Below are positions 1 to 64,000 of a stretch of 64,000 bases of DNA, piece after piece. Made by a program: the position numbers and the translations under genes. Below the pieces are notes generated by a model. The model did not search any database, had not been told where the DNA came from, and was given only the letters and a program-made list of their open reading frames with translations. The stretch comes from Klebsormidium nitens (taxonomy: Eukaryota > Plantae > Klebsormidiophyceae). Location: assembly GCA_000708835.1 (NCBI GenBank), contig DF237419.1, positions 8,782 to 72,781 of the forward strand, written 5' to 3'. Each line of letters opens with the position of its first letter. The first letter of the stretch is position 1.

Positions 1-188
1 TCTCGCAGGCAAGAAGCACAATGAAGCAAGAGATCCGTGATTGCAATGGATGTTTATCTTGGCGGACCTTAGTCATTATCCATCCGAACATGAATCTTCA
101 CTTAATCTATTCGTCCTGCAACTTACAACTATTCCGTCTAAATTTGCAACTCCCTCAAAATGGACGCAGTTGACTCTACGGTGTCGCT

Positions 189-1529
189 CTATTTCCTGTT
201 CGGCGCTGGTATCTTAAGGAGGTTGGACCACCACAGCGGGCCTTTCTGATGCCCTTTGAACCCCCCAGAATAGCGCACGTCTTTCCCAGTCCGCTGCCAC
301 ACCCCCCTGGAAAGTTCCAAGACGAGCGGCTCGCCGTGAACGTAGTGCAGTCTACAGTAATAGATGTCTTCCAACGACCGTATCGCGGCAGGGAGCTCAT
401 TTGCCAGCTCGAAGGGGATTGGTTCGTCGCGAACAGGAACCCCATAAAATGTCGTCGGAAGGACCCCTGCCAGGCTTGGTGCGAACCTAAACGTACCGAC
501 GATTATAGCGACATACCTGTCGTCATGCTCAGGTCTCCACCCAAGAATGCTCACCTCGTTAACACTATCTGCTGCGGTAGCCATCGATACGGTACTGAAC
601 TGAACACCGAAAGCCTTGGTGTCCCCATCTGCAGACGTGAGCCTGAATTGCTTCCACCGCTGCTTTTTTGTCGTGTCACTTTTCAAAGAGTAGACCAGCA
701 GATTTGTTATGGACTTGATATAAAGGCACTCGTGGCTTATGGCCATGCAAACAGTATTCCCATACCAGCAGCCGTTGATCTTCATTGAAAACTCAATATG
801 TTTTGGCAGGCGCATCTTACGCCACGTGTCGGTCTGGGTGTCGTAGAGGTTGCCCTGCGCATCAGCGTGTTGGGGGGATTTCGTCCCAAAGCCGTTGTTG
901 TAGAAGTTATAGAGGGGCTTATGATATACGAAGATGTACCGCTCAGAAGCAACCACTGTGAGAGTCGTCTGATTCGTGTGCTCCTTCCCTTGAACGAAGC
1001 ACTCTGCGTGGGGAGAGAGAGGCTCTGATTGCTCGTCAAATAGCAGAGCACTCCGCTCACGCCAGCCTCCGGCTGTTGCCAAGTTGTACGCACGCAACCG
1101 TAGTTTGGCCACCGTCAACCAGTTCACGTCTGTAACGCACTTTGACTCGCTGAGCACGTAGAGCGTGTCCTTCACGACCACCATGCTCTCAGGAATATCC
1201 TTCCAGTTCTCCGCATCTTCCGGACCGCCCCCGCTCCCATAGGCACCCCCCGTAAGCGGGTGCAGGTGAAGCTCTTCTCCGGCCTCATCAAGAATCGCCA
1301 AGCCAGGGTAAGATTTTTGTTGGTCACTGATCAGTCTGCATGCAAATCTGGTCAACCCGGCCTTGTGAAAGCGCCCTGGACTCCCTAGAAGACCTTCCTC
1401 CACGGCTGCTTTCCAAGCTTTGGAAACGCGCCTCAGCCGTTCAAGCTCCTCAAAGTCGAGCTCAAAGGTTGACATGAAGCCGCATATGTACAAATTGACG
1501 TCTGCAGGAAGCTGCTCAAACAAGGCCAT
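189..1529 (-). CDS. Intronless F-box protein with a kelch-like beta-propeller C-terminal region (446 aa)
   Basis: N-terminal F-box pattern LFEQLPADVNLYICGF...LRRVSKAWKAAV. Downstream beta-rich repeats resemble kelch blades (VVVKDTLYVL, GNLYDTQTDTWRKM, LLVYSLKSD...WKQF). Single uninterrupted ORF. Confidence 0.8.
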   Translation of the reverse strand: MALFEQLPADVNLYICGFMSTFELDFEELERLRRVSKAWKAAVEEGLLGSPGRFHKAGLTRFACRLISDQQKSYPGLAILDEAGEELHLHPLTGGAYGSGGGPEDAENWKDIPESMVVVKDTLYVLSESKCVTDVNWLTVAKLRLRAYNLATAGGWRERSALLFDEQSEPLSPHAECFVQGKEHTNQTTLTVVASERYIFVYHKPLYNFYNNGFGTKSPQHADAQGNLYDTQTDTWRKMRLPKHIEFSMKINGCWYGNTVCMAISHECLYIKSITNLLVYSLKSDTTKKQRWKQFRLTSADGDTKAFGVQFSTVSMATAADSVNEVSILGWRPEHDDRYVAIIVGTFRFAPSLAGVLPTTFYGVPVRDEPIPFELANELPAAIRSLEDIYYCRLHYVHGEPLVLELSRGVWQRTGKDVRYSGGFKGHQKGPLWWSNLLKIPAPNRK

Positions 1530-2529
1530 AGCATCGCAATAGGCAGCGCTGTGGTCCTAATAGTAGTGGCGCGTTAGAACAGTTGGGACTTTAGGAGTTC
1601 GTTCGAAGGAAGGCAAAACTCTGTTTGCTTTGTTCAACTTGGTCTCCCAGAAAAAATGCACCAGCAACCTTCAGATAGAAAGACTCGTTGAAGATGATAC
1701 GTACATGCAGGCGGCAGCTCTAGGCCCGCGCGGGTGGCGTGCGGCCGCGTCTCGCTTGAAGGGTTTAGGCTGAGGGGCGTCCGATCCGGTCCGGTCCGGG
1801 TCCGATCAGGGCGGCTGCTCCAGTGCTCCTTATAAATTTCATCGGACGGTTCAAAGATGGTCTTTCCGCAACGGCAGCTTGATTGCCAGAGTCCGCCAGC
1901 AATGCTCTTATCAGTTGGCATCGAGTCCGCCTTTGTCAGTAAGAATATCTCTTTGAAGGAATGTAGGTTAAAGAGGGCGTTGGCGGATGCATCCGCAGTG
2001 ACGTCAAGAGCGACATACAGGCAAGAGTATCAGGTCGATTGTCGCCAAGAAATGACATCAGCCGGTGACCACGTGGTACCATCTAAGCGACCAAGTACCA
2101 GCATTCCCACTCTTAATGTCGCTGCGATTTTGTCGTATCGCCACGCCCTCTTTAAGTCGGCTGTAGCAGCAGCTACACCATACCTGATAACAGGGGCTGG
2201 GTTCTCAGACCCAAAAGGGCCTCAGAGTCTGCATTATAAGACTCTTACGTTCGGTAACGTCAAAAGGACGTCAAAGGCGTACCTGTGGCGACTCTTGAGG
2301 GCAGCAGGCCCTCAGGGGGATCTGTGCAGTAAGTGAGGCTCCATATGCAGCTCCACGAACCACAGTCGCTTGGCATGCTTTGCAAAACGAGTCCAGCTCT
2401 TAGTATCAAAGTCCGGTGCTCCTGTGTAGAAGCTTTGCAGCTGCCGCTGTCAATCGTGGCACAAAGAAGAACATCATAGTCAGCCGTTGCTATATCCAAA
2501 CCTATCTTTTCAGCCCCCGCTCAGGCGCC

Positions 2530-4172
2530 ATGGCTCGAGATGAAGTGCAGCGCTTCATTGGAGCAAGGGACTTGACTGTGCTCGAAGGTCGTCCTCTGGT
2601 GTTTGAGAAGAACTCTGCTTTCAAAAGCTACCTGTGCTGCAATGGGCAGATAGCAAATCTGGCTACTTGGTGCATCCCAGCTTGCTTCTGTCCGGTTGGC
2701 ACATTCTGTCCAGGCCGGTTGTATGAGCACTTCAGCTTACAGGTACAGCTGCTTCTTGAGCTGATGGTTGTCATCTGTATGTGTGCATTGATTGTTCATG
2801 TGGAGCCCCCACGGAAAATGAATACCGCTTTAGCAATTGTTTCGTGATGGTTGTGAGATCAAGCTGAATTTGCAGTGCACGGACAACTGCTTTAGCTTCA
2901 CAACGTGCTCCTATAAAATCTGGAGCAGGCAACGTGCACAGAGTACGCAAGACCAGGTTGTTGTGAATGTACAAAGAAAAGCTGAAATGAAAGCAGAGAA
3001 AAGAAGTTTGATTTTGCACTTCTTACGAAGTTTTTGAGCTCTATTGGATCGTAAATCAGGGTATTCGTGCTTTGACTTGCCATCTTCACTGGCACTCAGT
3101 CGGCGCGAATTTTGATTTATAACTCGAGCTCCCGGTCCGTATAGAAAAGCTGACAGCTCGTGGGTCGCTTCCATGCAGCTAGGTGCAGACTCCTTGAAGT
3201 ACTCCACAGCTACCAATGACTGCTGCTGTCACATTGCCTACGAGCAGAAGACTGTGCCCTTGGACAAAATCCAGGATGTGGAGCTGCAAACAGATTGCCT
3301 GCTCAGCTGTTTCGACTTGAAAAAGGTATGCATAATCTCTGCTTTACTGAAGTGTCCACCTCAGTAGCTTCGATATACGAGACGGGATGGCATCAGGCAT
3401 GTATATCTGGAACTGGCTGCCTGTCCAATTGCACATCCAATGAGCTTGTCAAAAGCTTCTGTGTTTGAAGCGACTTGATCAAAGTTCATAAGATTGCTCA
3501 CGTATACAGACGGTCATGAAAGGATGGAAAGGTGCTGCGGTGTGGGCTGCATCTGAAAGTGAGAACATCCTTGCAACATCAGTACCTTGTAGTTGTTCAT
3601 TGAAAGAGAAGCACGCCATCTAAGCTCTCTATCTGGTTCTCTGGCATTCCAAAGCAGAGGTCAATGGACTGAGGCAGCAAGAGACCAGGCTACAAAGAGG
3701 TCAGGCTCTCTTCAGCAAGCAAGGTTCCGTGTGACTGCCCCACAGGCTCGCCTCTGACGTTTACATCTCGATGCAGATCGCCGTCCAGACAGCAGGGCAG
3801 GGCGGCCCCGGCGCCGAGGTCCAGGCGGCTTTCCTGACTGCCCCAGAGGAGGTCCGTGACGCCATCCAGCTGGCAGTCAAGTGCCACCGCGAGGCACCCA
3901 CTACCGCCCCCCAGCAGCAAGCCGGCATGCTCCGGGGGCCAGCCGCCGCCAAAAATATGCTGCAGCGGCTGCAGGGTTTGGATCAGCTGGTGAAGCGGGG
4001 AGTGCTGACGCATGAGGAAGCCGGACGGCTTCGGACGCCGGTGCTGGTGGCGGATTCGGACCCCACGCAGCGGCTAGTGGAGGTGGCGGAGCTGGCTGAT
4101 ACGCAGGTCATTTCGCGGGAGGAGTTCGGGGAAGTCAAAGCCGCGCTGCTGGCGCAGATCATGAGGGCTTAG
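2530..4172 (+). CDS. Spliced gene: Cys-rich N-terminus, bacterial-type PH (bPH_2/DUF304-like) domain and two C-terminal SHOCT-like helices
   Basis: Exons ~2530-2742, 2876-(end uncertain), 3210-3325 and 3777-4172, with GT-AG boundaries. CCCHIAYEQKTVPLDKIQDVELQ is typical of bPH_2. LQGLDQLVKRGVLTHEEAGRLR and LVEVAELADTQVISREEFGEVKAALL fit the SHOCT consensus (L..L..L...G.IseEEF...K..LL). Confidence 0.7.
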
Positions 4173-6877
4173 GCCGTGTAGACGAGGGAAGAAAGATTTG
4201 ATGTTCTTGGTTTGGAAACGATGGATAGGTTGTGGTTTTCTTGAGTCCGAGTGATGAAGCTGTCAAGCTCACGGACCTTGAAGGATGCTCCACTAGATTG
4301 AGTTTGGGCCAGATATTAATCTTGGCCAGGATCTTAGCACATCAAAATCGAGATACGGTGGTCCGAAGTGAGAAAACCATGCAGCCTCGTAGCTTATCAT
4401 GTAGGATATATTAACGAGACAAATGTGCCAAACAGAATTTGAACGGCGTCCTCTATAGCTCTTCTATTTGAGATTTATGTGCGATGCGATGCGACTCGTG
4501 TCATTGATCGAAGGCCCGGTCCTGCCGCGCGCTGTGTTCAGCCAACCTAGATTCTGAACCGCTTGTCGTCACGGCGCAACTCAAAAGCACAGATAATGCA
4601 TGCAACGCTGACACACTGCAGATTGCATCGCTTCCTGGAGTCCGTTAATTTGCGGAGCTGCAATGCCTACAGGCAGATTTGATACACTACCAACTTTAGT
4701 ATGGCCGGGCCTCGCCCGATCATCAAGCTCGATCCGCATTGGGCAACGGGCTAACAACTTTTGATTACAATGATCCGTTACCATGGTTTTCTAGCCCGCC
4801 GAGGTGAACGGGTTCTACAGGGCTTTCAAGCGCGCGCTGACCACACTAGGAAAACAATAAGTGAACTTTGGCATGATGACGGATTCCCATTACTGGAAAC
4901 GAGCCCCGCGGGGTGCCTTCTGGCAGGGAAAACTGTATCTTTCACTGCCAAAGAAAGAGGATACAAAAGCAGGCGCAGGAGTTCGACAACGACGTGATTA
5001 GATAGTCGTACAATATGAATGGACAGATCCTTTTTGGCACCACTGCTTGAGCAGTTGACGTCCGTCTTCTGCCGGCATTCTCCCGTCCCAGCTGTTGTAG
5101 TGCTGCCATTCATACGAAAAGAAGGACTATAAGCGACGTCACAGATACGAGCGCAAGATTAGTACTTGCGACCACGAGAAGGAAGTACACATGCAACACG
5201 TTGTACACAAGGACGAAGTCAATCTATGTCCCTGGGACCGACCTTGAGGGACCAAGAAAGAAAGTTCTTCCAGTCAGTCTTAGTTGGACGACTGCCCCTG
5301 GTTCAGATGTCATCCTGCTTCAGCACTAACCATATGAGGTCCTGATCATGCGCCGATTTGCCTGGAGCAAAGAATGAAAGCAATGCAAAGTAAGCATTCT
5401 CAGCTTGAACCAAATTAAGCGTTCTCAAATTGAGCCCAAGAAATATAAGCTCGTTAGCAAATGTGCTTGGTATGGCCCTCACAGGGCCCAAAGAAACGAG
5501 GGCGAACTTCACTTACGTCATGATGATGCAACGCAGGAGCTGCGGCATGATGTATTACTGTATTATAATGCAATAATGCACCGTCAATTCACCATGAGGC
5601 AATTTGACATGCATGGCGTCGAACACACGGCCTCTTGGTCTTGTTTGATGCAAGCAATACGTTGTTTCGACGTTCTCGCACCTCCCACGACATCCGCTGC
5701 TTCCCCAAACGGACGTTTGATTTCCGACATTGACTCGAGTCACATGAAGGGCCTAGTACAATCATGATACGGCGTTCTGTAAGGTATACCTATACAAAGC
5801 AGCGGCTAATTAACTGCACGGCGGCCATGCAGCGCAGCGCACGCGAGCTTGGCATGCAGTTGCAGTCCTCGCGCTAATAGGATTATCGGTATTTGGCCAT
5901 AGCGTGTGTCCCGGCGATCACGGGCGCCATGATGCTAGCTAAAGCTAGTGGATAGGGACATACGAAATGCAACCCGGATGTCTATGTCAGCATGGGCGGT
6001 CAAAACTGCATGAGACCAGGCCGATTCCTAATTAGTCGGTCTGAGCTGTTGAGAGGAGATTCGCGCGCATGGTGGTTGCAACGTGCAAAGCGGAACCGTG
6101 ACTTCGTGCAGCTGTACTATACTCAATTATGATGGCGTTACGTCTCAACAAATGAGCTCATGCAAAGTCAAGAAACCAAGACGCCATGAACAATGTTCCT
6201 TCCTCACAGGCTTCGAATGCAGTTGCAAAGCCATCATGCTTCGATCGAGCCTGCATATTTTCGTAAGCAGCAACCGACATACTTTCCTGGCGCAACATAC
6301 CCTTGACCAATTTCGATGAGATAGGAGGGTAATTGCACCCATTCATGCAATTTGCGCTGAACATGACAACAGTTGTCCGCCAGAATTAGGACCCCAACAG
6401 TAGGACCTTTGCGTTTACAGTCCGTGCTTATGAAAGGAATAAGGCACCAGGCAGTTCGGATTCCGACATTGTGTATACAGGCTATGGCACAGTCCAAGCA
6501 AGCCGACGCAGACAACGTCTGACAAACACCTGGGACTGCTGCCAAAACATAGTCAAGACTCTCAAAGGAGCTGCGCTTGAGACAAAGTTCCCGTACCAGC
6601 AGTTCCCATAAATATGCTTGCTCTACTTAGTCGGGTGACAAAGGGAGACCTGCCTGTCCTACGAGTTTATCTATGCCAAAACGGAAGAGGCCAGGATCTC
6701 GAAAGGATCCTACAAATTCTGTACGACCCCTTCAGAATTTTTTATTCCAACTACTGTTCCAGCCAATTGCCACAGGAGAGTATGACATCTACCTAGAGAG
6801 ACCTATGCAATGTCCGTCTGTACTAAACAAGGCTTGATTTTGGCGTTCGCCTGGCAGTAGTCATTTGCAGGAGAACC

Positions 6878-9800
6878 TTATTGCTTCTCGACCTTCGAGA
6901 CTGGTGAAATCGTTCCAAAAGAAAGTCGAAATGTGCCGCTCGTGTTGATAGAATAGTTGCCCCCGTAAGGAGGCCTGCAAGCAACAAACTGAAAACGTTA
7001 GGGATGGAAGGTCGGGCCAACAACAAAAGGCTCGCTAAAAACAAATGTGTATCATCGAAAATGCAAAGATCGGCAGTTCTTGAAAGCAATAGCACAAGAA
7101 CCAACCATTATCAGACCATAAGTGCAACGGGTTGAGATCCACGTGATGCTGCACGCAAGAACAACTCAGGACTTGGCAAGCATGGTGCACCCCTGTCGTT
7201 ATCAATCTGCAACTTCAACTCCATGCTTCTTTAACTTGTGTACTTATAAACAAGCCGGATGGTGAAGCAGGCCTCAAAAGGGTGTCAAAAACGACCAGAG
7301 ATGCAGCTTACGTGTCCCAGTCGCCAGCCCCGTTAGTGACCACGAATTGGAGTGACGAGGCCGGTACGCGAATGACCTGTAAAAGAGATGGCACTAAGAG
7401 CACTAAACATACAGAAACCAATTTCTGCCGCTCTTGAACGTCAAGGACCGGCTGAATATTACTTGGTGCAAGCAGAAGGTAAAACCATGCACGTTTCTCT
7501 AGCTCGCAGATCCGTCCTACGAGGCCCGGCTTTCATTTGAAAGGACCTTCTTCGACGGTACCCTCTTTAGCCATCGAAAAATCTGTTGAGATCGCCCGGC
7601 TCGAAGCACCAAGCCCATCATGACCAGAGTTCGCGAACTAAAGGAATGAATGTACGAGCTCGGCTTTGCGGAGACGGAGCTCGCCGTGGTTTCCTCCGCT
7701 CATCTTTTCAGTCATTGCGGATGCAAATGTTCTGTCCTTTGAAGTCATGCAACCACTCAACAAGGAAAATTCCTTTCGGATTGATCCGATGACCAACATC
7801 GATGGCACAACGGAGCAGGAGTCCCCCACCTTGCTGTCCTGTTCGGCGTCAAAGCCAAACTGCACCCCGGGCAGTTCCGTCCAACTCCCGCCATCGGCCG
7901 CGAAGTGCAGGAAGGCCTTGTCCCAGCCGCTGTCGTACAGGAGCGTGATGACCCCGGCCTCAGGCGCCGTTTCCTCCGTGCCCGGAGCGAGGGCCTGGTT
8001 GATCGCGCGCTCCGCTTCCTGTATGGAGAGAGACGATGTGGATCCACAGAGCTGCTTTTATATGACTTCCGGGGGCCATCGGTGAAAGATCAAGGAAGTA
8101 AAAGAACACGTCGGCCCTTGAGACAAGGTCTAGGCCCTACTTAAGGACAGAGACAAGAAGAGCAAGACGCTTGAGCTGAAATACTTGACACCTGAAAGTC
8201 GCACCTCGTTCCTCGAACAACATCACACTGCGCATTGCCAACCGACTATCCCATCATGGACAAACGCGAGAACTCGCAACATCTCACATCGTTGTCGTAT
8301 CGTGCATCAGTGAAAGGCAAACGAGAAAAGGAGATACAAACCATGCGCACAAACTGCGCGGATGCGAACACAAACGATGATTCAAAGGTACATCGGAATC
8401 AAATACCCACCGTAACTTTGGTCTGGTCCTCTTCGGCAGTGCCCTCCTCTTCCTGTTCTTCACCCCTCTCTTCTCCCTCGGTCGCTTCCATCTCTGTTCC
8501 TTCCGGTACTTCCTCATCCGTTTCTTCTGGCGCCCTCTCAGTCTCCGTCTCGTCTGCCCCCTCCGTCTCTTCATTGACTGTCTCTGCGGCACCAGTGACC
8601 GGCTCCGCCGCCTCCCTAACCGACTCCTGTGCAGCCTCTGCGGGGCCGCTAACCGCCTCACTAACCACGTCCTTGGCCCCACTAACCACATCCCCAGCTT
8701 CCTTCGCTTTCTCCTCAACCTCCTCTTTGACTGTGTCTGCAGAGTCTTTGACTGCCTCGCTGGCCGCCTCTGCAGTCCCACTAACCACCTCACTAACCGG
8801 CTTGCTAACCTCCTCGGTTTCCTCATCTGCTATTCGTCCAAACACAGACGTGTCAGAGCTCGAGGCGTCCTCTTCAGCCGAGTCGTCCTCCCCTTCAGCG
8901 GTGTCAAACTTCTCGGCTGCAGAGGCAGCCAACTCCTGTGCGCCTGACTTAACACCATGTGCCGCCGACTTGACTCCCTCTACGGCCTCGCTGGTAGCCT
9001 CCTTCACTCCTTCCAAACCCTCTCCGGCCGCTTCTTTGACGGACTCGAGAACAGCCTCGGGACTCTCTGCACCAGGCTGCTCAACCTTAACTTCCTCCTT
9101 AACCTCGTCCTCGACCTCGTGCTTCACCCCCTCCTCGCTAACCTCATCCTCGACAGCCTTCTCAGCCTTGACTTCGTCCTTAACCTCACCCTTAACCTCC
9201 TCCCTACCCTCCTCTTCAGCATTCTCCTCCGACAGCGCTTCCTCTGCCGCCTCGTTCATTTCCTCGAGCCCTTCGGCAACAGCGCTCACTTCTTCAATCT
9301 TCTCAGGAACTTCCTCAGCCCTTGCCTCCAGATCCTCGCTCTCCGCATCCTCTGCCTCAGGCCCTTCAGCGGCAGCACTAGGCACCTCTGCACAGTCCTC
9401 GATGTTTGCATCTGGAATAGCCGCTTCAGCCGCCTCTAGTTCCTTCTTGACTTCCGCGCTTACAGTTGGCTCCTCTGGGATGCTCTCAGCTTTCACCTCC
9501 GAGACTGGCTCCGTCAAAGTGCTCTCCGCCGCAACTGGCTCCTCTCGGATGCTCTCCTCATTCTCATCTGGAATTGGCTCCTCAGCAGCGCTCTCAGTCT
9601 TCTCTTCTGCCACTGGAGCAGCCTCGTCTTCCCCCTCGGAAACCTGTGCTTCTGCCTGCTCCTCACTTTCTCGGCTGCTCTTCGTTGCATCTTCGGCAGC
9701 ATCCTGGACTTCTGACTTCGTGCTCCCTGCCTCTGCAACCACTCCAACAATCTCTTCTTCCTCATTTACAAAGTCAGGGACATTTGCATCCGGAATCACC

Positions 9801-12800
9801 TCCTCCGTCGCCTCTGGAAGCAACTCCGCGTCTGCTTCTGAGCTGGCTGCAGCTTTGTCCGCTGCTTCAGAAGGAATCTGGACAGGACTTGCCGCTGCGG
9901 CCTCAGCCTCGGCAGTCGCCTCGGTCTTGGGGACGAGGGTAGTGCTCAGTCCCTGAAGAAGACGAAGAACAATATGAGCACAGAGACGTTTGCAAAAAGA
10001 AAGAATTAAGCATGCTTTAAAAAAGCTGAGCATGATACTAAACAATCAACCATACCTCACTGCTGCTTACAACACAGTTCATGCCATGCGATTGGAAACC
10101 TCAGCATCATAGCCTGCGCCTGCATGCAAACTCACTAAAATCTCAATCTTCCATTCCGAGGGCCCTTCCAGCCCTGTTTCAGAAGGCCCAACGGTGGACG
10201 GGTGAAACCCTCACCGACCACTCCCTCAAAAGCTCTTGCGGTGCCACCTTTGTATCCAGGAAGTTCTGGACTTGCTTGATGGTCTCTTTCCGATCCTTGG
10301 CAAACAGCAGCTTCTTCACAAATACTTGAACCGCGGCTGCAGACCCCAGCAGCTGTAGCGCTGTCTCTGCCTGCAGAGTGAAAGGTTGTTGGCTTCCTTG
10401 CTTTGACGAAAAAGTCCATGTCTGCAGAGCAATGGTCTGTTGATCCTTGGCTGGCTGCAAGGTATGTCCCAAAATTATAAGGCATGTTCATTTTCAAGAA
10501 GTCAGCAGCGACAGTTCGAATCGGACAGACTTCCCACATGCATATTCCAGAAAAAGGTTTCATATGAAGGCCACCCTTGCGTCCAGATAATGTCGGTGCA
10601 GCTCTGAAAACTCAGCATCCAAATCCAATTGTAACCCCAGGGCGGCATTTTAACAAAGGGAGAGCGTTAGCGCAAGGTAATCTTACTGGGGGCAAAACGA
10701 AAGCATGATGATACTGGATAGAATTAATTCCCGAGTGTGATGAGAACATCTTGCACTCAAGACTTGACGTATTGCAAGTGCAGGAGAACTGACCTCTGTG
10801 AAGAGGATGAGCGATACACCAGCAGCGGCTGCGACTCCAAGTGTGGCTGGCAACACCTGCTTGTTGTCCTGCAATTCCTGCAGATCAGAGGCGAGGTCCT
10901 TGAAGGAAGGCTCCGTAACATCACCAACCCCCCAGCCTCTGACCTTTAAGCCCCTCGCTGGAACAGCAACCTTCAAACCTTTGCATATACTTTGTGTGGA
11001 GATGCAGGTAGAAATCCAACCAGATCCTACAGACGATCTAAACACGGACTAGAGCATGGGGGAGGTGCTTGAAGCGGACTTCCATAGGGTGACTGGTAAA
11101 TAAGCGGCCTAATTCTTCACAATCCTTTACAACAATCTGGTAAAGCAAGACAGCTATGATGAATGGAGCCTAAAGACAAACTATCTAGGTAGCTGTACCA
11201 AGCAGACTGTACAAAGAGAACATCAGCAAGGCCGATGGAACCACAGTAACTTGTCAACGTTTGTTCTTGAAAAGGAGAACAAACCAGAGGACAGGGTTGT
11301 ATTGTCTTCAGAAGGAGTGGATGTTGCCAGACAATCCTACAACAGCGTTTACAATGCCCTGTAGGGGCGACATTGTACACAGCGAATCGCACAATGTGTG
11401 CAGCAAGCAGCGTCTTCAGTCGGCTTCCTTCAATCACCTTGAGAGGCCTCCTAAACTGCGCGCTAATTTCACCACGACCATACCTTATGCACCGGGCATC
11501 TGCTATGGTTACTACTTGACACATGTTGCGTCGCTACGACTACAGCCTCAGTGGCATCCTCCCTCTACTCTATGGTGTGTTCCTATCTGTGTCTAGTGAG
11601 CTTGGGACCACCCTTGTCAGCAGACGGCTTCTCAAGAATCAGTCTGCAAGCAATTGGACTTGTGTAAGTAGTCGGAGCTTTTCTGAAGTAACTTAAATGA
11701 CTTCGGCATTCTATTTTGCGACCAGTGGTTGGGGATTTTCCAACCCCTGACCACTCTGGTGGGGCTCGAGGGCTTGCAAACATTGAAAGACAGCAACAGG
11801 AAGTTGTTTGAACGCGACTCTCTTAAGAAGCGGACGCTTCAGAATAAGGGACAAGGAACCAGCTTTACTCCAGAAAGAGGGGGTGAAAATGCAGAATACG
11901 CACCTGAATCGTGCTTGTGACAGCGTCCTTGATCTCGCCCAGATCTAGAGTGAACGTCTGTGGGGTTCTCCAAGGAAGCTGGCTCTCCTGAAGGCAGCAA
12001 TGTTAAAAGTCTATGAATAAAAGTGCGGGGCAAACTTTCGACGAGCACGCGAAAACTCTGCAAATAACAAGGCACCTGCAGACTTCTTCCAATTCAAGGG
12101 TCGACCTGGCACAAGAAGCAACTGCATTTACGGCTCAAATGGTCAGCATTGTGCAATTTCAACCTTTATTTCTCTGTCCTGTAACAGACCGCACCACGCA
12201 GGAGGTGCCTGGCTTCAGAAGATGTTGCGAAGGTGCTGACTGGTGACACAGAGATAAATCAGTGGTTTGGTTGAAGAGCATTGCTGGAACCACCAAAGAG
12301 AAGGCAAAAAAACGGCTATCTCAAATGGAGTAGCCGGAAGACGGCTATCTCAACTTGAGTAGCCCGAGGACGTGCCAAGGGTTTTGGAACAAAATGTCCC
12401 GAGCTCCTCTTAAAACTCACCCTCCACCCTTGCGGCCCTTGCGCTCCTCCGTTCACGACAAACACGCGGCTGTAGCCTTCCTTAGAGAGGATCTTTGCTG
12501 CCTGGGCGGCTGACGAGCCCGCGCTGCAGGAACAATTGTAACATTAGCAAGAGAAAACTTTGGAGATATGCAAAAAAGCTATTGCACCAAGTTCGGCGTA
12601 TTGACCTTTTCTTAAAACCTCAAAAGGTCAAGGACTCAACCACAATCAGCTGATCGAGAAATCTATGCGAATAGCTTCAAGCCTGCAAAGAAAACAGACT
12701 ATGCATCATCTGAAAAACAAGAGGGCGCTTTGAGGAGAAAGAATGCCGCTAAGGATGCGTAATGCCATGGTTTGATTGCCTGCTGCCATGAAGCCAAAGA

Positions 12801-14023
12801 ACTAAATTACACCATTACCAAGAGCAGATAAAGGCACCGTAAAAGGTCTTGTGGGCTTCTTGAGTAGCATGTTTTCACGTTTGAAGCACTTCACTGTAGC
12901 AGTTCACTACCCTGAACCCGTAAGCTCACTCAACATTAGGATTTCAGCGGAACCAGAGCAAATGTGCTTTACAAACCCTGTCAATGCTGCAGTTCAGTGG
13001 CTGCATTCCAAAATAGATATCGGCAGATACCAAAAGCCGCCAACAGCAAACCAGCACCCACATTCCGATTTACCTGTCCAGAAGCACAATAAGGGCGCCC
13101 TGGTCCAACGCCCTGCCCTTTACCGCTGTCCGCAGCTCTTCCTCAGCCCCCAGTCCCGCATCAGACTCCATAGCAACCGACAACACCTTCCGACCAAGCT
13201 TCGGGCTCCCCTCCTTAGCATTCTCATCCTTGCTCCTGATATCTACGAGGACCGCTCCGTCCTCTTTATTCAACCTCGCAAAGGCCTCGCTGGCACTCAA
13301 GTTCCCAGCATACCCCTTATTCATGCTCAAAAACAGAAGGATAGGGATGGAAACTGCCGCAACCCCTACGGCGACATACAGTGGGTTTGCGCTGAGGGCA
13401 TTCCCAATGTCCCCCGCTTGGGCCTTCCACTCGTCTAAAGACTTGTACCCGTCGATGAGCTCCTGGTCCCAGTAGTCCAGGGCCCACTTCACATCGGGGT
13501 TGTCCGCCCGCAGTTTGCTTAACCACGTCCCCGACTGGATGTCTGCCAGCTGCGCGCCCCAGTCGTCCAGAGACTTGTAACCGTCCTCCAACTCCTTATC
13601 CCAGTAATCGAACGCCCACTTGATGGTGGGGTTGCCCTGTCTCAGGTTTGCAAGCTGTGCCTTCCATTCATCAAGGGACTTGTACCCGTCCTCCAGCTCC
13701 ATATCCCAGTAATCGAGGGCCCACTTCACATCTTTGTTGTTTTCCCTCAAGTCTCCGAGGAATGTACCCAAGGGCAGCGTGGGGATCGCCTGTAAACTCT
13801 CAAAACCCTTAAAACCTGCGGCGGAGCACCTCACGCCAGCCCGCCTCCTGGTCGACTTCCACGAACCCAACCCTTCAGAGGCGCCCAAGCCTACGACCGA
13901 ATCGTGAGGAACTATCCTCTGCGCAGAACATGGCAGTTGCTGGGCTTCTGTAATTCTCCCCCTTGAAAAGGAGGAAGGTACAGCTAGCCCAGAGACCAGC
14001 CGCTGAGCACTGGCGGCCGCCAT
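6878..14023 (-). CDS. STR4: TROL/STR4-like thylakoid rhodanese protein with three N-terminal Trp-rich repeats, a long acidic linker and a C-terminal CBM25 starch-binding domain (~1089 aa)
   Basis: Exons (minus strand): 14023-13074, 12523-12421, 11987-11904, 10877-10794, 10370-10215, 9952-8411, 8018-7830, 7376-7312, 6974-6878. All have GT-AG ends and compatible phases. TROL-like segments: ANPLYVAVGVAAVSIP (TM1), VLVDIRS...GSP, NGGAQGPQGWRESQLPW, LGVAAAAGVSLILFTEAETALQLLGSAAAVQVFVKKLLFAKDRKETIKQVQNFLDTKVAPQELL. The C-terminus ITLLYDSGWDKAFLHF...GSWTELPGV...LQFVVTNGAGDWDTPPYGGNY matches the CBM25 pattern. Confidence 0.85.
12312..12369. repeat. Two tandem 29-bp units, each a small hairpin (GGCTA.CTC...GAGTAGCC), inside a TROL intron
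   Basis: acggctatctcaaatggagtagccggaag followed by acggctatctcaacttgagtagcccgagg. Confidence 0.8.
13418..13759 (-). repeat. Three coding repeats of ~35 aa, consensus L..LR..NP.VKWALDYWD.EL.DGYKSLDEW.AQ
   Basis: Visible in the translation of ORF 13070-14056 (aa ~100-213) and at DNA level, e.g. ccagtaatcgagggcccacttcacatc vs ccagtagtccagggcccacttcacatc. Confidence 0.95.
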
Positions 14024-14560
14024 GGCTTCCCAAGTTGTCGAAGAGAATGTGTGCAAGGTAGCTGTGAATGCTGTTTAATGTCCTTCAGCATCTGATTCTG
14101 GGGCCGGCTGAAGTACCCACTTTGCGGACTTCTTGTCCGCCAATTCCGGTACAATTGATTGCCAGATTTTGCTGCTTGCTGGCATAGGCCGTAGGTATAT
14201 GTTGTCCGAAAGCGCCTTCGGACGCTTTGCTGGACACTATGTAGCGCCAGCCTCCAGGGTACTAGTATCACGAGCAGCCTTTGAGCTTACCGGTATATGC
14301 AAAGTTTCCCCTGAAATCGAAGTTCTTTGCCTTTCTCCCCAGCTTCAATCCCTGGTACAGTCCTTCCCTGGACACCATAACACGCAGCGTGCCTCCTGGT
14401 TTGTAACTTGTAGCTGCTCTTGTAAATGCTCACACTGCAACCTTGGCCAATCCGCTTGACAACTCCCTGTCTCCTGAGCTTAGCTTTGGTTTCTTGTAGC
14501 AGTGGGAGTTCACAAGGAGTTTTGGGAAGCTAGCAATCCTGTTGCACGACACCAGGTCGG

Positions 14561-17500
14561 ATGACGGTCAAGGACGTGCTGAGATGGCGGCTGCCACTCC
14601 TGCTGGCAGTCACGCTGGGGCAGTGTTTGACTGTGAAAGCCCTCGAGAAGGACAGTTTCATGAAGATGGTGAGGGCCAACCTTGTTGCTTTAATTGTCAA
14701 AGCCTCTTGCCTCTGATTGTCTGATGAGTGTGGCGAATGCAGTATTGTGAAGATAACATGGAATATAAAGAAATTGTCACCACGCCAGCGAAGCTGGTTG
14801 TCTGAGGGGCTTGTTGACGGGCGACACATCTGGCAACAGGCTCTCTCTCCTTGCAATAGTCGGGCAATCCCATGGTTGTAAGTAAAGAACAGCTGCGTTT
14901 GCCCCCTTCCTTCAATCCTTATGAAAGGTCAGACCTACTAAACATACCTTATGGGCCCCTGAGTTTCTGACATTTATTGCACTTGTGGCCAGCTTTTCTG
15001 GTCGAAGTCTTTGAAATTCTGAAAGACAAGAAGGCCCATCCCCTGATATTCTCAGAGGAACATCGCCAATCCACATTTACAAGTTGATTGGGAGAGTTTT
15101 CAGGTTGAAGGTGTTGTCCTGGTCCTGTCAAGCTGCTTTTGTCAGGGGCCCGGTGTGTGCAATAAGGATGGCGATGAAATCATTGAGGTCATGGACCTAG
15201 AATAAGCCTGCCTTTGAGAAGCTTTCCAGCACACCTCTGAAAGGCAGTCATCCCGTTCTCGCAGTCCAAGTTGGAAACCCCCGTGCGAAACATTAAGTGG
15301 ATAGGACTCAGCGATCAGGTGAGCGTTTGATATCCCACGTCTTTCCCCCTCTTTTTTCTCCCCTCAATTTGTTGCCCTCTTGCATCAATGAGGGGTAAGC
15401 TTCACCTTCTCAAAAGACTGCACCAGCTTCAACAAGTGTGAATGGCATGTTTGGAACATCAGGACCCTTCGCTGTGTGAAACGCTGCATCAACTCGCTTG
15501 CTGGAATTAAAATCGGTATTTTTTGTTGAAAGCGGGGACATTTGTTGAAGAGAAGTAGATTTTTTATGTGTTGTCTTATCAACAGTGAATGATAGTCACG
15601 AAACACTTGGTGCTTCTGCAACCAGGCCAAGGACTGGTTTTACAGCAGTGGGTGACGAGGTTTATGAATCAATGCAGAAATGCCCGGCAGTGCAATTTGT
15701 TTTGCTTCAAGTATATATAAGTTCACCTTCTCACGCCCAGTAATAAGGTGACCTACTAAAAGATTGTTCGTCTCTTCTTCTCCAGATTGTGTTTGCACTT
15801 ACCGTGACAAACCACCTGTGGCGGAGCGAGGATGGGGGCATCTCTTGGGTGGACCAAACGGCCACAGACAAGGTGAAGCCTCCTACTTGCTTCTGCTTTC
15901 AGTAATTTCGCCAAGATCACTAGTAATCAATCACAGCTTGCACACTCCTGAACTCCAGGTTCCTGCACTGTACTCGATTGGGGTCTCTCGTCACAAGCCC
16001 TCCAGGATATAAAGCTACCTAGAAATGACCAGGACTACCGAGGATTGATTTAGTTGATTCCGACCCCCCACAGACCAGGACGAGACTCTGTTTTCGTACC
16101 TGAATGATTGACCGTTTGCTCTTGCAGTTGCTCAAGGTAATGGACGAAACACGCATCGGGTAAGTCACAAACTTGCACCATGTATGTTGGTCAGTTGGTC
16201 CTTGAACTTGAAGCAAATCTTGCCAAGGTGATGGAAATGTTAATGTGGTGCGCAGTCGCCTCAAACGGAAGTTCTGGCGGGAGGGACTCTTGCGGCGTCA
16301 TCAGCCAGCCATCCACTGCTTTTTCACAATTGCATCTTTTCACCGCTCTTGCAGCAACCTTTCACCCGTGTCCGGAGTTGCCGACATCCTTTTCTCCTGG
16401 GATGCCCCTGAGAAGGTGAGCGGCACCACTTGGAAGTCCGAAATGCAGACACCAAGAAATTCAAAGAAATCCTGCTTTTTCAACTGCGATCGTTCTTCCC
16501 CAAACGTGTAGATCTTGAACTTGATCTACCCACTTTCCAGGATTCAGCCTGTGGCTCTCGTTTCAAAATCTTTCAAGTTCGAAGGTTTTTGTATCTCCAC
16601 GCAGATCTTCTTCCGGGGCTTTGGCAACTTCCACTGGATAACGTCCGACTTTGGTCGCATGTACGAACGGGTGCTGGGGCCAATCGGACAGACCGGAATG
16701 GTCACATGGCGGCAGCACCCGACTGAAACGGAGTGGGTGCGTGCAACATTTCTTTGCAATGTCTGGTTTTCCTGTTTTCCGGAACCGTCGTCTGACGGGT
16801 CGGTCCCATTTTGATTGGACAAAATACTCTCCTTCACTCCTCTGTTTACAAAAAGCTCTGCGGATACTTCATTGATTATGTTTCTCTCTCTCCGTGATAT
16901 CATGGCAGTTCCGGTTTCCCATCCGTCTTGAGTGCTTTGAATCTGGTCCTTCCATGCACTTCAAATCTGTATCCCCTCTCTCTTAATCCCACTTGCTGTC
17001 ATAGAGGCAGGAAGTAATTAAGGAAGTGGTCTTGTCAAGATGACAAATGCTTGATTATAACCGAGGCAGTTCCATGCACAGACATAAGCTAGCAAGATCT
17101 TGAATACAATACACAGACCTTGGTCAAATGTGTGTTACAGCGCTTGGATCCTGTTGCACAGGCGATACTGAGTGATAGGAAAACAAGACGAGGTACGCTG
17201 ATGGGAATCTTGAAAGAAGAAGTTTTGTTTCTGCAGCTTCTGGTTATTGCTGTCAGATGGAGCTGTTGGGGCGCATCAGGGCCGCCCTGCGGAAATGACG
17301 TGAGTCACACTATATCAACTGTAGGATTGCGTAGGATCAAGTTCTACTTGAAAACACTCTAACTGACATGTTCAAAATTATGGCGGAGATGCGAACAAGT
17401 CTCGTCAAAGCAAACGCCGGAGGCTTGTTTGAGTTCAATGAGCGTCTGCTTATCTTCTTTGCCACAGCTGGTAAAGTCGGATCCAAATGTCAATCGCTAG

Positions 17501-20500
17501 ATGCATTCCATCGATTGTGTCAGCACATTGATGTCGCTATTGGACGAATCAACATAGGGCGGGCTTCGCTGATCTCTCTAACCTTGGTGTTCTTCTTTTT
17601 CCAACCATCCTCGAAAGTGAAGCGTGTACGCGCTTGCCTTTTCACCGCGCTAAGACAGCATTTCGTGTGCAGCTTTTCGTGACCAAGGACTTCGGACGCA
17701 CCTGGACCAACCTCACGGACGCTGCCCAGGTAAGGCCGTCCGGACTCTCCGAATGCGTCTTTCCCCGCCTGCAATTGCGTCGGGGTGTGTTCCAGGAAAA
17801 GGCGTGCCTCGCCCGAGCGCTTCCCTCTTCATATTTCACGCCATTGTCGAAGAATACTGGATAAACGTTGCTTAAGTTTCCCGTCGCAAGGACATGCCGG
17901 GTCGCCTCGCAGTCTAAACAGCCTTGCATTGCGCTCCCTGCGGGATACGAAGACGAGTTCACGTCTTTCAAACACACACCATTTTACCAGTGGCGTGGCG
18001 GAATTTTTAGTCCTTTTGGAGCTTCGTCCGACCTGGATGTGGGGAACCCTATCCTCCGACCTTATTCTCCGACCCTACTCTCCGTCCTTATCAAGCCCTT
18101 CGCCTATCTCGATACGATGTACTCTCATACTCGAGTGGGGATAGGTAACCCAACTTATTCAAGACCAGTATTCCTGTCCGGCCGCAGGATCGGATCCTGA
18201 CCTTCGTCGACTTCGACTGGGGCTGGAGCAAGGTCGGGCCGCACCCACCGGGTTACACGAAAGAAACCATCATTGCGAGCGTGTACCAGAATACTGCTGA
18301 CGTCAGGAACCACCTGGCGGGGCGCGGGAGCAACGGGTGGGACCCCTTCACGGACTTCGTCCGCAGCGACGATCTCTTTCGGACGCACCGGACCGTCGTG
18401 CGCTGCGGCGCGCAGTTCGAGGTGGCCAATGGGCTGCTCTTCTTGGTGAGCGCGTTTTGTATGGCTGCGATTGATTTTTTTGGCGAAGTAAGTTTGGTAC
18501 TTTTTGATAAGCGTGGAACGCATTTCGAAGTGGGCCAATGAGCTACTCTTCCCTGGTGAGCTTGGAGTCTCTGTACAGGTGCGTAAGACCATTGTTGAGT
18601 TGTTTTCTGCATTCGCTGTTATGCAAGGTTGCTCAATCTGGACCGACGAAGAGTTGAGGGTGCCAACGTCGAATGGTAAACGTCTCGGTCGTTCCTTCAA
18701 TTCCCCTTGCTTGCTTGTATGATTGCGTGTTTGATTGACTGTTGGAGCGATGGATGCTTAAGCTCTGACCTATTTCTTACTATTGAGAGGCTCCTTCTAG
18801 GTCCTTCGAAACCTGTTTGAAACCCAGCTCCGCTTGTGCTTCGGACATCAGCCTCGCTCCCGCCGCTTATCCTCCGGTATGCGTTTCTGACGATCCCCTT
18901 ACTCCGAAACATCGAACCTTACATCTTTTTAACACCGGCTGTCGTCGTGCTTGACCAGGGCTCGTTGTCACTGAAATCAGTATTCCAATGTTTTTGCCTT
19001 GGAACATCTCCAATTTCTTCAGAGTCTCTTTGCAGGCCGTAGCTGCACATTGTCGGCAGACTGGCCAGGCTGAGCCGCCCCCAAATAACGGCGTCAACCT
19101 TTTCACCAGCAGCGACTATGGCGCAACGTTCACCGAGTCATGCTTCCCAGGTGCGTACGTCACGCTTGCTTACTGTTCGTAGACAAAATCAGCTCCAGCT
19201 TAGAGAATGGTCTCGCATATGTGAACGCTGGAAGGTTGCATCCCACGAACTGACGTTGCTTTCCGATGCAGTCCTTTTCTACTGATCACTCCACACTCCG
19301 TGACACGGACTCCTTTTCCTGATGCTTTTTAACCTGGTCAATTGCCCCTGCCGGGCAGTCAGCGTCTCAACCAGACAGGATATTGCAGAGCTCAGGGGGC
19401 GACTGTGGAGCATCCTCCGCGTTTATTAGATCACTTATTGCTTCTTGTTCTTATTTTTCGCTGACACCCAGAGGACTCCTTTGCTCATTCTTCGTTGTCA
19501 TCTCGTAATTGCTGCTCCTCACCCGCTTCTCCCCTGCTCTCCGCCCACTCACTTTCGTCCTCCGTTCTGCTCCTTCTCCTTCACAGACTTGCACCGCAAT
19601 GAACCGCTAAGCCGGCCCTGCTAACCCTCTTTCGTCTCCCTCCCAAACTCTCTGGGCGACCAGGACTGCAGCGCATCAAAGCCAACAACGAAAAAGTGCT
19701 CTTCTTTCCCTTTCTGATCCGCTAGCCATTCTGCTAAACCTTCTGTCCTCTCCCTCACAGTTTCGCAACATTGAAACTCGATAACGCTGAAATGTCAAAC
19801 CCCCACTCTTCGTTTCCTTTCTATCCGGTAACTTCCTCTGCTAACCCGCTTTTTTCTTCCCCCCAGACTCGCTGGGCGAGCAGGGTTACAGCGTGGTCGA
19901 AGCAAACAACGACACCGTTTTCGTCAACGCCGCGTACTCGCAGCAGGGCCGCACGGGCCTGTACGGCAACCTGTACAGTTCGGACGCCCGCTTTACGCTG
20001 TACGGACTCAGCCTCAAGGACAACCACCGGACGGCGTCCGCAGCGGTTGACTTCATGCGCGTGCAGGGTTTGCCGGGTGGGTATCACATTCTGGTCGGAC
20101 GTTAAACTTGTTTGAATTGCCATTTTCTGGATGTCAGAAAACCTCGTGGTGACGTCATTGAGACGTCGGACGGCTCATCGGCTTTGTAAGGATGGAGGTC
20201 CACGTCAGAGTTGTTTGAATTGCGATTTTTGGATGTCAGCAAAGTGCGTGGTGACGTCATTGAGTTTGCGCATGGCTCATCAGCAGTGTAACGATGTAAG
20301 TTCTCACCAGGATGAGGAGTTCAACTTTGAAGCTTCTGAACTTGTGAAACGCCCTGCAGCGAAGTGTGATAGATGCATTTCTGGTTGCACATCTTATTGC
20401 GATACAGAAAATACTGATTTCCTGTTGTGTTCTTCGAAAAGTTGAAAGGTGGCCCTCTTTCGCACAGGCACATACGTGGTCAATCAGGTTGACTCCGGCA

Positions 20501-23500
20501 ATGGGGGTCGCCTGCCTCCGGGCGCGCCCCATAAGGGCGACTCAAGCGCCCCCAACCTGGTGACGAAAATAAGCTTCAACGGGGGTTCCAGCTGGAGCCT
20601 ACTGACCCCCCCGAATGAGGTGGGTTTGTGGTTTTATCAACCTGGGCTGGTTGGCTGGTATGGGCTTGGTTTGAGAATGGCGCTTCGTGCAATGGCCGGT
20701 GTTCAACTCTCAAATAATATCCCCTTTGGCACGGTATGGTCGGGTCTTTTCTCGAGGACAGACCTTTGTACAATGACTGCTTTTGCGCAGGACAGAAGCG
20801 AAACCCCAGGGAGTTCAGCTTCTTCCGACGTTTGATCGATGATTACTCGAACCTTGCGCTCCTCCGTTTACTTGTACAGAAACGTGGTTATCAGGTTCCT
20901 TACTGCACATTCGCTCAAACCTGGCCGCCTGACCCGTTTTCGATTGGAACCGATCGCAGAATCTGGTCGAATTTGCAGAACGTGGGCCGGTCGATGGTAG
21001 CATTCCGGTGATCGAAGGGTTCAAGTTCTACGCATCGGGCAAAGTTCTGCGATCGGCTCAAATCAGACTCGGGTCTGGCGGCCAGGTTTGACCGAATGTG
21101 CAATATCCAGCACGGGAATTTGAGCACGAAGTGCACAAACTGATCGCGACCACGGCGGATTTCTGAAGTACGAAAGTTTGCGGTAACATCAGGTGTGGCT
21201 CCATGGGGAAGTTTCCATCAACCCCTGACCCGGTTCTCCACAAACGTAGGCTCCAGACTGAAGAGCTAACACAACCCAAAACGCATTAAGGTGTGAATAG
21301 GACCTTTCCTTCCTGCAGGACTCCAGTGGTGTGCCCATTGTGTGCCCCGGTTGTACGCTCCACTTGCACGGCGCGAGCTCCTGGCAGGGCAGCGGCAACA
21401 TGCCGGGCTTCGCGTTCGTGTATTCACACCCGTCCGCGCCCGGCGTGCTCATGGGAACCGGGAACGTCGGCCAGTATTTGTACCAGGTCAGGGGGCTTCT
21501 TCTCGATTCCCAGACATCTCGTGTGCTTTGCCGTCGACTTCAACATTGTCTGCACTGCCTATGGGTGGGGAAGAGAAATTGTGTGCCAGCCAAACCAAGA
21601 ATCCCCACCTACAGGCAGTGCCCCATCAGCAGCCCACACAGAGCCTGCTCATACAGCGGACGGGACAGATTATGGCTCGCACACTGAAAACCAGCTCGTA
21701 AAACTCCTTTTGTTTGTCTCAATGTCTCATGTGCTTTGAATTATATCTCGTCTGCGTCGTTATCGTCTGCTTGATTTCGATGGTGCTAAAGACTGCGAGA
21801 GAACGAGGCGGGAAAGCTTCCGAGGGCGACTGTCGCCTCGTTGGAATTGACGGAAAGGGGCCGGTAGATTTCACCAGGCCGAAGGTCGTTCTTCAATTCA
21901 GCGGAAGAAGTTCTTGAGACTCGTTAACACTTCGTAGTGGTACGGAGTTCCTGTGCCCCCGTTTCGAATCTATTATTATACCCCACTTGAGTCAGATTTG
22001 TTCACAGTAAGACACCCTAGGCAGGGGTTTCCCAAGGATCAAACGGACAAAACGGACTCGAAGTTTCAATAATAACTTTTGAGCTTCTCATTGCTGTACT
22101 CAAACAAAGAATGGGACGCTTTGCTATCCTTTTCAAGTACGTCTTCTCCAATCTGAGAGCATGGAATGCAAAAGCCGCTCAAAAAGAGTGAGCCGCTTCC
22201 AACCTTTGAATGACGCTTTTGCAGAACGGGGAGGTGAACACGTACGTGTCGGGGGATGCGGGGCGCACGTGGATTGAGGTTGCGCGGGGTGCCCACATCT
22301 ACGAGTACGGCGACTATGGCGGGATCATTGTAATGACCAAGCACTATCTCAACGGGCCCACTAACGAGGTCATGTGAGTCAGGCCGCAAAACTTACATTT
22401 CGGCGCGGCTGTTCGATGACAATACATCCCTCTTTTTCGCTGCGGGCAGTGGGACTTGTATTCTGACTGGGCCTGACAGGTCACCGGCGTTTTAAAATGC
22501 CGGACCTTTTCAACAAGAAGAATTTTGTGGTAAGCGTCAGCTCCTGCAGATCTTGTGAGCAGTCAAAGTCTGTCCAACCATCGACAGGATCCACCACGTT
22601 CTAACAGTTCTAGAGGACCATGATTCCATTCCAGTCTCGTCGCGCAGAAGCCTGTTTCATTTCCGGTCTTTCGTGACTTCAGGTCCTCTGCCAGGGTTCT
22701 CAAGCAAGGCAGGCACACCCTCAGAACTACGTTATGCAGACAAGTTTCCACTGGGTTATATAAGTCTATAAGAAATACATCCCTCTCTCTTCAGAACACC
22801 ATTACTAGGTCGAATGCAAATGCCAGTTGTTTGCGCAATCTGCATCAGGGCTCTCGTCCCCATTTCGGCCGAGCTGGTCTCCCCAGTTTTACTCCTAGTT
22901 CCAAAGGCATGCTGCTGCTTCTTACGAGCTATCTGGAACCCAGCAGTTTCATCTGACATGAAGTCCCCGGGTGGTCTTCCCCAGGAACTCAGTTGACGAG
23001 GGATTAGGCACCCACTTGCGGACTCCCTGAATGCACGCTTGAACTCCCGTACTCCGCCGAGCAAGCGCTTCCGAGTCTTCTGATCCTACTTCCGTTTTCC
23101 AGTAACCATAACCTCAATCCGAGTTAGTTCTCGTAACCCTGCAGACTCGTTCTTTTTTAACCAACTCCGAGTCTCCGGTTGGTCTTCCCCAGGTTCTCGC
23201 TCGACGAGGGCATCAGCTGGGAGGTCTCCCAGTTCGCAGAACTCCCGTTTGCGCTATTGAAGCCCCGTAGCAAGCGCTTCCGACTCTTCTAGTTCTACTT
23301 CCAGTTCCCAGCCACTCTCGATTGTCCATTTTTTCAAATCCAGCAAACTCGTACCTTTTCATGTTGCTGACTTCAAGTCCCCGGTTGTCTCCCCCAGGTA
23401 CTCCCTTGACGAGGGCTCAGCTGGGAGATCTCTCAGTTCCCGATTGCGCCGCTGGACCTCCATACCTTACCAAACAAGCGCTTCTTGGATGTTTTCGTCT

Positions 23501-26500
23501 CACTTCTACTTCTCTATTACTTTCATTTTCATTATCGAGCTGATTCCCAGAACGCCGCAGACCTTTTTGATTTAAATTCCCCGGTTGGTCTCCCCCAGGT
23601 ACTCCCTCGACGAGGGCATCAGCTGGTAGGTCTCCCAGTTTGCGGACTCCTGTGCTGGCCCTCACGTATTCGGCCAAACTGGGTTTATACATTCCGTTAC
23701 TTTCTCTTCCAAGCTAGTCCTTGGCCGTGCTGGTGCGCAGATGTTTGGTCACTGAGCCCGGGTCCCCGGTTGCTCTCCCCAGGTACTCCCTTGACGAGGG
23801 CATCAGCTGGGAGGTCTCCCAGTTCGCGGACTCCCCGATGGACGTGTTTAACATCCGGGTCGAGCCGGATAATGCGGCGCTCAAGTTTCTGATTCAGGGG
23901 AAGGATTCCAGCACCGGGGAGGGCCTCGTAGTTGCGGTGGATCTGAACAAAGTGACGAGCTACCGGTTTTGCAAACCGGACGACTACGAGTTCTGGACGC
24001 CGTGAGTGGGTGTCAGGTTTCGGGATGCATGATTACGGTGAAGGTGTAGGCTTGCAGCCTTTTTTATGAAGTTGGTTGCTGTGAAGGTCACGGTTTTGGG
24101 ATGCATTCGTTTGAATCTGGAGTTCTAGGCTTTGGTATTATTCACCAGATTGTGGACGCCGCGAGTATTTGTCAAGGTCTGAGATGCTTGATTCTGGCCC
24201 TCGCGGTCTACGTGTCGCGTCGCCGCTGGCGGTGACATGTTCAGCAACGGTCTCTTTCATGTATACAATTTGACGCGCCCTTCACTGAAGCTTGAATCTG
24301 CGTGCACCGCAGCTTGCATGACAGCTTTGGGTGTTTTGTCACTGTCCCCGTTTATGCCTGGCACATGCATACGGATGGTCGCCCCTTGCCCAGAAGAATC
24401 GAAGTTTCTCATTGAGGCAGAGAGACCATTTAGGGTCGTCGAACGCTCTGATCGATCTTTTGACAGCAGGAGTGTCGCCTCGCGCCCCTTGCAAGCTTAA
24501 GGTAGTGCTGTCTGGCCGCTCTCTTCGCTCACGTTTGTTGGTTGAACGGAGTACCGTGAGCGAGCCGCTTCAAAAGCACGAAAGCACCCACGATCATGAA
24601 ACGCGACACTTACATCTTGGATGTAATCATTACCACTCTCTCCGCAGCACGCTGGGCGGGCAGTGCCTGCTGGGCCAGATCCTGCGCATCCACCGCCAGA
24701 AGCCGCTCGTCAAGTGCTGGAACGGCGAGGCGTATGTGCGGCAGCCCACCTCTAGTTCCCCCTGCGCCTGCTCGGTGGCCGACTACCAGTGCGACTTTGG
24801 GACCGTGCGCGACGACCGGTTCATCATCGAGACGGACCGGGGGGTCTATCCCAAGTGCGTCAAGATCCCCGGGGTGGACCCGGGGCAGTGCCCCAGCGTG
24901 GCCGCGGGGGGGTACCGCTTCAGCGAGTGAGGAAATATCCGCATTTTAGGCTAGTTCTAAAAGGCGGGCATACTATAATATAAGACCAGGTGATGTAATT
25001 TCGGTACTCTGGGTTGGTTTGGGGCTTCGAGTTTTGGAAATTGAGTCTTACTCTATTTGAGGTCCTGAAGATGTTTGGGGCTTATGATTATGACGTGAGC
25101 CCATTGGAGAGTTTGTGGTTCTGCTGCTCTCGCTGTTGTGGACTGGTGAGTAAAAGGCCACGCCTCTTGTATAGTCGGGGGTTTTGAGTCTTGAGAAGTG
25201 GGGGTCGGGTTGGGCGTCGATTTGCTTTCGTTGCCGACTGAAACCGTCGAAGTTACGACCCCTTCCAAGCCGCATTCGACTAGCCGCCTTGAAATCTAAG
25301 CAGCCACTTTCTCCACAAACCTTCGAACCCGCTGTAGCTCAGCTTATACCAGGTAACGTGTACAACCCGCTTCGTCTCAAACTAGGCCGCCATGTCCTCT
25401 TTCTCGTCGTCACAGATAGTTATGAACTAATCAAACCTCGTGATTATAAGCTCATATTGCCTCATCTCCTCATCTCCATCTGACGTCATCTACCCCTCCC
25501 CTCCGCAGAACCCACCAGCGGCTCAACCCGGGCGACCCCTGCACGGATCCCCCCTTCGAGAGCGGCAAATTCGTAAACGGGGGGCCGATTCCGACCTCCA
25601 CTTCGTCGGAAGGGGGGGGTAGTTCGTGGCCGGCGCCCGCTTCGCGGAGGGGGGGCTTCCCGGGTTGGGCGACGGTCATTGTGGTGGTGCTAAGTGTTGC
25701 GTTGGTTGGAGGGGGGACGTTGACGATCATGATCCAGCAGGGACGGATACCCGACCGGTAAGAAGAGAGGCGATTCAAATTTGAGGTTGCGGTTCTGAAA
25801 TTATTGGACGAGTGCTTGTAACCGAGAGGTCTTTTTCGTTGTGGAATAATCTGCGACGAAGTGGGTTTGGATCGTACCGTGTGGTTGTTGCTAGATTAGT
25901 AAGACCCTGCGGATGTTGGGAAGACCCCCAGATCGCCGGGAAGCAACATCTTCATCGGCTTTGCCTTTTGGGTTGCTGTCTGGCAGACTGATCTTTCGTG
26001 AGGCTTCGAACGGAGCGGAAGGGCTTGAAAGAAAGGAAACCAGTCTTAACGGTCGAAGTAAGTGGAAGTAATTGCGTTTGCTTCGCTGTGGTTGCGGGGC
26101 TCGGGGAGACCGGTTGAGGTGTAGCCGGTTACGAGAAGCTTGCCTCGCTTTTGCTCCGCCTTTGCGAGCAAGCATCGGTGTCGTTTGTCCTTCAGGGCTT
26201 CTTTTTCTGCCAACGAACTACGCCTGGTAGGGTGGAACAACAATAGCCCTCTGGCGGATGCTTTTGGTTTGGAAAATGTCAGGGCGCAGTAATGCCAAGA
26301 CAGACCCGTGTGCCCGGTAGCCGATCAGGGCTTCTGGAAGTTGCTGAACGTGTCTTCTGCCTTCCGGTATTGACTAGAGTAGCCTGTTGCTGCAGGTGGT
26401 TGGAGCACATTCCGTTTATACAACGGCTCCGGTACGTCAACATGCGGAGCAACTTCCAGTCGCTTGCAGACGATTTCGGTTTCGATTTCGAGGATGCGGA

Positions 26501-26519
26501 CGAGGCACGTCCAGCATGA
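14561..26519 (+). CDS. VPS10: VPS10-domain (sortilin-like) vacuolar sorting receptor, many exons
   Basis: Signal peptide MTVKDVLRWRLPLLLAVTLGQCLTVKA (14561-14668). BNR/Asp-box repeats LWRSEDGGISW, HWITSDFGRMY, LFVTKDFGRTW, LFTSSDYGATF, TYVSGDAGRTW and YSLDEGISW. A 10CC-like Cys module lies at 24649-24926 (CLLGQ...KCWNG...CACSVADYQCDFG). TM WATVIVVVLSVALVGGGTLTIMI. The cytosolic tail carries YVNM (YxxPhi) and an acidic cluster DDFGFDFEDADE, with the stop at 26519. Several small 5' exons are uncertain. Confidence 0.88.
19621..19920 (+). repeat. Degenerate upstream duplicate (period 220 bp) of branch point, acceptor and first ~50 nt of a VPS10 exon
   Basis: 19621 ctaaccc...ccctcccaa|actctctgggcgaccaggactgcagcgcatcaaagccaacaacga vs 19841 ctaaccc...ttccccccag|actcgctgggcgagcagggttacagcgtggtcgaagcaaacaacga. 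The AG is mutated to AA in the copy. Confidence 0.8.
20108..20313. repeat. Two-copy 103-bp intronic tandem repeat
   Basis: ttgtttgaattgc(c/g)attt..tggatgtcag...cgtggtgacgtcattgag...ggctcatc at 20108 and 20211. Confidence 0.85.
20903..21103. mobile_element. MITE-like foldback element (~200 bp) with TA target-site duplication, in a VPS10 intron
   Basis: Left end TA|ctgcacattcgctcaaacctggccgcctgacccg matches the reverse complement of right end cgggtctggcggccaggtttgaccgaatgtgcaa|TA at 31/34 nt. Pairing continues inward (ccgatcgcagaa / ttctgcgatcgg). No coding capacity. Confidence 0.75.
22950..23835 (+). repeat. Five-copy ~200-bp tandem array of a 3' splice site plus exon start; only the last copy is the real VPS10 exon (23783-24001)
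   Basis: CCCCAG|G junctions at 22984, 23192, 23397, 23598 and 23782, each followed by a version of tactcccttgacgagggcatcagctgggaggtctcccagtt (most degenerate in copy 1). An internal caagcgcttc motif is shared by copies 1-3. Confidence 0.92.
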
Positions 26520-28095
26520 CTGTGCACTTTGTATATACGTTTCGTCGTCCGGCTCGCTCTTATAGAATGCTGTGTGCAGTGCCGTTGATTGGTTCGTGGA
26601 CACCTTCAATGTGTTGCATTTTGATCAAGCTGGTGTGCACACCCACTTCAAGTGCTGGCTGTTTTGAAACCTCCAAAGCGTCCTTCATATGAGAAAGTTG
26701 CACTTTTAAGGACATATGCATGCGTGCTGCGTAATGCCAACTCTGCCGGCAGCCGCTAGAATGGCGGAGCGTCCAGCTAACCCACATGGCGGCATGCAGG
26801 TGAGCTTATACCAAATGAAGTCAGCGAATCTTAAACTGGCAAGGTCAGCTGTTTTATGCACTTCATGCACATGGGCAATTCCATTTTTGGCTGCATGTGT
26901 GATGAAAGCGGCACACTGATGCCCGCGTTCAAGCCTTAATCAGGCTTTCATCTTACTCACCGCGGACGTGATTGAAGCGGCGCCGCCCCCGGAGCACCAA
27001 CCTGATGGCCACGCGGGGTAGCATATGTATCAAATTGCCCAGAGGCGCTGTTGGATATATTGCATGGGCCGCGGTACGCGTGCATGAACGCGTGCATCAT
27101 ATATAACGTTCAATCTCACATAGATTCATGCATGGATACATGCTGACTTTCGGGCGTTGTCAGACCCGTATCCGCATGATTGTATACGTGAGTCTATAGG
27201 CTTCTTAGTACATGCGCATATGTGGTGGTGACAGCTCATCCCGACCAATTTGATGGAAAGAGGCCGGCCGAAGTTATGGCAGTCCTCGAGTTGCATTCCA
27301 TTCCATTTGTGCCGCCACGTCATGGATCAAACGACAACGGGACGACTTGGCGGAATCGCATGAATTCAAATGCCGCCAAGTGCGTGACCTACTCCAGAAG
27401 GTGATTCACGAGAATCTGCTGGTCTGCTGACTTCACAGTTTTGCAATTTGACAGCTCTCATGTGCATGGTTCAATGAGCCTTCCCTCGATTGGGAGGGAC
27501 TGACCATTTGTGTTTTCCGAGCGCACTTTCAGACGGCCCGAGGACCCAAGTAGGCGTTCACAGCATTTGGCTTCTGCTTCACTCGTCATGATTGATGCCA
27601 ACAAAGTAGACTCATAGCAGTCAACGTTTTCTTTGAAGTGTACCTTGATCCCGCATACATCTCAAAAAGCAGCAACCACGTTCAGATCCAGTGATGATGT
27701 AACGAAACTTGCTGATTTCCTGCGGACACACAAATCTCAAAACGTTTTGTTTCACTCTGTCTTTTTCAGCCGTATCTAACAAAGTTGTTGAAGCTCAAAG
27801 CACCACGTTGTAGTACGTCAAGTCTGTCGAGCCCCTGCTCTAGACTCGCAAAAAGTTCAAGAGGGCCTAAAAAACGATTCTCATCAATGAACCGCATCAA
27901 GTTGGCAAGACCTGAGCTGTTTTTGATGAAACAGCGTCTTTATTGCCACAACGCGGCTGGCCCGAACTCACCCCATTCAGGTATGGGGCCACGACAGTAT
28001 TGAGGAACAGCTATTGATTCCTACCTCCAGCTTCCAGAGGTTGTCAACTTCGTCAAGTGATTGCCTTCCTCCTGACTCGTGTACCTTTCCAATGC

Positions 28096-28935
28096 CTAGA
28101 TGCTTGTGAGCCTTAGGAATGGATCGAAGACCGAGTAACCGGACCCGTCCTCTATCCACCATCGTGACGTCGTAGCATCCAACGCCTCAGCACAAACAGC
28201 GACGTGAACCCGGTACTCAGAAAGCATTTTTTTGTGCACATTTGGAAGAAGTCGGGTGCCTTTCTCAAGGAGGGACGCTGGATCGTTTCCTTTAGGCTCG
28301 GAGCTGCTTGACAAGATGACAACATCTAAGAAGATCTCCGACGACGAGGCTGTTGCTAGCTCTGCTTCACTTTGGGGGGTGACTTCCTTGAGCAGAGCCG
28401 TGATGCTGAACAAAGCCCTTTTATATACGGGAACCCCTGCGGTCTCCCCCCATAGAACTATTTTCTTATCTTTCCTCAGCAGGATCAGACAACCCGGAAA
28501 CTCGTCGACTGGCGGCTTGTGAACAAAAGGGCGGCGTCGACTAGCTCGGAAAAGTCTATGGTAGCCTCCAAACCTCGCCACAGCCGCATCAAGCTCAGGC
28601 GTGACAACTATCGAGCTCTCATGCGGACTCGATGCCCAGCCAAGAAAGGTAGCCCTCCAGAGGCCGAGGCAAAAGGACAGGAAGGTCTTGCTTATAATCG
28701 CGAGTGCGGAAAGAGATGGGGGATCCTGATCAGCGAGCTTTTGAAGAATGATGACAATCAACTCTTCGGGAAGCATTAGGATGAGACATGCTTCGTCTTC
28801 AACCTGGGGGTCGAATCCAGGCGTTACAGAGGGATTCCGCTCAGACAAACGCTCAGAAGCACCAGTGCTATAAGTAGGACATATCGTTTCAATCGTGGTT
28901 GGCTGCGCCAGCTCGTTCCTGGAGGTATGTTCCAT
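28096..28935 (-). CDS. Intronless F-box protein (279 aa)
   Basis: F-box motif LILMLPEELIVIILQKLA...SLSALAIISKTF..F...LWR. Single ORF. Confidence 0.75.
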   Translation of the reverse strand: MEHTSRNELAQPTTIETICPTYSTGASERLSERNPSVTPGFDPQVEDEACLILMLPEELIVIILQKLADQDPPSLSALAIISKTFLSFCLGLWRATFLGWASSPHESSIVVTPELDAAVARFGGYHRLFRASRRRPFVHKPPVDEFPGCLILLRKDKKIVLWGETAGVPVYKRALFSITALLKEVTPQSEAELATASSSEIFLDVVILSSSSEPKGNDPASLLEKGTRLLPNVHKKMLSEYRVHVAVCAEALDATTSRWWIEDGSGYSVFDPFLRLTSI

Positions 28936-29970
28936 CCTCTAACTTAACTCACAGATTGTCCAGATTGTCGTCTGAAGGCTTTGTTCAGACGGTGGATTGA
29001 TCAAGCGCAGCGGCCCCTTCGATCTTAACGATTCAGGAACTCAGTAATCTGCCGGGAGGTCAGCGTGCGAAACTCTTCGTCAAATGCACGCGGCGCGCAC
29101 GGCTCAGAACTATGCTCCCTCCAGTGCAGTTGTTGATTTTTCATACAAATGTGTGAGCTCGTCTACAGAGCGACTGCGCAGATATTTCAACAGATAGGGT
29201 ATGATGCGGTCTCAGAACGGGTTGATTAGGAGCGCTGGAAAGGCTTTTATGATTACCTTGCAGCAAGGACGACCTCAGGATTCTAACCTTTAAGGCTTCG
29301 CTGAGCCTCTTCACCTCTTGCCAATCTTATGAAGCTGGTTGAGAGGCTGCAACACAAATACTGTAGCTCTGTAGAAAGAGTTCAAAGCTGTGAGGTAGGC
29401 TGCTTCCACCGCATCAACCGCATGGACTTCAAACTAAAGCATACTATAAAAGCAGTGAGTCATGCGGGCGGGCGCGATGGTGACTCGGACACGGCCGGCG
29501 GCCGCGGCTGGGCGAAATCCGACTGAGTCATGGATTTGGCCCGGCCGCGGGGGTTTGGGGTTTGACGTGCGTCGCCGTGCGTGCGGAATCAAAGATCGGT
29601 TTCACGACTAAGCCTATTTAAGGGGTACATCACTTACATTGTACCTAAAGAATGCATGGCCTAGGTACGGTAGATGCATAAACCTGTAGATCTTAGTGGT
29701 ACCAACAGTACAGAGCTCCAGCAGAGTACTGCTTTGACCAAGACTTTCTGAGGAAGGCCCAGCGACAGGAGCTGTGCACGGCAAGGAGCGAGCAAGAAGA
29801 AGGCGACTTAAGCTGGAGAGCTCATCAAAAGCTTGAGGTTCCCCGGCGTCAGGGGCATTCCGTGACGTGCGAGCAACTTGCTGCCTCAGCCTAAGAAAGA
29901 GTTGAGGAAGCTCGGTGAGATACTTTGCAGATTGCAAGACGGGGTTGGGAAGTGGAAGTTAATCGGAGAG

Positions 29971-32900
29971 ATGGAGGGCAGCCCCATGGAGCTGACCAAG
30001 GAGTGGCTGCGCAAGTTCTGCAGGGAGCAGAAGCTGTATACGACGCCTTACCTCAACGACAAGCTGTACCTCCACTTCAAGGGCTTTGAACGCATCCAGA
30101 ATCTGGAGGAGTATACAGTGAGCTGGACCTAGATTTCCGCGGCTTTCTAGATGCCGCAGTCTGGCAATGCCCAGTTTGGCAATCTACTGCACCCTTGCAG
30201 ACCAACAGGAAACCTCCTTTCTGTCGCCACGTCCGGTGGAAGCACTTGTCAATGGCACCCCAAATGTATAATGTTAGCAAAACGGTATGTTTGTGCTGAG
30301 TAGGGTGGTTCTATGCCAGTTGCTGCGCTGTATGGGAGTTATGAGGGCATACCGTGCACAGAACCAGGTTGCAAGGTAAACAGGGGGCTGGATTCAGCAG
30401 CACCTGAGTTTGGAGACTTACATCACAATGTGCTTTCTGCTGGTTACCACCAGTGCTCATGGCAGCCCAATCCTCGGTGTAGCCACCAGTGGCTACACCC
30501 TCAAAACAATGCCTGGAATTTTGCACAACAAATGACTGAAGTCCCGCATTAGCTGTCAGTCAACCACCTTCTAGTGGTGGAAGCACCACCCTTTTACCAG
30601 ACCGATTCGATTGGTCTTGGGATCCACTGTGCAACAGAAGTATTTGTCAAAGGTCTTATCTTCATCTGGCGCTAGCCAGGTGCTAATGGAATTCGATACG
30701 TTGCATCCAGGGCCTGCGGTCGCTGTTCCTGGAGGGCAATGGCATCGACTCCCTGGCAGGCCTGGAGGCTCTGCGCGAGCTGCGATGCCTGTACGTCCAG
30801 CAGAACTGCATCGAAAGGATTGACCACCTGGAGAACCTGATAGAGCTGGACACAATCAACATCAGGTTAGTGACGGACCTGCAGTACTCGTGGTTTGGGG
30901 TTCTTTAGCAAGTGTCAGGCGCAGCCGCTAAATGCAAAGTGTTGACAAAGTGATTTGAATCTGGGTGAGCTTTCACTCCAAGTGTTTGGGACGATTGGAA
31001 CAATTCCGTCCTTTCGAATGTAATCTCACCCAGAATCACGAGAGCTCAGAAGTGGCGAGTGGACTCGTGAGATTTCGATCTGACGTAACTTCACCTCTGC
31101 TTCTGCACCGCATACAATTATCGATTCTACCACCCTTTTGAAGATTAATATGGCCCTGTCGAATTTTAGGCAGCTACAAGTGCGCACATCACGGTTCGCA
31201 GTTAAGGCATAAAAGTGCAACTGCTCTGGTGCTGAAGAACACAGCTACCTTACATCAAGTGTCTCCTTAATGCTTCCCACTTTACAACTTTCAATCCTAA
31301 TCAAAAATCCCCCTCTTCTTAAAGATAGCATGGCCCCTTCTCTATATGCAGCAACAACTCGGTACGGGTACTGGAGAATCTGAGCTGCCTCCCCAAGCTC
31401 CAGACCCTAATTGCTTCCAAGAACAGGTTCGACTCGGCAGAGGGCATTGCACACCTCAAAGAATGCCCGTCTATTAGGTGAGGCCCGCAGACTTGGGGTG
31501 CAAAACGAGCTGCGAGTTCGGTACATGAAATCACTAGACCAAGAAGGACTTCCTGTAAATCGAGTGTAAGACAGCTAGGATACAACGCCGGGAAGCGATG
31601 GCCTTTTGTGGGTAGTATCAAAGGTGGTGCCCTGTGCAGACAGAATTGAGAAGCTGCAAACTACAAGTGCGCTGAGGAACTTGAGAACTGCGTCTATCGA
31701 GAGCCAGCCAGCCCCATTATCCCCACGTTGACTGTTGGATATGGCGTCTGAACCAGGGTGCATCGAGGTCCGTCCACCTGCAACATCCATAAGCATGCAA
31801 TCGAGGATGCCATGCTTTCATTAAAGTTCGTACCAGAGGCTCTGTGTTAGCCATTCGGACTTGACAGATCAAGTTGCTTACTTGAGGACTCTTACCCACT
31901 TCTTGACAGTCGCTCGGCAGAGCGGGACGACGCATGCGTTTTGCAGACTAGTAGAATGGGAAATGTCAAAATCAGTCGCGTGCATGCGAGAGCACGTTGA
32001 ACCAACGCTGATCTTGTGTTGCAGCGTTCTCGACTTGTCCGAAAACAAGCTTGAGGACGGCCAGGGCGTTTTGGACGTCCTCAAAGCCATGCCCAAACTG
32101 CGGTGCGTCTACCTCAAGGGGAACCCCATGGTGTCAAAACTGCCCAACTACCGCAAGGTTGGTTGTTCTGACGCTGAGTGACAATTATCGACGATTGTGC
32201 GGATGCTCGGAAGGTTCTTTTTGGACAGACGCTGATGCGTCTGCATCATTATCCACCCACTTCCGTCGGACTTCGACTGATGAAGTCTGACCGAAATGAA
32301 GGCAACGAGGAGCAGCAGAGGCGTAGTGATACCTGGGATATTACGTCCGTTCGAAGAAGCAGGAAATGATTCCGGAAGAGAAACGGTCGTCAGATGATGT
32401 CAGGCAGAGGCCCAAACAAGAGAATTCTCCTCGGACATTCGGTAGCCTGCACCTTGTATGATTTCGGTGCAAGCTTCAGTAAGAGAGCTTCTGTGACCCT
32501 TGGCAGCAAAGCTTTGCTTGATGTTGGTGTCTTTGGTTTCCTGCCAGCCCGAGCGCTGGACCAGTGCAGAGATTGTGCAGAAAGAGGTTGCCAAGTAGTC
32601 GATGGGTGAAGCACAAGTTCAGAAGAGCACAAAGGCCACGTTAAAGTTGATATGTGGAGAAAACAGGGCGTTACGAGGTCGTGCTGAAACCGTTAGCTGT
32701 GCTGAGACATGGATGTTTCCGGCTAACATCAAACGCCTTTGGAAACATGGTACTGAACAGGAGATTCTTTAATGCATCAGGCTCTCATCGCGTCGCTTCC
32801 AAATCTCAAGTACCTTGACGACCGCCCGGTGTTCGACGCCGACCGCGCGTGCGCCGAAGCTTGGTAAGAACCCTTACATTCTGGATTGTCAGATGGTTTC

Positions 32901-34716
32901 AAGGCGCACGATGTCGGCTGGCTGTTTCACCTTTGTGCGGTTTCACATACGCGAGTCTCAGACTTCTGTTGTGTCGTGTGCAAGACGAAGATGGACTGGC
33001 GATTTTGGTTTCGGAAAAGAAGGGCAGAGCAGGGCTAGTGCAAGGCCTCGAAGTTTTTCGTAAGAAGCGCAGACACTGAGATCTTTGGTTCGGCCTCAGC
33101 CAAACCCTTTCAAAGCAACGAAAGCTTTTGAAAACTCATGAGAATACAGAGGTGCGAGGATGCGAGACAAACCTGCTTTCCAAACGCAGGGCTCGCGACG
33201 GCCTGCAAGGAGAGCGGGAAGCGCGAGCGCGACTGAGAGAGGAAGAGCGCTCACGAGAGGAGCGGAACTTCCGAGGTGAGACGGGGCAGATTTCTGCATA
33301 GCACTGATTCGGCTTGCAAGAACGTTGGAGGGGGATGTCCTTGCGCTAGAAATGTGGCGACCTGAGGTCCATCTTCTCTTGACTTGCTTCCACGAAGTGT
33401 TCAGGAGCGGCGAAACGTGGGTCTTTGATTTGCAGATCGGAGGTCTGAATTTTACAGAGCGGTAGCAAACTTGTCAAGGACATGCAAAAGTTGTCCTTAA
33501 GAACAACTGAAGGACAAGTCAAGTCGTTGAGACTGAGAAGATGCTGGGAACGCGGAAAAATAGCTCCATTTCCGATACTGCCCGACACGAAGTTTGGGTA
33601 CTGAAAACATACACGAAAAGAAGGCAGACAGCATAAAGAAGAGGGAAAATTTAACTTGAATGACAAGCAGAGGACAAGGAAACGGAAATGCAGTAGATTC
33701 TACCGGCTGGGAGCGAGACCCTCCTCCCTCCTCTCTGTAGCGATGAAGCAATGGCGGTCCCAAAGCTTCGCTGAGCGGCGCGTGTCGATGGGGCTGCCGC
33801 CGCTGGAGGACGAGGAGAGCGGCAGCGGAGACGACATGGAAACGGAACGGGAGCCGCCGGAACTTATCCGGGCGCGTGAGACGCTCGCGCACTACCCCGC
33901 GAGGTGGGCACCTGCCACGTGGCGGATAAGATTTTGACTTCGCATCGCCCACCCTTTACTTGGACAGGAAGGCTCAAATGAGGAACTCGTAAACTTAGGT
34001 TACGTTGAAAGCGGCAAGCAAGTGGGCAGCGGACGTCAGAGAAGCTCGAGTGCGCTGGTTTTAGCCGTCCGTCCTCGGTGCTCGATATCAGATCCTCGGT
34101 AAGCACTACGAGAATTCGACGGTCGCTTCAGCGGACAGTTCATCAAATGTTACAGCCGATAGTCCATGGTTCCCTTACTCCGTTACACTTCGCCCATTGG
34201 CTTTTTCGCTGCTCTCACTTCTGACGCGCGCTCTACTTTCTTTCCAGACTAGGGGAGGAAGAGCCCCCCGAGCTGACGAACGCGCGCGCGGCAGTGCGCG
34301 CGAGCGACTCCCCGACCAGCGTCGCCATGGAAGGCGCCAAGGCGACCGGGTTCGGCGGAGAAGCGAGCGAACAAAACAGCGGGCGCACCTCACCCGAGCC
34401 GGGGATCCGGTCGGAGATGGCAACCGAGCCTGAAGCTCAAATCGATTTGTCCCCGGGGGGTGCGACTGGGGCGGACATGGTCGTCGAAGAAGCTCGCCTC
34501 GGCCCCGGGTCGTTGGACGAGCGAGCGGATGTACCGGACGAGGAAGCGTCCGGAACTGAGCAAGCGTCCGAAGGGGACAGAGCGTCCGAATGGCTTGATG
34601 AGGGCGAAGATGCTTTTGGGCCATTCGTTGGCACGGCCGGGCACATTGAGGGCATGGAAGTAGCCAGTTTCGTCGCTCTGGACGAGGACGAGTTGGATCT
34701 GAACGATCTGGATTGA
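29971..34716 (+). CDS. DNAAF1: Dynein axonemal assembly factor 1 (LRRC50/ODA7), SDS22-type LRR protein
   Basis: Spliced product [44 protein letters not shown]|[12 protein letters not shown]...[15 protein letters not shown]...|[19 protein letters not shown]...|[11 protein letters not shown]...[20 protein letters not shown]|[28 protein letters not shown]. This is the ODA7/DNAAF1 signature. The acidic tail ends [11 protein letters not shown]. Confidence 0.9.
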
Positions 34717-36747
34717 CCAGGTCTCTTTTCAGAGCAGTTGTGGTGAGGTTGCCAGAGGTACATAGTCGCAGCATCAGCAGGGAGGCGGATGTAAGCCAGT
34801 TGCCCTTGATTCAGAAATACGATCTGTGACACGACATGTATCGGTAGTCTTCCCTCCGATCCAAAGTAATTCAGGGCACACAGCCCGGAATTGCGCTATC
34901 ATCACCAAAGTCACTTGTAAGGGTCAATTAAGTAGGAACACTTTTGCACTAAAAAGATCCTCTCTGTTCGGGCCTTGTGAAGACATGGTCTCGTCAATCA
35001 AGTTCGAAGGCCTCGCGGGGGCCTCGCTCTAGATGCACTATCTACATACGTTCAAGCGGTCATCTGCCATGCACTCTACGACACCAGCCGAACCGATTGA
35101 TTGTAGTAAAGCCTCCTCATGTATATATGTACTCTGCATAACGCGAAAACACGAGACTACTGCTGTGACTGCTGTGGATATCTCTCAAGCAACGTCAGTA
35201 GGTCAGGTTTCGAAGTGTACGCCACATCAACTGACAGCAGCGATACTAACGATCATCTACGCGCTGTTGACAGGGCTCTCTGGATGCAGCGAGCGCCAAG
35301 GAGAGCTTTGTTTGCAAAATGTCACCATACGTGTAACTGCGGCACATCCAAATTCGCATGAGATACGTCTCATCAAATTGAATCGGTCACAGCCCACCGA
35401 AAGCATCCCAAAAGGGGACCGAAAGCAGCCAGATCGAGTCGTTTAAGCCCTCATCAGTTGACGCAACACCGGCCTGTCCAAAGGGCCAGCTTCTGGTGAT
35501 AGTTAGATATGGTTGGCTGAGCTGCGAATTGTCACCCTTAGTACCACCTTAGTACCATCGCATAGGAGTGTTGCGTCGAGAGAGGTCGAGAACTTCTGTG
35601 AGGAAACCCAGCGGGCAGTTAAGGCGGAGCATGAAGAGTTGACTTTTATGATTTCATTGGAGCTTATGACTACCTTATGGACTTGACGTCTGATCTAGGA
35701 GAGTCGAGGCTCGGATCAAGACCAGTGGAGGCCTCGGTACTAGGACTACAGCGCAGCTCCGGTAGCGACGCTGACCGTCAGCACGGCCGCGCGAAATTTA
35801 GTAGGCGTTGACGGGCGTGCATGCCAGCAAAAAGTGCACCTGGTATGCCATCATTACCGTCCGATGGCCGAGATCTGACCGCTTGGATCTCCTGCGCACG
35901 CGTATCTTGGCTATCTTCCAACTTCTCAAGATATATTCCGAAAAGCGCCGTCCATCGACGGCTATGATCAATCTGGCGGCGATTAACACCGAATCTGTTG
36001 CAGCTTCGCGCCATTTCATGCAAGTCTGACTACGTCACCCTGCTTGCATGATCACATGGTAATCTTGTGGAGATGCTCATTGGCCCTGCTGCGCCACTAG
36101 CTACCTAGAATGTTCTCTCTCTCATGGTCAGCTCTGCCACCATGATGATGGCTTTGACATTCAGAGACTGATCAAAACAACAACCCCCTGCTGGGAAGGG
36201 GGTTGGTGCAAGGTCACGTTTCCTGGTGCTAGCAGCTGCTTCTTTGAACGGGGAGCGGGTGCGGCGGCGACGCCGTCAGCTGCACAGTGATTCTTGGTGC
36301 CCCTCGCTTAGCGTGTGTATGGCACAATCGTTACCAACCCTGGCATTGTCAGATAGGCTTTAGCGGCTCTTTCTCTGAGTCATTGATTGTGACCAACTTT
36401 GCTCTTTAGTAGCTTTGCTTTCATCCAATATATTTCCCTTCGTGATAAATTTCACGCGACCTTAAAGGTATTTGGTCAGGGCAGGAGTGTTCAAGGGGGG
36501 CCCAAGCTGCAAGGTGTTTCTGCAAGGTGTGGGGTTCTTTGTGACCCTAAGTGGCAATGAGTTAGCCAGCATTGACGCTTTTGTAAGGTAGTAGGCGCAC
36601 AAAGCAAACTGTTGAAAGCTAGAATAGCTCCTTAATGTAGAACAGCCCCTTTATCAGAGGTACAAAGCTGCCCTTGACATAGTTGTATTACCCCTAGCTA
36701 TTGCTTCTCTCCACCCACATAGCTTACCTTCGTAAGTGCAGCTCAAC

Positions 36748-39700
36748 ATGCCGAAGGCCAAGAGAAGCGCCTCCAGAAAGGGCCACCGCTCCACCCCATC
36801 TGGCGGCCCTGGCTCCTCATCCCAATTTCCAGAAGAAGAAACAAATAAATCCATGGATGAATTCTATCAGAAGTGCAACGAGGCTGCTCTTTGGGGCCTC
36901 GGGAAGTTTGTTGAGGTGTCGATCTTGGCCTATGGTGCGACAGCACTCTGCACGATGTTCGCTTATGGAAGCGCTCTTAGGGGTGGGAAGTCGTTGGCCA
37001 ATCTTGGCACGGTGGCCATCTTGTTGCTGCCTTGGGCGGCAGTCGTGAGCTCTGGGGCTGTGCTGGTGACGAAGTTGGGGTGGACGACGCTTATCTTCCT
37101 TGCGGTGAGTGTGATTGCGGTGGTTGTTTTTACTTGCTCAAAGTTGATGCAAACACTCCATTCTTCATCGTTAGATTGGCGTAAACCAAGTCCGCTGGTG
37201 ATTGCAGAGTCAGTCAAAGGCAGTTGCTCTGTTGATTCGTAATGAGGTTGCTGAGAAAGAAGTATCCCTAGTAGGGACTTGTGCACGAGTAGTGCACATT
37301 GACGATTCAGCATCTTGCAGTGTTAGGGCGGTCTTTGCTCAAGTTATGACTCATTGGAGAGTTCATGCGTCTCTCATTGATGATGGATAAATAAGTTGCT
37401 GTAGAGTGTGTGATGTGCGTGGTCTTCTGTAGACTCAGTTGTATGCTAAAGGTAAGGCTGTTTCCTGTTCTACTCGCGTATCTTTTCCAGTTTCGGAAAA
37501 GCCATCTGCTGACATTGACATTGTATTTGGGGAAAGCATTTTTTACCACCAAATGAGTGCCTTCATGGTCCAATCATTTTCTCGAGTTCACAGATGCCAA
37601 GGTTGTATGATTTTAAGCTCGTTGCTTTTACTACGCAGTGTGACAAGATTTCCGAAGTGGATGTTGAGAATTATTGCAAAGGAGATTTGTTGATGATTTG
37701 CTCTTACCGCTCCATACCACCAGACTGTGGACACAATCTTGAGGTCAGAGCATCAGCATGTTCATCTTTGAGCACGGATCATCTTGTGATCAGCTTCTTA
37801 AAAGGGGCCACAGAGTTGTTATCCCAATTAGTCCATTGACAGCATTCAGCACACGCTTTAGCCTTACTTGAAACTGCGTCTATGTTTAACCAAGTTCCAG
37901 CGCTCCCAAGCACCTTCTGGCCGCGAAGGAGCCATAGGATGTGAGAGAGGAGTTTTCAACAATTCACTTCTGTTGCTTGCAGGCCCTGGCATTTGGACTA
38001 TTCCGCTATTACGGCACCATGGCAGGAATCCTGGCAGTCGGGGTGTACTCTGTGGTTGCTCTCTTCTTGGGGGGCAGCCCTTGGACCACTTTGCTCGTCA
38101 CAGTGGCAGGATGTAAGCAGCCTCTGATGCAGCTTTTTCCTGCTGCGCTTTTCATTGCTGTCATTGCACCTGTGTCAGTTATCATAATCGTGTCGAAATG
38201 GCATTGGTGCCAATATCGAGCGGTTCCATGAATCAGAGTGAACAGTGTGCGTTCTGCAGTATGGACATATTGATCTTGGATTGGGCATTACCTGCGTCTG
38301 GCCTCAATGCTGCATTTCAGGGTCACGAGAATTCACCTCATTTCGTTCAGGCGCCCTTTTCTACTTCCGCTACACCGCCCTCGCGCTCGTCGGCACCCTC
38401 TGCTATGCGGCGCTCTCCGTGTATCGCACGGGGGGCTACCTGGCGGTCGGGTGCACCTTCCTTGCGGCCTGCCTATCCAATGACGTCATCCAATACCTGG
38501 CGGCGCAACTCCCCCCTGAAGAGAAGACACCAGGGGCCGCAGCTTCAGACGAGAACGTAAATGCGGGGCGCTCGCGGGAGTGGAGCTGGACTGATCCCGC
38601 CAGGGGGGCCGGGTGGAGCTCCGGCACGTCTCAGAGTTCTCAGCACTCGAGCTGGAAGGATACGACAGGGGGGTCTGGTTGGAGTTCCGGCAACTCGCAG
38701 CAGAGGACGAGCCGGGAGAACTTCTACAACTCCACGTATGGGGGGGGAAGAGGTGACGGGACGAGCGGGCGCGGGCGCGGGCGTGACTCCGGCCGGGGTG
38801 CAGGGGAGAGCGCGAGTACGTCGGGGTCGTCGTATTCGTACGGGGGGTCTGGCCGGCCTGGGAGGGAGCGGGAAGCCTCGGAGGCGCATGAAAACAATAA
38901 GAAGGAGTCTCCAAAATCGTCTCAGAGGAATGGCAGTAGCGCCTGGTGGCAGAACGGTGGCCCTTCGGACAGAGGGGGGCACTCAGAACAGGAAAAGGAA
39001 AAAGCTTCCCCGGGGGCAGTTCCGCCCTTTGCGCGGTCACCATCGTTTGCAGCAGATCTGGGGGACGCTGAAGCGGAGGTGGCGCGGATCATAGCGTGCA
39101 CCACGCACTGGGCGGTGATGGACATAGCGAGGGGGGCGACAATCGATATTGCAGAAGCAAAGCGCACGTATCATAAAAAGGTGAGCGTGGAGCTGTACGA
39201 ATAATATGCATATCGAGCGGAGGGGTTCTGTTGCGGGCAGGTCTCCCGGTAGGTTGGCAGCAACGGGGTTTCTTACTGCAGGTTGAAACGGGTTTAAGAG
39301 AATCATTTTTGGGGAGTATGGAAAAAGGAAGAATTGAGGCGGTTGTCGTATGTCGACCTCTGGTTCTGTGAGCGAATCTGACATTCTCAGAAGCCTACAG
39401 ATTTGTCTACTTGTCAGCTTCTTGAATTCAAGAGTTCACGATCGGTCGATGTCCATTTCGCGTGGTTTTGCGCGCTTGCTGAGGGCAAGCTTGGGAGATT
39501 TCTCGTGTTATTGGGAGAGGTTCGGGATTCTGAAAGATTTGAGCTCCATTGCTGGAGTAGCAAGGATTTTTCAATCAGCTGCTGTCAAAGTTTTGGTTGA
39601 GCTTGGTACCTGATTGAGGACTTGAATGGCCATTACCATTGTCTACAGGCAGCGTAGTAAGGAGCTCGAAGACAGTGTGAAACGGGGTCAAGGTTACACG

Positions 39701-42645
39701 TTGTGTCCATGTTCGCAAGGCGTCGGAGCAGGGAGCCTGTGATGTCATCGTTTCTGAAGAACATCTGACCACTGATGTATACCACATTGTCATCACTAGA
39801 CTGAGGCTACCCTCTGCTCCGGCCCTTTGCGTATTCTTTTCCTGCTTTTTCCCGACTGCCAGATCGAATCTGCCGCTTCTCTGACTGCACACTCCTCAAT
39901 CAGCCAAAACTGGATGAGACCCAATATCTTTACCTGACCTCTCGTCACTCACTCTTTTGCCAGGCCCGGTTGGTCCACCCCGACAAGAATGCCGGGTGCG
40001 CAAACGCGGGGGAGGCGTTTAAGTGCCTGCAGGCAGCCTACGAAACGCTGATCGATCCAGTCAAGAGAAAGGACTACGAAGACGAGTTGAAAGCCAAAGA
40101 CATGGGCGAGCGATTTCACAAAATGGCGGAAGAAGCGAGGAATCATTCGCAGGGGGGACGTGGTCAATCAGGGGTGAGAACCAGCTCTGACGGTGGAGCT
40201 TGTTGTCCTTAAGTTTCGTACGTGCTGTTTGGCTGGTTTTCCCGGTTGTTGTGAGCGCTGGTTCAATCTGTGTGCAGGTTTAAGTGACTGTTTTGGATGT
40301 AGGATTTGGTTATTGCATTTGATGATGCGGGACCCGGCCAGCGGGTGGGTGTGCTCGAGGTGTGCGACCTGCATCAGAAAGGCACAGTTTCTGCCTTTCA
40401 GGAGTTGCTCTTTCTTCTGGACTGGGTCCTTATTAGCTATAAGTTGAGCAGATTCTGAGAAGCCCTTTCAAGGCGACTTACTCTGAACTGGCTGTGCTGA
40501 ACAGAGGCCCCCGAAACCATGCTAGCTGACGTAGAATGGTTTAACGTCAGCGCTGTCATCAGTATCCTTCCAGCACCTGTTCAGTTGGCCGCCTTGGACC
40601 GGCCTGCAGTCTTAGCACTACTGTCTCCAGGGTTTTTGATATTGTGTGCTCATTCTGACAGTTACCTCATTGCGGGAACTTTATTGTTGTCACTTGCCCG
40701 TTCAGGTTCGGCGGCTTTGGCACTGAGGAGCATTTGTTGCAATGCTTTGGAGTTTTAGTATCCTGCTGTGACGCCGTCTGCTTTCATCTCCTCACCGCCG
40801 GCGTTCTTACGCGCGAGCTTCGACCCCTTGTCTTCATGATGCGTTGGCTTTTGCTCTCTTGCTTACGTTATCTGCTCAATGATGCCTATCGCAGGCGTCC
40901 CTCTGCGCCTTTTGACCCTGAGGAATGTGTTTACGACGCTTCTGACCGTCAGCCTCTTGCTGTCTTGCTGACATCATTTCTTCTTTTTCTCGTCACGCAG
41001 GCGTCCCCCTTTGCGAACTTTGACCCCGAAGAGTTCTTCCGCGAGAGCGACAGCAAGAAGGTGCACTGCTACCACTGCGGCGACTCCCACGAGTGGCTCA
41101 AAGTGGACCGCCCCAAAAAAGCCTGCCGCTGGTGTACGGTGAGGCATAGTTCCGCGCGCTTCCCCCGATTGCTTCTCTCCTTTCTATTGCAGTCGCAGTT
41201 GCTTCCTATCTACTTCAGTTTTGGCCCGTTTTGTGGCAGCCCGTTCTGGCGGCTTGATCTTGACAATCTTATGGTGCTGTTTCTGGGTAGGTTGCCTTAA
41301 GAAGGCCTGTCGCTGATGCGCGGTGGATGTCGGCCTCCGCTCTACTCATCTAAGCCCGGAAACTAGGCTTGGGGTCTGTTTATGCGCTCTCAAAGCGATG
41401 GGGCTGCCTTCTGTTATTCGCTGTTTGAGTGGGCTGTTGAAATCTCGTGGGAGATTAGAGGTGAACGATCTGCCGCCAGCCGCCAGATATAATGCAGGCG
41501 TTTATTGGGAGACGGTCTTTTTCCAGCCTTTGAGCCGACTCTGTCCGCCATGCTGCGCTTTTCAGTCCGCGTGCGCCCCCCCGTTATCTGCTCGTTTGCA
41601 GAGTCCCGTTGGCCTTACTTACTACTGCTAGTCTTGCTTTGCTGATTATTCACTTGAATGTGCGCATTCTGTTCTCCTTTTCACTCGACTGTGCTCAGAT
41701 TGTGTTTAAGCCCTACTAACGAGCCCAAATCCCGGTATTTGCTCCTTACCGTCCACCTTCTGCTCGATGTAGGAGTGCAACAAGTACCACGGTGCGGCAG
41801 AGGGTGACGGCTGGTTCGAGCAGGCTTCGCGGCCGACGTTCTTCGGGCTGTTCAAGCAGGAGGACCCGATGCAGGCCTTCTGCGTCGAGGGGGGGCAGGT
41901 CTACCTGTGCACCACGTGGGTCGAGTGCCAGGTAAGACCCCCCCAAATATCGCGGCAAATATGTTCGATGGGATTCTCCGACCGTCAGGAGTTTCGGACA
42001 TGTCGGGATTGCTCGCTAGCTCTTCCCCGCCGGGTTTAACGAGGCTTGCATGCTGATACTGTAGTTGACAAGAACGTTGCTTTTGAAAACAATCAGGGCC
42101 GGTTCAGAAGCGAAGCATTGCTGCTAAGCGCATTCACAACGTAGTGAATGTAATGTAGTCATGCGTCTCAAACGCGAGTGGTCTTCGCATTGACGTTGAA
42201 GGTGGGTATGGTTTCGGAGCTCGTAAAGTTCGGGGTCAGGGTTGTACGTTGATCATTGCTGGGCGTATACGGAGGAAGACATTACCTTACGCAGATTTGG
42301 AAGTTCCAATACCCTATCCGCTCTTCCTTCCAGGGCATGGCCGGCCGGCCCAACACGCACAAGCCCAGTTTCGAAGTGAAGTCGGAGGGGCGCGGCCGGG
42401 GCGGCGGCGGGGGTGGAGGCCGCAGCGGTGGTCGGGGCAAGGGCCGGGGCAGAGGCGAGCCGGACCTGTCCGACGTCTTCGAGTCGGAAGACGACTTTTG
42501 GCACTTCATGGAGGACTTGATGCGGCAGGGGGGGGGTCCCCCGGGGTCTTTCGGGCCTAAGAGCCAGGGCTCAGGGAAGGGGGGTGCAGGGAAGCCGAAA
42601 CCGTCGAAAAAGCAAAGGCAGAAGGCGAAGAGGAACGGGTGGTAA
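36748..42645 (+). CDS. DNAJC14: Membrane-anchored DnaJ protein with C-terminal Jiv90 (cleavage-inducing chaperone) Cys domain, DNAJC14-like
   Basis: N-terminal TM-rich exons. J domain AEVARII...KRTYHKK|ARLVHPDKN...AFKCLQAAYETL with the HPD motif. Jiv90 pattern CYHCGDSH...ACRWCT|ECNKYHGAAEGDGWFEQ...FFGLFKQ...WVECQ|GMAGRPNTHKPSFEV. Exons include 38351-39180, 39964-40172, 41001-41138, 41773-41931 and 42334-42645. The 5' exon boundaries are less certain. Confidence 0.85.
40765..41045 (+). repeat. Three-copy degenerate duplication (periods 94 and 106 bp) of acceptor plus exon start in a DnaJ intron
   Basis: Junctions 40800 (cgccg|gcgttcttacgcgcgagcttcgaccc), 40894 (cgcag|gcgtccctctgcgccttttgaccctgag) and the real one at 41000 (cgcag|gcgtccccctttgcgaactttgaccccgaa). 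Confidence 0.7.
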
Positions 42646-44487
42646 AAGGAGAACGGAAGCGAGTGCGGTTCGCGACTGTCGCTTTCATGTTGCGAACAGT
42701 CGTATGGCGGCAACAGTGAAGCGCAGTGGGGTTAATGGACGAAGCGGCATTGGTAAATGCACTTTGTGTGTCCAGAGTAAAACTGGGCAGACTTTGCACT
42801 CAGGCAGAAATCCTGGTTAAGCGCCCTTACTGAGAAAATTGGTTGCATGATACACTGTGTACCGAGAGTAAGCAAGTCAATTCTGCTTCATTAGCACCAT
42901 GAGCTTCTCATCGGGTTAGCAGCAGTTAGCTCCTTGTACAATAAGAGGCCATTCATGAACGCAGCGCAATCACATGAAGAGCTTTTTCTTGTTGCGGCTA
43001 CTTAAACTGAGGTAAAGCTTATACATAAAGCTGCAAGATTGGCGCTCCTTATCCTCGAGCTAAAGTTAGATGCTAAAGGACGGACAAGGAAAATTCGAGC
43101 CTGCTGAATTTGCGACCGTAGAAGTACCGTGTTGTCAAGCAACTTTCCTGTGAAAACAAGATCCAGAGTCAAGGGTCTACGAGTTAAAACCGGCGTATCA
43201 TTGTTTTTCTCTCCCTCTTGAAAGTCTGGAGGCATGCATCATTGTGGTGACAGGTATTGTGATTGTTATGATATGAAAAGCATGCCTTTTATTGACGATT
43301 CAAGGAATCTTCCGCACTCTCATGCGGACTCATTCAACCACGTTGAGGGATCAGCGGGGCAGATGTATGCTGTAATAGGTCGTATACGTTGCATGGGTTT
43401 CAAGTTGGTGGGCCAGCATGGTGGTCGCCTCGAATTGTTTATAATACTAATGTGTTGGTTACTAGCATGTAGTTAGTAACCAACACAATGAGCAATTTCA
43501 ACAGTGACGAAGCTGGCATAGAGGATACTGAGGGCGCTCGGGCCTGGCATGCACACCCTATAGTAGTTGCACCTGATTATTACTGGCGGCCGCGCGGACG
43601 CCGACGGCAGTCACGGGCCGGCCGCCGGTGCACACGGGTGAGCGCGTCGTATGCTTCTTTAGTGCGCGCTCTGCGCGCGCAACAACTGAAACACATACCT
43701 ACATCTTGATTCAAGTTAATCAAGATTCAAGGCTTTGCACAGGGCGCGCTCCAACAGGGCGCCTTAGATCCTAATATTGATTACACAGCCTGAGGCGTTG
43801 TGGCGTAAGATGTGAGACGTGAGGCGGTCTGAGTTCCACTATTTGCTGGTTAGCATGGCAATCTAGCAATGACTCCAGATACTTTTGAGGGGTACCTAGC
43901 AAGCTCTGATTGCAACGGCGCCCCATCCTGCAAACATGGAGCACATTCATACTAGCTTCTGCTCACACATCCCGTGTTTCATCGATTTGAAGCCCTGAAG
44001 TACTAGATTTGGGATTGAAACGAGACAATGAAGCAAGCTTACACCAAAGTGGAGGCGTACACTTGAACTGAAGTTTTAGGGTTTTGGCAGATCCTCCTCC
44101 AATGTGAGAAGCTTACGGGGAAGGTCTTGCTATCCCTCTGTGGGAGCTCAAGTACTGCCACCTAAGAAGAAGCTCTGGTAGCACACCAGGCTTCAGCTTT
44201 TGTGCAGACCAAGTCACTGGACATCTTGCTCGGCACACTTTGTGTGGACACCTTGCAGCACCTTTCAGTCTCCTCTTGCGTGAGGAGGAGCACCTTGCCG
44301 CGCTTTCTGCGTTCCTCCCACTTGGGACTTCTGTCCGCTTAGAAGGGGCGGTGTTTGGTTGCAAAGGGCGTTTAGAGGAGGCGCTTTGAGGTCGAGGACG
44401 ACCCTAATTGTCGTCATCAACACTGTCTTGCTATTGTAAGGTGCACGGGGGCCAAGTGGAGGCGCTGCCAGGGCGGCGCACTCGTAG

Positions 44488-47400
44488 ATGGGAGAATGGG
44501 TCATCGGGGCGTGCATCAACTTTGTTGGAAGCATCGGCATAAACTTTGGGACAAACCTCCTGAAGCTGGGCCATAACCAGGTAGGTGCCGCAGAGTCTGA
44601 GCTACCTCAACTAGCAGTTGGTTCCAAGGTTGATGGCAGAGCTTAGAGGCAAGCCGTCTCGGGAACTCAATGCAGGGCAGAATGTTCGAAAGGGCAAGAG
44701 GGAGTGCCAAGAAGAGGGGGAAGGATTTCGAACATGGTGAATTCAAAGAACCCATCTTTGGGGTGATCATGACCTGTCATGTCGATTAGGTGTGCATTCT
44801 AACAGCCGGCCCAAGATCCACTAAAACAGAAAGTGGGGGCTGCTCAGGTCTTTTGAAGAATCCCTTTGAGCCCTTGATCTTCTGCACGTTGCTCACAAGT
44901 TGCGAGGAGTCCCCTGGAGTGGTTAAGGCCTGGCAAAGATGGCGGGCAGCTAGAGCTCTCCGATTCGCTGCTGAGTGTGGCAGCTCTTTCCTGAGCTATT
45001 GGCACACCCCAAACCCTGTGTAACGAGTTGAATTACGACACCTGCCCTCCCTCGCAGCGGGAAAAGCTCGCGCGGCAGGAGGCAATTGCACGGGGGGAGA
45101 AGTCGGTGGAGAAGAAGCCCATTACGCACTTCCGTGAATGGCAAGTCGGTGAGGAGCCCCAGTCAGAGCACTCCCCCAATCTGGCTAAGAGCTCCTTGCG
45201 AGAACGGTGTAAACTGCTACCATCCTGATGGACCACTCTTCCCCGCTGAATGGTCTGCATAGTTCGAATAGTCAATGAATGGGCCTTCTTTTCAAGGTGA
45301 AACCAGCCCCGCATTTGTAACCATGAGAAAGAGGGGAGCTGCGCTTCCCACAAACCCCCTGCTCTCTTGATGTAACCTTTGTCTCGCTCAGCATGAGGAC
45401 CGACGTTTCATGAAGGTGTAATGGATGGAAGTCTGTGACGAAGTGCTCGTCCCATTCTCCTGTAGGGGTCGTCATCTTCGCAGTGGGCAATGCGCTCAAC
45501 TTCATCTCCTTTGGCTACGCTGCGCAGGTACTAATCTTTTTGCCAGCTGTCAGCCTTGATGCAGTCTGCAAACGGTGTCCTTTTGTGCATGTTAAGTGGT
45601 GTTTGTTGATAGTTTCAATTGAGCCTATCCAACCGGCTTGCTTGTTCATTGAGAAAACGGACCAATGGAAAAAGCAGACCCCGGCCAGTTCCATCGAATC
45701 TCCTTGGCTGAGAACCAGGGGAAGTCAGGTTGTATCAGCAAGCTCGTAACAAACTGAACCATTGATACTAGGACGTGTGCCCTCAGAATATCTCGGGGAG
45801 TCTGGGTTCCTCAAGTAATCAAATCGAGACACACTAGTGGTCGAAAACGGGTCAGGCTCTGCCGTTGAAGGAGGTTTCCAGCTCGTAAGGACTTGTTGAG
45901 AATGAGGCTCCAGCTTACGTATGCTCTTCAGAATCCAGCACTACGCGCACATCGCAACCGTCTAAAACCACTATTTGACTCCTCTTGCTTATCTGATCGT
46001 ACAGTCGCTTTTGGCGGCCTTGGGGTCCGTCCAGTTCATATCAAACGTGGGGTTTGCGTACTTCGTTCTGGGCGAGAACGTCACAAATCGGTGAGAGTTG
46101 GGCAAAGGCTCCGTCTTGAACGGGTGGCGCAGACTGCTGACGTTTGCGACGTGACAAGTTGTCTTGATACTGCAGTAGCTTATGAAGCACACGAGCTGTC
46201 GAAGAAGGGTACAAAAACTTGGTCGCTTCCTTCGTCGGACACTCCCGGATCTCCTCTTCATTCAAGCAGTGGTAATATGGATTCCTCTTGAAACGAGGCA
46301 TATGAGCTCCGCTTTAACCAAAGAAGCTGGCCGTCAGCACGCTTTCGGGACAGCTCCCCACTCGAGGATCTCAGTGCTGACACCCCATGTCTTTGCTGTC
46401 GTTGCAGAATCGTCGTAGCGACAGCTTTGATTGTCGTTGGAAACATTTTCTTGGTAGCCTTTGGCAACCACGAGTCGACAAGTGAGTGACAACCGCAACC
46501 TCTTTCACAATGTCTCAGATGGACAACATTTTGCAGATTACGCCGTTTTCGCGTCTGGATCAGTTTCAACAAGTATCGTTGTGATTTGCATCTCTAGGAG
46601 TGGGACTCACGTTTCTTCTTTCTTGACACTGATTCTTAGAGCCCTTGTTCCCTTACATTAGTACGACTCTATACTGGATTTTTCGGCCAAGTTCATAGTC
46701 CTTCAAGATCCTTTCCATATTTTCCGGGTGTTCTTGCGTGCAGCTTACGGCCACGATGACCTACTCCACATGTACGAGAACCCAGTCTACCTCGTCTACT
46801 GCACGGTCCTTGTGTTGCTCGTGGGGGGGCTCTATTGCGTATACAGGTGAGCTTCCTCCTGAATCCCTTCGCAAACCTGTCAGTTATCTATGCAGGGCAC
46901 CCATTGACAGTCACGTCAACCGTTTCGATGTCCATGGTTCAGGCCGGGGAGCGAACACGCCGAACTAGAAGCGGGGGCTGCTTGTCGGTCTGATTTGCAA
47001 TTCAACGGGTGTTGTACCATCATGTAATGCAGCATAGTGGAACTTCAAAGCACCAATTGAGGTTAACCGAGTTGCTACAGTACGGTACAAGCCGTCCTTC
47101 CGTACATACCGTTGCGCAACATAGGCTGGCTATACGCAACCCACGCACCGCCCTCCGCTATGTATGGTACAGGTTGCTTTAAATGGGCGTTACTGCGCTA
47201 GCTGCAATCCTCATCGGTGATTAATCTGTGCGAAGCTCGCTGCTTCTGCATCGTGGAATCGACTGATGTCGTTGCCGGCCGCGGCAACTTCTCGTCTGCT
47301 TGAAGTGAAGTATGAAATGAACATTGCGGCGCTTTTGACGTCGTTGCTAAAATGAAAGTGACATCTTCAAGGCTCAATACGAGGGGAGCCAGAGCTTCAT

Positions 47401-50400
47401 AGGGCGTTTGCGACATCCTGCTTGTTCCTTACGAGCTGAAAACTGATTTATGTAGGAACTCCTGAGGGTCATCTGGCTAAAGACAGGTACTTCATTACCA
47501 GTCGCTCCGTCTTTCGACATCCACCGACCCTAATGAAGCCTGAAAGTGGCTCAAGAAGTGCCCGGGTGTCTCCCCCAACAGCCTAATGAGGCCTGAAAAG
47601 TTGCTCAAAAGGTGCCCGGTTGTTTCCCCCAGGTACGGCCTGAGCGTCGTGAGCAGCCGCAAGTTCAGCGACCCGACCATCCCGCACCAGTGGCGGACGC
47701 TGGTGCCCTTCTCATACGCTATGGTGTCCGGCGTCATCGGCACGCAGTCCGTGCTCTTTGCAAAGTCGCTGTGAGTCCTGCGTGCAATACGAGATCGATC
47801 TGTCCCGCAAAGAGGGGAATGCTTATCGCTCTGTGTTATTTCCTTCTTGCTTGAGCTTGATTGGGAGATTGGAGGGCCGTCAGAGCCGTCTTCATCAAAG
47901 GGGAGTTTGCGGAATATAGGTTGATATGGAAACTCCTGTCGAGAAGGCCAAGTGAAACCCTTCAGGCGCTGCGCTTGAAGTGCTCTGCGCGTTCCTGTGG
48001 GGACTTACTTTGCGCGGAAGGCCTGAACCTCCGGAAATGACAGTCCAGATCAAATTGTCTCCCCCCTGGGTTGATAGTTTCTTGTGCTCGGAAGGGGGGC
48101 GGTCAGTTAGAAGTTAACAGGGCGTCAATTCCTCTTTGTTGGTCTGGTGAATCGTGGTTTTAACCAGTTGGAGCATGAGTCCCTTCTGATACATAGGACG
48201 TTAGTAAGGGAGGCAAGTAGGAGAGGACGCGACGAAGTGGAGCCACGTCATTGTGCAGGTCGGTTCTGATGCGGCTGACGATGCACGGCGACAGTCAACT
48301 GGACGGCTGGTTCACGTATGCAGTGGCCATTCTCTTCGCCCTGACCGCGGCGTTCTGGGTAAGGCCCTGCATCGCGATCTGATCTCAACACAGTTTTGCG
48401 GTGTGCTGTGATAGGTAGCGAAAGCGGTTGCGAAGGAACCGCTCTTCCGCACGGCATTTTGGCTGGTCATGAGCTCGAATCTTGCTAACGGCAATGAATT
48501 GGGTTGTGTTGCCTCTTCCATTGTCCGCTTGTTCCCCGTCCTTATCAAAACACGAGAGAAAGGCGATCCTGCGCTTTGCATTGAAGGAACGTCAAAGTCT
48601 GTACATGGGGTCTTCATGTGATGATGGGACTTATCATGGGACCTCTAATGCGACTTGTTCTGGGACGCATACTCTCACGGACTCAACTTTTCGTGGAACT
48701 CATCTCCTCTGTTTTCTCGTCGAAGATGGCGCGGCTGAACCAGGGGCTGGCCATGTTCGACGCGATGCTGATCGTGCCGATGCTCCAGATCGTGTGGACC
48801 TTCTTCTCCATCTTCACCGGCTTCATCTACTTCAAGGAGTACCAGGTGACGTCACGCTGGCGTCACCGAGTCACCAGCTATTGCGATGCAAACCTTTAGT
48901 GTTGGCAGTATCACATCGTTGCTGTGCCGACATAGACCCCTTTCTGCTTTTGTCTGCTGGACGCTGCAATTGCATAAGGGATGTCGTCGGGAAAATTGGT
49001 TTGGGAGTAATCGTTATCGCTTCCAATGGACGGGGTTTTGTGCCTGAGAGAGACTTCGCAGAGCAGGGTCGCTGCAAGGACTCAAACCACTTTCATCGCT
49101 TCCCCGCCTGCCTTTGTTGTAAAAAGGGCGTCAGGGGACAGCTCTTGCGGCGCTGGAGGATACCGTCTTTCACCTTGTTCACCCGTCTGTAGATCTAGAT
49201 CTGATCATGAGAAGTTACTAATTGGTTCACTTCGCTCATTCTCGGGATTGCGGTTATGAAGCCGCAATTGCAGCCGAGGAGTTACATAATGTCAAAAGAC
49301 GGCGAGAGACGACGTGGTGAACCGGCATTTCCGTTCGATGTCGTCAGCAGCCTAAAGGGATCCCTCGTGTCGCGCAGGTGTTTGACGGATTCCAGGCCGG
49401 CATGTTTAGCATCGGCATCTTCTTCCTCTTCTGCGGGATGTACCTCCTCGCGCCTAAGCCAAACAAAGGTGCGTTCTAACCATCAAGACCAGATTTGGAG
49501 ACCTCCGGGTTTAAAGTTCACGGTCTAGGGGATCATGGTCAAAGCCCAGAACTTGAAGCCATGTTTCCGGACGTCCGGCGCCTCCGTCAACGGACTTTCA
49601 GCTTCGCAAGAACGTGTGTCAGCCCTTTCTGGGAACTCGAGCACGGAGCGTCCGAAGCGCACCTGAGGCTGTCCGAACGCGCGACACGGCGTTTGGAGCC
49701 CTTCAACAGCGTACGAAAAACAGTCCGGACAATCGAGTGCATGTTTAAGATTTTCAGTATTCTCTGGTCAAAGCCGCTTTGACCAAGATTTCGATTGCCC
49801 GAAATATTGTTCCATTCTTTGCCGACAGTCTATAAGGCGGGGCGCGTCCGTCTCTTTTCTTGCATCTTGTGCTGATGCCGTTGCTTTTCGTACGCAGTTG
49901 CGGCGGCAGTGGTCGACGAGGAGGAGCTAGAAACGCTGCCGCTGGTCGCCGATCGGCAAAAACCCGGGTGAGCCCGCGTTCGGCGCTGGAAGGTCCACGT
50001 AGCAAGTGTACATGGCCACACGTGGCAAGTGCAGAAGGCCCTACGTGGCTAGTGCACGTGGTCTTTCACGTGCCAACCTTAAACGTCCTTGACACTGCCC
50101 TAGGAGGGTGATCGATTGGGCGCCTGGATTAGGATCCATTTTACCTATCTCCAGAATCAAAATCTCCCTGTCTCTGTCGCTCAGTCTCCTTCCTCGCGCA
50201 CTCAGCCCTCGTTTCGGTGCGACCGCAGGCTGTCTCCGGCCCCTAGCGCGAACTGGGACACCGAAGTGCAGAAGGCGTCCGTGCAGCCCGGCCTGGGGGC
50301 GTCCTCCGTGCACAAACGGCTCAGCTTCGGGGCGGCCGTCGGGAACACGCTCGACGAAGTGTCGTCCGGGGTTAGAGTGAGGACGTCGCAGAAGAAATTG

Positions 50401-51245
50401 GTTTTTTGAATTTGCGGTCAGCTTGATTTTGTCAATATTGCTCGGTTGTCCGCACATCCCGTCTTGGCCATCCCGAAACGCAACAGTAATCGTTCGTTCT
50501 TCCGAATGTCATACTTTCTCTGGGTTTTGGAAAGAAATCGAAGCTTGGAGAGAAACTTGCTTAAGTTTAGGGCCGAGCCGAGCTAAGTGGGCGTTCCCCA
50601 GTGTTTCCCGACATAAGAGCCAGAGAAGAGTTGATGGAAGATTAGTGGTTGCAAAACCCAAAGAGGGCAAGGATCCGGGACGTCGGTCTGCGAGCCCGTC
50701 AACTCTGACGGCTTTGACGGTCTTGTGGTCGGTGTCAAAGTTCCTCTTCTAGAAAGCCGTTGTGATCCTTTGTTGGAAAATTGGAAAATCGTACTCGTTG
50801 GGTAGTCGCGTGTAGCCCCACCGCAATGCCCGTTCAAGGCCCGTCCGCAGTTTCTTCTGACCCTCGCCATCCCTCCCTTTCCGGGCGCCTTTTCTCTGTG
50901 GGTGTTCTCTTTTGATTGAAAGTGGTGCCTGCTGTACTTCTGGCCTCCCAGGTAAAGTCCTCACGGTAAAGTGCTAACGGTGGAAGTGTGAAACAGAAGA
51001 AAACACAGGTCTTCATCTTTTGTGCGCAGTCCGCATATGACGTCAGCATGGGCATGGGGCCCGAGTCGGTACACACGGGGACGATCTTCACGATGCCAAT
51101 GATTGCGAGCTCGCGCGTGAGTTGGCGGCGGGGTGCCGGGTCCGGGGACGAGTGGGCCCCCGGAGAGGCGCACCCCGACTTTGACGACGAATTCGAGTTG
51201 CCCCTCAGCATCGAATCCGAGCCGTCCGAATGTTCGCTCCGGTAA
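44488..51245 (+). CDS. NIPA8: NIPA-family magnesium transporter (plant NIPA8 type), multi-exon
   Basis: MGEWVIGACINFVGSIGINFGTNLLKLGH, GNALNFISFGYAAQ|SLLAALGSVQFISN, SGVIGTQSVLFAKSL, MARLNQGLAMFDAMLIVPMLQIVWTFFSIFTGFIYFKEYQ. The C-terminal SMGMGPESVHTGTIFTMPM resembles the NIPA8 tail. Confidence 0.88.
47530..47641 (+). repeat. 53-bp tandem duplication of branch point, polypyrimidine tract and acceptor in a NIPA intron
   Basis: ctaatgaagcctgaaagtggctcaagaagtgcccgggtgtctcccccaa vs ctaatgaggcctgaaaagttgctcaaaaggtgcccggttgtttcccccag|gtac. The upstream copy has AG>AA. Confidence 0.85.
49995..50074. promoter_or_regulatory. Cluster of five ACGT-core (ABRE/G-box-like) motifs inside a NIPA intron
   Basis: ccacgtagc (49995), cacgtggc (50019), tacgtggc (50042), cacgtggt (50055) and cacgtgcc (50067) within 80 bp. 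Function is inferred only. Confidence 0.4.
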
Positions 51246-51886
51246 TCAGTGCTTTAATGGTCCGGGTCCTGCCGCCGTTGAGCTCGTAGCAGGACCCTTG
51301 CCTGCTTTGGGAGTAGTCGGAAGTTCGAAAATTCTGAATACCTAAGTTATGTAGCATGCGTAGCCTAGTGGGGTTATGGCATACCGCTAGGTATTGGGAC
51401 AGACTCCCTGTAATGAGAAAGGGGAGCAGGATTAGTAGCCACGATATCAGCTGCAGTCGGCAAGCTCAGTAAGCTCGTGCACTGGATCAAAAGTCTGGCA
51501 GTTTATCATGTAACAGAGGGTTACGGACCAGCCTTCCGCACCCCGTGCTTTGTGCATCAGGGCGCTTCTCGATGGAGACATTAAACGTTTTAGGTGGTTG
51601 CTACGAGAGGGGCGGCATCTCGTTTAGGCGCACCGCATGCGCATTGATGTCCTGCCTGCTTTGATCCAAACAAAACGGGTAAACGAGCAGCGAATCGCAG
51701 GTGACAAGCACTCCCCATGACCCTTGTAAACACCAGTGATGTAGACGTCCCTGTTTGATTGCACATTGGGCGTTTGATGTCATATTGTCAACTTGTAAAT
51801 GCAATCCAAGATTTTCCTTGATACATACTCATGGCGCTTCACTATTCAAAACCTGGTATGACTTTGCGACTCCATTATCAGATTAT

Positions 51887-51940
51887 CAATGCCCACGATC
51901 TGGCAATTAATAGCACTGCATGCCCAAATCGTGGGCATTG
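51887..51940. repeat. Perfect 13-bp inverted repeat (28-nt loop) in the NIPA/kinase convergent intergenic region
   Basis: caatgcccacgat (51887-51899) ... atcgtgggcattg (51928-51940). Confidence 0.8.
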
Positions 51941-52873
51941 CATGCATCGCTTCGCTCTCACTTACAAGTCGATCTCAATTGTCCATGCGGCTGATCACTC
52001 CAATTCCCCTATAGCTCGTTGGCAAAGCGGCCGCCCGAGACTCGCAGGGCCAAATCATGCCGCCAGAAACGCGCATGATGGTTGCCTTTCAAACACTGTA
52101 AAATCTACGATACTTCACGTAGGAAAATGGACGTTCAGCGGTACATTTGCTTTTATATATGCATGCACCTGAACATGTGCATTGCATGTTGTATATAGTG
52201 ATGGTCAAGGGTCCGATCTATGAAATGATTAATTGCAAATATGGTCAATGCACACATGTGCAACAACTCGAAGGCCAAAAGGACTTAAGTAAATGAATAC
52301 GGAAGCCCATCATCACTGCATGGCGGCTGCAGACACGACTCAAACGAGCCCTTAAGGATCGATCGGATCAGAAATGGTCCTTGATCGATCGTGTGTCTAC
52401 GATGGCGGGCTGTCAATGTTGGTCGCTATCGTACATTTTAGTGTTTAAGTCGATAATTCGTCGGCGGTGGGTCGAACAGAAGAGTGACAACGTGGCGGTG
52501 AGTCGAACCCGGATAGAGTGACAACCCGGCCGTGAGACATGGTGCCCGTCGATCTCAAGGGACTGTTCCTACAGTCTCCGCTGTATGGGTGGAGCTTGCT
52601 GCAAAACCCGTTTGTGGGCATGCACACAACCGTTGAACACATCGTATTAATCAGAAGTGTCAGCAGTAGAAAAAAGAAAAGGGTTTCTGTTTCTTGTCAT
52701 TTTAACGAACGGTAAGAGGAGTGTATTGCAAAACATTGTATCGTGTTTTGTTTCCACTTTCAAAGATTGTTATATTTATTGTATGACTCCTATTCTCGGA
52801 CACCCTATACGACGGTATACAAGGCAACATCAAGACAGCTTCTCATGTCTCATGCCCAACGTTCAGAAGTGTC

Positions 52874-55800
52874 TCATTGTTGTGAAGATGAGGACAAAAT
52901 CTTGTGTACCAACTCGCCCAAGTTGTGGTCCTCAATCGCTTTCACCGCCCTCTCAATCGCCGTCCTTGCCAGCTGCCGCACCCGCTCACCCCCTTTCCCC
53001 TCCTCGATCAGACTCGCCATGTTGACCGCTAGGCAGAAATTGTACAACACCCCAAACTTGTAGTCCTCCACCAAGTCCTCAAAATCGTACCCCGCAAGCC
53101 GCTCCTGCATGCCCTCAACGTCCTCGGCGTCCGAGCCGTGCAGCGCCCCCCAGTACGCGTGTAGCAGCTTCTTCTCGTGCTCCCGTCGCACCGCGGGCTC
53201 CAAGCTCTGGCTCAGAAAGTACCCCACGTCGTGGGCCCCCCTCCCCGCGCAGCAGTCGCCGAAGTCAATGTACAAAAGGTTGGGCTCCTGCGTCACCCCG
53301 GCCGCGAGCGGCGCGGCCTTGTCGGCGTCCGCCTTCCCCCGCCGGATGTACACGTTGTCCAGGCGCAGGTCGCCGTGGAGGAGCGATCGGGGGGATCCCC
53401 CGAGCCGCTCGAGCAGCCCGGGGGCGGCGTCGGGGAGCTGGCTGAGGGGCGAGAGCAGGTGGTCGGGGATGACCCCCGGGAAGAGTTTGAGGGCGCGCGG
53501 CCAGGCGGTGCGGTACTCCTGGGGGTCGAACGCGAGGAATCGGGGCTCGTGCAGCTGGGGCAGCCAGCGCCACGTGTCGAGGTCGGGGGAGTTCCAACAG
53601 AGGGCCTGAAGAAGGTTTGGAAGGAATTTGGAATGGTTGCCCTTGGTAACCACTGGAATCCAAAAGCGACAGTGAGGAACACGCGATTTTTGATTAAACA
53701 GGTGGAAAGAACGGCATGCGAGCTTGTTCGAATTCCCTCGAACGGACTTCGCTCAGTCGATGAACGCTTGGCTCAGATTATCGACATCAGAAACAAATGC
53801 AGGCGAATGACATTGAAGGGGTGAGTGTCAGCAATGTCTCTAAGTACCCGGCCCCCGCTGCCTGCTTTGACCCAAGGTCAACCAGCCACTAGTTGTTTCA
53901 GGAGCGTAAAAGCAGGTCAACTTTAGCCCATATGTGTTGGAAGCAGTCAATCGATGCTTCGAGGACTGATGGAATTGGAGGTTGGGAGTCGAGATCCTTT
54001 TTCGCTACGTGTCCCTTTCCCAGCTTTTTGGTCCTGCAAGTGTTCAAACCTTCGAAGATGCTTCAAGGTGCCACATAGCCGGCGCTTCCCTCCAACCACA
54101 CCCATGTGCGAACGAATGTCTCGAATAATTGTTCAAGGCCTCAGCCGTACTAACCACGATTTTCCTCCCGAAATTCCCAGGCTTTCAACGCCTTCGGAAT
54201 CTCAGCAGCAGTAGATAGGGACCCTTTCATTTGCACGAGCTACGAAGAGATCCACAAGTACACCGAACCAGAAACAATCGAACAACACCAAAAAGTTCGC
54301 AATCGTTTTACCCACGTGAAAGCGCCCAATGTCCTGCATGACCCCGAGCGCCTCATCGAACGTGGCCCCCTTGATTTGGTCCAAAGGTTCAAAGTCTGAG
54401 ACGTCCTGCATCAGGATGCACAACCGAGCAGTGTCCGGTTCGTACTCGCAGAAGTAGATCTCGGGCGTCCGGATTGGCACCTTGTGGCGATTGACGGTTG
54501 CAGGGGTGGCTGCGGGGCGAGTGCCGAAATTCTGGTAGAAACGGGCCTCTCGCTCGTAGCTTCCATTCCTGTGGGAGATGAGGGGAAGACTTCTGAACGT
54601 TCTGCTTTGCTTGAGTGGTCCAGGCATAGCTCCTGACCGGAATAGTAGAAAGAAAATGTGGGAATCCAACTGGTAGATCAGCTCCTGGAACTCGCCTCCT
54701 CTATTGTGCCCTGTGAAGCGATGGCATCGATGAGCTAGTCAGATTCGCACAATGGTTGCAGGATGATAGCCAATGTTTTTAGGGAGAAGTTTTCGAAAAA
54801 TTTCAGTAATCATAGGTTCTGGCACCAGATACAAGGGCTGCATTTGGGACAATATCGAGGTTGTCACTTCTTGCATTCAATCACTCAGAAGGACTTGCTG
54901 CTTACTGCAGAACTCACCAAATTGTTTATAAACAAGACATTGAAACAGGTGATGCCCTTTCAAGCCTCTGGAGGGGCTTCGTCTGTGCTTCAATTGAGCA
55001 ACATACAAGTTGCTTTCCCCTTCTTATGGAAAGGGCAGACATGTAAGTATGAAGTAAAGTTCCAAAGGCAGTCCGCTTTCTCTGTAGGAGACTATCTCCT
55101 GAACTTTCCAGAAACGATTTGAGGTTTCCCAAAGACTACCACTGGTTAAGGGACTGACGAGCATGCTTGTTCTGCGCTCCAGAATACGACTTGTGAGAAC
55201 TTCATATGAAGCGGTTAATCAATGATTGTAACATAATGAAATCTCTTTTGAATGAAGTCACGATAATGTATCCGTCCTTAGGAGCCAGGTTGGTCCTGCA
55301 AACCAGAATGATGAAGCAGAAGCCAGGGTGATGGCTTTACTTTTCTCTCAAAGTATGAACTCTGGCAATCAGAAAAAAGGTACGCAAGCCAAACGGAGAG
55401 ACAAATCAAGGAGAATCAACAAGAACAGTCCATTCGATGGCTTCATCTGGCCTCACCTTATTGCAAAAGCGCGTGCTTCATCTGAGGGGTGTGCAAACTT
55501 GGCCACCAGCCCGGAAGGTGCATGCGTTCCTGGTGCGCCGATGTATGTCACTTTCAGTTTGTACAAGGCAGACACAAGGCCGACACCCTCGCCAACCTGC
55601 TCAGAAGAAAAGGACTGCACTGCAGAGTCTGCACCAATTGCCCCTGACGTCCTCAGAATGTCGGTTAGCCACGAGGTTGAAAACTCCTTGATGTTGCTGG
55701 GGAAGGAGGCTTGAGGGGCGGCCTGGGTTGAGTAAGACGCATGGATTGTTGAGAGGCGGGAGAAAGTGCTGCTGTTGGTGGATTGAGAAGTGAAACCTCT

Positions 55801-56298
55801 GGAGCTTGAGAGGCTTGTGAAGGTTGATGAAAGAGGGCCTTGCAAGAAGGGCTGGTGGAAGGGGGCGACCAGATTGTGTCCAACTCGTGCAAGCGCACTT
55901 TGGCCCCCTAAGTCAAGGCCATCGCACAGGCTCCCTGCTTGGGGTGACAATGCTGGAAAGTCATTTGGCTCTAAATTGGGTGTGCTTGATGAGACAAAAG
56001 GGAAGGGCAAGCGAAACCACTGCATGCAGGGGACGGCAGGGAATCTGGACGAGGTTACTTGAGAATCAAGCGAGCTGGAGCTTTCATTGGGGCTGGAGGA
56101 AACTGTTTGCTGTCGACTTGTCCTGCATTGGAGCTGTGCACTTGAGTCACTGCTGTCTGCGTCCAACACGCCACAGCGTACGTCAGACTGGCTGCTTCCC
56201 AAGCCATCATCGGCAATCAAGCATGAGATGGCCCGCCATTGCAGCCCCTTCTCTACGGCTCCGCAGACAGCACGTTGGCCCGCCTTCTGCATTGCCAT
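52874..56298 (-). CDS. APH/choline-kinase-fold phosphotransferase (EcKL/DUF227-like) with a long N-terminal, probably organelle-targeting, extension
   Basis: Exons 56298-55457, 54568-54316 and 53605-52874 join in frame. Motifs: FSTSWLTDIL, VGEGVGLVSALYKL, LVAKF, YEREARFY, LLHGDLRLDN (Brenner HxDxxxxN), LLYIDFG and DVGYFL. The first exon may hide an additional intron. Confidence 0.8.
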
Positions 56299-56563
56299 AA
56301 CGGCGTCTCTGCAAGAAGTGCGACAGGAGCAACGCCAACTTTGATTAGCTGCTTCAAGTTCAAGTTCTGCATGCCTCGTCTTGTCCTCTTCTAGAGCTGT
56401 TTAAGCCAACATGCAATGGGGCCTGTTAACCGGTCAGGTTGTGAGACGGGGTTCTGAGTGGGTTAAGTTGGCGGAGGCCGGCTGGTATTGAGCCGACCCC
56501 GCTTCTGGATTTATGTGGGGAACAGGAATTGCTCGGTTACGGTAGTTCCCACAGTACTCGGTA

Positions 56564-56895
56564 CAGCAGTTTCGGAGCAAGCTGCCCGGTTGCGATCGAT
56601 AGATAGGGTCTATTTAGATACTAAATTTTGGTTAAACTTTAGCTATTGCTTTGACGTCATCTAAACTATCCGCCCGTAGCAGCCGCCGAGATAAATGAAA
56701 GGTGGGTTTCAAGCCGTCGATCGTCTCAGCAGGATTCATCGGAAGGTACATAACTTCCACGTGGTAAAATTGTTCTCCATCATGACGTGAATTGGATTGG
56801 TAACGTAGCTAAACTTACAGTAAGTTTAGCCTAAACTTAGACTAAATAGACCCTATCTATGGATCGCAACCGGGCAGCTTGCTCCGAAAATGCTG
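56564..56895. mobile_element. Tc1/mariner-type MITE (332 bp), 54-bp terminal inverted repeats, TA TSD
   Basis: The left TIR 56564-56617 (cagcagtttcggagcaagctgcccggttgcgatcgatagatagggtctatttag) matches the reverse complement of 56842-56895 at 52/54 nt. It is flanked by TA on both sides and has CAG termini. Confidence 0.88.
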
Positions 56896-57014
56896 TAATG
56901 AGAATCCAAAACGGACCTTGTAACCAGGGCCCAAACATTCTGGGTTATGCCTCCCAAAACGGGCAGGTTATGTAATGCCTCAGAGTCACAGACCTGTATG
57001 TAGCAACGCAAACT

Positions 57015-57668
57015 GTGAACTTGAAGTTGAAGACAATTTTCTCTGTCATCAGACAACTTTTCTTTGCCAAGACTCAGAGTCGAGTCGGAGCCTGTTCTGG
57101 GGCGCTCTCTAGGTCGTTCCCTCCCGCACAAGCTGCTCTTCCTTACTCTTTGTCACGCAGCATTGCCCAGCCACTGTGCGTGGCCTGTATTGGGACCATG
57201 AATGCCTTCCCGCGGGGCTACTCGGTGGCATTTCACTGCGCGGGGCTAAAGGCAAATCAGTGGCGGCTGCTGCGCAACGAGCTCTTCAAGGTGCACGCGA
57301 AAGTCCTCTTCCGCGCGCCCGACACTCGGGGCCCCGTCTCGCTGTGCTACCTGACGAAGCCCGAGCAGGAGGTAACGCACGCAGACTGGAAGAGCTTTCT
57401 GCAGCGGTTGACAAAGTTGGCGGGGGAGTACGACCTCCTGCTGCTGGCGGGGAAGTACAAGGATAGCCTGCTGAACCACGTGGATCTGCAGCGCATGATC
57501 ACCATCGAAGACACGGCGCAGCTTCAGCTTGTGAGCTACATCAATTCGCTGAAGTACCAGCCGAATGTGGCGCTGCGGGGGGCGCTTGCGATGAGTCAGC
57601 AGTGCATAGCGATGGCAAAGTTTGCACATGAGAGGGAACAGGAGGGCGAGAAGAAGGAGGAGGCCTAG
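57015..57668 (+). CDS. rpl10: Nuclear-encoded ribosomal protein L10 of the plant mitochondrial rpl10 type
   Basis: VAFHCAGLKANQWRLLRNEL, GPVSLCYL and YDLLLLAGKYKDSLLNHVDLQR parallel conserved blocks of plant mitochondrial rpl10 (FHSSG..SNQWRKLKN, GPTCILYL, DLLLLYGQY.STLV.HMD) as recalled. The conserved part (ATG 57198 onward) is intron-free with nuclear GC-rich codons. The true start is uncertain: the ORF-track start at 57015 is a GTG, and ...tttgtcacgcag near 57160 could be an acceptor. Confidence 0.78.
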   Translation: MNLKLKTIFSVIRQLFFAKTQSRVGACSGALSRSFPPAQAALPYSLSRSIAQPLCVACIGTMNAFPRGYSVAFHCAGLKANQWRLLRNELFKVHAKVLFRAPDTRGPVSLCYLTKPEQEVTHADWKSFLQRLTKLAGEYDLLLLAGKYKDSLLNHVDLQRMITIEDTAQLQLVSYINSLKYQPNVALRGALAMSQQCIAMAKFAHEREQEGEKKEEA

Positions 57669-58020
57669 TCTCTAATCAGGATTGGACTGTGTTTCAATAT
57701 TTTTAGCTTAGGAAAGGACAAAAACGGATCGTTAACAGTAGGTCAGAATGCAATAGCTGAAACAGTTGCCAGGTAGCAACGCCGATCAACATATGTGTCG
57801 TCAAAGGTCACAAACCGAGGCTCCATGCAGTTTAGTAGCAACTGTGTATAATAAAAGGTGGTGGCAAGACATCAGGCACCAGAAGAGATCCGCTAGCAAT
57901 TCTGTACGCTCTGAAGTGCAGCAGAGTCATTTACAAAGCCCCTCGATAGCGACAATTCTTTAAGCTCTTAGTATCTTGACACCGGTTGTTGTCCTGGTAG
58001 ATTGTGCGTCAAAACTGCAA

Positions 58021-62262
<4,242 letters not shown>

Positions 62263-63156
62263 GAAGCTGTTTGTTAGCTGCGAGGAACTTGATAAGTTTG
62301 AGTTTATACGGAAGTTGTTTGTCATGGACCGTTCAACAGTAATAAGCCCGTCAGGGTTGCTCCCCAGTCCTGTTCAGGCAATCTGAGGCGGGTTGAATGT
62401 CTGAGCTAGGCAGCCGGCTGCTGCCTGCACATGCTCCTAGACAATCATTGTTTGGTGCTGTCGACTCGTGTGATCATCATGGCCGGGCCATGAATGTGCA
62501 GACTGCCAGTCCATAGCAAAGGGTATGTATCAAATTCAGGCATGCAGTAAATTGCAGGACAAAGCGATACGTTGTCACTCTGAGTGAGCTATTTGATGGG
62601 GTTTCCTTAGAATATACCGACACAGACCCAGACGGTCACCATACGGCCCGCACTTAACCTGCGTTACGGATTGAAGTCAGCGCCGCGGGTGCAACTAGGA
62701 CACACGAAGATAGCTTTCAAACGTGCATATACGTATTTGAGTCTCACCATCCTCCATGTGCTCCGCCAACCCCTTATACGTGGCATGACAAAACCGCACT
62801 GTATTTTGAACTTTTTGACCAACATCTATTCCATTGATGTGATGCGCTTGCTAGCTGCTCACATGAGCTGTGAATTCATGTCTATGCATGTTCTTTCTGC
62901 GAAACTGACATTGCCAAGGTCATGAAAGCACTTCGATCATACCCTCACTGCTTGGGCGATTATATCCATTTTTGACCAGTTGCAAGCACAAGACTGCCAG
63001 AAGCATCTCTTAATCGAATGCAAGATGTATCTCATTGTAATGCTGATTCTACACTCTCAAGCCTGAATCAGAACAGTATGTTGCCTGTATGACCGAACAT
63101 AGCTCGTCCCTTACCGACTTCTCACTGGCCAGATAAATGTCCCTTGCATACTCTAC

Positions 63157-63951
63157 TCAGTAGTAGTCGTCATCAGAGTCTTCATAGTCGCTTTGATCGC
63201 GGAAAGTCAGCGCGGGCTCCTCCTCAGAAGGACAGCAATCTGGGCACTCACAATCATCGCAGAGCCTTTCGCAGCACTCCTCACAGCGTCGTTCTATCTC
63301 GCACATGCACGTGTGCACCTCACATTGGTAGCAGAATTCGGCATCATTGAAAGATACTGTGCAACCAGCTTGGCATTGGAAGTCATACTCAGAGTCCTCT
63401 TCGCTGATTTGTTCTGTGTCAAACTTCTCCAGATAGTCGACGTCGTTCCCGTACATATCGCTCATCAACACCAGCTTGGTCCTTTTCTTCTTCCAGGGTG
63501 CTGCGACCTTTGCTTCCAGTTCACGGAGGAACGCGACGAGCTCCCTGGAATCCAGCCTTCCACAGTCCCTAACATTGATAACCTTTGGCGGCTGAGCGCC
63601 TGGACCAACCCTCTTTGAGATGGCCCACAAGGACTCCGATGTCAGATCATGACACTCCGCCAGGTCAATCACGCTGATATTCATCCGGGGGATCCCTCTC
63701 GCTCTGTTGAGAATCTTGACGAGCTTGGCATCGTTCAGCTTAGCTTCTGGTTTGTACGAGCTCTTGTGGATGTCGAGGGCTGCATTGGCCCACAGCTCAG
63801 GCGCAGAGACCGCTGTGCGGAACGCCCGGCTGACGCATTCAGCCACCGCAAGCTCCTTGATGCCCAGCTTTGAGAGTATAAGGTCAACCACATCCTTTGG
63901 AAAGTCATCCCATTGGAAGCCTTGAGAGCCTTCTTCCTCGACCTCCGTCAT
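63157..63951 (-). CDS. Intronless F-box protein with a short LRR-like segment and a Cys-rich acidic tail (264 aa)
   Basis: F-box WDDFPKDVVDLILSKLGIKELAVAECVSRAFRTAV...LW. LRR-like VIDLAECHDLT and VINVRDCGRLD. 14 Cys in aa 193-240. Confidence 0.8.
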   Translation of the reverse strand: MTEVEEEGSQGFQWDDFPKDVVDLILSKLGIKELAVAECVSRAFRTAVSAPELWANAALDIHKSSYKPEAKLNDAKLVKILNRARGIPRMNISVIDLAECHDLTSESLWAISKRVGPGAQPPKVINVRDCGRLDSRELVAFLRELEAKVAAPWKKKRTKLVLMSDMYGNDVDYLEKFDTEQISEEDSEYDFQCQAGCTVSFNDAEFCYQCEVHTCMCEIERRCEECCERLCDDCECPDCCPSEEEPALTFRDQSDYEDSDDDYY

Positions 63952-64000
63952 GGTCTCCTACAAAATTTTGCTTTTCAAAACTGAGCTCAGAAAACTGGCT

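Follow-up and report, generated by a model that had tools for sequence, protein, structure and literature searches.

A Klebsormidium nitens locus annotated as two genes most likely encodes one TROL-family thylakoid-membrane protein with an acidic spacer and a CBM25 in place of the FNR-docking tail

Results

Nine exons join into one open reading frame

The window analyzed here, a 64,000-nt stretch of the K. nitens scaffold DF237419.1, contains nine minus-strand exons between positions 14023 and 6878 that join into one stop-free open reading frame of 1089 aa. The spliced coding sequence is 3270 nt long (1089 codons), every intron has GT-AG borders, and there are no internal stops. A preliminary description of the locus had proposed nine GT-AG exons encoding about 1089 aa without frame breaks; its coordinates were reproduced with an open frame and matching phases, and the four splice junctions that it quoted (10215>9952, 8411>8018, 7830>7376, and 7312>6974) are all exact. 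Exon 1 (13074–14023; all exons lie on the minus strand) encodes aa 1–316, which comprise a transit-peptide-like N-terminus, three Trp-rich repeats, a first transmembrane segment (TM1), and the N-terminal part of a rhodanese domain, and exon 2 (12421–12523; aa 317–351) encodes the active-site loop and the C-terminal part of that domain. Exon 3 (11904–11987; aa 352–379), which ends in phase 0, encodes the segment that follows the rhodanese domain (ESQLPW...DLGEIKDAVTSTIQ), and exon 4 (10794–10877; aa 380–407) encodes ELQDNKQVLP followed by a second transmembrane segment (TM2). The conserved TROL core helix, LQLLGSAAAVQVFVKKLLFAKDRKETI...FLDTKVAPQEL, is encoded by exon 5 (10215–10370; aa 408–459), and the last TROL-homologous residues, GLSTTLVP, followed by a polyacidic linker, by exon 6 (8411–9952; aa 460–973). 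A CBM25 follows on the last part of the linker: exon 7 (7830–8018; aa 974–1036) encodes that part and the domain's first half, including His1011 and Trp1019, exon 8 (7312–7376; aa 1037–1057/8) its middle strands with NGAGDW(1056)D, and exon 9 (6878–6974; aa 1058–1089 and the stop codon) its C-terminal strands. The stop in exon 9 coincides with the end of a 722-aa gene in GenBank. About 130 nt beyond exon 9 is an AATAAA.

In an orthologous metagenome locus (L001; about 70% identity), none of the nine exons is lost, their phases are unchanged, and the frame stays open for 1206 aa; dN/dS is 0.04–0.28 over every part of the gene, with saturated synonymous sites. All parts of the gene are thus under purifying selection. 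The ratio is lowest in the Trp repeats (0.04), 0.12 in exons 4–5, and 0.28 in exon 6. Exon 3 is 87% identical between K. nitens and L001 at the DNA level, and exon 6 of L001 (598 aa) is only about 46% identical with the frame still open. Because the nine exons, their phases, and the open frame are kept at these dN/dS values, the gene model is more than a product of chance.

The membrane core is of the TROL type

The N-terminus (aa 1 to about 66) resembles a transit peptide, with 12 S/T, 9 R/K, and 3 D/E in 66 aa and a cleavage-like VRC|SAA. The three 35-aa Trp-rich repeats start at aa 95, 131, and 175 (region aa ~93–205, window 13747–13409) and are predicted to be helical; L001 has four. Searches of the Trp repeats found no Pfam or PDB family, and in a library of 1.84 billion proteins the repeats are covered only by Klebsormidium-type proteins. 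Hydropathy gives two strong hydrophobic segments, TM1 at aa 214–234 (window 13384–13322) and TM2 at aa 388–405, and a weaker, CAAD-like third helix at aa 411–432 (KD 1.4), which could in principle alter the topology. Between the strong segments, the Pfam rhodanese family (PF00581) scores 31 bits against a cutoff of 22.2 on aa 250–345 of the exon 1–3 product (P0016), in agreement with the rhodanese domain proposed for this gene. The catalytic-Cys position, which we take to be this column from the Pfam alignment offsets and established knowledge of rhodaneses, is occupied by Asp316 (LLD|SAGSS), and an Asp stands in the column in all eight aligned TROL-family sequences.

The TROL homologues P0003 (Mesotaenium, ME000133S00540), P0004, P0007, and P0011 are single chains, and their alignment with the K. 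nitens model runs unbroken from TM1 over the rhodanese domain and across the exon 3/4 junction into TM2 and the core helix, and on past the exon 5/6 junction. At the exon 3/4 junction, where exon 4 follows directly on exon 3, TSTIQ|ELQDNKQVLPATLGVAAAAG aligns with TSTVEDNKALLPASLGVAAAAG of the homologues. The junction REWS|GLSTTLVP of exons 5 and 6, already compared with plant TROL in the preliminary description, aligns with DDIKEIGSALLP, and the alignment indeed runs across it. The alignment of exon 5 with every TROL homologue is gap-free, with the pattern LQxLGSAAxxQ..KKLLFAxDRKxTI..FLDTKVAPxEL; exon 5 also resembles CAAD weakly (PF14159, E 0.014). The FNR-binding ITEP motif Y.DLKPP[ST]SP, found in P0003, P0004, P0007, and P0011, occurs in neither the K. 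nitens nor the L001 model by regular expression or alignment.

The tail consists of an acidic linker and a full-length CBM25

Exon 6 encodes 514 aa with 27% Glu and a net charge of -130, and this polyacidic linker is probably disordered. It contains conserved islands and repeated [IL]PDAN[IV] motifs, whose copy number ranges from 2–4 to 6. Exon 7 matches Pfam CBM_25 (PF03423) over profile positions 6–39 of 106 with an E value of 4.6e-5, and its PDB matches are CBM25 chains only: 2c3v (E 5e-8), 2laa, and 2lab. Exon 8 alone has no Pfam or PDB match, and exons 8–9 alone have no Pfam match. When spliced, exons 7–9 align end to end with the first CBM_25 of a Streptomyces amylase (L005; 36% identity over 95 aa, 55 bits), a reference domain that itself scores 254.8 bits on PF03423. 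The CBM25 assignment of the preliminary description stands on end-to-end similarity to a verified domain; the Pfam score of exon 7 alone (24.1 bits) is 3 bits under the cutoff of 27.3. His1011, Trp1019, and Trp1056 align with H26, W34, and W74 of 2c3v, which reportedly form the sugar-binding platform of BhCBM25. By these alignments, the CBM25 is full length and collinear over exons 7–9.

Pfam, hydropathy, repeat, and alignment analyses thus uphold the order first described for this protein, from transit peptide through repeats, TM1, rhodanese, TM2, and linker to CBM25. The combination of a TROL-type membrane core, orphan Trp repeats, an acidic linker, and a CBM25 is a genuine architecture, and a literature search found no paper on it.

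A conserved short isoform and the two-gene annotation

GenBank divides the locus into two hypothetical proteins of 382 and 722 aa. The 382-aa form (GAQ88923.1/KFL_004700050; P0016), identical in sequence to the window, is the product of exons 1–3 and an alternative terminal exon in intron 3 (11340–11643, minus strand; 3' end approximate), which adds Thr-Asp-Ser-stop and ends the coding sequence at 11632. This product has the transit peptide, the repeats, TM1, and the rhodanese domain and is without TM2, linker, and CBM25. The stop is followed by about 290 nt of non-coding sequence that is conserved up to its end at a TGTAA, itself conserved. K. nitens and L001 share 75% identity over this block, in contrast to the remainder of intron 3, which cannot be aligned, and an Rfam search of the block gave no match. 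A K. subtile Trinity ORF (P0001) ends identically to the 382-aa form. In a Logan contig from a third species (L003), exons 1–3 are joined to at least 221 nt of the alternative exon, and because it is spliced, we take this contig to be RNA-derived. The short isoform is therefore real, being transcript-backed in related species and having a conserved terminal exon.

The annotation itself amounts to a different reading of the locus, in which fission of an ancestral TROL gene left two separate genes, one for a 382-aa single-pass rhodanese/Trp-repeat protein and the other for an independent 722-aa protein. We regard it as unlikely. It has in its favor the adjacent GenBank models KFL_004700050 and the 722-aa gene, a terminal exon of the first gene that is conserved over about 300 nt up to the TGTAA, and the presence of this exon in RNA assemblies of related species. 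The annotated 722-aa gene spans window positions 11085–6878, and by length arithmetic its product consists of a 12-codon leader (MEVRFKHLPHAL; 11050–11085, minus strand) and 710 aa from exons 4–9. However, in a closer relative (L004) the leader is frame-shifted and has lost its GT donor, and in L001 there is no similarity to it at all; the leader is probably a prediction artefact. Neither K. nitens nor L001 has an in-frame ATG ahead of exon 4, and downstream the first Met is not reached until well inside the linker, at sites that are not homologous (aa 691 against 604). The 722-aa product would also be without a transit peptide, although TM2 and the core helix form a thylakoid-protein module and starch is plastidial. 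In addition, exons 3 and 4, each of phase 0, meet at precisely the point where single-chain TROLs run on without a break. Because the leader is not conserved and exons 4–5, which have neither a start codon nor a transit peptide of their own, align with single-chain TROLs, one gene with two isoforms is favored.

All retrieved RNA-derived ORFs for exons 1–3 (the K. subtile Trinity ORF and L003) end in the alternative exon, and the retrieved records include no transcript or protein joining exon 3 to exon 4, an absence that is uninformative. Because no retrieved transcript spans this junction, the single polypeptide is a comparative reading. The preliminary description had named transcripts ending before the acidic exon as evidence against its model; such ends do occur, as a short isoform in the GenBank model and in RNA assemblies of K. 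subtile and the third species, and in part weaken that model. From sequence comparison, the two GenBank models most likely represent one gene for a TROL-family thylakoid-membrane protein in which the FNR-docking tail has been swapped for an acidic spacer and a CBM25.

Discussion

A putative thylakoid-anchored starch tether

We propose that a single nuclear gene gives rise to two isoforms of a TROL-family thylakoid protein and that the long one acts as a thylakoid-anchored starch tether, and we put the probability of this reading at roughly 0.55. The long isoform (exons 1–9, 1089 aa) would be imported via its transit peptide and inserted by two transmembrane helices as in TROL, which would place the catalytically dead rhodanese domain in the lumen. 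The three highly conserved helical Trp-rich repeats would serve as a protein-binding module on the N-terminal stromal arm, and the C-terminal stromal arm would consist of a polyanionic disordered spacer of about 510 aa with [IL]PDAN[IV] motifs and a terminal CBM25 that may bind alpha-glucan. With stroma-facing arms and a CBM25 on a membrane core, starch or nascent glucan would thus be tethered to the thylakoid surface with a predicted reach of tens of nanometres. Alternative polyadenylation in intron 3, which yields the 382-aa isoform, could set the amount of the tether.

The closest relative of this design is TROL itself (Arabidopsis At4g01050 and streptophyte orthologues), with which the K. 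nitens protein shares the transit peptide, a putatively stromal N-region, TM1, a Cys-less Asp rhodanese, the ESxLPW segment, and TM2, followed by the conserved core helix and then G.xxxL.P. In TROL, both termini are stromal and the rhodanese domain is lumenal (PMC10604066). Under this topology, the Trp repeats and the CBM25 would both be stromal, so that the stroma-facing arrangement originally suggested for them agrees with the Arabidopsis precedent. The TROL tail is likewise stromal, and a flexible stretch in it leads to a terminal binding module (PMC10604066), a plan that the K. nitens protein would repeat. Unlike TROL, however, the latter is without the PEPE/ITEP FNR-binding motif, has a tail of about 510 polyacidic aa plus the CBM25 rather than about 80–100 aa, carries in its N-region orphan Trp-rich repeats (three; four in L001) that occur in no other homologue, and has a conserved truncating isoform that ends after the rhodanese domain. 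The ITEP motif stands at the same tail position in land-plant TROL and is absent here; thus, the membrane core may be a docking platform on which the stromal cargo module has been exchanged.

The CBM25 resembles those of bacterial enzymes (Bacillus halodurans amylase G-6, 2c3v; Paenibacillus beta/alpha-amylase, 2laa; Streptomyces, L005) in being about 95 aa long and collinear, with 36% identity to the Streptomyces domain, and in sharing the His/Trp/Trp platform and the NGxGxWD signature. Unlike them, it is divided among three exons and sits on a membrane protein without a glycoside-hydrolase domain, and the Asn that follows WD in the bacterial modules is replaced by Thr-Pro-Pro. An arrangement similar to that proposed here is known from Arabidopsis, where it involves two proteins, the coiled-coil protein MFP1 and PTST2, which bears a CBM48. 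The MFP1-PTST2 pair combines a thylakoid anchor with a carbohydrate-binding module and sets the site of starch relative to thylakoids (PMC10801857); the K. nitens protein would do both in a single chain on the unrelated TROL scaffold.

A possible role at the pyrenoid

A pyrenoid tether, as the preliminary description had envisaged, would be a special case of the thylakoid-starch tether with its place and partner stated: the long isoform would reside in pyrenoid-traversing thylakoids, its repeats binding Rubisco and its CBM25 the starch sheath, uniting RBMP2-like and SAGA-like roles. In Chlamydomonas, these contacts are made by RBMP2, with transmembrane segments and a dead rhodanese domain, and by the CBM-bearing SAGA1/2. 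Like the K. nitens protein, RBMP2 (Cre09.g416850) is a membrane protein that has long repeat-bearing regions and a rhodanese domain without the catalytic Cys; it is found on pyrenoid tubules, where it links another pyrenoid phase to membranes. However, RBMP2 acts via [D/N]W[R/K]xx[LIVA] motifs, which the K. nitens protein lacks, and has no starch-binding module. RBMP2 is not among the phmmer matches of exon 1, and homology of the two cores is neither shown nor excluded. SAGA1 and SAGA2 are likewise long, contain a predicted starch-binding domain (CBM20), and position starch relative to another chloroplast structure, but they are soluble, coiled-coil-type proteins with Rubisco-binding motifs, whereas the K. 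nitens protein is predicted to be membrane-anchored and has a CBM25, a probably disordered acidic spacer, and no such motif.

We consider the pyrenoid reading rather improbable. The Trp repeats that would bind Rubisco are the most constrained part of the gene (dN/dS 0.04), lineage-specific, and helical, and each repeat contains EWKAQL or DWGAQL, one residue from the Chlamydomonas motif; a relaxed pattern gives three matches, all in the repeats (EWKAQL, DWGAQL, and EWKAQA). The strict motif, on the other hand, has no match in the K. nitens and L001 proteins. Because near-misses are all that is found, Rubisco binding by the Trp repeats is pure conjecture. The general MFP1/PTST2-type thylakoid-starch link accounts for the same anatomy, and the pyrenoid reading relies on the comparatively deduced exon 3–4 junction. 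In addition, the Mesotaenium TROL homologue P0003 has an FNR-type tail, and if this zygnematophyte is counted as pyrenoid-bearing, possession of a pyrenoid would not simply go with the architecture. In Chlamydomonas, the motifs are embedded in disordered, basic sequence, in contrast to the acidic, predicted-helical repeats that hold the near-misses. The motif [D/N]W[R/K]xx[L/I/V/A], which usually occurs more than once per protein and at the C-terminus, is specific for the Rubisco of Volvocales (PMC7673724), and likeness to it therefore predicts little here. The K. nitens protein ends in ...KVEKQ.

A conventional TROL that tethers ferredoxin-NADP+ reductase via a non-canonical motif in the acidic tail, with the CBM25 as an accessory, is very improbable, since despite the clearly TROL-like membrane core and the retention of a candidate such as [IL]PDAN[IV] at 2–4 to 6 copies in a fast-evolving linker, as is typical of functional short linear motifs, Y.DLKPP[ST]SP is missing from both Klebsormidium-type orthologues though present in P0003, P0004, P0007, and P0011, and the known FNR-binding motif is Pro/Ser-rich rather than acidic.

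Beyond the thylakoid-anchored starch tether that we prefer, we offer a pyrenoid role of the K. nitens protein as a hypothesis, and in its fullest form as a speculation of low probability: the long isoform would organize the periphery of the Klebsormidium pyrenoid, with the repeats binding Rubisco or a streptophyte linker, the CBM25 on its spacer holding and orienting starch grains along the thylakoids that traverse the pyrenoid, and polyadenylation in intron 3 turning the starch arm on or off. If this is true, the protein would be the first structural component of a pyrenoid known from a streptophyte alga, with TROL rather than any Chlamydomonas component as its scaffold.

Gene Model and Conservation of the TROL-like Gene

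The TROL-like gene lies on the minus strand, and its nine exons (exon 1, 14023-13074; exon 2, 12523-12421; exon 3, 11987-11904; exon 4, 10877-10794; exon 5, 10370-10215; exon 6, 9952-8411; exon 7, 8018-7830; exon 8, 7376-7312; and exon 9, 6974-6878) were read again from window 6500-14500. Joined, they give 3270 nt with a 1089-codon ORF that contains no internal stops, and all introns are GT-AG. The nine-exon model and the four exon junctions quoted in the preliminary description are exact at their coordinates, and therefore that observation is correct as it was made. Intron 2 also contains a short tandem repeat, 2.1 copies of a 29-nt unit (window 12312-12372, 87% match), which suggests no function. 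The neighbors annotated in GenBank on DF237419.1 are unrelated, namely a Sortilin/VPS10-domain protein upstream (~14561-24023, plus strand, 838 aa, truncated where the locus ends) and a small bPH_2-domain protein downstream (~2530-4172, plus strand, 251 aa).

A protein search with exon 1 identifies two ORFs, P0001 from a K. subtile Trinity assembly (93% identical) and P0002 from a JGI metagenome (70% identical). By exact look-up, no encoding contig is on record for P0001; P0002 is encoded on the metagenome contig L001, whose JGI-called ORFs have no useful cluster members. Neither the exon 7 profile nor the exon 1 profile gave a confirmed locus when scanned against metagenomes. L001 carries all nine exons in order; their phases are unchanged and their splice sites canonical, and the ORF of 1206 aa without stops encodes a linker of 598 aa and four Trp repeats. 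Compared by the Nei-Gojobori method, K. nitens and the L001 species, whose synonymous sites are saturated (dS above 1), show dN/dS ratios of 0.04 for the Trp repeats, 0.12 for both exons 4-5 and the CBM25, 0.14 for TM1 plus rhodanese, 0.20 for the transit peptide, and 0.28 for the linker. Every part, the low-complexity linker included, is under purifying selection as protein.

A TROL-Type Core That Lacks the FNR-Binding Motif

The spliced product of exons 1-3 scores 31 bits on Pfam Rhodanese (cutoff 22.2). The catalytic-Cys column of this domain is occupied by Asp316, and Asp is likewise present in every aligned TROL homologue. Two strong hydrophobic segments are located at aa 214-234 and 388-405, and a weaker third segment at aa 411-432 matches Pfam CAAD below threshold. 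If membrane-spanning, this third helix would alter the topology known from TROL and place the N-terminal repeats on a different side. TM2 and the following helix (exons 4-5; exon 5, 10215-10370) show weak CAAD/CURT1-type matches (PF14159, E 0.014), and PF14159 is also weak in the TROL homologues P0007 and P0008 (E 0.06-0.1).

A phmmer search with exon 1 against 1.84 billion representatives returned 14 matches, among which P0002 alone spans the Trp repeats, the rest covering TM1 and rhodanese only. The homologues with complete C-termini (P0003 from Mesotaenium, P0004, P0007, and P0011) are single chains of 436-508 aa ending in Y.DLKPP[ST]SP, the FNR-binding signature. The K. nitens model aligns with them unbroken from TM1 through the rhodanese, the exon 3/4 junction, TM2, and the core helix to the exon 5/6 junction. 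At the exon 3/4 junction, TSTIQ|ELQDNKQVLPATLGVAAAAG is aligned with TSTVEDNKALLPASLGVAAAAG of the TROL homologues, and at the exon 5/6 junction, REWS|GLSTTLVP is aligned with DDIKEIGSALLP, confirming the argument made previously from the similarity of EWS|GLSTTLVP to plant TROL. The FNR-binding motif is absent in both Klebsormidium-type orthologues (K. nitens and L001). The aligned core and the missing motif place the protein, as judged by these alignments, in the TROL family by its core only, yet without the feature that defines the known function of TROL.

P0008 of the trebouxiophyte Symbiochloris irregularis (KAK9813464.1) contains TM1, an Asp-rhodanese, TM2, and the core helix, and the FNR-binding motif is absent. 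This suggests that the TROL core may be older than the ITEP tail and that the tails may be lineage-specific.

One Gene with Two Isoforms Is Favored over Two Genes

By cluster look-up, P0001 falls in one cluster with GAQ88923.1 (KFL_004700050) of Klebsormidium nitens, which is identical to the window sequence over exons 1-3, and DF237419.1 is identical to the window over the whole gene. GenBank places two genes at the locus. The first encodes a 382-aa 'hypothetical protein' from exons 1-3 plus Thr-Asp-Ser-stop from an exon starting at 11643, and the second encodes 722 aa (window 11085-6878), which by length corresponds to a 12-codon leader (11085-11050) plus exons 4-9 (710 aa). The same length arithmetic indicates that the GenBank model appears to share the junctions of the preliminary description from exon 4 to exon 9, the sole disagreement being whether exon 3 joins exon 4.

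Several observations speak for a real product that ends after exon 3, which is also the first GenBank model. The K. subtile Trinity ORF, which is independent, has the same TDS-stop end, and L003, a Logan contig (run SRR10920916) that is 98% identical to L001, has exons 1, 2, and 3 joined to at least 221 nt of the extra exon with no further splicing. Since L003 is spliced, it is taken as RNA-derived. The extra exon (11340-11643, minus strand) lies within intron 3 and consists of the TDS-stop and a non-coding stretch of ~290 nt that closes with a conserved TGTAA. Over ~300 nt, the K. nitens and L001 versions of this exon are ~75% identical; the remainder of intron 3 is unalignable. Rfam gives no match in window 6500-14500, this exon included; a coding role for it was rejected because stops occur throughout all frames in both species. 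We interpret this exon as an alternative end of the transcript that carries a separate polyadenylation site, yielding a 382-aa isoform.

The second GenBank gene would begin in constrained coding sequence, exons 4-5, that contains no Met. In both K. nitens and L001, the open frame that precedes exon 4 contains no in-frame ATG, and a start in exon 4 extended in the 5' direction without splicing was rejected, the 57 open codons having no ATG. The first Met downstream of exons 4-5 is in the linker at non-homologous positions in the two species (aa 691 vs 604). The GenBank leader is frame-shifted, with its donor lost, in the closer relative L004, and it has no counterpart in L001; the 722-aa product would be without a transit peptide. 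In addition, the end of exon 3 and the start of exon 4 are both in phase 0, precisely at the point where the single-chain TROLs run continuous. Taken together, exons 4-9 without their own start or transit peptide, a leader that is not conserved, and a junction that is continuous in TROLs favor one gene with long (1089 aa) and short (382 aa) isoforms as the probable arrangement and make two genes rather improbable, a judgement made from sequence comparison. The K. nitens reference annotation probably mis-splits the locus. The earlier claim of one polypeptide is thus probable for the long ORF, which is kept in L001 and continuous with TROLs across exons 3 and 4, but it does not hold for every transcript: L003 and the K. 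subtile ORF end after exon 3, and none of the transcripts retrieved spans the exon 3/4 junction.

The Acidic Linker Leads to a C-Terminal CBM25

The linker encoded by exon 6 (window 8411-9952; L001:15258-17051) comprises 514 aa with 27% Glu, 17% Ala, a net charge of -130, and only 3 aromatic residues. The most notable of its conserved islands is [IL]PDAN[IV], which recurs with a spacing of about 40-50 aa; K. nitens has two perfect copies and two degenerate ones, and L001 has six. In an otherwise fast-evolving linker, it has the appearance of a short linear motif of the multivalent kind.

Exon 7 alone matches Pfam CBM_25 over profile positions 6-39 (E 4.6e-5, 24.1 bits, cutoff 27.3), and the PDB entries matched by a two-species profile of this exon (2c3v, E 5e-8; 2laa; and 2lab) are all CBM25 structures. 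Exons 8 and 9, singly or joined (53 aa), have no Pfam or PDB match. Once joined, exons 7-9 align over the full length of a verified CBM_25, the first of a Streptomyces alpha-amylase (254.8 bits on PF03423), with 36% identity over 95 aa and 55 bits, and this collinearity across two introns supports the exon 7-9 junctions. His1011, Trp1019, and Trp1056 align with H26, W34, and W74 of 2c3v, which we take to be its glucan-binding platform. The end-to-end alignment and the matching platform residues indicate that the C-terminus is a complete CBM25 module. Both the rhodanese and the CBM25 of the preliminary description are thus recovered.

The Trp-Rich Repeats Lack a Strict Rubisco-Binding Motif

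The Trp-rich repeat unit is 35 aa (105 nt) long and is present in three copies in K. nitens (window 13409-13747) and K. subtile and in four in the L001 lineage (L001:10271-10708), the units within one gene being ~80% identical at the DNA level. AlphaFold2 predicts helices for this region with a poor mean pLDDT of 48.6, and a profile search against the PDB gives designed coiled coils only (E 0.01 or worse). The Rubisco-binding motif known from Chlamydomonas, [D/N]W[R/K]xx[LIVA], has no strict match in the protein, only near-misses in the repeats, and the repeats are acidic and predicted to be helical rather than basic and disordered. Rubisco as their partner thus stays conjecture.

Discussion

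The best explanation of these results, to which we give a probability of about 0.55, is one TROL-family gene with two products, a long isoform that binds starch and a truncated isoform that is conserved. We found no published description of this architecture or locus in a literature search. To our knowledge, TROL is known only as a thylakoid docking site for FNR, and we know of no pyrenoid proteins described from this alga.

TROL has a stromal N-terminus, two TMs, a lumenal rhodanese domain, and a stromal C-terminal tail (PMC10604066). With this topology, the long isoform would have two stromal arms, the first consisting of the conserved helical Trp-rich repeats and the second of a polyanionic spacer ending in the CBM25. 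The simplest mechanism would be a thylakoid-anchored starch tether, in which the acidic spacer, extended by charge repulsion, would allow the CBM25 to reach glucan tens of nanometres off the membrane. The starch grains of this alga are reported to follow traversing thylakoids, for which a membrane-anchored CBM would account.

In Arabidopsis, the thylakoid-associated MFP1 and its partner PTST2 set where starch granules start (PMC10801857), and a pyrenoid-independent role of this kind would therefore be equally compatible. The preliminary description interpreted the protein as a pyrenoid tether; the TROL-type core and the CBM25 support part of that interpretation, but the strict Rubisco-binding motif is absent, and we consider a pyrenoid organizer unlikely. 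The protein resembles TROL in its membrane hinge with a flexible stromal tail that ends in a binding module, Chlamydomonas RBMP2 in its membrane spans and dead rhodanese domain, and Chlamydomonas SAGA1/2 in its starch module, while family membership is limited to TROL (by the core) and CBM25. If true, the pyrenoid reading would amount to a one-protein membrane-starch tether from a land-plant relative, relevant to building pyrenoids in crops.

In practical terms, the analysis points to a gene that is probably mis-split in the K. nitens reference annotation and to a conserved isoform made by alternative polyadenylation. It also provides a concrete candidate for the positioning of starch relative to thylakoids in this alga. 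The presence of a TROL core with a starch-binding module in an early-diverging streptophyte suggests that this core may serve the thylakoid as a docking platform of general use, the stromal cargo module having been exchanged in the course of streptophyte evolution.

Follow-up and report, generated by a model that had tools for sequence, protein, structure and literature searches.

The window, a 64,000-nucleotide stretch of Klebsormidium nitens DNA, carries on the minus strand (14023-6878) a gene of nine exons and 1089 codons, the structure of which is confirmed by spliced transcript contigs (4 runs, 4 studies). It is a nuclear gene expressed in a green alga, and its best TROL match is a streptophyte. 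The exons are as follows, together with the alternative terminal exon of a short isoform.

13074..14023, minus strand: exon 1; its product starts with a transit-peptide-like stretch and continues through three Trp-rich repeats of ~35 aa and TM1 LYVAVGVAAVSIPILLFLSM into the N-terminal part of the rhodanese domain
12421..12523, minus strand: exon 2, encoding the rhodanese active-site loop with Asp for the catalytic Cys (LLD/SAGSS...) and the C-terminal part of the domain; supported by joints 11986/12420 and loose ends at 12526
11904..11987, minus strand: exon 3, encoding ESQLPWRTPQTFTLDLGEIKDAVTSTIQ; branch point of the long and short isoforms
11184..11643, minus strand: alternative terminal exon, encoding TDS and a stop, the remainder being 3'UTR; lower bound approximate
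10794..10877, minus strand: exon 4, encoding TM2 LPATLGVAAAAGVSLILFTE; supported by joints, hydropathy and tblastn to TROLs
10215..10370, minus strand: exon 5, with the signature helix of the TROL family, AETALQLLGSAAAVQVFVKKLLFAKDRKETIKQVQNFLDTKVAPQELL; boundaries set by joints
8411..9952, minus strand: exon 6, encoding a 514-aa acidic low-complexity linker; joints 8017/8410 and 9951/10214 in 4/4 runs
7830..8018, minus strand: exon A, 63 codons; a short linker leading into the N-terminal half of a CBM25-type module (VITLLYDSGWDKAFLHFAADGGSWTELPGVQF...)
7312..7376, minus strand: exon B, which ends in phase 2; central strands of the module (VIRVPASSLQFVVTNGAGDWD); joints 7374/7828 and 6973/7311
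6878..6974, minus strand: exon C; last part of the module and C-terminal residues of the protein, (T)PPYGGNYSINTSGTFRLSFGTISPVSKVEKQ, up to the TAA stop; joint 6973/7311

Every intron of the long form, eight in all, is seen as a GT..AG joint in the contigs of these 4 runs, as is the alternative joint. Exon 3 exits by two joints, 10876/11903 leading to exon 4 and 11643/11904 (CT..AC ends, 3 runs) leading to the alternative exon. Single contigs spanned exon 3 (31 nt), 4, 5, 6, A and B, and the acidic exon (1542 nt, 8411-9952) was tied by joints to exon A on one side and to exons 5, 4 and 3 on the other. For the link between exons 1 and 2, the loose ends at exon 2 matched the end of exon 1, whose translation ends ...LIVLLD. 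Since the loose ends and the joints chain the exons to each other, the CBM25 exons and the TROL-like part lie on one transcript. The 3'UTR runs on below 6700, with contigs covering 6700-6973. Rfam gave no match over the locus, the conserved alternative 3'UTR included.

Colinear tblastn matches to the TROL of Mesotaenium endlicherianum (P0002), whose homologs carry the names TROL/STR4, indicate that the gene is a member of the TROL/STR4 family, in agreement with its initial annotation; its product would be a membrane protein of the chloroplast. Exon 1 matched P0002 with an E value of 4.8e-16 and shared 80% identity with P0001, and exon 5 matched the helix that follows TM2 in P0002 (67% identity over 51 aa, E 4.7e-15). 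TM1 and TM2 were located by hydropathy in exons 1 and 4, respectively, the transit peptide at the N-terminus was judged by eye, and the spliced ortholog P0018 scored 27.6 bits with Pfam Rhodanese (threshold 22.2). In the alignment, the Asp at the site of the catalytic Cys was invariant in P0018, Mesotaenium, Brassica, Marchantia and P0010. TROL carries an Asp residue at the Cys site, and its rhodanese domain lies in the lumen and its tail in the stroma (PMC7108012).

The window protein shares with the family of Arabidopsis At4g01050 the order of transit peptide, TM1, Asp-for-Cys inactive rhodanese, TM2 and conserved helix (LLFAxDRKxT...FLDTKVAP), and in both the stromal tail is a low-complexity spacer ending in a docking element, which is predicted in the present case. 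The tail of plant TROL is composed of a Pro-rich PEPE region and the FNR-binding motif, whereas that of the window protein is composed of the 514-aa acidic linker and the CBM25. The window protein is also longer (1089 aa, compared with about 430-590 aa for TROL), and has extra N-terminal Trp repeats and an extra short isoform truncated after the rhodanese domain. By eye only, the Trp repeats contain ...DEWKAQL..., which is like the Chlamydomonas W[R/K]xx[L] motif.

The FNR-binding motif (ITEP/MRM, ...LSPY..YPDLKPP.SP...) was absent from the gene in a six-frame motif scan, as had been reported at first. Since this motif is missing, the window protein is homologous to TROL but is not functionally a TROL. 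Nearly all full-length TROL homologs retrieved had the motif, or a variant close to it, at the C-terminus, including that of Mesotaenium in the Zygnematophyceae (...LSPSAEYSDLKPPTSPTPPSS), and three algal TROL-type genomic loci (L003, L004 and L009) end in the mini-exon Y[PL]ELKPP[AT]SP... followed by a stop. Because the zygnematophyte TROL and these further algal genes have the motif, FNR docking is not a land-plant invention, and the land-plant origin that had been suggested for it has to be corrected. A candidate for an alternative ITP exon, SPYGSPLQAPPPCSS (11048-11092, minus strand), was rejected, being intronic, of near-zero read depth and not conserved.

The closest relatives of the window gene, L001 and L002, are genomic loci from one metagenome sample, which also contains L004 and L009, that is, two variants of each gene type. 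The other possibility named in the initial annotation, that a paralog docks FNR, fits better in view of this co-occurrence, which holds at the level of one metagenome sample. In the exon-1-level tree, the branch leading to the window clade is long (1.35), by which a derived copy is suggested; the CBM-type and the algal FNR-motif type were not resolved as sister paralogs in this tree. On these comparisons the gene looks like a divergent, lineage-restricted and fast-evolving TROL paralog that is not the FNR anchor of its lineage. The statement that the CBM25 "replaces" the FNR-binding tail holds as to position, the CBM25 standing where plant TROL has the motif; the direction that the word implies is an inference, which the tree does not resolve.

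Exon A alone matched Pfam CBM_25 with an E value of 4.6e-5 (24.1 bits, gathering threshold 27.3) over profile positions 6-39 of 106, and two orthologous exon A sequences matched the same family with a best E of 3e-6. The top three PDB matches of exon A were all CBM25 structures (2c3v, 2laa and 2lab). The single sequence gave them E values of 1.7e-5 to 1.2e-4, the profile of exon A orthologs values of 1.3e-8 to 2.3e-6, and no other PDB entry fell below E 0.3 in these searches. Exons B and C, which are too short, gave only chance matches to Pfam and PDB, alone or as ortholog profiles, and the significant score is confined to the N-terminal half of the module (exon A). By this similarity, which is beyond chance, the tail is a CBM25-type module; the initial annotation had read the last three exons in the same way, the peptides quoted there lie on the minus strand at 8018-6878, and the Pfam and PDB matches support this reading.

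The best solved relatives of exon A are BhCBM25 of Bacillus halodurans amylase G-6 (2C3V) and the CBM25s of Paenibacillus polymyxa beta/alpha-amylase (2LAA and 2LAB), with which it has YxxGW...HF...G.WT.LPGV in common. The window module, as predicted from the sequence, differs from them in being eukaryotic, in having two introns inside, in being present as a single copy and in sitting on a membrane protein, whereas theirs are parts of secreted amylases. In the alignment, the H and W of exon A fall on H26 and W34 of the 2c3v chain, and by eye the GDWD of exon B corresponds to W74 (GQWD). Also by eye, the NGxGxWD of exon B lines up with 2c3v 67-75 (FNNGSGQWD), and the longer pattern NGxGxWD...GxNY, running from exon B into exon C, resembles 2c3v 67-84, W74 included. 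The His/Trp/Trp set is invariant in the window gene, L001 and L002, and N76 and N77 of 2c3v are T and P, respectively, in the window gene. His26, Trp34 and Trp74 are the residues with which BhCBM25 reportedly contacts glucan (Boraston et al. 2006). Since these alpha-glucan-contact His and Trp residues are kept, the predicted module would most likely bind starch or malto-oligosaccharide.

All three module exons were recovered in L001 and L002, with identities of 69-70% for exon A, 86% for exon B (splice sites the same) and 68% for exon C (stop position the same). The differences at the three codon positions of exons A-C were 19:16:60 against L001 and 15:17:61 against L002, from which it is judged that purifying selection is acting on all three exons; the third-position bias of the substitutions points to a maintained, specific function. 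The exon order is shared with L001, L002 and L010, and the positions of the two spliceosomal introns of the module are kept in relatives. The architecture was traced only via these three genomic loci, which are close relatives with about 80% identity in exon 1.

New here is a conserved short isoform without the whole tail, in which the stop follows the rhodanese domain. It ends three codons past exon 3 and is without TM2, the acidic linker and the CBM25. The alternative terminal exon has 72-75% nucleotide identity in relatives, and a spliced contig of a relative (L008/P0018) ends in ...NTIQS and a stop. Contigs of the short isoform were 2-6 times deeper than those of the long isoform, contig depth being a poor measure; the tail-less isoform is apparently more abundant, and the tailed form may be a minor product. 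An alternative terminal exon with an ITP motif had been considered in the initial annotation: an alternative terminal exon does exist, seems dominant and had been missed, and what it encodes is TDS and a stop, with no ITP motif. In this isoform pair, alternative splicing determines the presence or absence of a predicted docking tail on a membrane protein.

The linker encoded by exon 6 consists of 27% Glu and 17% Ala, with a net charge of about -130 and only 3 aromatic residues. It had no match in Pfam, and its nucleotide conservation in relatives is only patchy.

Our main reading, to which we assign a probability of about 0.55, is that the gene encodes a TROL paralog with a predicted starch-binding tail that holds or positions starch at thylakoids, and not an FNR anchor. 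The long isoform probably links thylakoid membranes to starch and not to FNR. By homology with the TROL topology, the linker and the CBM25 would face the stroma, where starch lies, and the starch held or positioned by the long isoform could be stromal granules or a pyrenoid starch sheath. A single BhCBM25 binds granular starch weakly, with a Kd of about 30 uM (PMC3398936), and avidity would therefore be needed; many membrane-anchored copies may offset the weak binding of a single CBM in this way, which would suit a tether. The acidic linker would act as a long flexible spacer, and alternative splicing would set the share of the protein bearing the tail. We know of no precedent for a net charge of -130 beside a starch binder, and this weighs against the tether reading. 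As read here, the gene offers a concrete candidate for thylakoid-starch attachment in an alga that is not one of the chlorophyte models.

The CBM25-like fold might also no longer bind insoluble starch and might sense soluble malto-oligosaccharides or dock a protein, with the main function residing in the shared Trp repeats and rhodanese domain. This would agree with the seemingly greater abundance of the tail-less isoform and its conservation in a relative, with the TPP that follows the conserved WD in place of the NNQ of BhCBM25, and with the single CBM copy in a family that usually occurs in tandem. We consider it unlikely in view of the invariant His/Trp/Trp platform in three orthologs, the third-codon-position substitutions, which indicate a maintained function, and the nearest solved relatives, which are all starch binders.

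Starch tethering by the long isoform could also be part of an active role, in which the protein is a factor of starch-granule initiation or positioning that nucleates or localises granules at thylakoids. The anatomy would be the same as that of a passive tether (membrane anchor, long spacer and a single weak CBM), from which the data do not separate it, and the inclusion of the tail by alternative splicing would suit a regulatory role; however, the protein has no coiled coil, CBM48 or similarity to PTST/MFP1, and we regard such a role as quite improbable. Arabidopsis has the thylakoid-associated MFP1 and the CBM48 protein PTST2, and an initiation factor of this kind would put both into one polypeptide.

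That the gene is the sole TROL of its lineage, an ancestral scaffold with a non-FNR partner, and that FNR docking arose in land plants would agree with the missing motif and with reviews that call TROL/Tic62 tethering plant-specific, but it is very unlikely given the motif in the Mesotaenium TROL and in L003, L004 and L009, the co-occurrence of the last two with the relatives, and the long branch of the window clade (1.35), which suggests a derived copy. Hardly credible is a gene-model artefact, in which the CBM25 exons would be a separate downstream gene or a bacterial contaminant: among the spliced contigs of the 4 studies none ran from exon 1 through exon C and CBM25 is a mostly bacterial family, but contigs join exon 3 (31 nt) to exons 4, 5, 6, A and B, further joints, from four studies, link A to B to C and 1 to 2 to 3, and the two spliceosomal introns inside the module have conserved positions, with the same exon order in L001, L002 and L010.

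The predicted starch-binding tail of the main reading has counterparts in SAGA1 and SAGA2 of Chlamydomonas and PMST of Chlorella. In each of these, as predicted for the window protein, a CBM that binds starch is joined to a long region of disorder, and each is proposed or shown to connect starch with another pyrenoid sub-compartment. They differ from it in having an N-terminal CBM20, no membrane anchor and RBMs for Rubisco, and have no sequence relationship to it. Work on TROL treats it as the anchor by which plants dock FNR on thylakoids, and inactive-rhodanese membrane proteins were recently found to shape the pyrenoid membranes of Chlamydomonas (RBMP2). Chlamydomonas RBMP2 and Chlorella PMTT lie in the thylakoid membrane, as is predicted for the window protein, and have a rhodanese domain that is non-catalytic (Asp) and a disordered region in the stroma with docking elements; these elements are Rubisco-binding motifs, whereas that of the window protein is a CBM, and the comparison is an analogy. 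The two proteins show a scaffold of this kind with a cargo other than FNR, and RBMP2 in particular sets a precedent for exchanging the stromal tail of a TM-rhodanese(Asp)-TM scaffold. A transcribed, spliced and selected TROL relative with a predicted starch-binding tail suggests a general docking platform with exchangeable cargo.

As a speculative extension, which we think doubtful, the protein might be a one-polypeptide organiser of streptophyte-type pyrenoid or thylakoid starch, in which a TROL/RBMP2-type anchor carries Trp repeats that bind Rubisco or the matrix and a CBM25 that binds the starch sheath via a 500-aa acidic leash, with splicing switching the tail. If this were true, the TROL scaffold would be an ancient and general thylakoid docking platform whose stromal cargo was swapped repeatedly, being FNR in plants, Rubisco in Chlamydomonas and starch here.

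Further relatives were sought with the individual exons. The HMMER representative search with exon 1 returned no annotated full-length ortholog (about 1100 aa). The protein-homologue search with exon A gave no candidates between 35 and 110 aa in length, and in that with the acidic exon nothing scored, low-complexity words having flooded the candidates; both searches are silent on longer relatives. Exon A and its alignment were each run against metagenomes, and no relative was confirmed in a collection that apparently does not include the sample of L001 and L002. In a feature search of the ESM Atlas, the matches of exon A were all to CBM families that bind starch (CBM20, 48, 53, 26 and 25), at low recognition, which is a weak lead.

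The C-terminal tail of the nine-exon TROL/STR4-family gene is encoded by its last three exons. The peptides that the initial annotation quoted for 6878-8018 were found on the minus strand, spread over these exons, with AG/GT at all of their boundaries.

Terminal exons of the long isoform (window positions)
Exon A, 7830-8018, minus strand: 63 codons, EAERAINQ...GVITLLYDSGWDKAFLHFAADGGSWTELPGVQFGFDAEQDSK
Exon B, 7312-7376, minus strand: VIRVPASSLQFVVTNGAGDWD and two bases
Exon C, 6878-6974, minus strand: (T)PPYGGNYSINTSGTFRLSFGTISPVSKVEKQ, then stop

Searched alone against Pfam, exon A gave CBM_25 as its sole match (E 4.6e-5, profile positions 6-39 of 106), its 24.1 bits being just below the whole-domain threshold of 27.3 bits, and exon A orthologs from two metagenomic relatives also matched CBM_25 (best E 3e-6). 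Against all PDB sequences, the top three were the three solved CBM25 modules 2c3v, 2laa and 2lab, with E values of 1.7e-5 to 1.2e-4 when the single sequence was searched and of 1.3e-8 to 2.3e-6 with a three-sequence profile. In the 2c3v chain, H26 and W34 aligned with H and W of exon A, and residues 67-84 of 2c3v (FNNGSGQWDNNQGRDYDF), W74 included, resembled by eye the exon B/C junction VTNGAGDWDTPPYGGNYSI; H26, W34 and W74 reportedly make up the glucan-binding platform (Boraston et al. 2006). Exons B and C searched singly gave no scoring match, both being too short to score. The observation of a CBM25-type tail was thus confirmed, its CBM25 membership being supported by half of the domain (Pfam and PDB matches of exon A) together with motif-level agreement in the other half (exons B and C).

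The preceding exons were compared with TROL proteins. HMMER with exon 1 against 1.84 billion representatives returned a close relative (P0001, 80% identity), then TROL-type proteins. The Mesotaenium endlicherianum protein ME000133S00540 (P0002), whose homologs carry the name TROL or rhodanese-like domain-containing protein 4 (Brassica, grasses, Marchantia, Ceratopteris and others), was colinear with window exons 1, 2, 4 and 5, and the 51 residues after TM2 were 67% identical between the two (E 4.7e-15). The natural spliced ortholog P0018 passed Pfam Rhodanese, and its alignment with TROLs showed an invariant Asp at the catalytic Cys position, as is known for TROL (PMC7108012). The 514 residues of exon 6 are 27% Glu and 17% Ala, carry a net charge of about -130 and include three aromatic residues; the exon had no match in Pfam, its nucleotide conservation in relatives was patchy, and its simplest reading is a disordered spacer where TROL has the PEPE region. 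Exon 1 also contains three Trp-rich repeats of about 35 aa (13418-13759, minus strand; unit DVKWALDYWDxELxDGYKSLDEWKAQL...) between the putative transit peptide and TM1; their copy number varies, since P0001 has four and P0015 fewer. By eye alone, their ...DEWKAQL is like W[R/K]xxL, the motif that binds Rubisco in Chlamydomonas. Separately, five rhodanese proteins of the moss Ceratodon purpureus (P0008, P0023-P0026) have the TROL helix (...KEIQTFLDTKIAPQEF...) and annotated isoforms ending without the FNR motif, which may reflect a further tail variant in the TROL family or faulty annotation.

In TROL the rhodanese domain is in the lumen and the tail in the stroma (PMC7108012). Since TM2 and the helix are common to TROL and the window protein, the acidic linker and CBM25 of the latter probably face the stroma, the site of starch. 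A lone BhCBM25 has one site and weak affinity for granular starch (Kd about 30 uM), which a tandem arrangement normally raises (PMC3398936). Many membrane-held copies of CBM25 would provide avidity equal to that of tandem modules, and a flexible 500-residue spacer would give a long reach. We consider it unlikely that the CBM25-like module has a non-starch ligand, and somewhat less likely still that granule initiation is the role of the protein. For the proposed membrane-held starch-binding protein, the nearest functional parallels are chlorophyte pyrenoid proteins. RBMP2, likened by its architecture, combines a TM, an Asp-rhodanese domain and more TMs with a tail that bears Rubisco-binding motifs, and PMTT is similar to it; CBM20 is the module of the starch tethers SAGA1/2 and PMST. 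Among known kinds, the window gene is a variant of the TROL family and of plastid tethers based on a CBM.

Scanning of all frames revealed no FNR-binding motif in the window gene, in agreement with the initial annotation. The C-termini of nearly all full-length TROLs retrieved, including those of Mesotaenium (...LSPSAEYSDLKPPTSPTPPSS) and Marchantia, read ...LSPY..YPDLKPP.SP.PS.P or a near variant. Three algal TROL-type loci match the window in TROL exons 3-5 (44-73% identity) and lack CBM exons; their last exon is a mini-exon with the FNR motif, LQ|Y[PL]ELKPP[AT]SP...stop, and an extra intron interrupts what in the window gene is the undivided exon 5.

Algal FNR-motif TROL-type genes
L004:9517-14200
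L009:4793-9640
L003:250-3700

Judged from these sequences, the FNR motif is older than land plants. The earlier interpretation is partly supported: it holds for the CBM25 tail and the missing motif, but not for FNR docking as a possible land-plant innovation, because the Mesotaenium TROL and the three algal loci carry the motif; the same genes make it very unlikely that the window gene is the lineage's sole TROL. L004 and L009 came from JGI sample 3300060284, as did the CBM-type relatives L001 and L002 (two variants per gene type), and both types were found in neighbouring SRA accessions; this joint occurrence fits one organism with both genes and is not proof of it. In an exon-1-level tree the window gene and P0001 grouped on a long branch (1.35), and the tree did not resolve how this pair is placed with respect to land plants, Mesotaenium and the algal FNR-motif clade. 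Our preferred reading of the CBM-bearing gene is a derived paralog confined to its lineage.

Protein searches did not reach proteins of about 1100 aa, and the CBM-bearing architecture was followed in close relatives; two metagenome scans for relatives were blank. Exons of L001 and L002 were about 75-88% identical to the window gene in nucleotides, and exons A-B-C kept their order downstream of TROL-like exons, with identical splice and stop positions. Differences in exons A-C at codon positions 1:2:3 were 19:16:60 (L001) and 15:17:61 (L002), a pattern of purifying selection. Because the two spliceosomal introns within the CBM25 module are conserved, neither contamination nor a recent transfer can account for it.

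Logan contigs from four runs of four studies were compared with window 6700-12690. The runs, their type guessed as RNA, are taken as RNA since the contigs lack introns and have canonical splice ends. Intron joints were at 6974/7312, 7376/7830, 8018/8411, 9952/10215, 10370/10794, 10877/11904 and 11987/12421, all CT..AC, i.e. GT..AG on the minus strand, and loose contig ends at exon 2 matched the end of exon 1. The long-isoform coding sequence is 3270 nt (1089 codons; exon 1/2 boundaries 13074 and 12421-12523). The span from exon 1 to exon C was in no single contig among the four runs, because the assembly graph forks past exon 3. Single contigs of about 2.0-2.1 kb joined exons 3 (31 nt)-4-5-6-A and ran into B, which, with the two introns inside the module, leaves an artefactual origin of the CBM25 exons scarcely credible. 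A 573-aa Ser/Ala/Thr-rich plus-strand ORF (8235-9956) opposite the acidic exon, the mirror of the GAG/GCN-rich coding strand, was rejected as a gene, every transcript joint being minus-strand. Downstream of the gene, another plus-strand ORF (133 aa, 3771-4172) falls within GC-rich sequence.

In three runs, exon 3 was joined alternatively to 11643.

Terminal exon of the short isoform
Alternative terminal exon, 11184-11643 (lower bound approximate), minus strand: spliced from exon 3; T-D-S and stop in frame, remainder 3'UTR

The short isoform retains the N-terminal repeats, TM1 and rhodanese domain and is without TM2, linker and CBM25. The k-mer depth of its contigs was 140-360 versus 23-97 for the long form, i.e. 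2-6 times, contig depth being a poor measure, so that its greater abundance is a tendency only. Where the initial annotation had considered a dominant terminal exon bearing the ITP motif, an alternative exon does exist and seems dominant, but the motif is absent from it; an Rfam search of this exon gave no match. In another run, the spliced contig L008 of a relative, which encodes P0018, joined exons 1-2-3 to a homologous terminal exon ending ...NTIQS*. The mostly non-coding alternative exon was 72-75% identical to relatives (L001 12666-12967, L008 1260-1477), on par with coding exons and unlike ordinary introns, which did not align between the window gene and relatives. By this splicing and sequence identity, the short isoform is conserved.

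Follow-up and report, generated by a model that had tools for sequence, protein, structure and literature searches.

A conserved Trp-rich repeat as a possible stromal docking module on a non-catalytic rhodanese membrane protein of Klebsormidium nitens

The Klebsormidium nitens gene KFL_004700050, on the minus strand of the window (the whole 64,000-nucleotide stretch of contig DF237419.1 that was analyzed), encodes a 382-aa product in which three 35-residue Trp-rich units precede one membrane helix and a rhodanese domain whose catalytic Cys is replaced by Asp. Judged from its sequence, this Klebsormidium thylakoid protein belongs with TROL and CAS among the non-catalytic rhodanese membrane proteins. 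Its repeat shows strong conservation and therefore probably docks a partner on the membrane. The reading that we favor, at a probability of about 45%, is that the repeat folds into helical hairpins and serves as a docking module on the stromal side, anchored close to the membrane. A literature search found no paper naming the gene.

Gene structure and family placement

The product is ordered as transit peptide, repeats, one membrane helix, and non-catalytic rhodanese domain (Table 1). Exon 1 of the window is 100% identical to K. nitens GAQ88923.1, and the splice model matches two database proteins, P0001 and P0006 (the latter identical to the spliced 382-aa product and used for full-protein searches), as well as a spliced sister-species mRNA contig with four repeats (L003), which shows that the gene is expressed. 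At the position of exon 4, this mRNA contig has one codon and a stop. The 3' UTR of the short mRNA shows an unusual degree of conservation, at about 75% identity to that of the sister species, and an Rfam search with the conserved 3' block gave no match. Following the usual stromal-peptidase pattern, cleavage of the transit peptide putatively occurs near aa 66, at a VRC/SAA-type site. The sequence-only reading had described the repeat as an insertion between transit peptide and TM1, and that is where it lies (aa 89 to 202), with the sole strongly hydrophobic segment, TM1 (aa 215 to 233), beginning 12 residues past it. The pre-repeat segment ends in GTF-L, a counterpart of the GTW-L just ahead of unit 3, and the spacer LADIQSGTW resembles the AGDIGNA segment following unit 3.

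Table 1. Features of KFL_004700050 and of the exons downstream, in window coordinates (/, cleavage or splice point)
Feature	Position	Strand	Basis or remark
Start codon	14023-14021	-	
Transit-peptide-like N terminus, aa 1-66	13826..14023	-	Ser/Ala/Arg-rich, end ...GVRC/SAAG; translation
Pre-repeat segment, aa 67-88	13760..13825	-	Short
Repeat unit 1 (type A), aa 89-123	13655..13759	-	
Repeat unit 2 (type B, KWAF...WGAQ), aa 124-158	13550..13654	-	
Spacer LADIQSGTW between units 2 and 3	13523..13549	-	9 residues
Repeat unit 3 (type A), aa 168-202	13418..13522	-	
Cap/linker AGDIGNALSANP, last unit to membrane helix	13382..13417	-	12 residues
Transmembrane helix TM1, aa 215-233	13325..13381	-	Top 19-residue Kyte-Doolittle window, mean 2.33
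Non-catalytic rhodanese, first part, to end of exon 1	13074..13324	-	Pfam and PDB; donor AG/GTAAAT
Exon 2, remaining rhodanese active-site loop region	12421..12523	-	Conserved with L001; spliced in L003
Exon 3, end of rhodanese domain (...LPWRTPQ...)	11904..11987	-	Phase-0 donor
Exon 4, coding part	11632..11643	-	Three codons and stop of 382-aa product; P0006 and P0001 end here
3' UTR of short mRNA	11347..11631	-	Ends at TGTAA
Candidate exon, second membrane helix (...LPATLGVAAAAGVSLILFTE)	10794..10877	-	Conserved in L001
Conserved exon after second helix (...LQLLGSAAAVQVFVKKLLFAKDRKETIKQV...)	10209..10376	-	82% identical in L001

The full protein matches Pfam PF00581 (26.5 bits), and its PDB sequence matches score alike for 8tfs_A (E = 1.7e-13, 53.7 bits) and for 1vee_A, which is At4g01050/TROL (E = 7.5e-12, 48.2 bits). 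The rhodanese Asp aligns, in the ...LLD-S/K... loop, with the Asp of 1vee that replaces the catalytic Cys, a replacement stated for TROL (PMC7108012); in 8tfs, too, Asp occupies the place of this Cys. The best Atlas feature matches were "Calcium sensing receptor, chloroplastic" (0.89) and "Rhodanese-like domain-containing protein 4A" (0.88), and word-indexed homologue searches with exon 1 and with the rhodanese half returned two Klebsormidium clusters only.

Downstream of the rhodanese exons, at a distance of 1 kb, lies an exon that may encode a second membrane helix; three transcript or annotation models end before it. The exon has no in-frame ATG upstream in either species and a phase-0 acceptor in both. 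It belongs to a separate 722-aa gene in the NCBI annotation, and the annotated start of that gene is not conserved between species. Phase and conservation suggest that exon 3 may splice to this exon in a long TROL-like isoform, in which case one gene might yield a short form like CAS and a long form like TROL. The downstream ORF encodes an acidic linker rich in Glu and Ala; a word-indexed search with this acidic exon, aimed at the 722-aa neighbor or a fused model, returned nothing.

Conservation, predicted fold, and topology of the repeat

The three peptide copies listed in the sequence-only reading are exactly those that the minus strand encodes, with start-to-start spacings of 35 and then 44 residues; the nine-residue spacer before unit 3 had gone unmentioned. 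The three invariant Trp and two invariant Tyr per unit noted in that reading are likewise borne out: across 8 proteins, which together supply 13 distinct units, W13, W18, W32, Y17, and Y26 never vary. Over these units, 18 of the 35 positions are invariant, among them charged residues (D16, E21, D24, and D30) as well as the aromatics, and the conserved core is KWAxDYWDxELxDGYKSLDxW rather than the WKxxL end. Ten of the 11 Trp residues of exon 1 fall inside the repeat stretch, which is acidic (26 of 114 residues are Asp or Glu, with a net charge of -12 and a pI of 4.25).

The units share 69 to 80% protein identity in pairwise comparisons versus 66 to 71% DNA identity, with 10 to 13 synonymous codon differences per pair and the core kept; on these sequence grounds, the copies are old and held by selection. 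The low nucleotide identity also accounts for the fact that Tandem Repeats Finder reported no array at the DNA level. A tblastn search with one unit against the whole window recovered the three copies only, at E values of 5e-14 to 7e-21, far beyond chance. The sister species has four repeats, with the type B unit present twice, and copy number therefore varies between species. The repeats are the most constrained part of exon 1, with a dN/dS of 0.036 compared with 0.12 for the rhodanese part, 0.18 for the membrane helix, and 0.15 for the transit peptide, although the repeat occurs in three closely related taxa only, which gives these values little comparative power. The pre-repeat segment (dN/dS of 0.34) is the least constrained stretch of the mature protein. 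The very strong purifying selection on the repeats is what a functioning module, whether for binding or for structure, would be expected to show.

An exhaustive search of 1.84 billion proteins with a profile of the unit found the repeat confined to its own Klebsormidium group, so that the profile search of proteomes proposed in the sequence-only reading yielded no carriers beyond that group. The family, which that reading did not recognize, also drew a blank elsewhere: Pfam searches with exon 1 and with the repeat alone, at E values up to 10, gave only noise (eIF3m_C_helix and Med9) and thus no known domain of unrelated function, and an ESM Atlas search with the repeat part gave no usable match. 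We rejected as chance a bacterial NB-ARC/TPR protein that had only the stretch AVDYWEQEL in common with the unit profile, together with two bacterial beta-repeat proteins that had only NP..GW.FD.W in common.

Both AlphaFold2 runs predicted an all-helical secondary structure with breaks at DGYKS and NP, and the hairpin-like periodicity agrees with the helical hairpin suggested in the earlier reading. A confident AlphaFold2 fold was not obtained (mean pLDDT of 41 with an eight-sequence alignment and 51 with a single four-repeat sequence), and a charge-hydropathy plot places the repeat region on the disordered side (H of 0.389 versus a boundary of 0.451). From its composition, the region could fold only on binding or with cations.

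The N-terminal domain has been reported as stromal for TROL (PMC10604066) and, by protease and antibody tests, for CAS (PMC6682602), and we saw no lumen-targeting hydrophobic signal after the transit peptide in the translation. Against a stromal N terminus counts a Lys just after TM1, as the positive-inside rule would place the rhodanese side in the stroma. By analogy with TROL and CAS, we infer that the repeat head lies on the stromal side. The idea of a multivalent stromal binding module thus gains from the purifying selection and from the stromal N domains of TROL and CAS; its Rubisco-binding form fares worse, as set out below.

In the docking reading, the repeat would be the mature N-terminal head of a TROL/CAS-group thylakoid protein, with each 35-residue unit forming two short helices. 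The first would run from about position 9 to 24, with an Asn-Pro cap at its start and Asp-Gly at its end, and the second from position 28 into the next unit, opening with a Ser-x-x-Glu capping box. A small helical array would arise from the back-to-back stacking of three units (four in the sister species) and a terminal half-helix, and TM1 would keep this array 12 residues from the stromal membrane face. The array would repeat one acidic and aromatic surface (W13, Y17, E21, D24, Y26, and neighbors) and hold a stromal partner at the thylakoid surface, much as plant TROL docks FNR through its tail and Chlamydomonas RBMP2 binds Rubisco through its motifs. Rhodanese membrane proteins with docking modules include RBMP2 (bioRxiv 10.64898/2026.06.29.735335) and Chlorella PMTT (bioRxiv 10.64898/2026.07.17.739135). 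The hairpin packing, the stromal side, and the docking role are all deductions from these lines of evidence.

Candidate partners and alternative roles

Klebsormidium has a pyrenoid, and Rubisco-binding motifs occur on inactive-rhodanese thylakoid proteins of two other green algae. The helix at the unit junction (W32-K33-x-x-L1'-x-x-L4'-R5') might accordingly bind Rubisco in the manner of the EPYC1/RBMP2 motif and tether the pyrenoid matrix to traversing thylakoids. At the junction of units 1 and 2 (E-W-K-A-Q-L-A-N-L-R), W, K, and L are indeed spaced as in N62-W63-R64-x-x-L67 of EPYC1 (PMC7673724), but the second and third unit junctions lack the L-R pair. The unit ends EWKAQL, DWGAQL, and EWKAQA are as first stated, as is their merely partial match to the Rubisco motif: the strict pattern [D/N]W[R/K]xx[L/I/V/A] has zero matches, because EWKAQL and EWKAQA fail at position 1, where E replaces D/N, and DWGAQL lacks the basic residue. 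Whereas R64 of EPYC1 makes an essential salt bridge (PMC7673724), the basic position here is the least conserved of the unit's C-terminal half (K in 6, G in 6, and A in 1 of the 13 distinct units), and no type B unit has a basic residue. The units are contiguous and predicted helical throughout, with no low-complexity or disordered spacers between motif copies, and W32, L1', and L4' make up a hydrophobic face most likely buried in the hairpin. Moreover, the Chlamydomonas motif binds Chlamydomonas-type RbcS helices, the Chlorella motif differs and acts on RbcL, and 7% of shuffled versions of the mature protein contain one or more relaxed motifs. The likeness of the unit ends to the Rubisco motif is weak and Rubisco binding is not supported by the sequence; with the strict motif absent, the Lys variable, the units abutting, the core elsewhere, and chance matches at 7%, the sticker proposed in the sequence-only reading is unlikely. 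An extended scheme, in which the head binds Rubisco or a special RbcS-isoform tail and, with the putative long isoform (second membrane helix and CBM25 starch-binding tail), forms the first thylakoid-matrix-starch tether of a streptophyte pyrenoid, using an unrelated folded sticker on an RBMP2/PMTT-type inactive-rhodanese scaffold, seems to us similarly doubtful.

The acidity of the repeat region and its invariant D16, E21, D24, and D30 favor cation binding, and the borderline-disorder composition could mean cation-induced folding; the 382-aa product might then sense or buffer Ca2+ in the stroma, much like CAS. In layout, the expressed short product resembles CAS, with a single membrane helix that halves it and a C-terminal non-catalytic rhodanese domain, and the CAS N domain also lacks recognizable motifs yet binds Ca2+ (PMC6682602). 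The length is close as well (382 aa, with the best Atlas cluster, CAS, at 383 aa). On inspection, however, no register of the unit fits an EF-hand or other canonical Ca2+ loop, the five invariant aromatics per unit are left unexplained by cation binding, the repeat profile did not find the CAS N domain, and the C-terminal end of the rhodanese domain looks more TROL-like than CAS-like. The downstream exons, too, presumably look more TROL-like than CAS-like. A calcium role is therefore also improbable. Those aromatics would fit sugar stacking, and exposed Trp and Tyr with acidic or polar neighbors could stack on the sugars of starch or on MGDG/DGDG head groups, such that the module fixes the membrane to starch, or lies on the membrane and shapes it like the membrane-contact region of RBMP2, which is helical, N-terminal, and located before the first membrane helix. 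By helical-wheel inspection, W13 and Y17 are one turn apart and off the V11/A14/L15/W18/L22 core face, and the position of the domain 12 residues from the membrane favors this glucan or galactolipid reading. A net charge of -12 is unfavorable on a negatively charged thylakoid surface, the hydrophobic moments of the unit helices are only moderate (0.26 to 0.51), Pfam and the profile search revealed no similarity of the repeat to any CBM or to RBMP2, and few glucan binders are all-helical. If the long isoform is real, it would already have a putative starch-binding module, and we rate such binding as slightly less probable again. Least credible, and very unlikely, is self-association, with repeats pairing across neighboring molecules on the same or apposed membranes to oligomerize the protein or zip thylakoids. 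Although the helices are amphipathic with heptad-like L29/W32/L1'/L4' spacing, copy number differs between species, and hornwort RbcS-STAR illustrates that helical self-association can organize a pyrenoid (PMC13655443), helices of about 15 residues lack coiled-coil length, and the strong negative charge opposes self-association without cations.

Comparison with TROL, CAS, pyrenoid tethers, and TPR repeats

Klebsormidium is an early-branching relative of land plants, and we know of no pyrenoid component described for it; a 2026 review includes no streptophyte-alga tether. If the partner of the head is Rubisco or starch, the protein would be a streptophyte-type tether, of interest for plant pyrenoid engineering; if it is Ca2+, the protein would show how freely the CAS/TROL N domain can be replaced. 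The head is a small expressible domain of about 150 aa, suited to partner fishing.

The shape of the repeat recalls TPR-type helical hairpin repeats, which span 34 to 42 aa: its period is about 35 aa, each unit has two predicted helices, of which helix B contains a small and an aromatic residue, and a capping helix follows at the end. Unit positions 9 to 23 align by hhalign with helix B of TPR_12-type repeats, over 15 columns and with a target chosen post hoc from the profile search, so that the match is an analogy of shape only. It differs in that no Pfam TPR model matches at E values up to 10 and helix A of the unit lacks the TPR signature.

With TROL (At4g01050/STR4), the Klebsormidium protein shares a transit peptide and an N-terminal segment, presumably stromal here as in TROL, followed by TM1 (PMC10604066), together with the Asp-for-Cys rhodanese domain, where the match extends to the ...GP.GW...LPW..P end. 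Plant TROL differs in having a short N-terminal segment without a Trp-rich repeat, and the Klebsormidium mRNA ends directly after the rhodanese domain, the C-terminal proline-rich PEPE region and the ITEP FNR-binding motif being absent from the 382-aa product. We take the downstream exons for the second membrane helix and a juxtamembrane helix to resemble the plant TROL segment after TM2. CAS (At5g23060/Cre12.g497300) likewise has a transit peptide, a motif-less N domain of about 150 aa, one membrane helix, and a C-terminal non-catalytic rhodanese domain with a short tail (PMC6682602); it is also close in overall size, its N domain is acidic, and it is the best Atlas feature match. The two N domains have no detectable sequence relation, and the end of the Klebsormidium rhodanese domain looks more like that of TROL. 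Chlamydomonas CAS relocates to pyrenoid tubules (PMC10473226).

RBMP2 and PMTT also combine one or more thylakoid helices and a non-catalytic rhodanese domain (in RBMP2, with Cys replaced by Asp) with a repeated, multivalent module facing the stroma or matrix, and RBMP2 has a helical N-terminal region ahead of TM1. The modules of these two are made up of short Rubisco-binding motifs within disordered stretches on the C-terminal side of the membrane anchor, whereas that of Klebsormidium consists of contiguous 35-residue helical units at the N terminus and lacks the strict motif; the profile search indicated no homology between the repeat and these modules. Non-catalytic rhodanese membrane proteins are emerging as organizers of thylakoid-associated structures, such as TROL for FNR, CAS for Ca2+ signaling and pyrenoid tubules, RBMP2 for reticulated tubules, and PMTT in Chlorella, and in the Klebsormidium protein this inactive-rhodanese scaffold bears a head that is new, lineage-specific, and strongly conserved.

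A repeat head on a thylakoid rhodanese protein

The protein encoded by KFL_004700050, of the TROL/CAS type within the plant and algal non-catalytic thylakoid rhodanese families, has the Trp-rich repeat as its N-terminal head; this repeat is real, expressed, lineage-restricted, and very strongly constrained. A single long open frame on the minus strand (window 13070-14056; ATG at 14023) translates into a Ser/Ala/Arg-rich N terminus followed by three 35-residue strings, which are exactly those quoted in the sequence-only reading and confirm that observation. This exon 1 is 100% identical to K. nitens GAQ88923.1 (KFL_004700050, 382 aa, "hypothetical protein"), and our literature search found no paper mentioning the gene. 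Searched against the entire window by tblastn, one unit recovered only the three known copies (E values of 5e-14 to 7e-21). Pairwise identity among the units is 69-80% for protein and only 66-71% for DNA, and any two units differ at 10-13 synonymous codons, which is why Tandem Repeats Finder reported no array at the locus; this divergence marks them as old copies maintained by selection.

Features of the repeat gene and of conserved exons downstream
Feature	Position	Strand	Basis or remark
KFL_004700050 CDS	window 14023-13074, 12523-12421, 11987-11904, 11643-11632	minus	GT-AG introns
Repeat unit 1 (type A)	window 13655-13759	minus	translation
Repeat unit 2 (type B)	window 13550-13654	minus	translation
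Spacer LADIQSGTW, 9 residues, ahead of unit 3	window 13523-13549	minus	translation; absent from the sequence-only reading
Repeat unit 3 (type A)	window 13418-13522	minus	translation
Transit-peptide-like segment	aa 1-66		cleavage site inferred
Lead-in, 22 residues	between transit-peptide-like segment and repeats
Repeats	aa 89-202
Cap, 12 residues	between repeats and membrane helix
TM1, one strongly hydrophobic helix	aa 215-233
Rhodanese domain	after TM1		PF00581, 26.5 bits
Candidate TM2 exon	window ~10877-10794	minus	conserved in sister-species contig
Further conserved exon	window 10376-10209	minus	conserved in sister-species contig

The rhodanese domain matched the solved structures 8tfs_A (E = 1.7e-13) and 1vee_A (E = 7.5e-12) by sequence, the latter being the rhodanese domain of Arabidopsis At4g01050, that is, TROL. 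In the structure-sequence match, an Asp of the domain is paired with the Asp that stands in for the catalytic Cys (PMC7108012), and the best Atlas feature matches were "Calcium sensing receptor, chloroplastic" (0.89) and "Rhodanese-like domain-containing protein 4A" (0.88). These sequence matches make the product a non-catalytic thylakoid rhodanese protein of the TROL/CAS group, with scores that do not separate TROL from CAS. In TROL, the N-terminal domain and the C terminus are described as stromal and the rhodanese domain as lumenal (PMC10604066, PMC7108012), and protease and antibody experiments found both terminal domains of CAS exposed to the stroma (PMC6682602). Together with the translated sequence, in which no lumen-targeting hydrophobic signal was seen after the transit peptide, these analogies make a stromal repeat the best inference, against which the Lys after TM1 argues weakly.

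A K. subtile transcriptome open reading frame is 93% identical and has the same gene structure. In a third, more distant taxon (the sister species), sampled as JGI metagenome contigs (P0002, L001) and Logan contigs, exon 1 shares 70% protein identity with K. nitens (BLASTP) and encodes four units, with the type-B unit present twice. Aligned with genomic contig L001, its Logan mRNA contig L003 (run SRR10920916) falls into four blocks that lack the introns, and has a stop in exon 4 followed by a 3' UTR. Therefore, the repeat-bearing product is expressed as a spliced mRNA ending just after the rhodanese domain. Unit order is A-B-B-spacer-A in the sister species versus A-B-spacer-A in K. nitens and K. 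subtile (L001 10001-11062 versus window 13074-14023), a difference of one internal unit gained or lost; of the two B units in the sister species, the second is nearer to the K. nitens type-B unit. Upstream, a probable shared bidirectional promoter of 537 bp (window 14024-14560) separates the repeat gene from a divergent plus-strand gene, which begins at 14561 with a signal-peptide-like sequence and is annotated in K. nitens as an 838-aa Sortilin/Vps10-domain protein.

Constraint, form, and distribution of the repeat

Eight proteins yield 13 distinct units, which share 18 invariant positions out of 35 (L1, R5, N8, K12, W13, A14, D16, Y17, W18, E21, L22, D24, G25, Y26, S28, L29, D30, and W32). 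When K. nitens is compared with the sister species, repeat dN/dS is 0.036 (dS saturated), against 0.12 for the rhodanese part, 0.18 for the TM region, and 0.15 for the transit peptide; no other part of exon 1 is as constrained as the repeat.

Pfam returned nothing for the repeat, even at E values up to 10, and a ten-unit HMMER profile searched against 1.84 billion representative proteins had one genuine match, the repeat's own cluster (E = 6e-88), bearing out its earlier description as an unrecognised family. Three other HMMER matches, to TPR and beta-repeat proteins of bacteria, were partial and due to chance. Word-indexed searches found only two Klebsormidium clusters, and Atlas gave no usable match with the repeat part as query. 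By these searches, the repeat is, in public data so far, an orphan confined to Klebsormidium and close kin.

Two AlphaFold2 runs gave helices only, at low confidence (pLDDT 41 and 51), broken at Asp-Gly-Tyr-Lys-Ser and Asn-Pro. The sequence carries good helix caps (Asn-Pro before and Asp-Gly after helix B; Ser-x-x-Glu before helix A), and hydrophobic moments are moderate (0.26-0.51). In hhalign, only unit positions 9-23 align with helix B of TPR_12-type repeats, a likeness of shape and not evidence of membership.

Downstream exons and a candidate long isoform

The NCBI annotation has a further gene (722 aa; window 11085-6878, minus) 547 bp downstream on the same strand. The two conserved exons here presumably resemble the plant TROL segment that follows the rhodanese domain. 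The TM2 exon acceptor is phase 0 in both species, compatible with the exon 3 donor (also phase 0); no in-frame ATG lies upstream of the TM2 exon in either species, and the annotated start of the 722-aa gene is not conserved in the sister-species contig. These sequence features make plausible a long TROL-like isoform that would skip exon 4 and join the repeats to an acidic linker, and the two annotated genes (382 and 722 aa) may be one TROL-like locus. The transcript evidence obtained is all for the short form.

The linker frame (548 codons, window 8399-10045, minus) is very acidic and Glu/Ala/Val-rich, with a recurring short motif, E-E-V/P-I-P-D-A-N-V/I-E/P-D, also present in several copies in the sister species. 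In the short mRNA, the final exon (window 11347-11664, minus) has three codons and a stop, then ~285 nt of 3' UTR. This block, ending at TGTAA, matches the sister-species contig at ~75% identity over 325 nt, a level of conservation equal to that of the coding exons, while the introns lack similarity; Rfam matched no family to it. It may be a conserved alternative last exon governing which isoform, short or long, is made.

What the repeat may bind

We favor, at a probability of roughly 0.45, a reading in which the units form a small array of helical hairpins that would be held near the stromal membrane face, its repeated acidic-aromatic surface docking a stromal partner. With Asp or Glu at 26 of its 114 residues, the repeat region is acidic (net charge -12, pI 4.25), and it falls on the disordered side of a charge-hydropathy plot, so folding may need a partner or cations. 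The CAS N-domain is a low-affinity Ca2+ binder (PMC6682602); comparable cation binding by the repeats seems unlikely to us. Helix B presents V11/A14/L15/W18/L22 on one face and W13/Y17 on a second, and helix A presents L29/W32/L1'/L4'. Binding of glucan or galactolipid by the units appears slightly less likely again, and self-association improbable.

A Chlamydomonas-like Rubisco sticker, a minority reading that we rate level with CAS-like cation binding, would draw on the published motif [D/N]W[R/K]xx[L/I/V/A], where in EPYC1 the salt bridge comes from R64 and the hydrophobic contact from W63 and L67 (PMC7673724). The motif likeness noted in the sequence-only reading holds in part: the unit 1/unit 2 junction reproduces the W-K-x-x-L spacing, but the repeats contain no strict match, and the basic position, Lys in only 6 of 13 distinct units (Gly in 6, Ala in 1), is the least conserved site in the C-terminal half of the unit. 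Moreover, the Leu-Arg after the motif-like end is lost at two of three junctions, disordered spacers between units are absent, the motif-like residues sit on the side most likely to be packed inside a hairpin, and at least one relaxed match turns up in 7% of shuffled versions of the mature protein.

A 2026 review describes no comparable tether in streptophyte algae. Despite the points against the motif, the protein context is suggestive of Rubisco binding, as the inactive-rhodanese scaffold bears Rubisco binders in two pyrenoid membrane proteins: Chlamydomonas RBMP2 combines a helical N-terminal region, a membrane helix, an Asp-type inactive rhodanese, two more helices, and six Rubisco-binding motifs (bioRxiv 10.64898/2026.06.29.735335), and Chlorella PMTT combines a membrane anchor, five motifs, and an inactive rhodanese (bioRxiv 10.64898/2026.07.17.739135).
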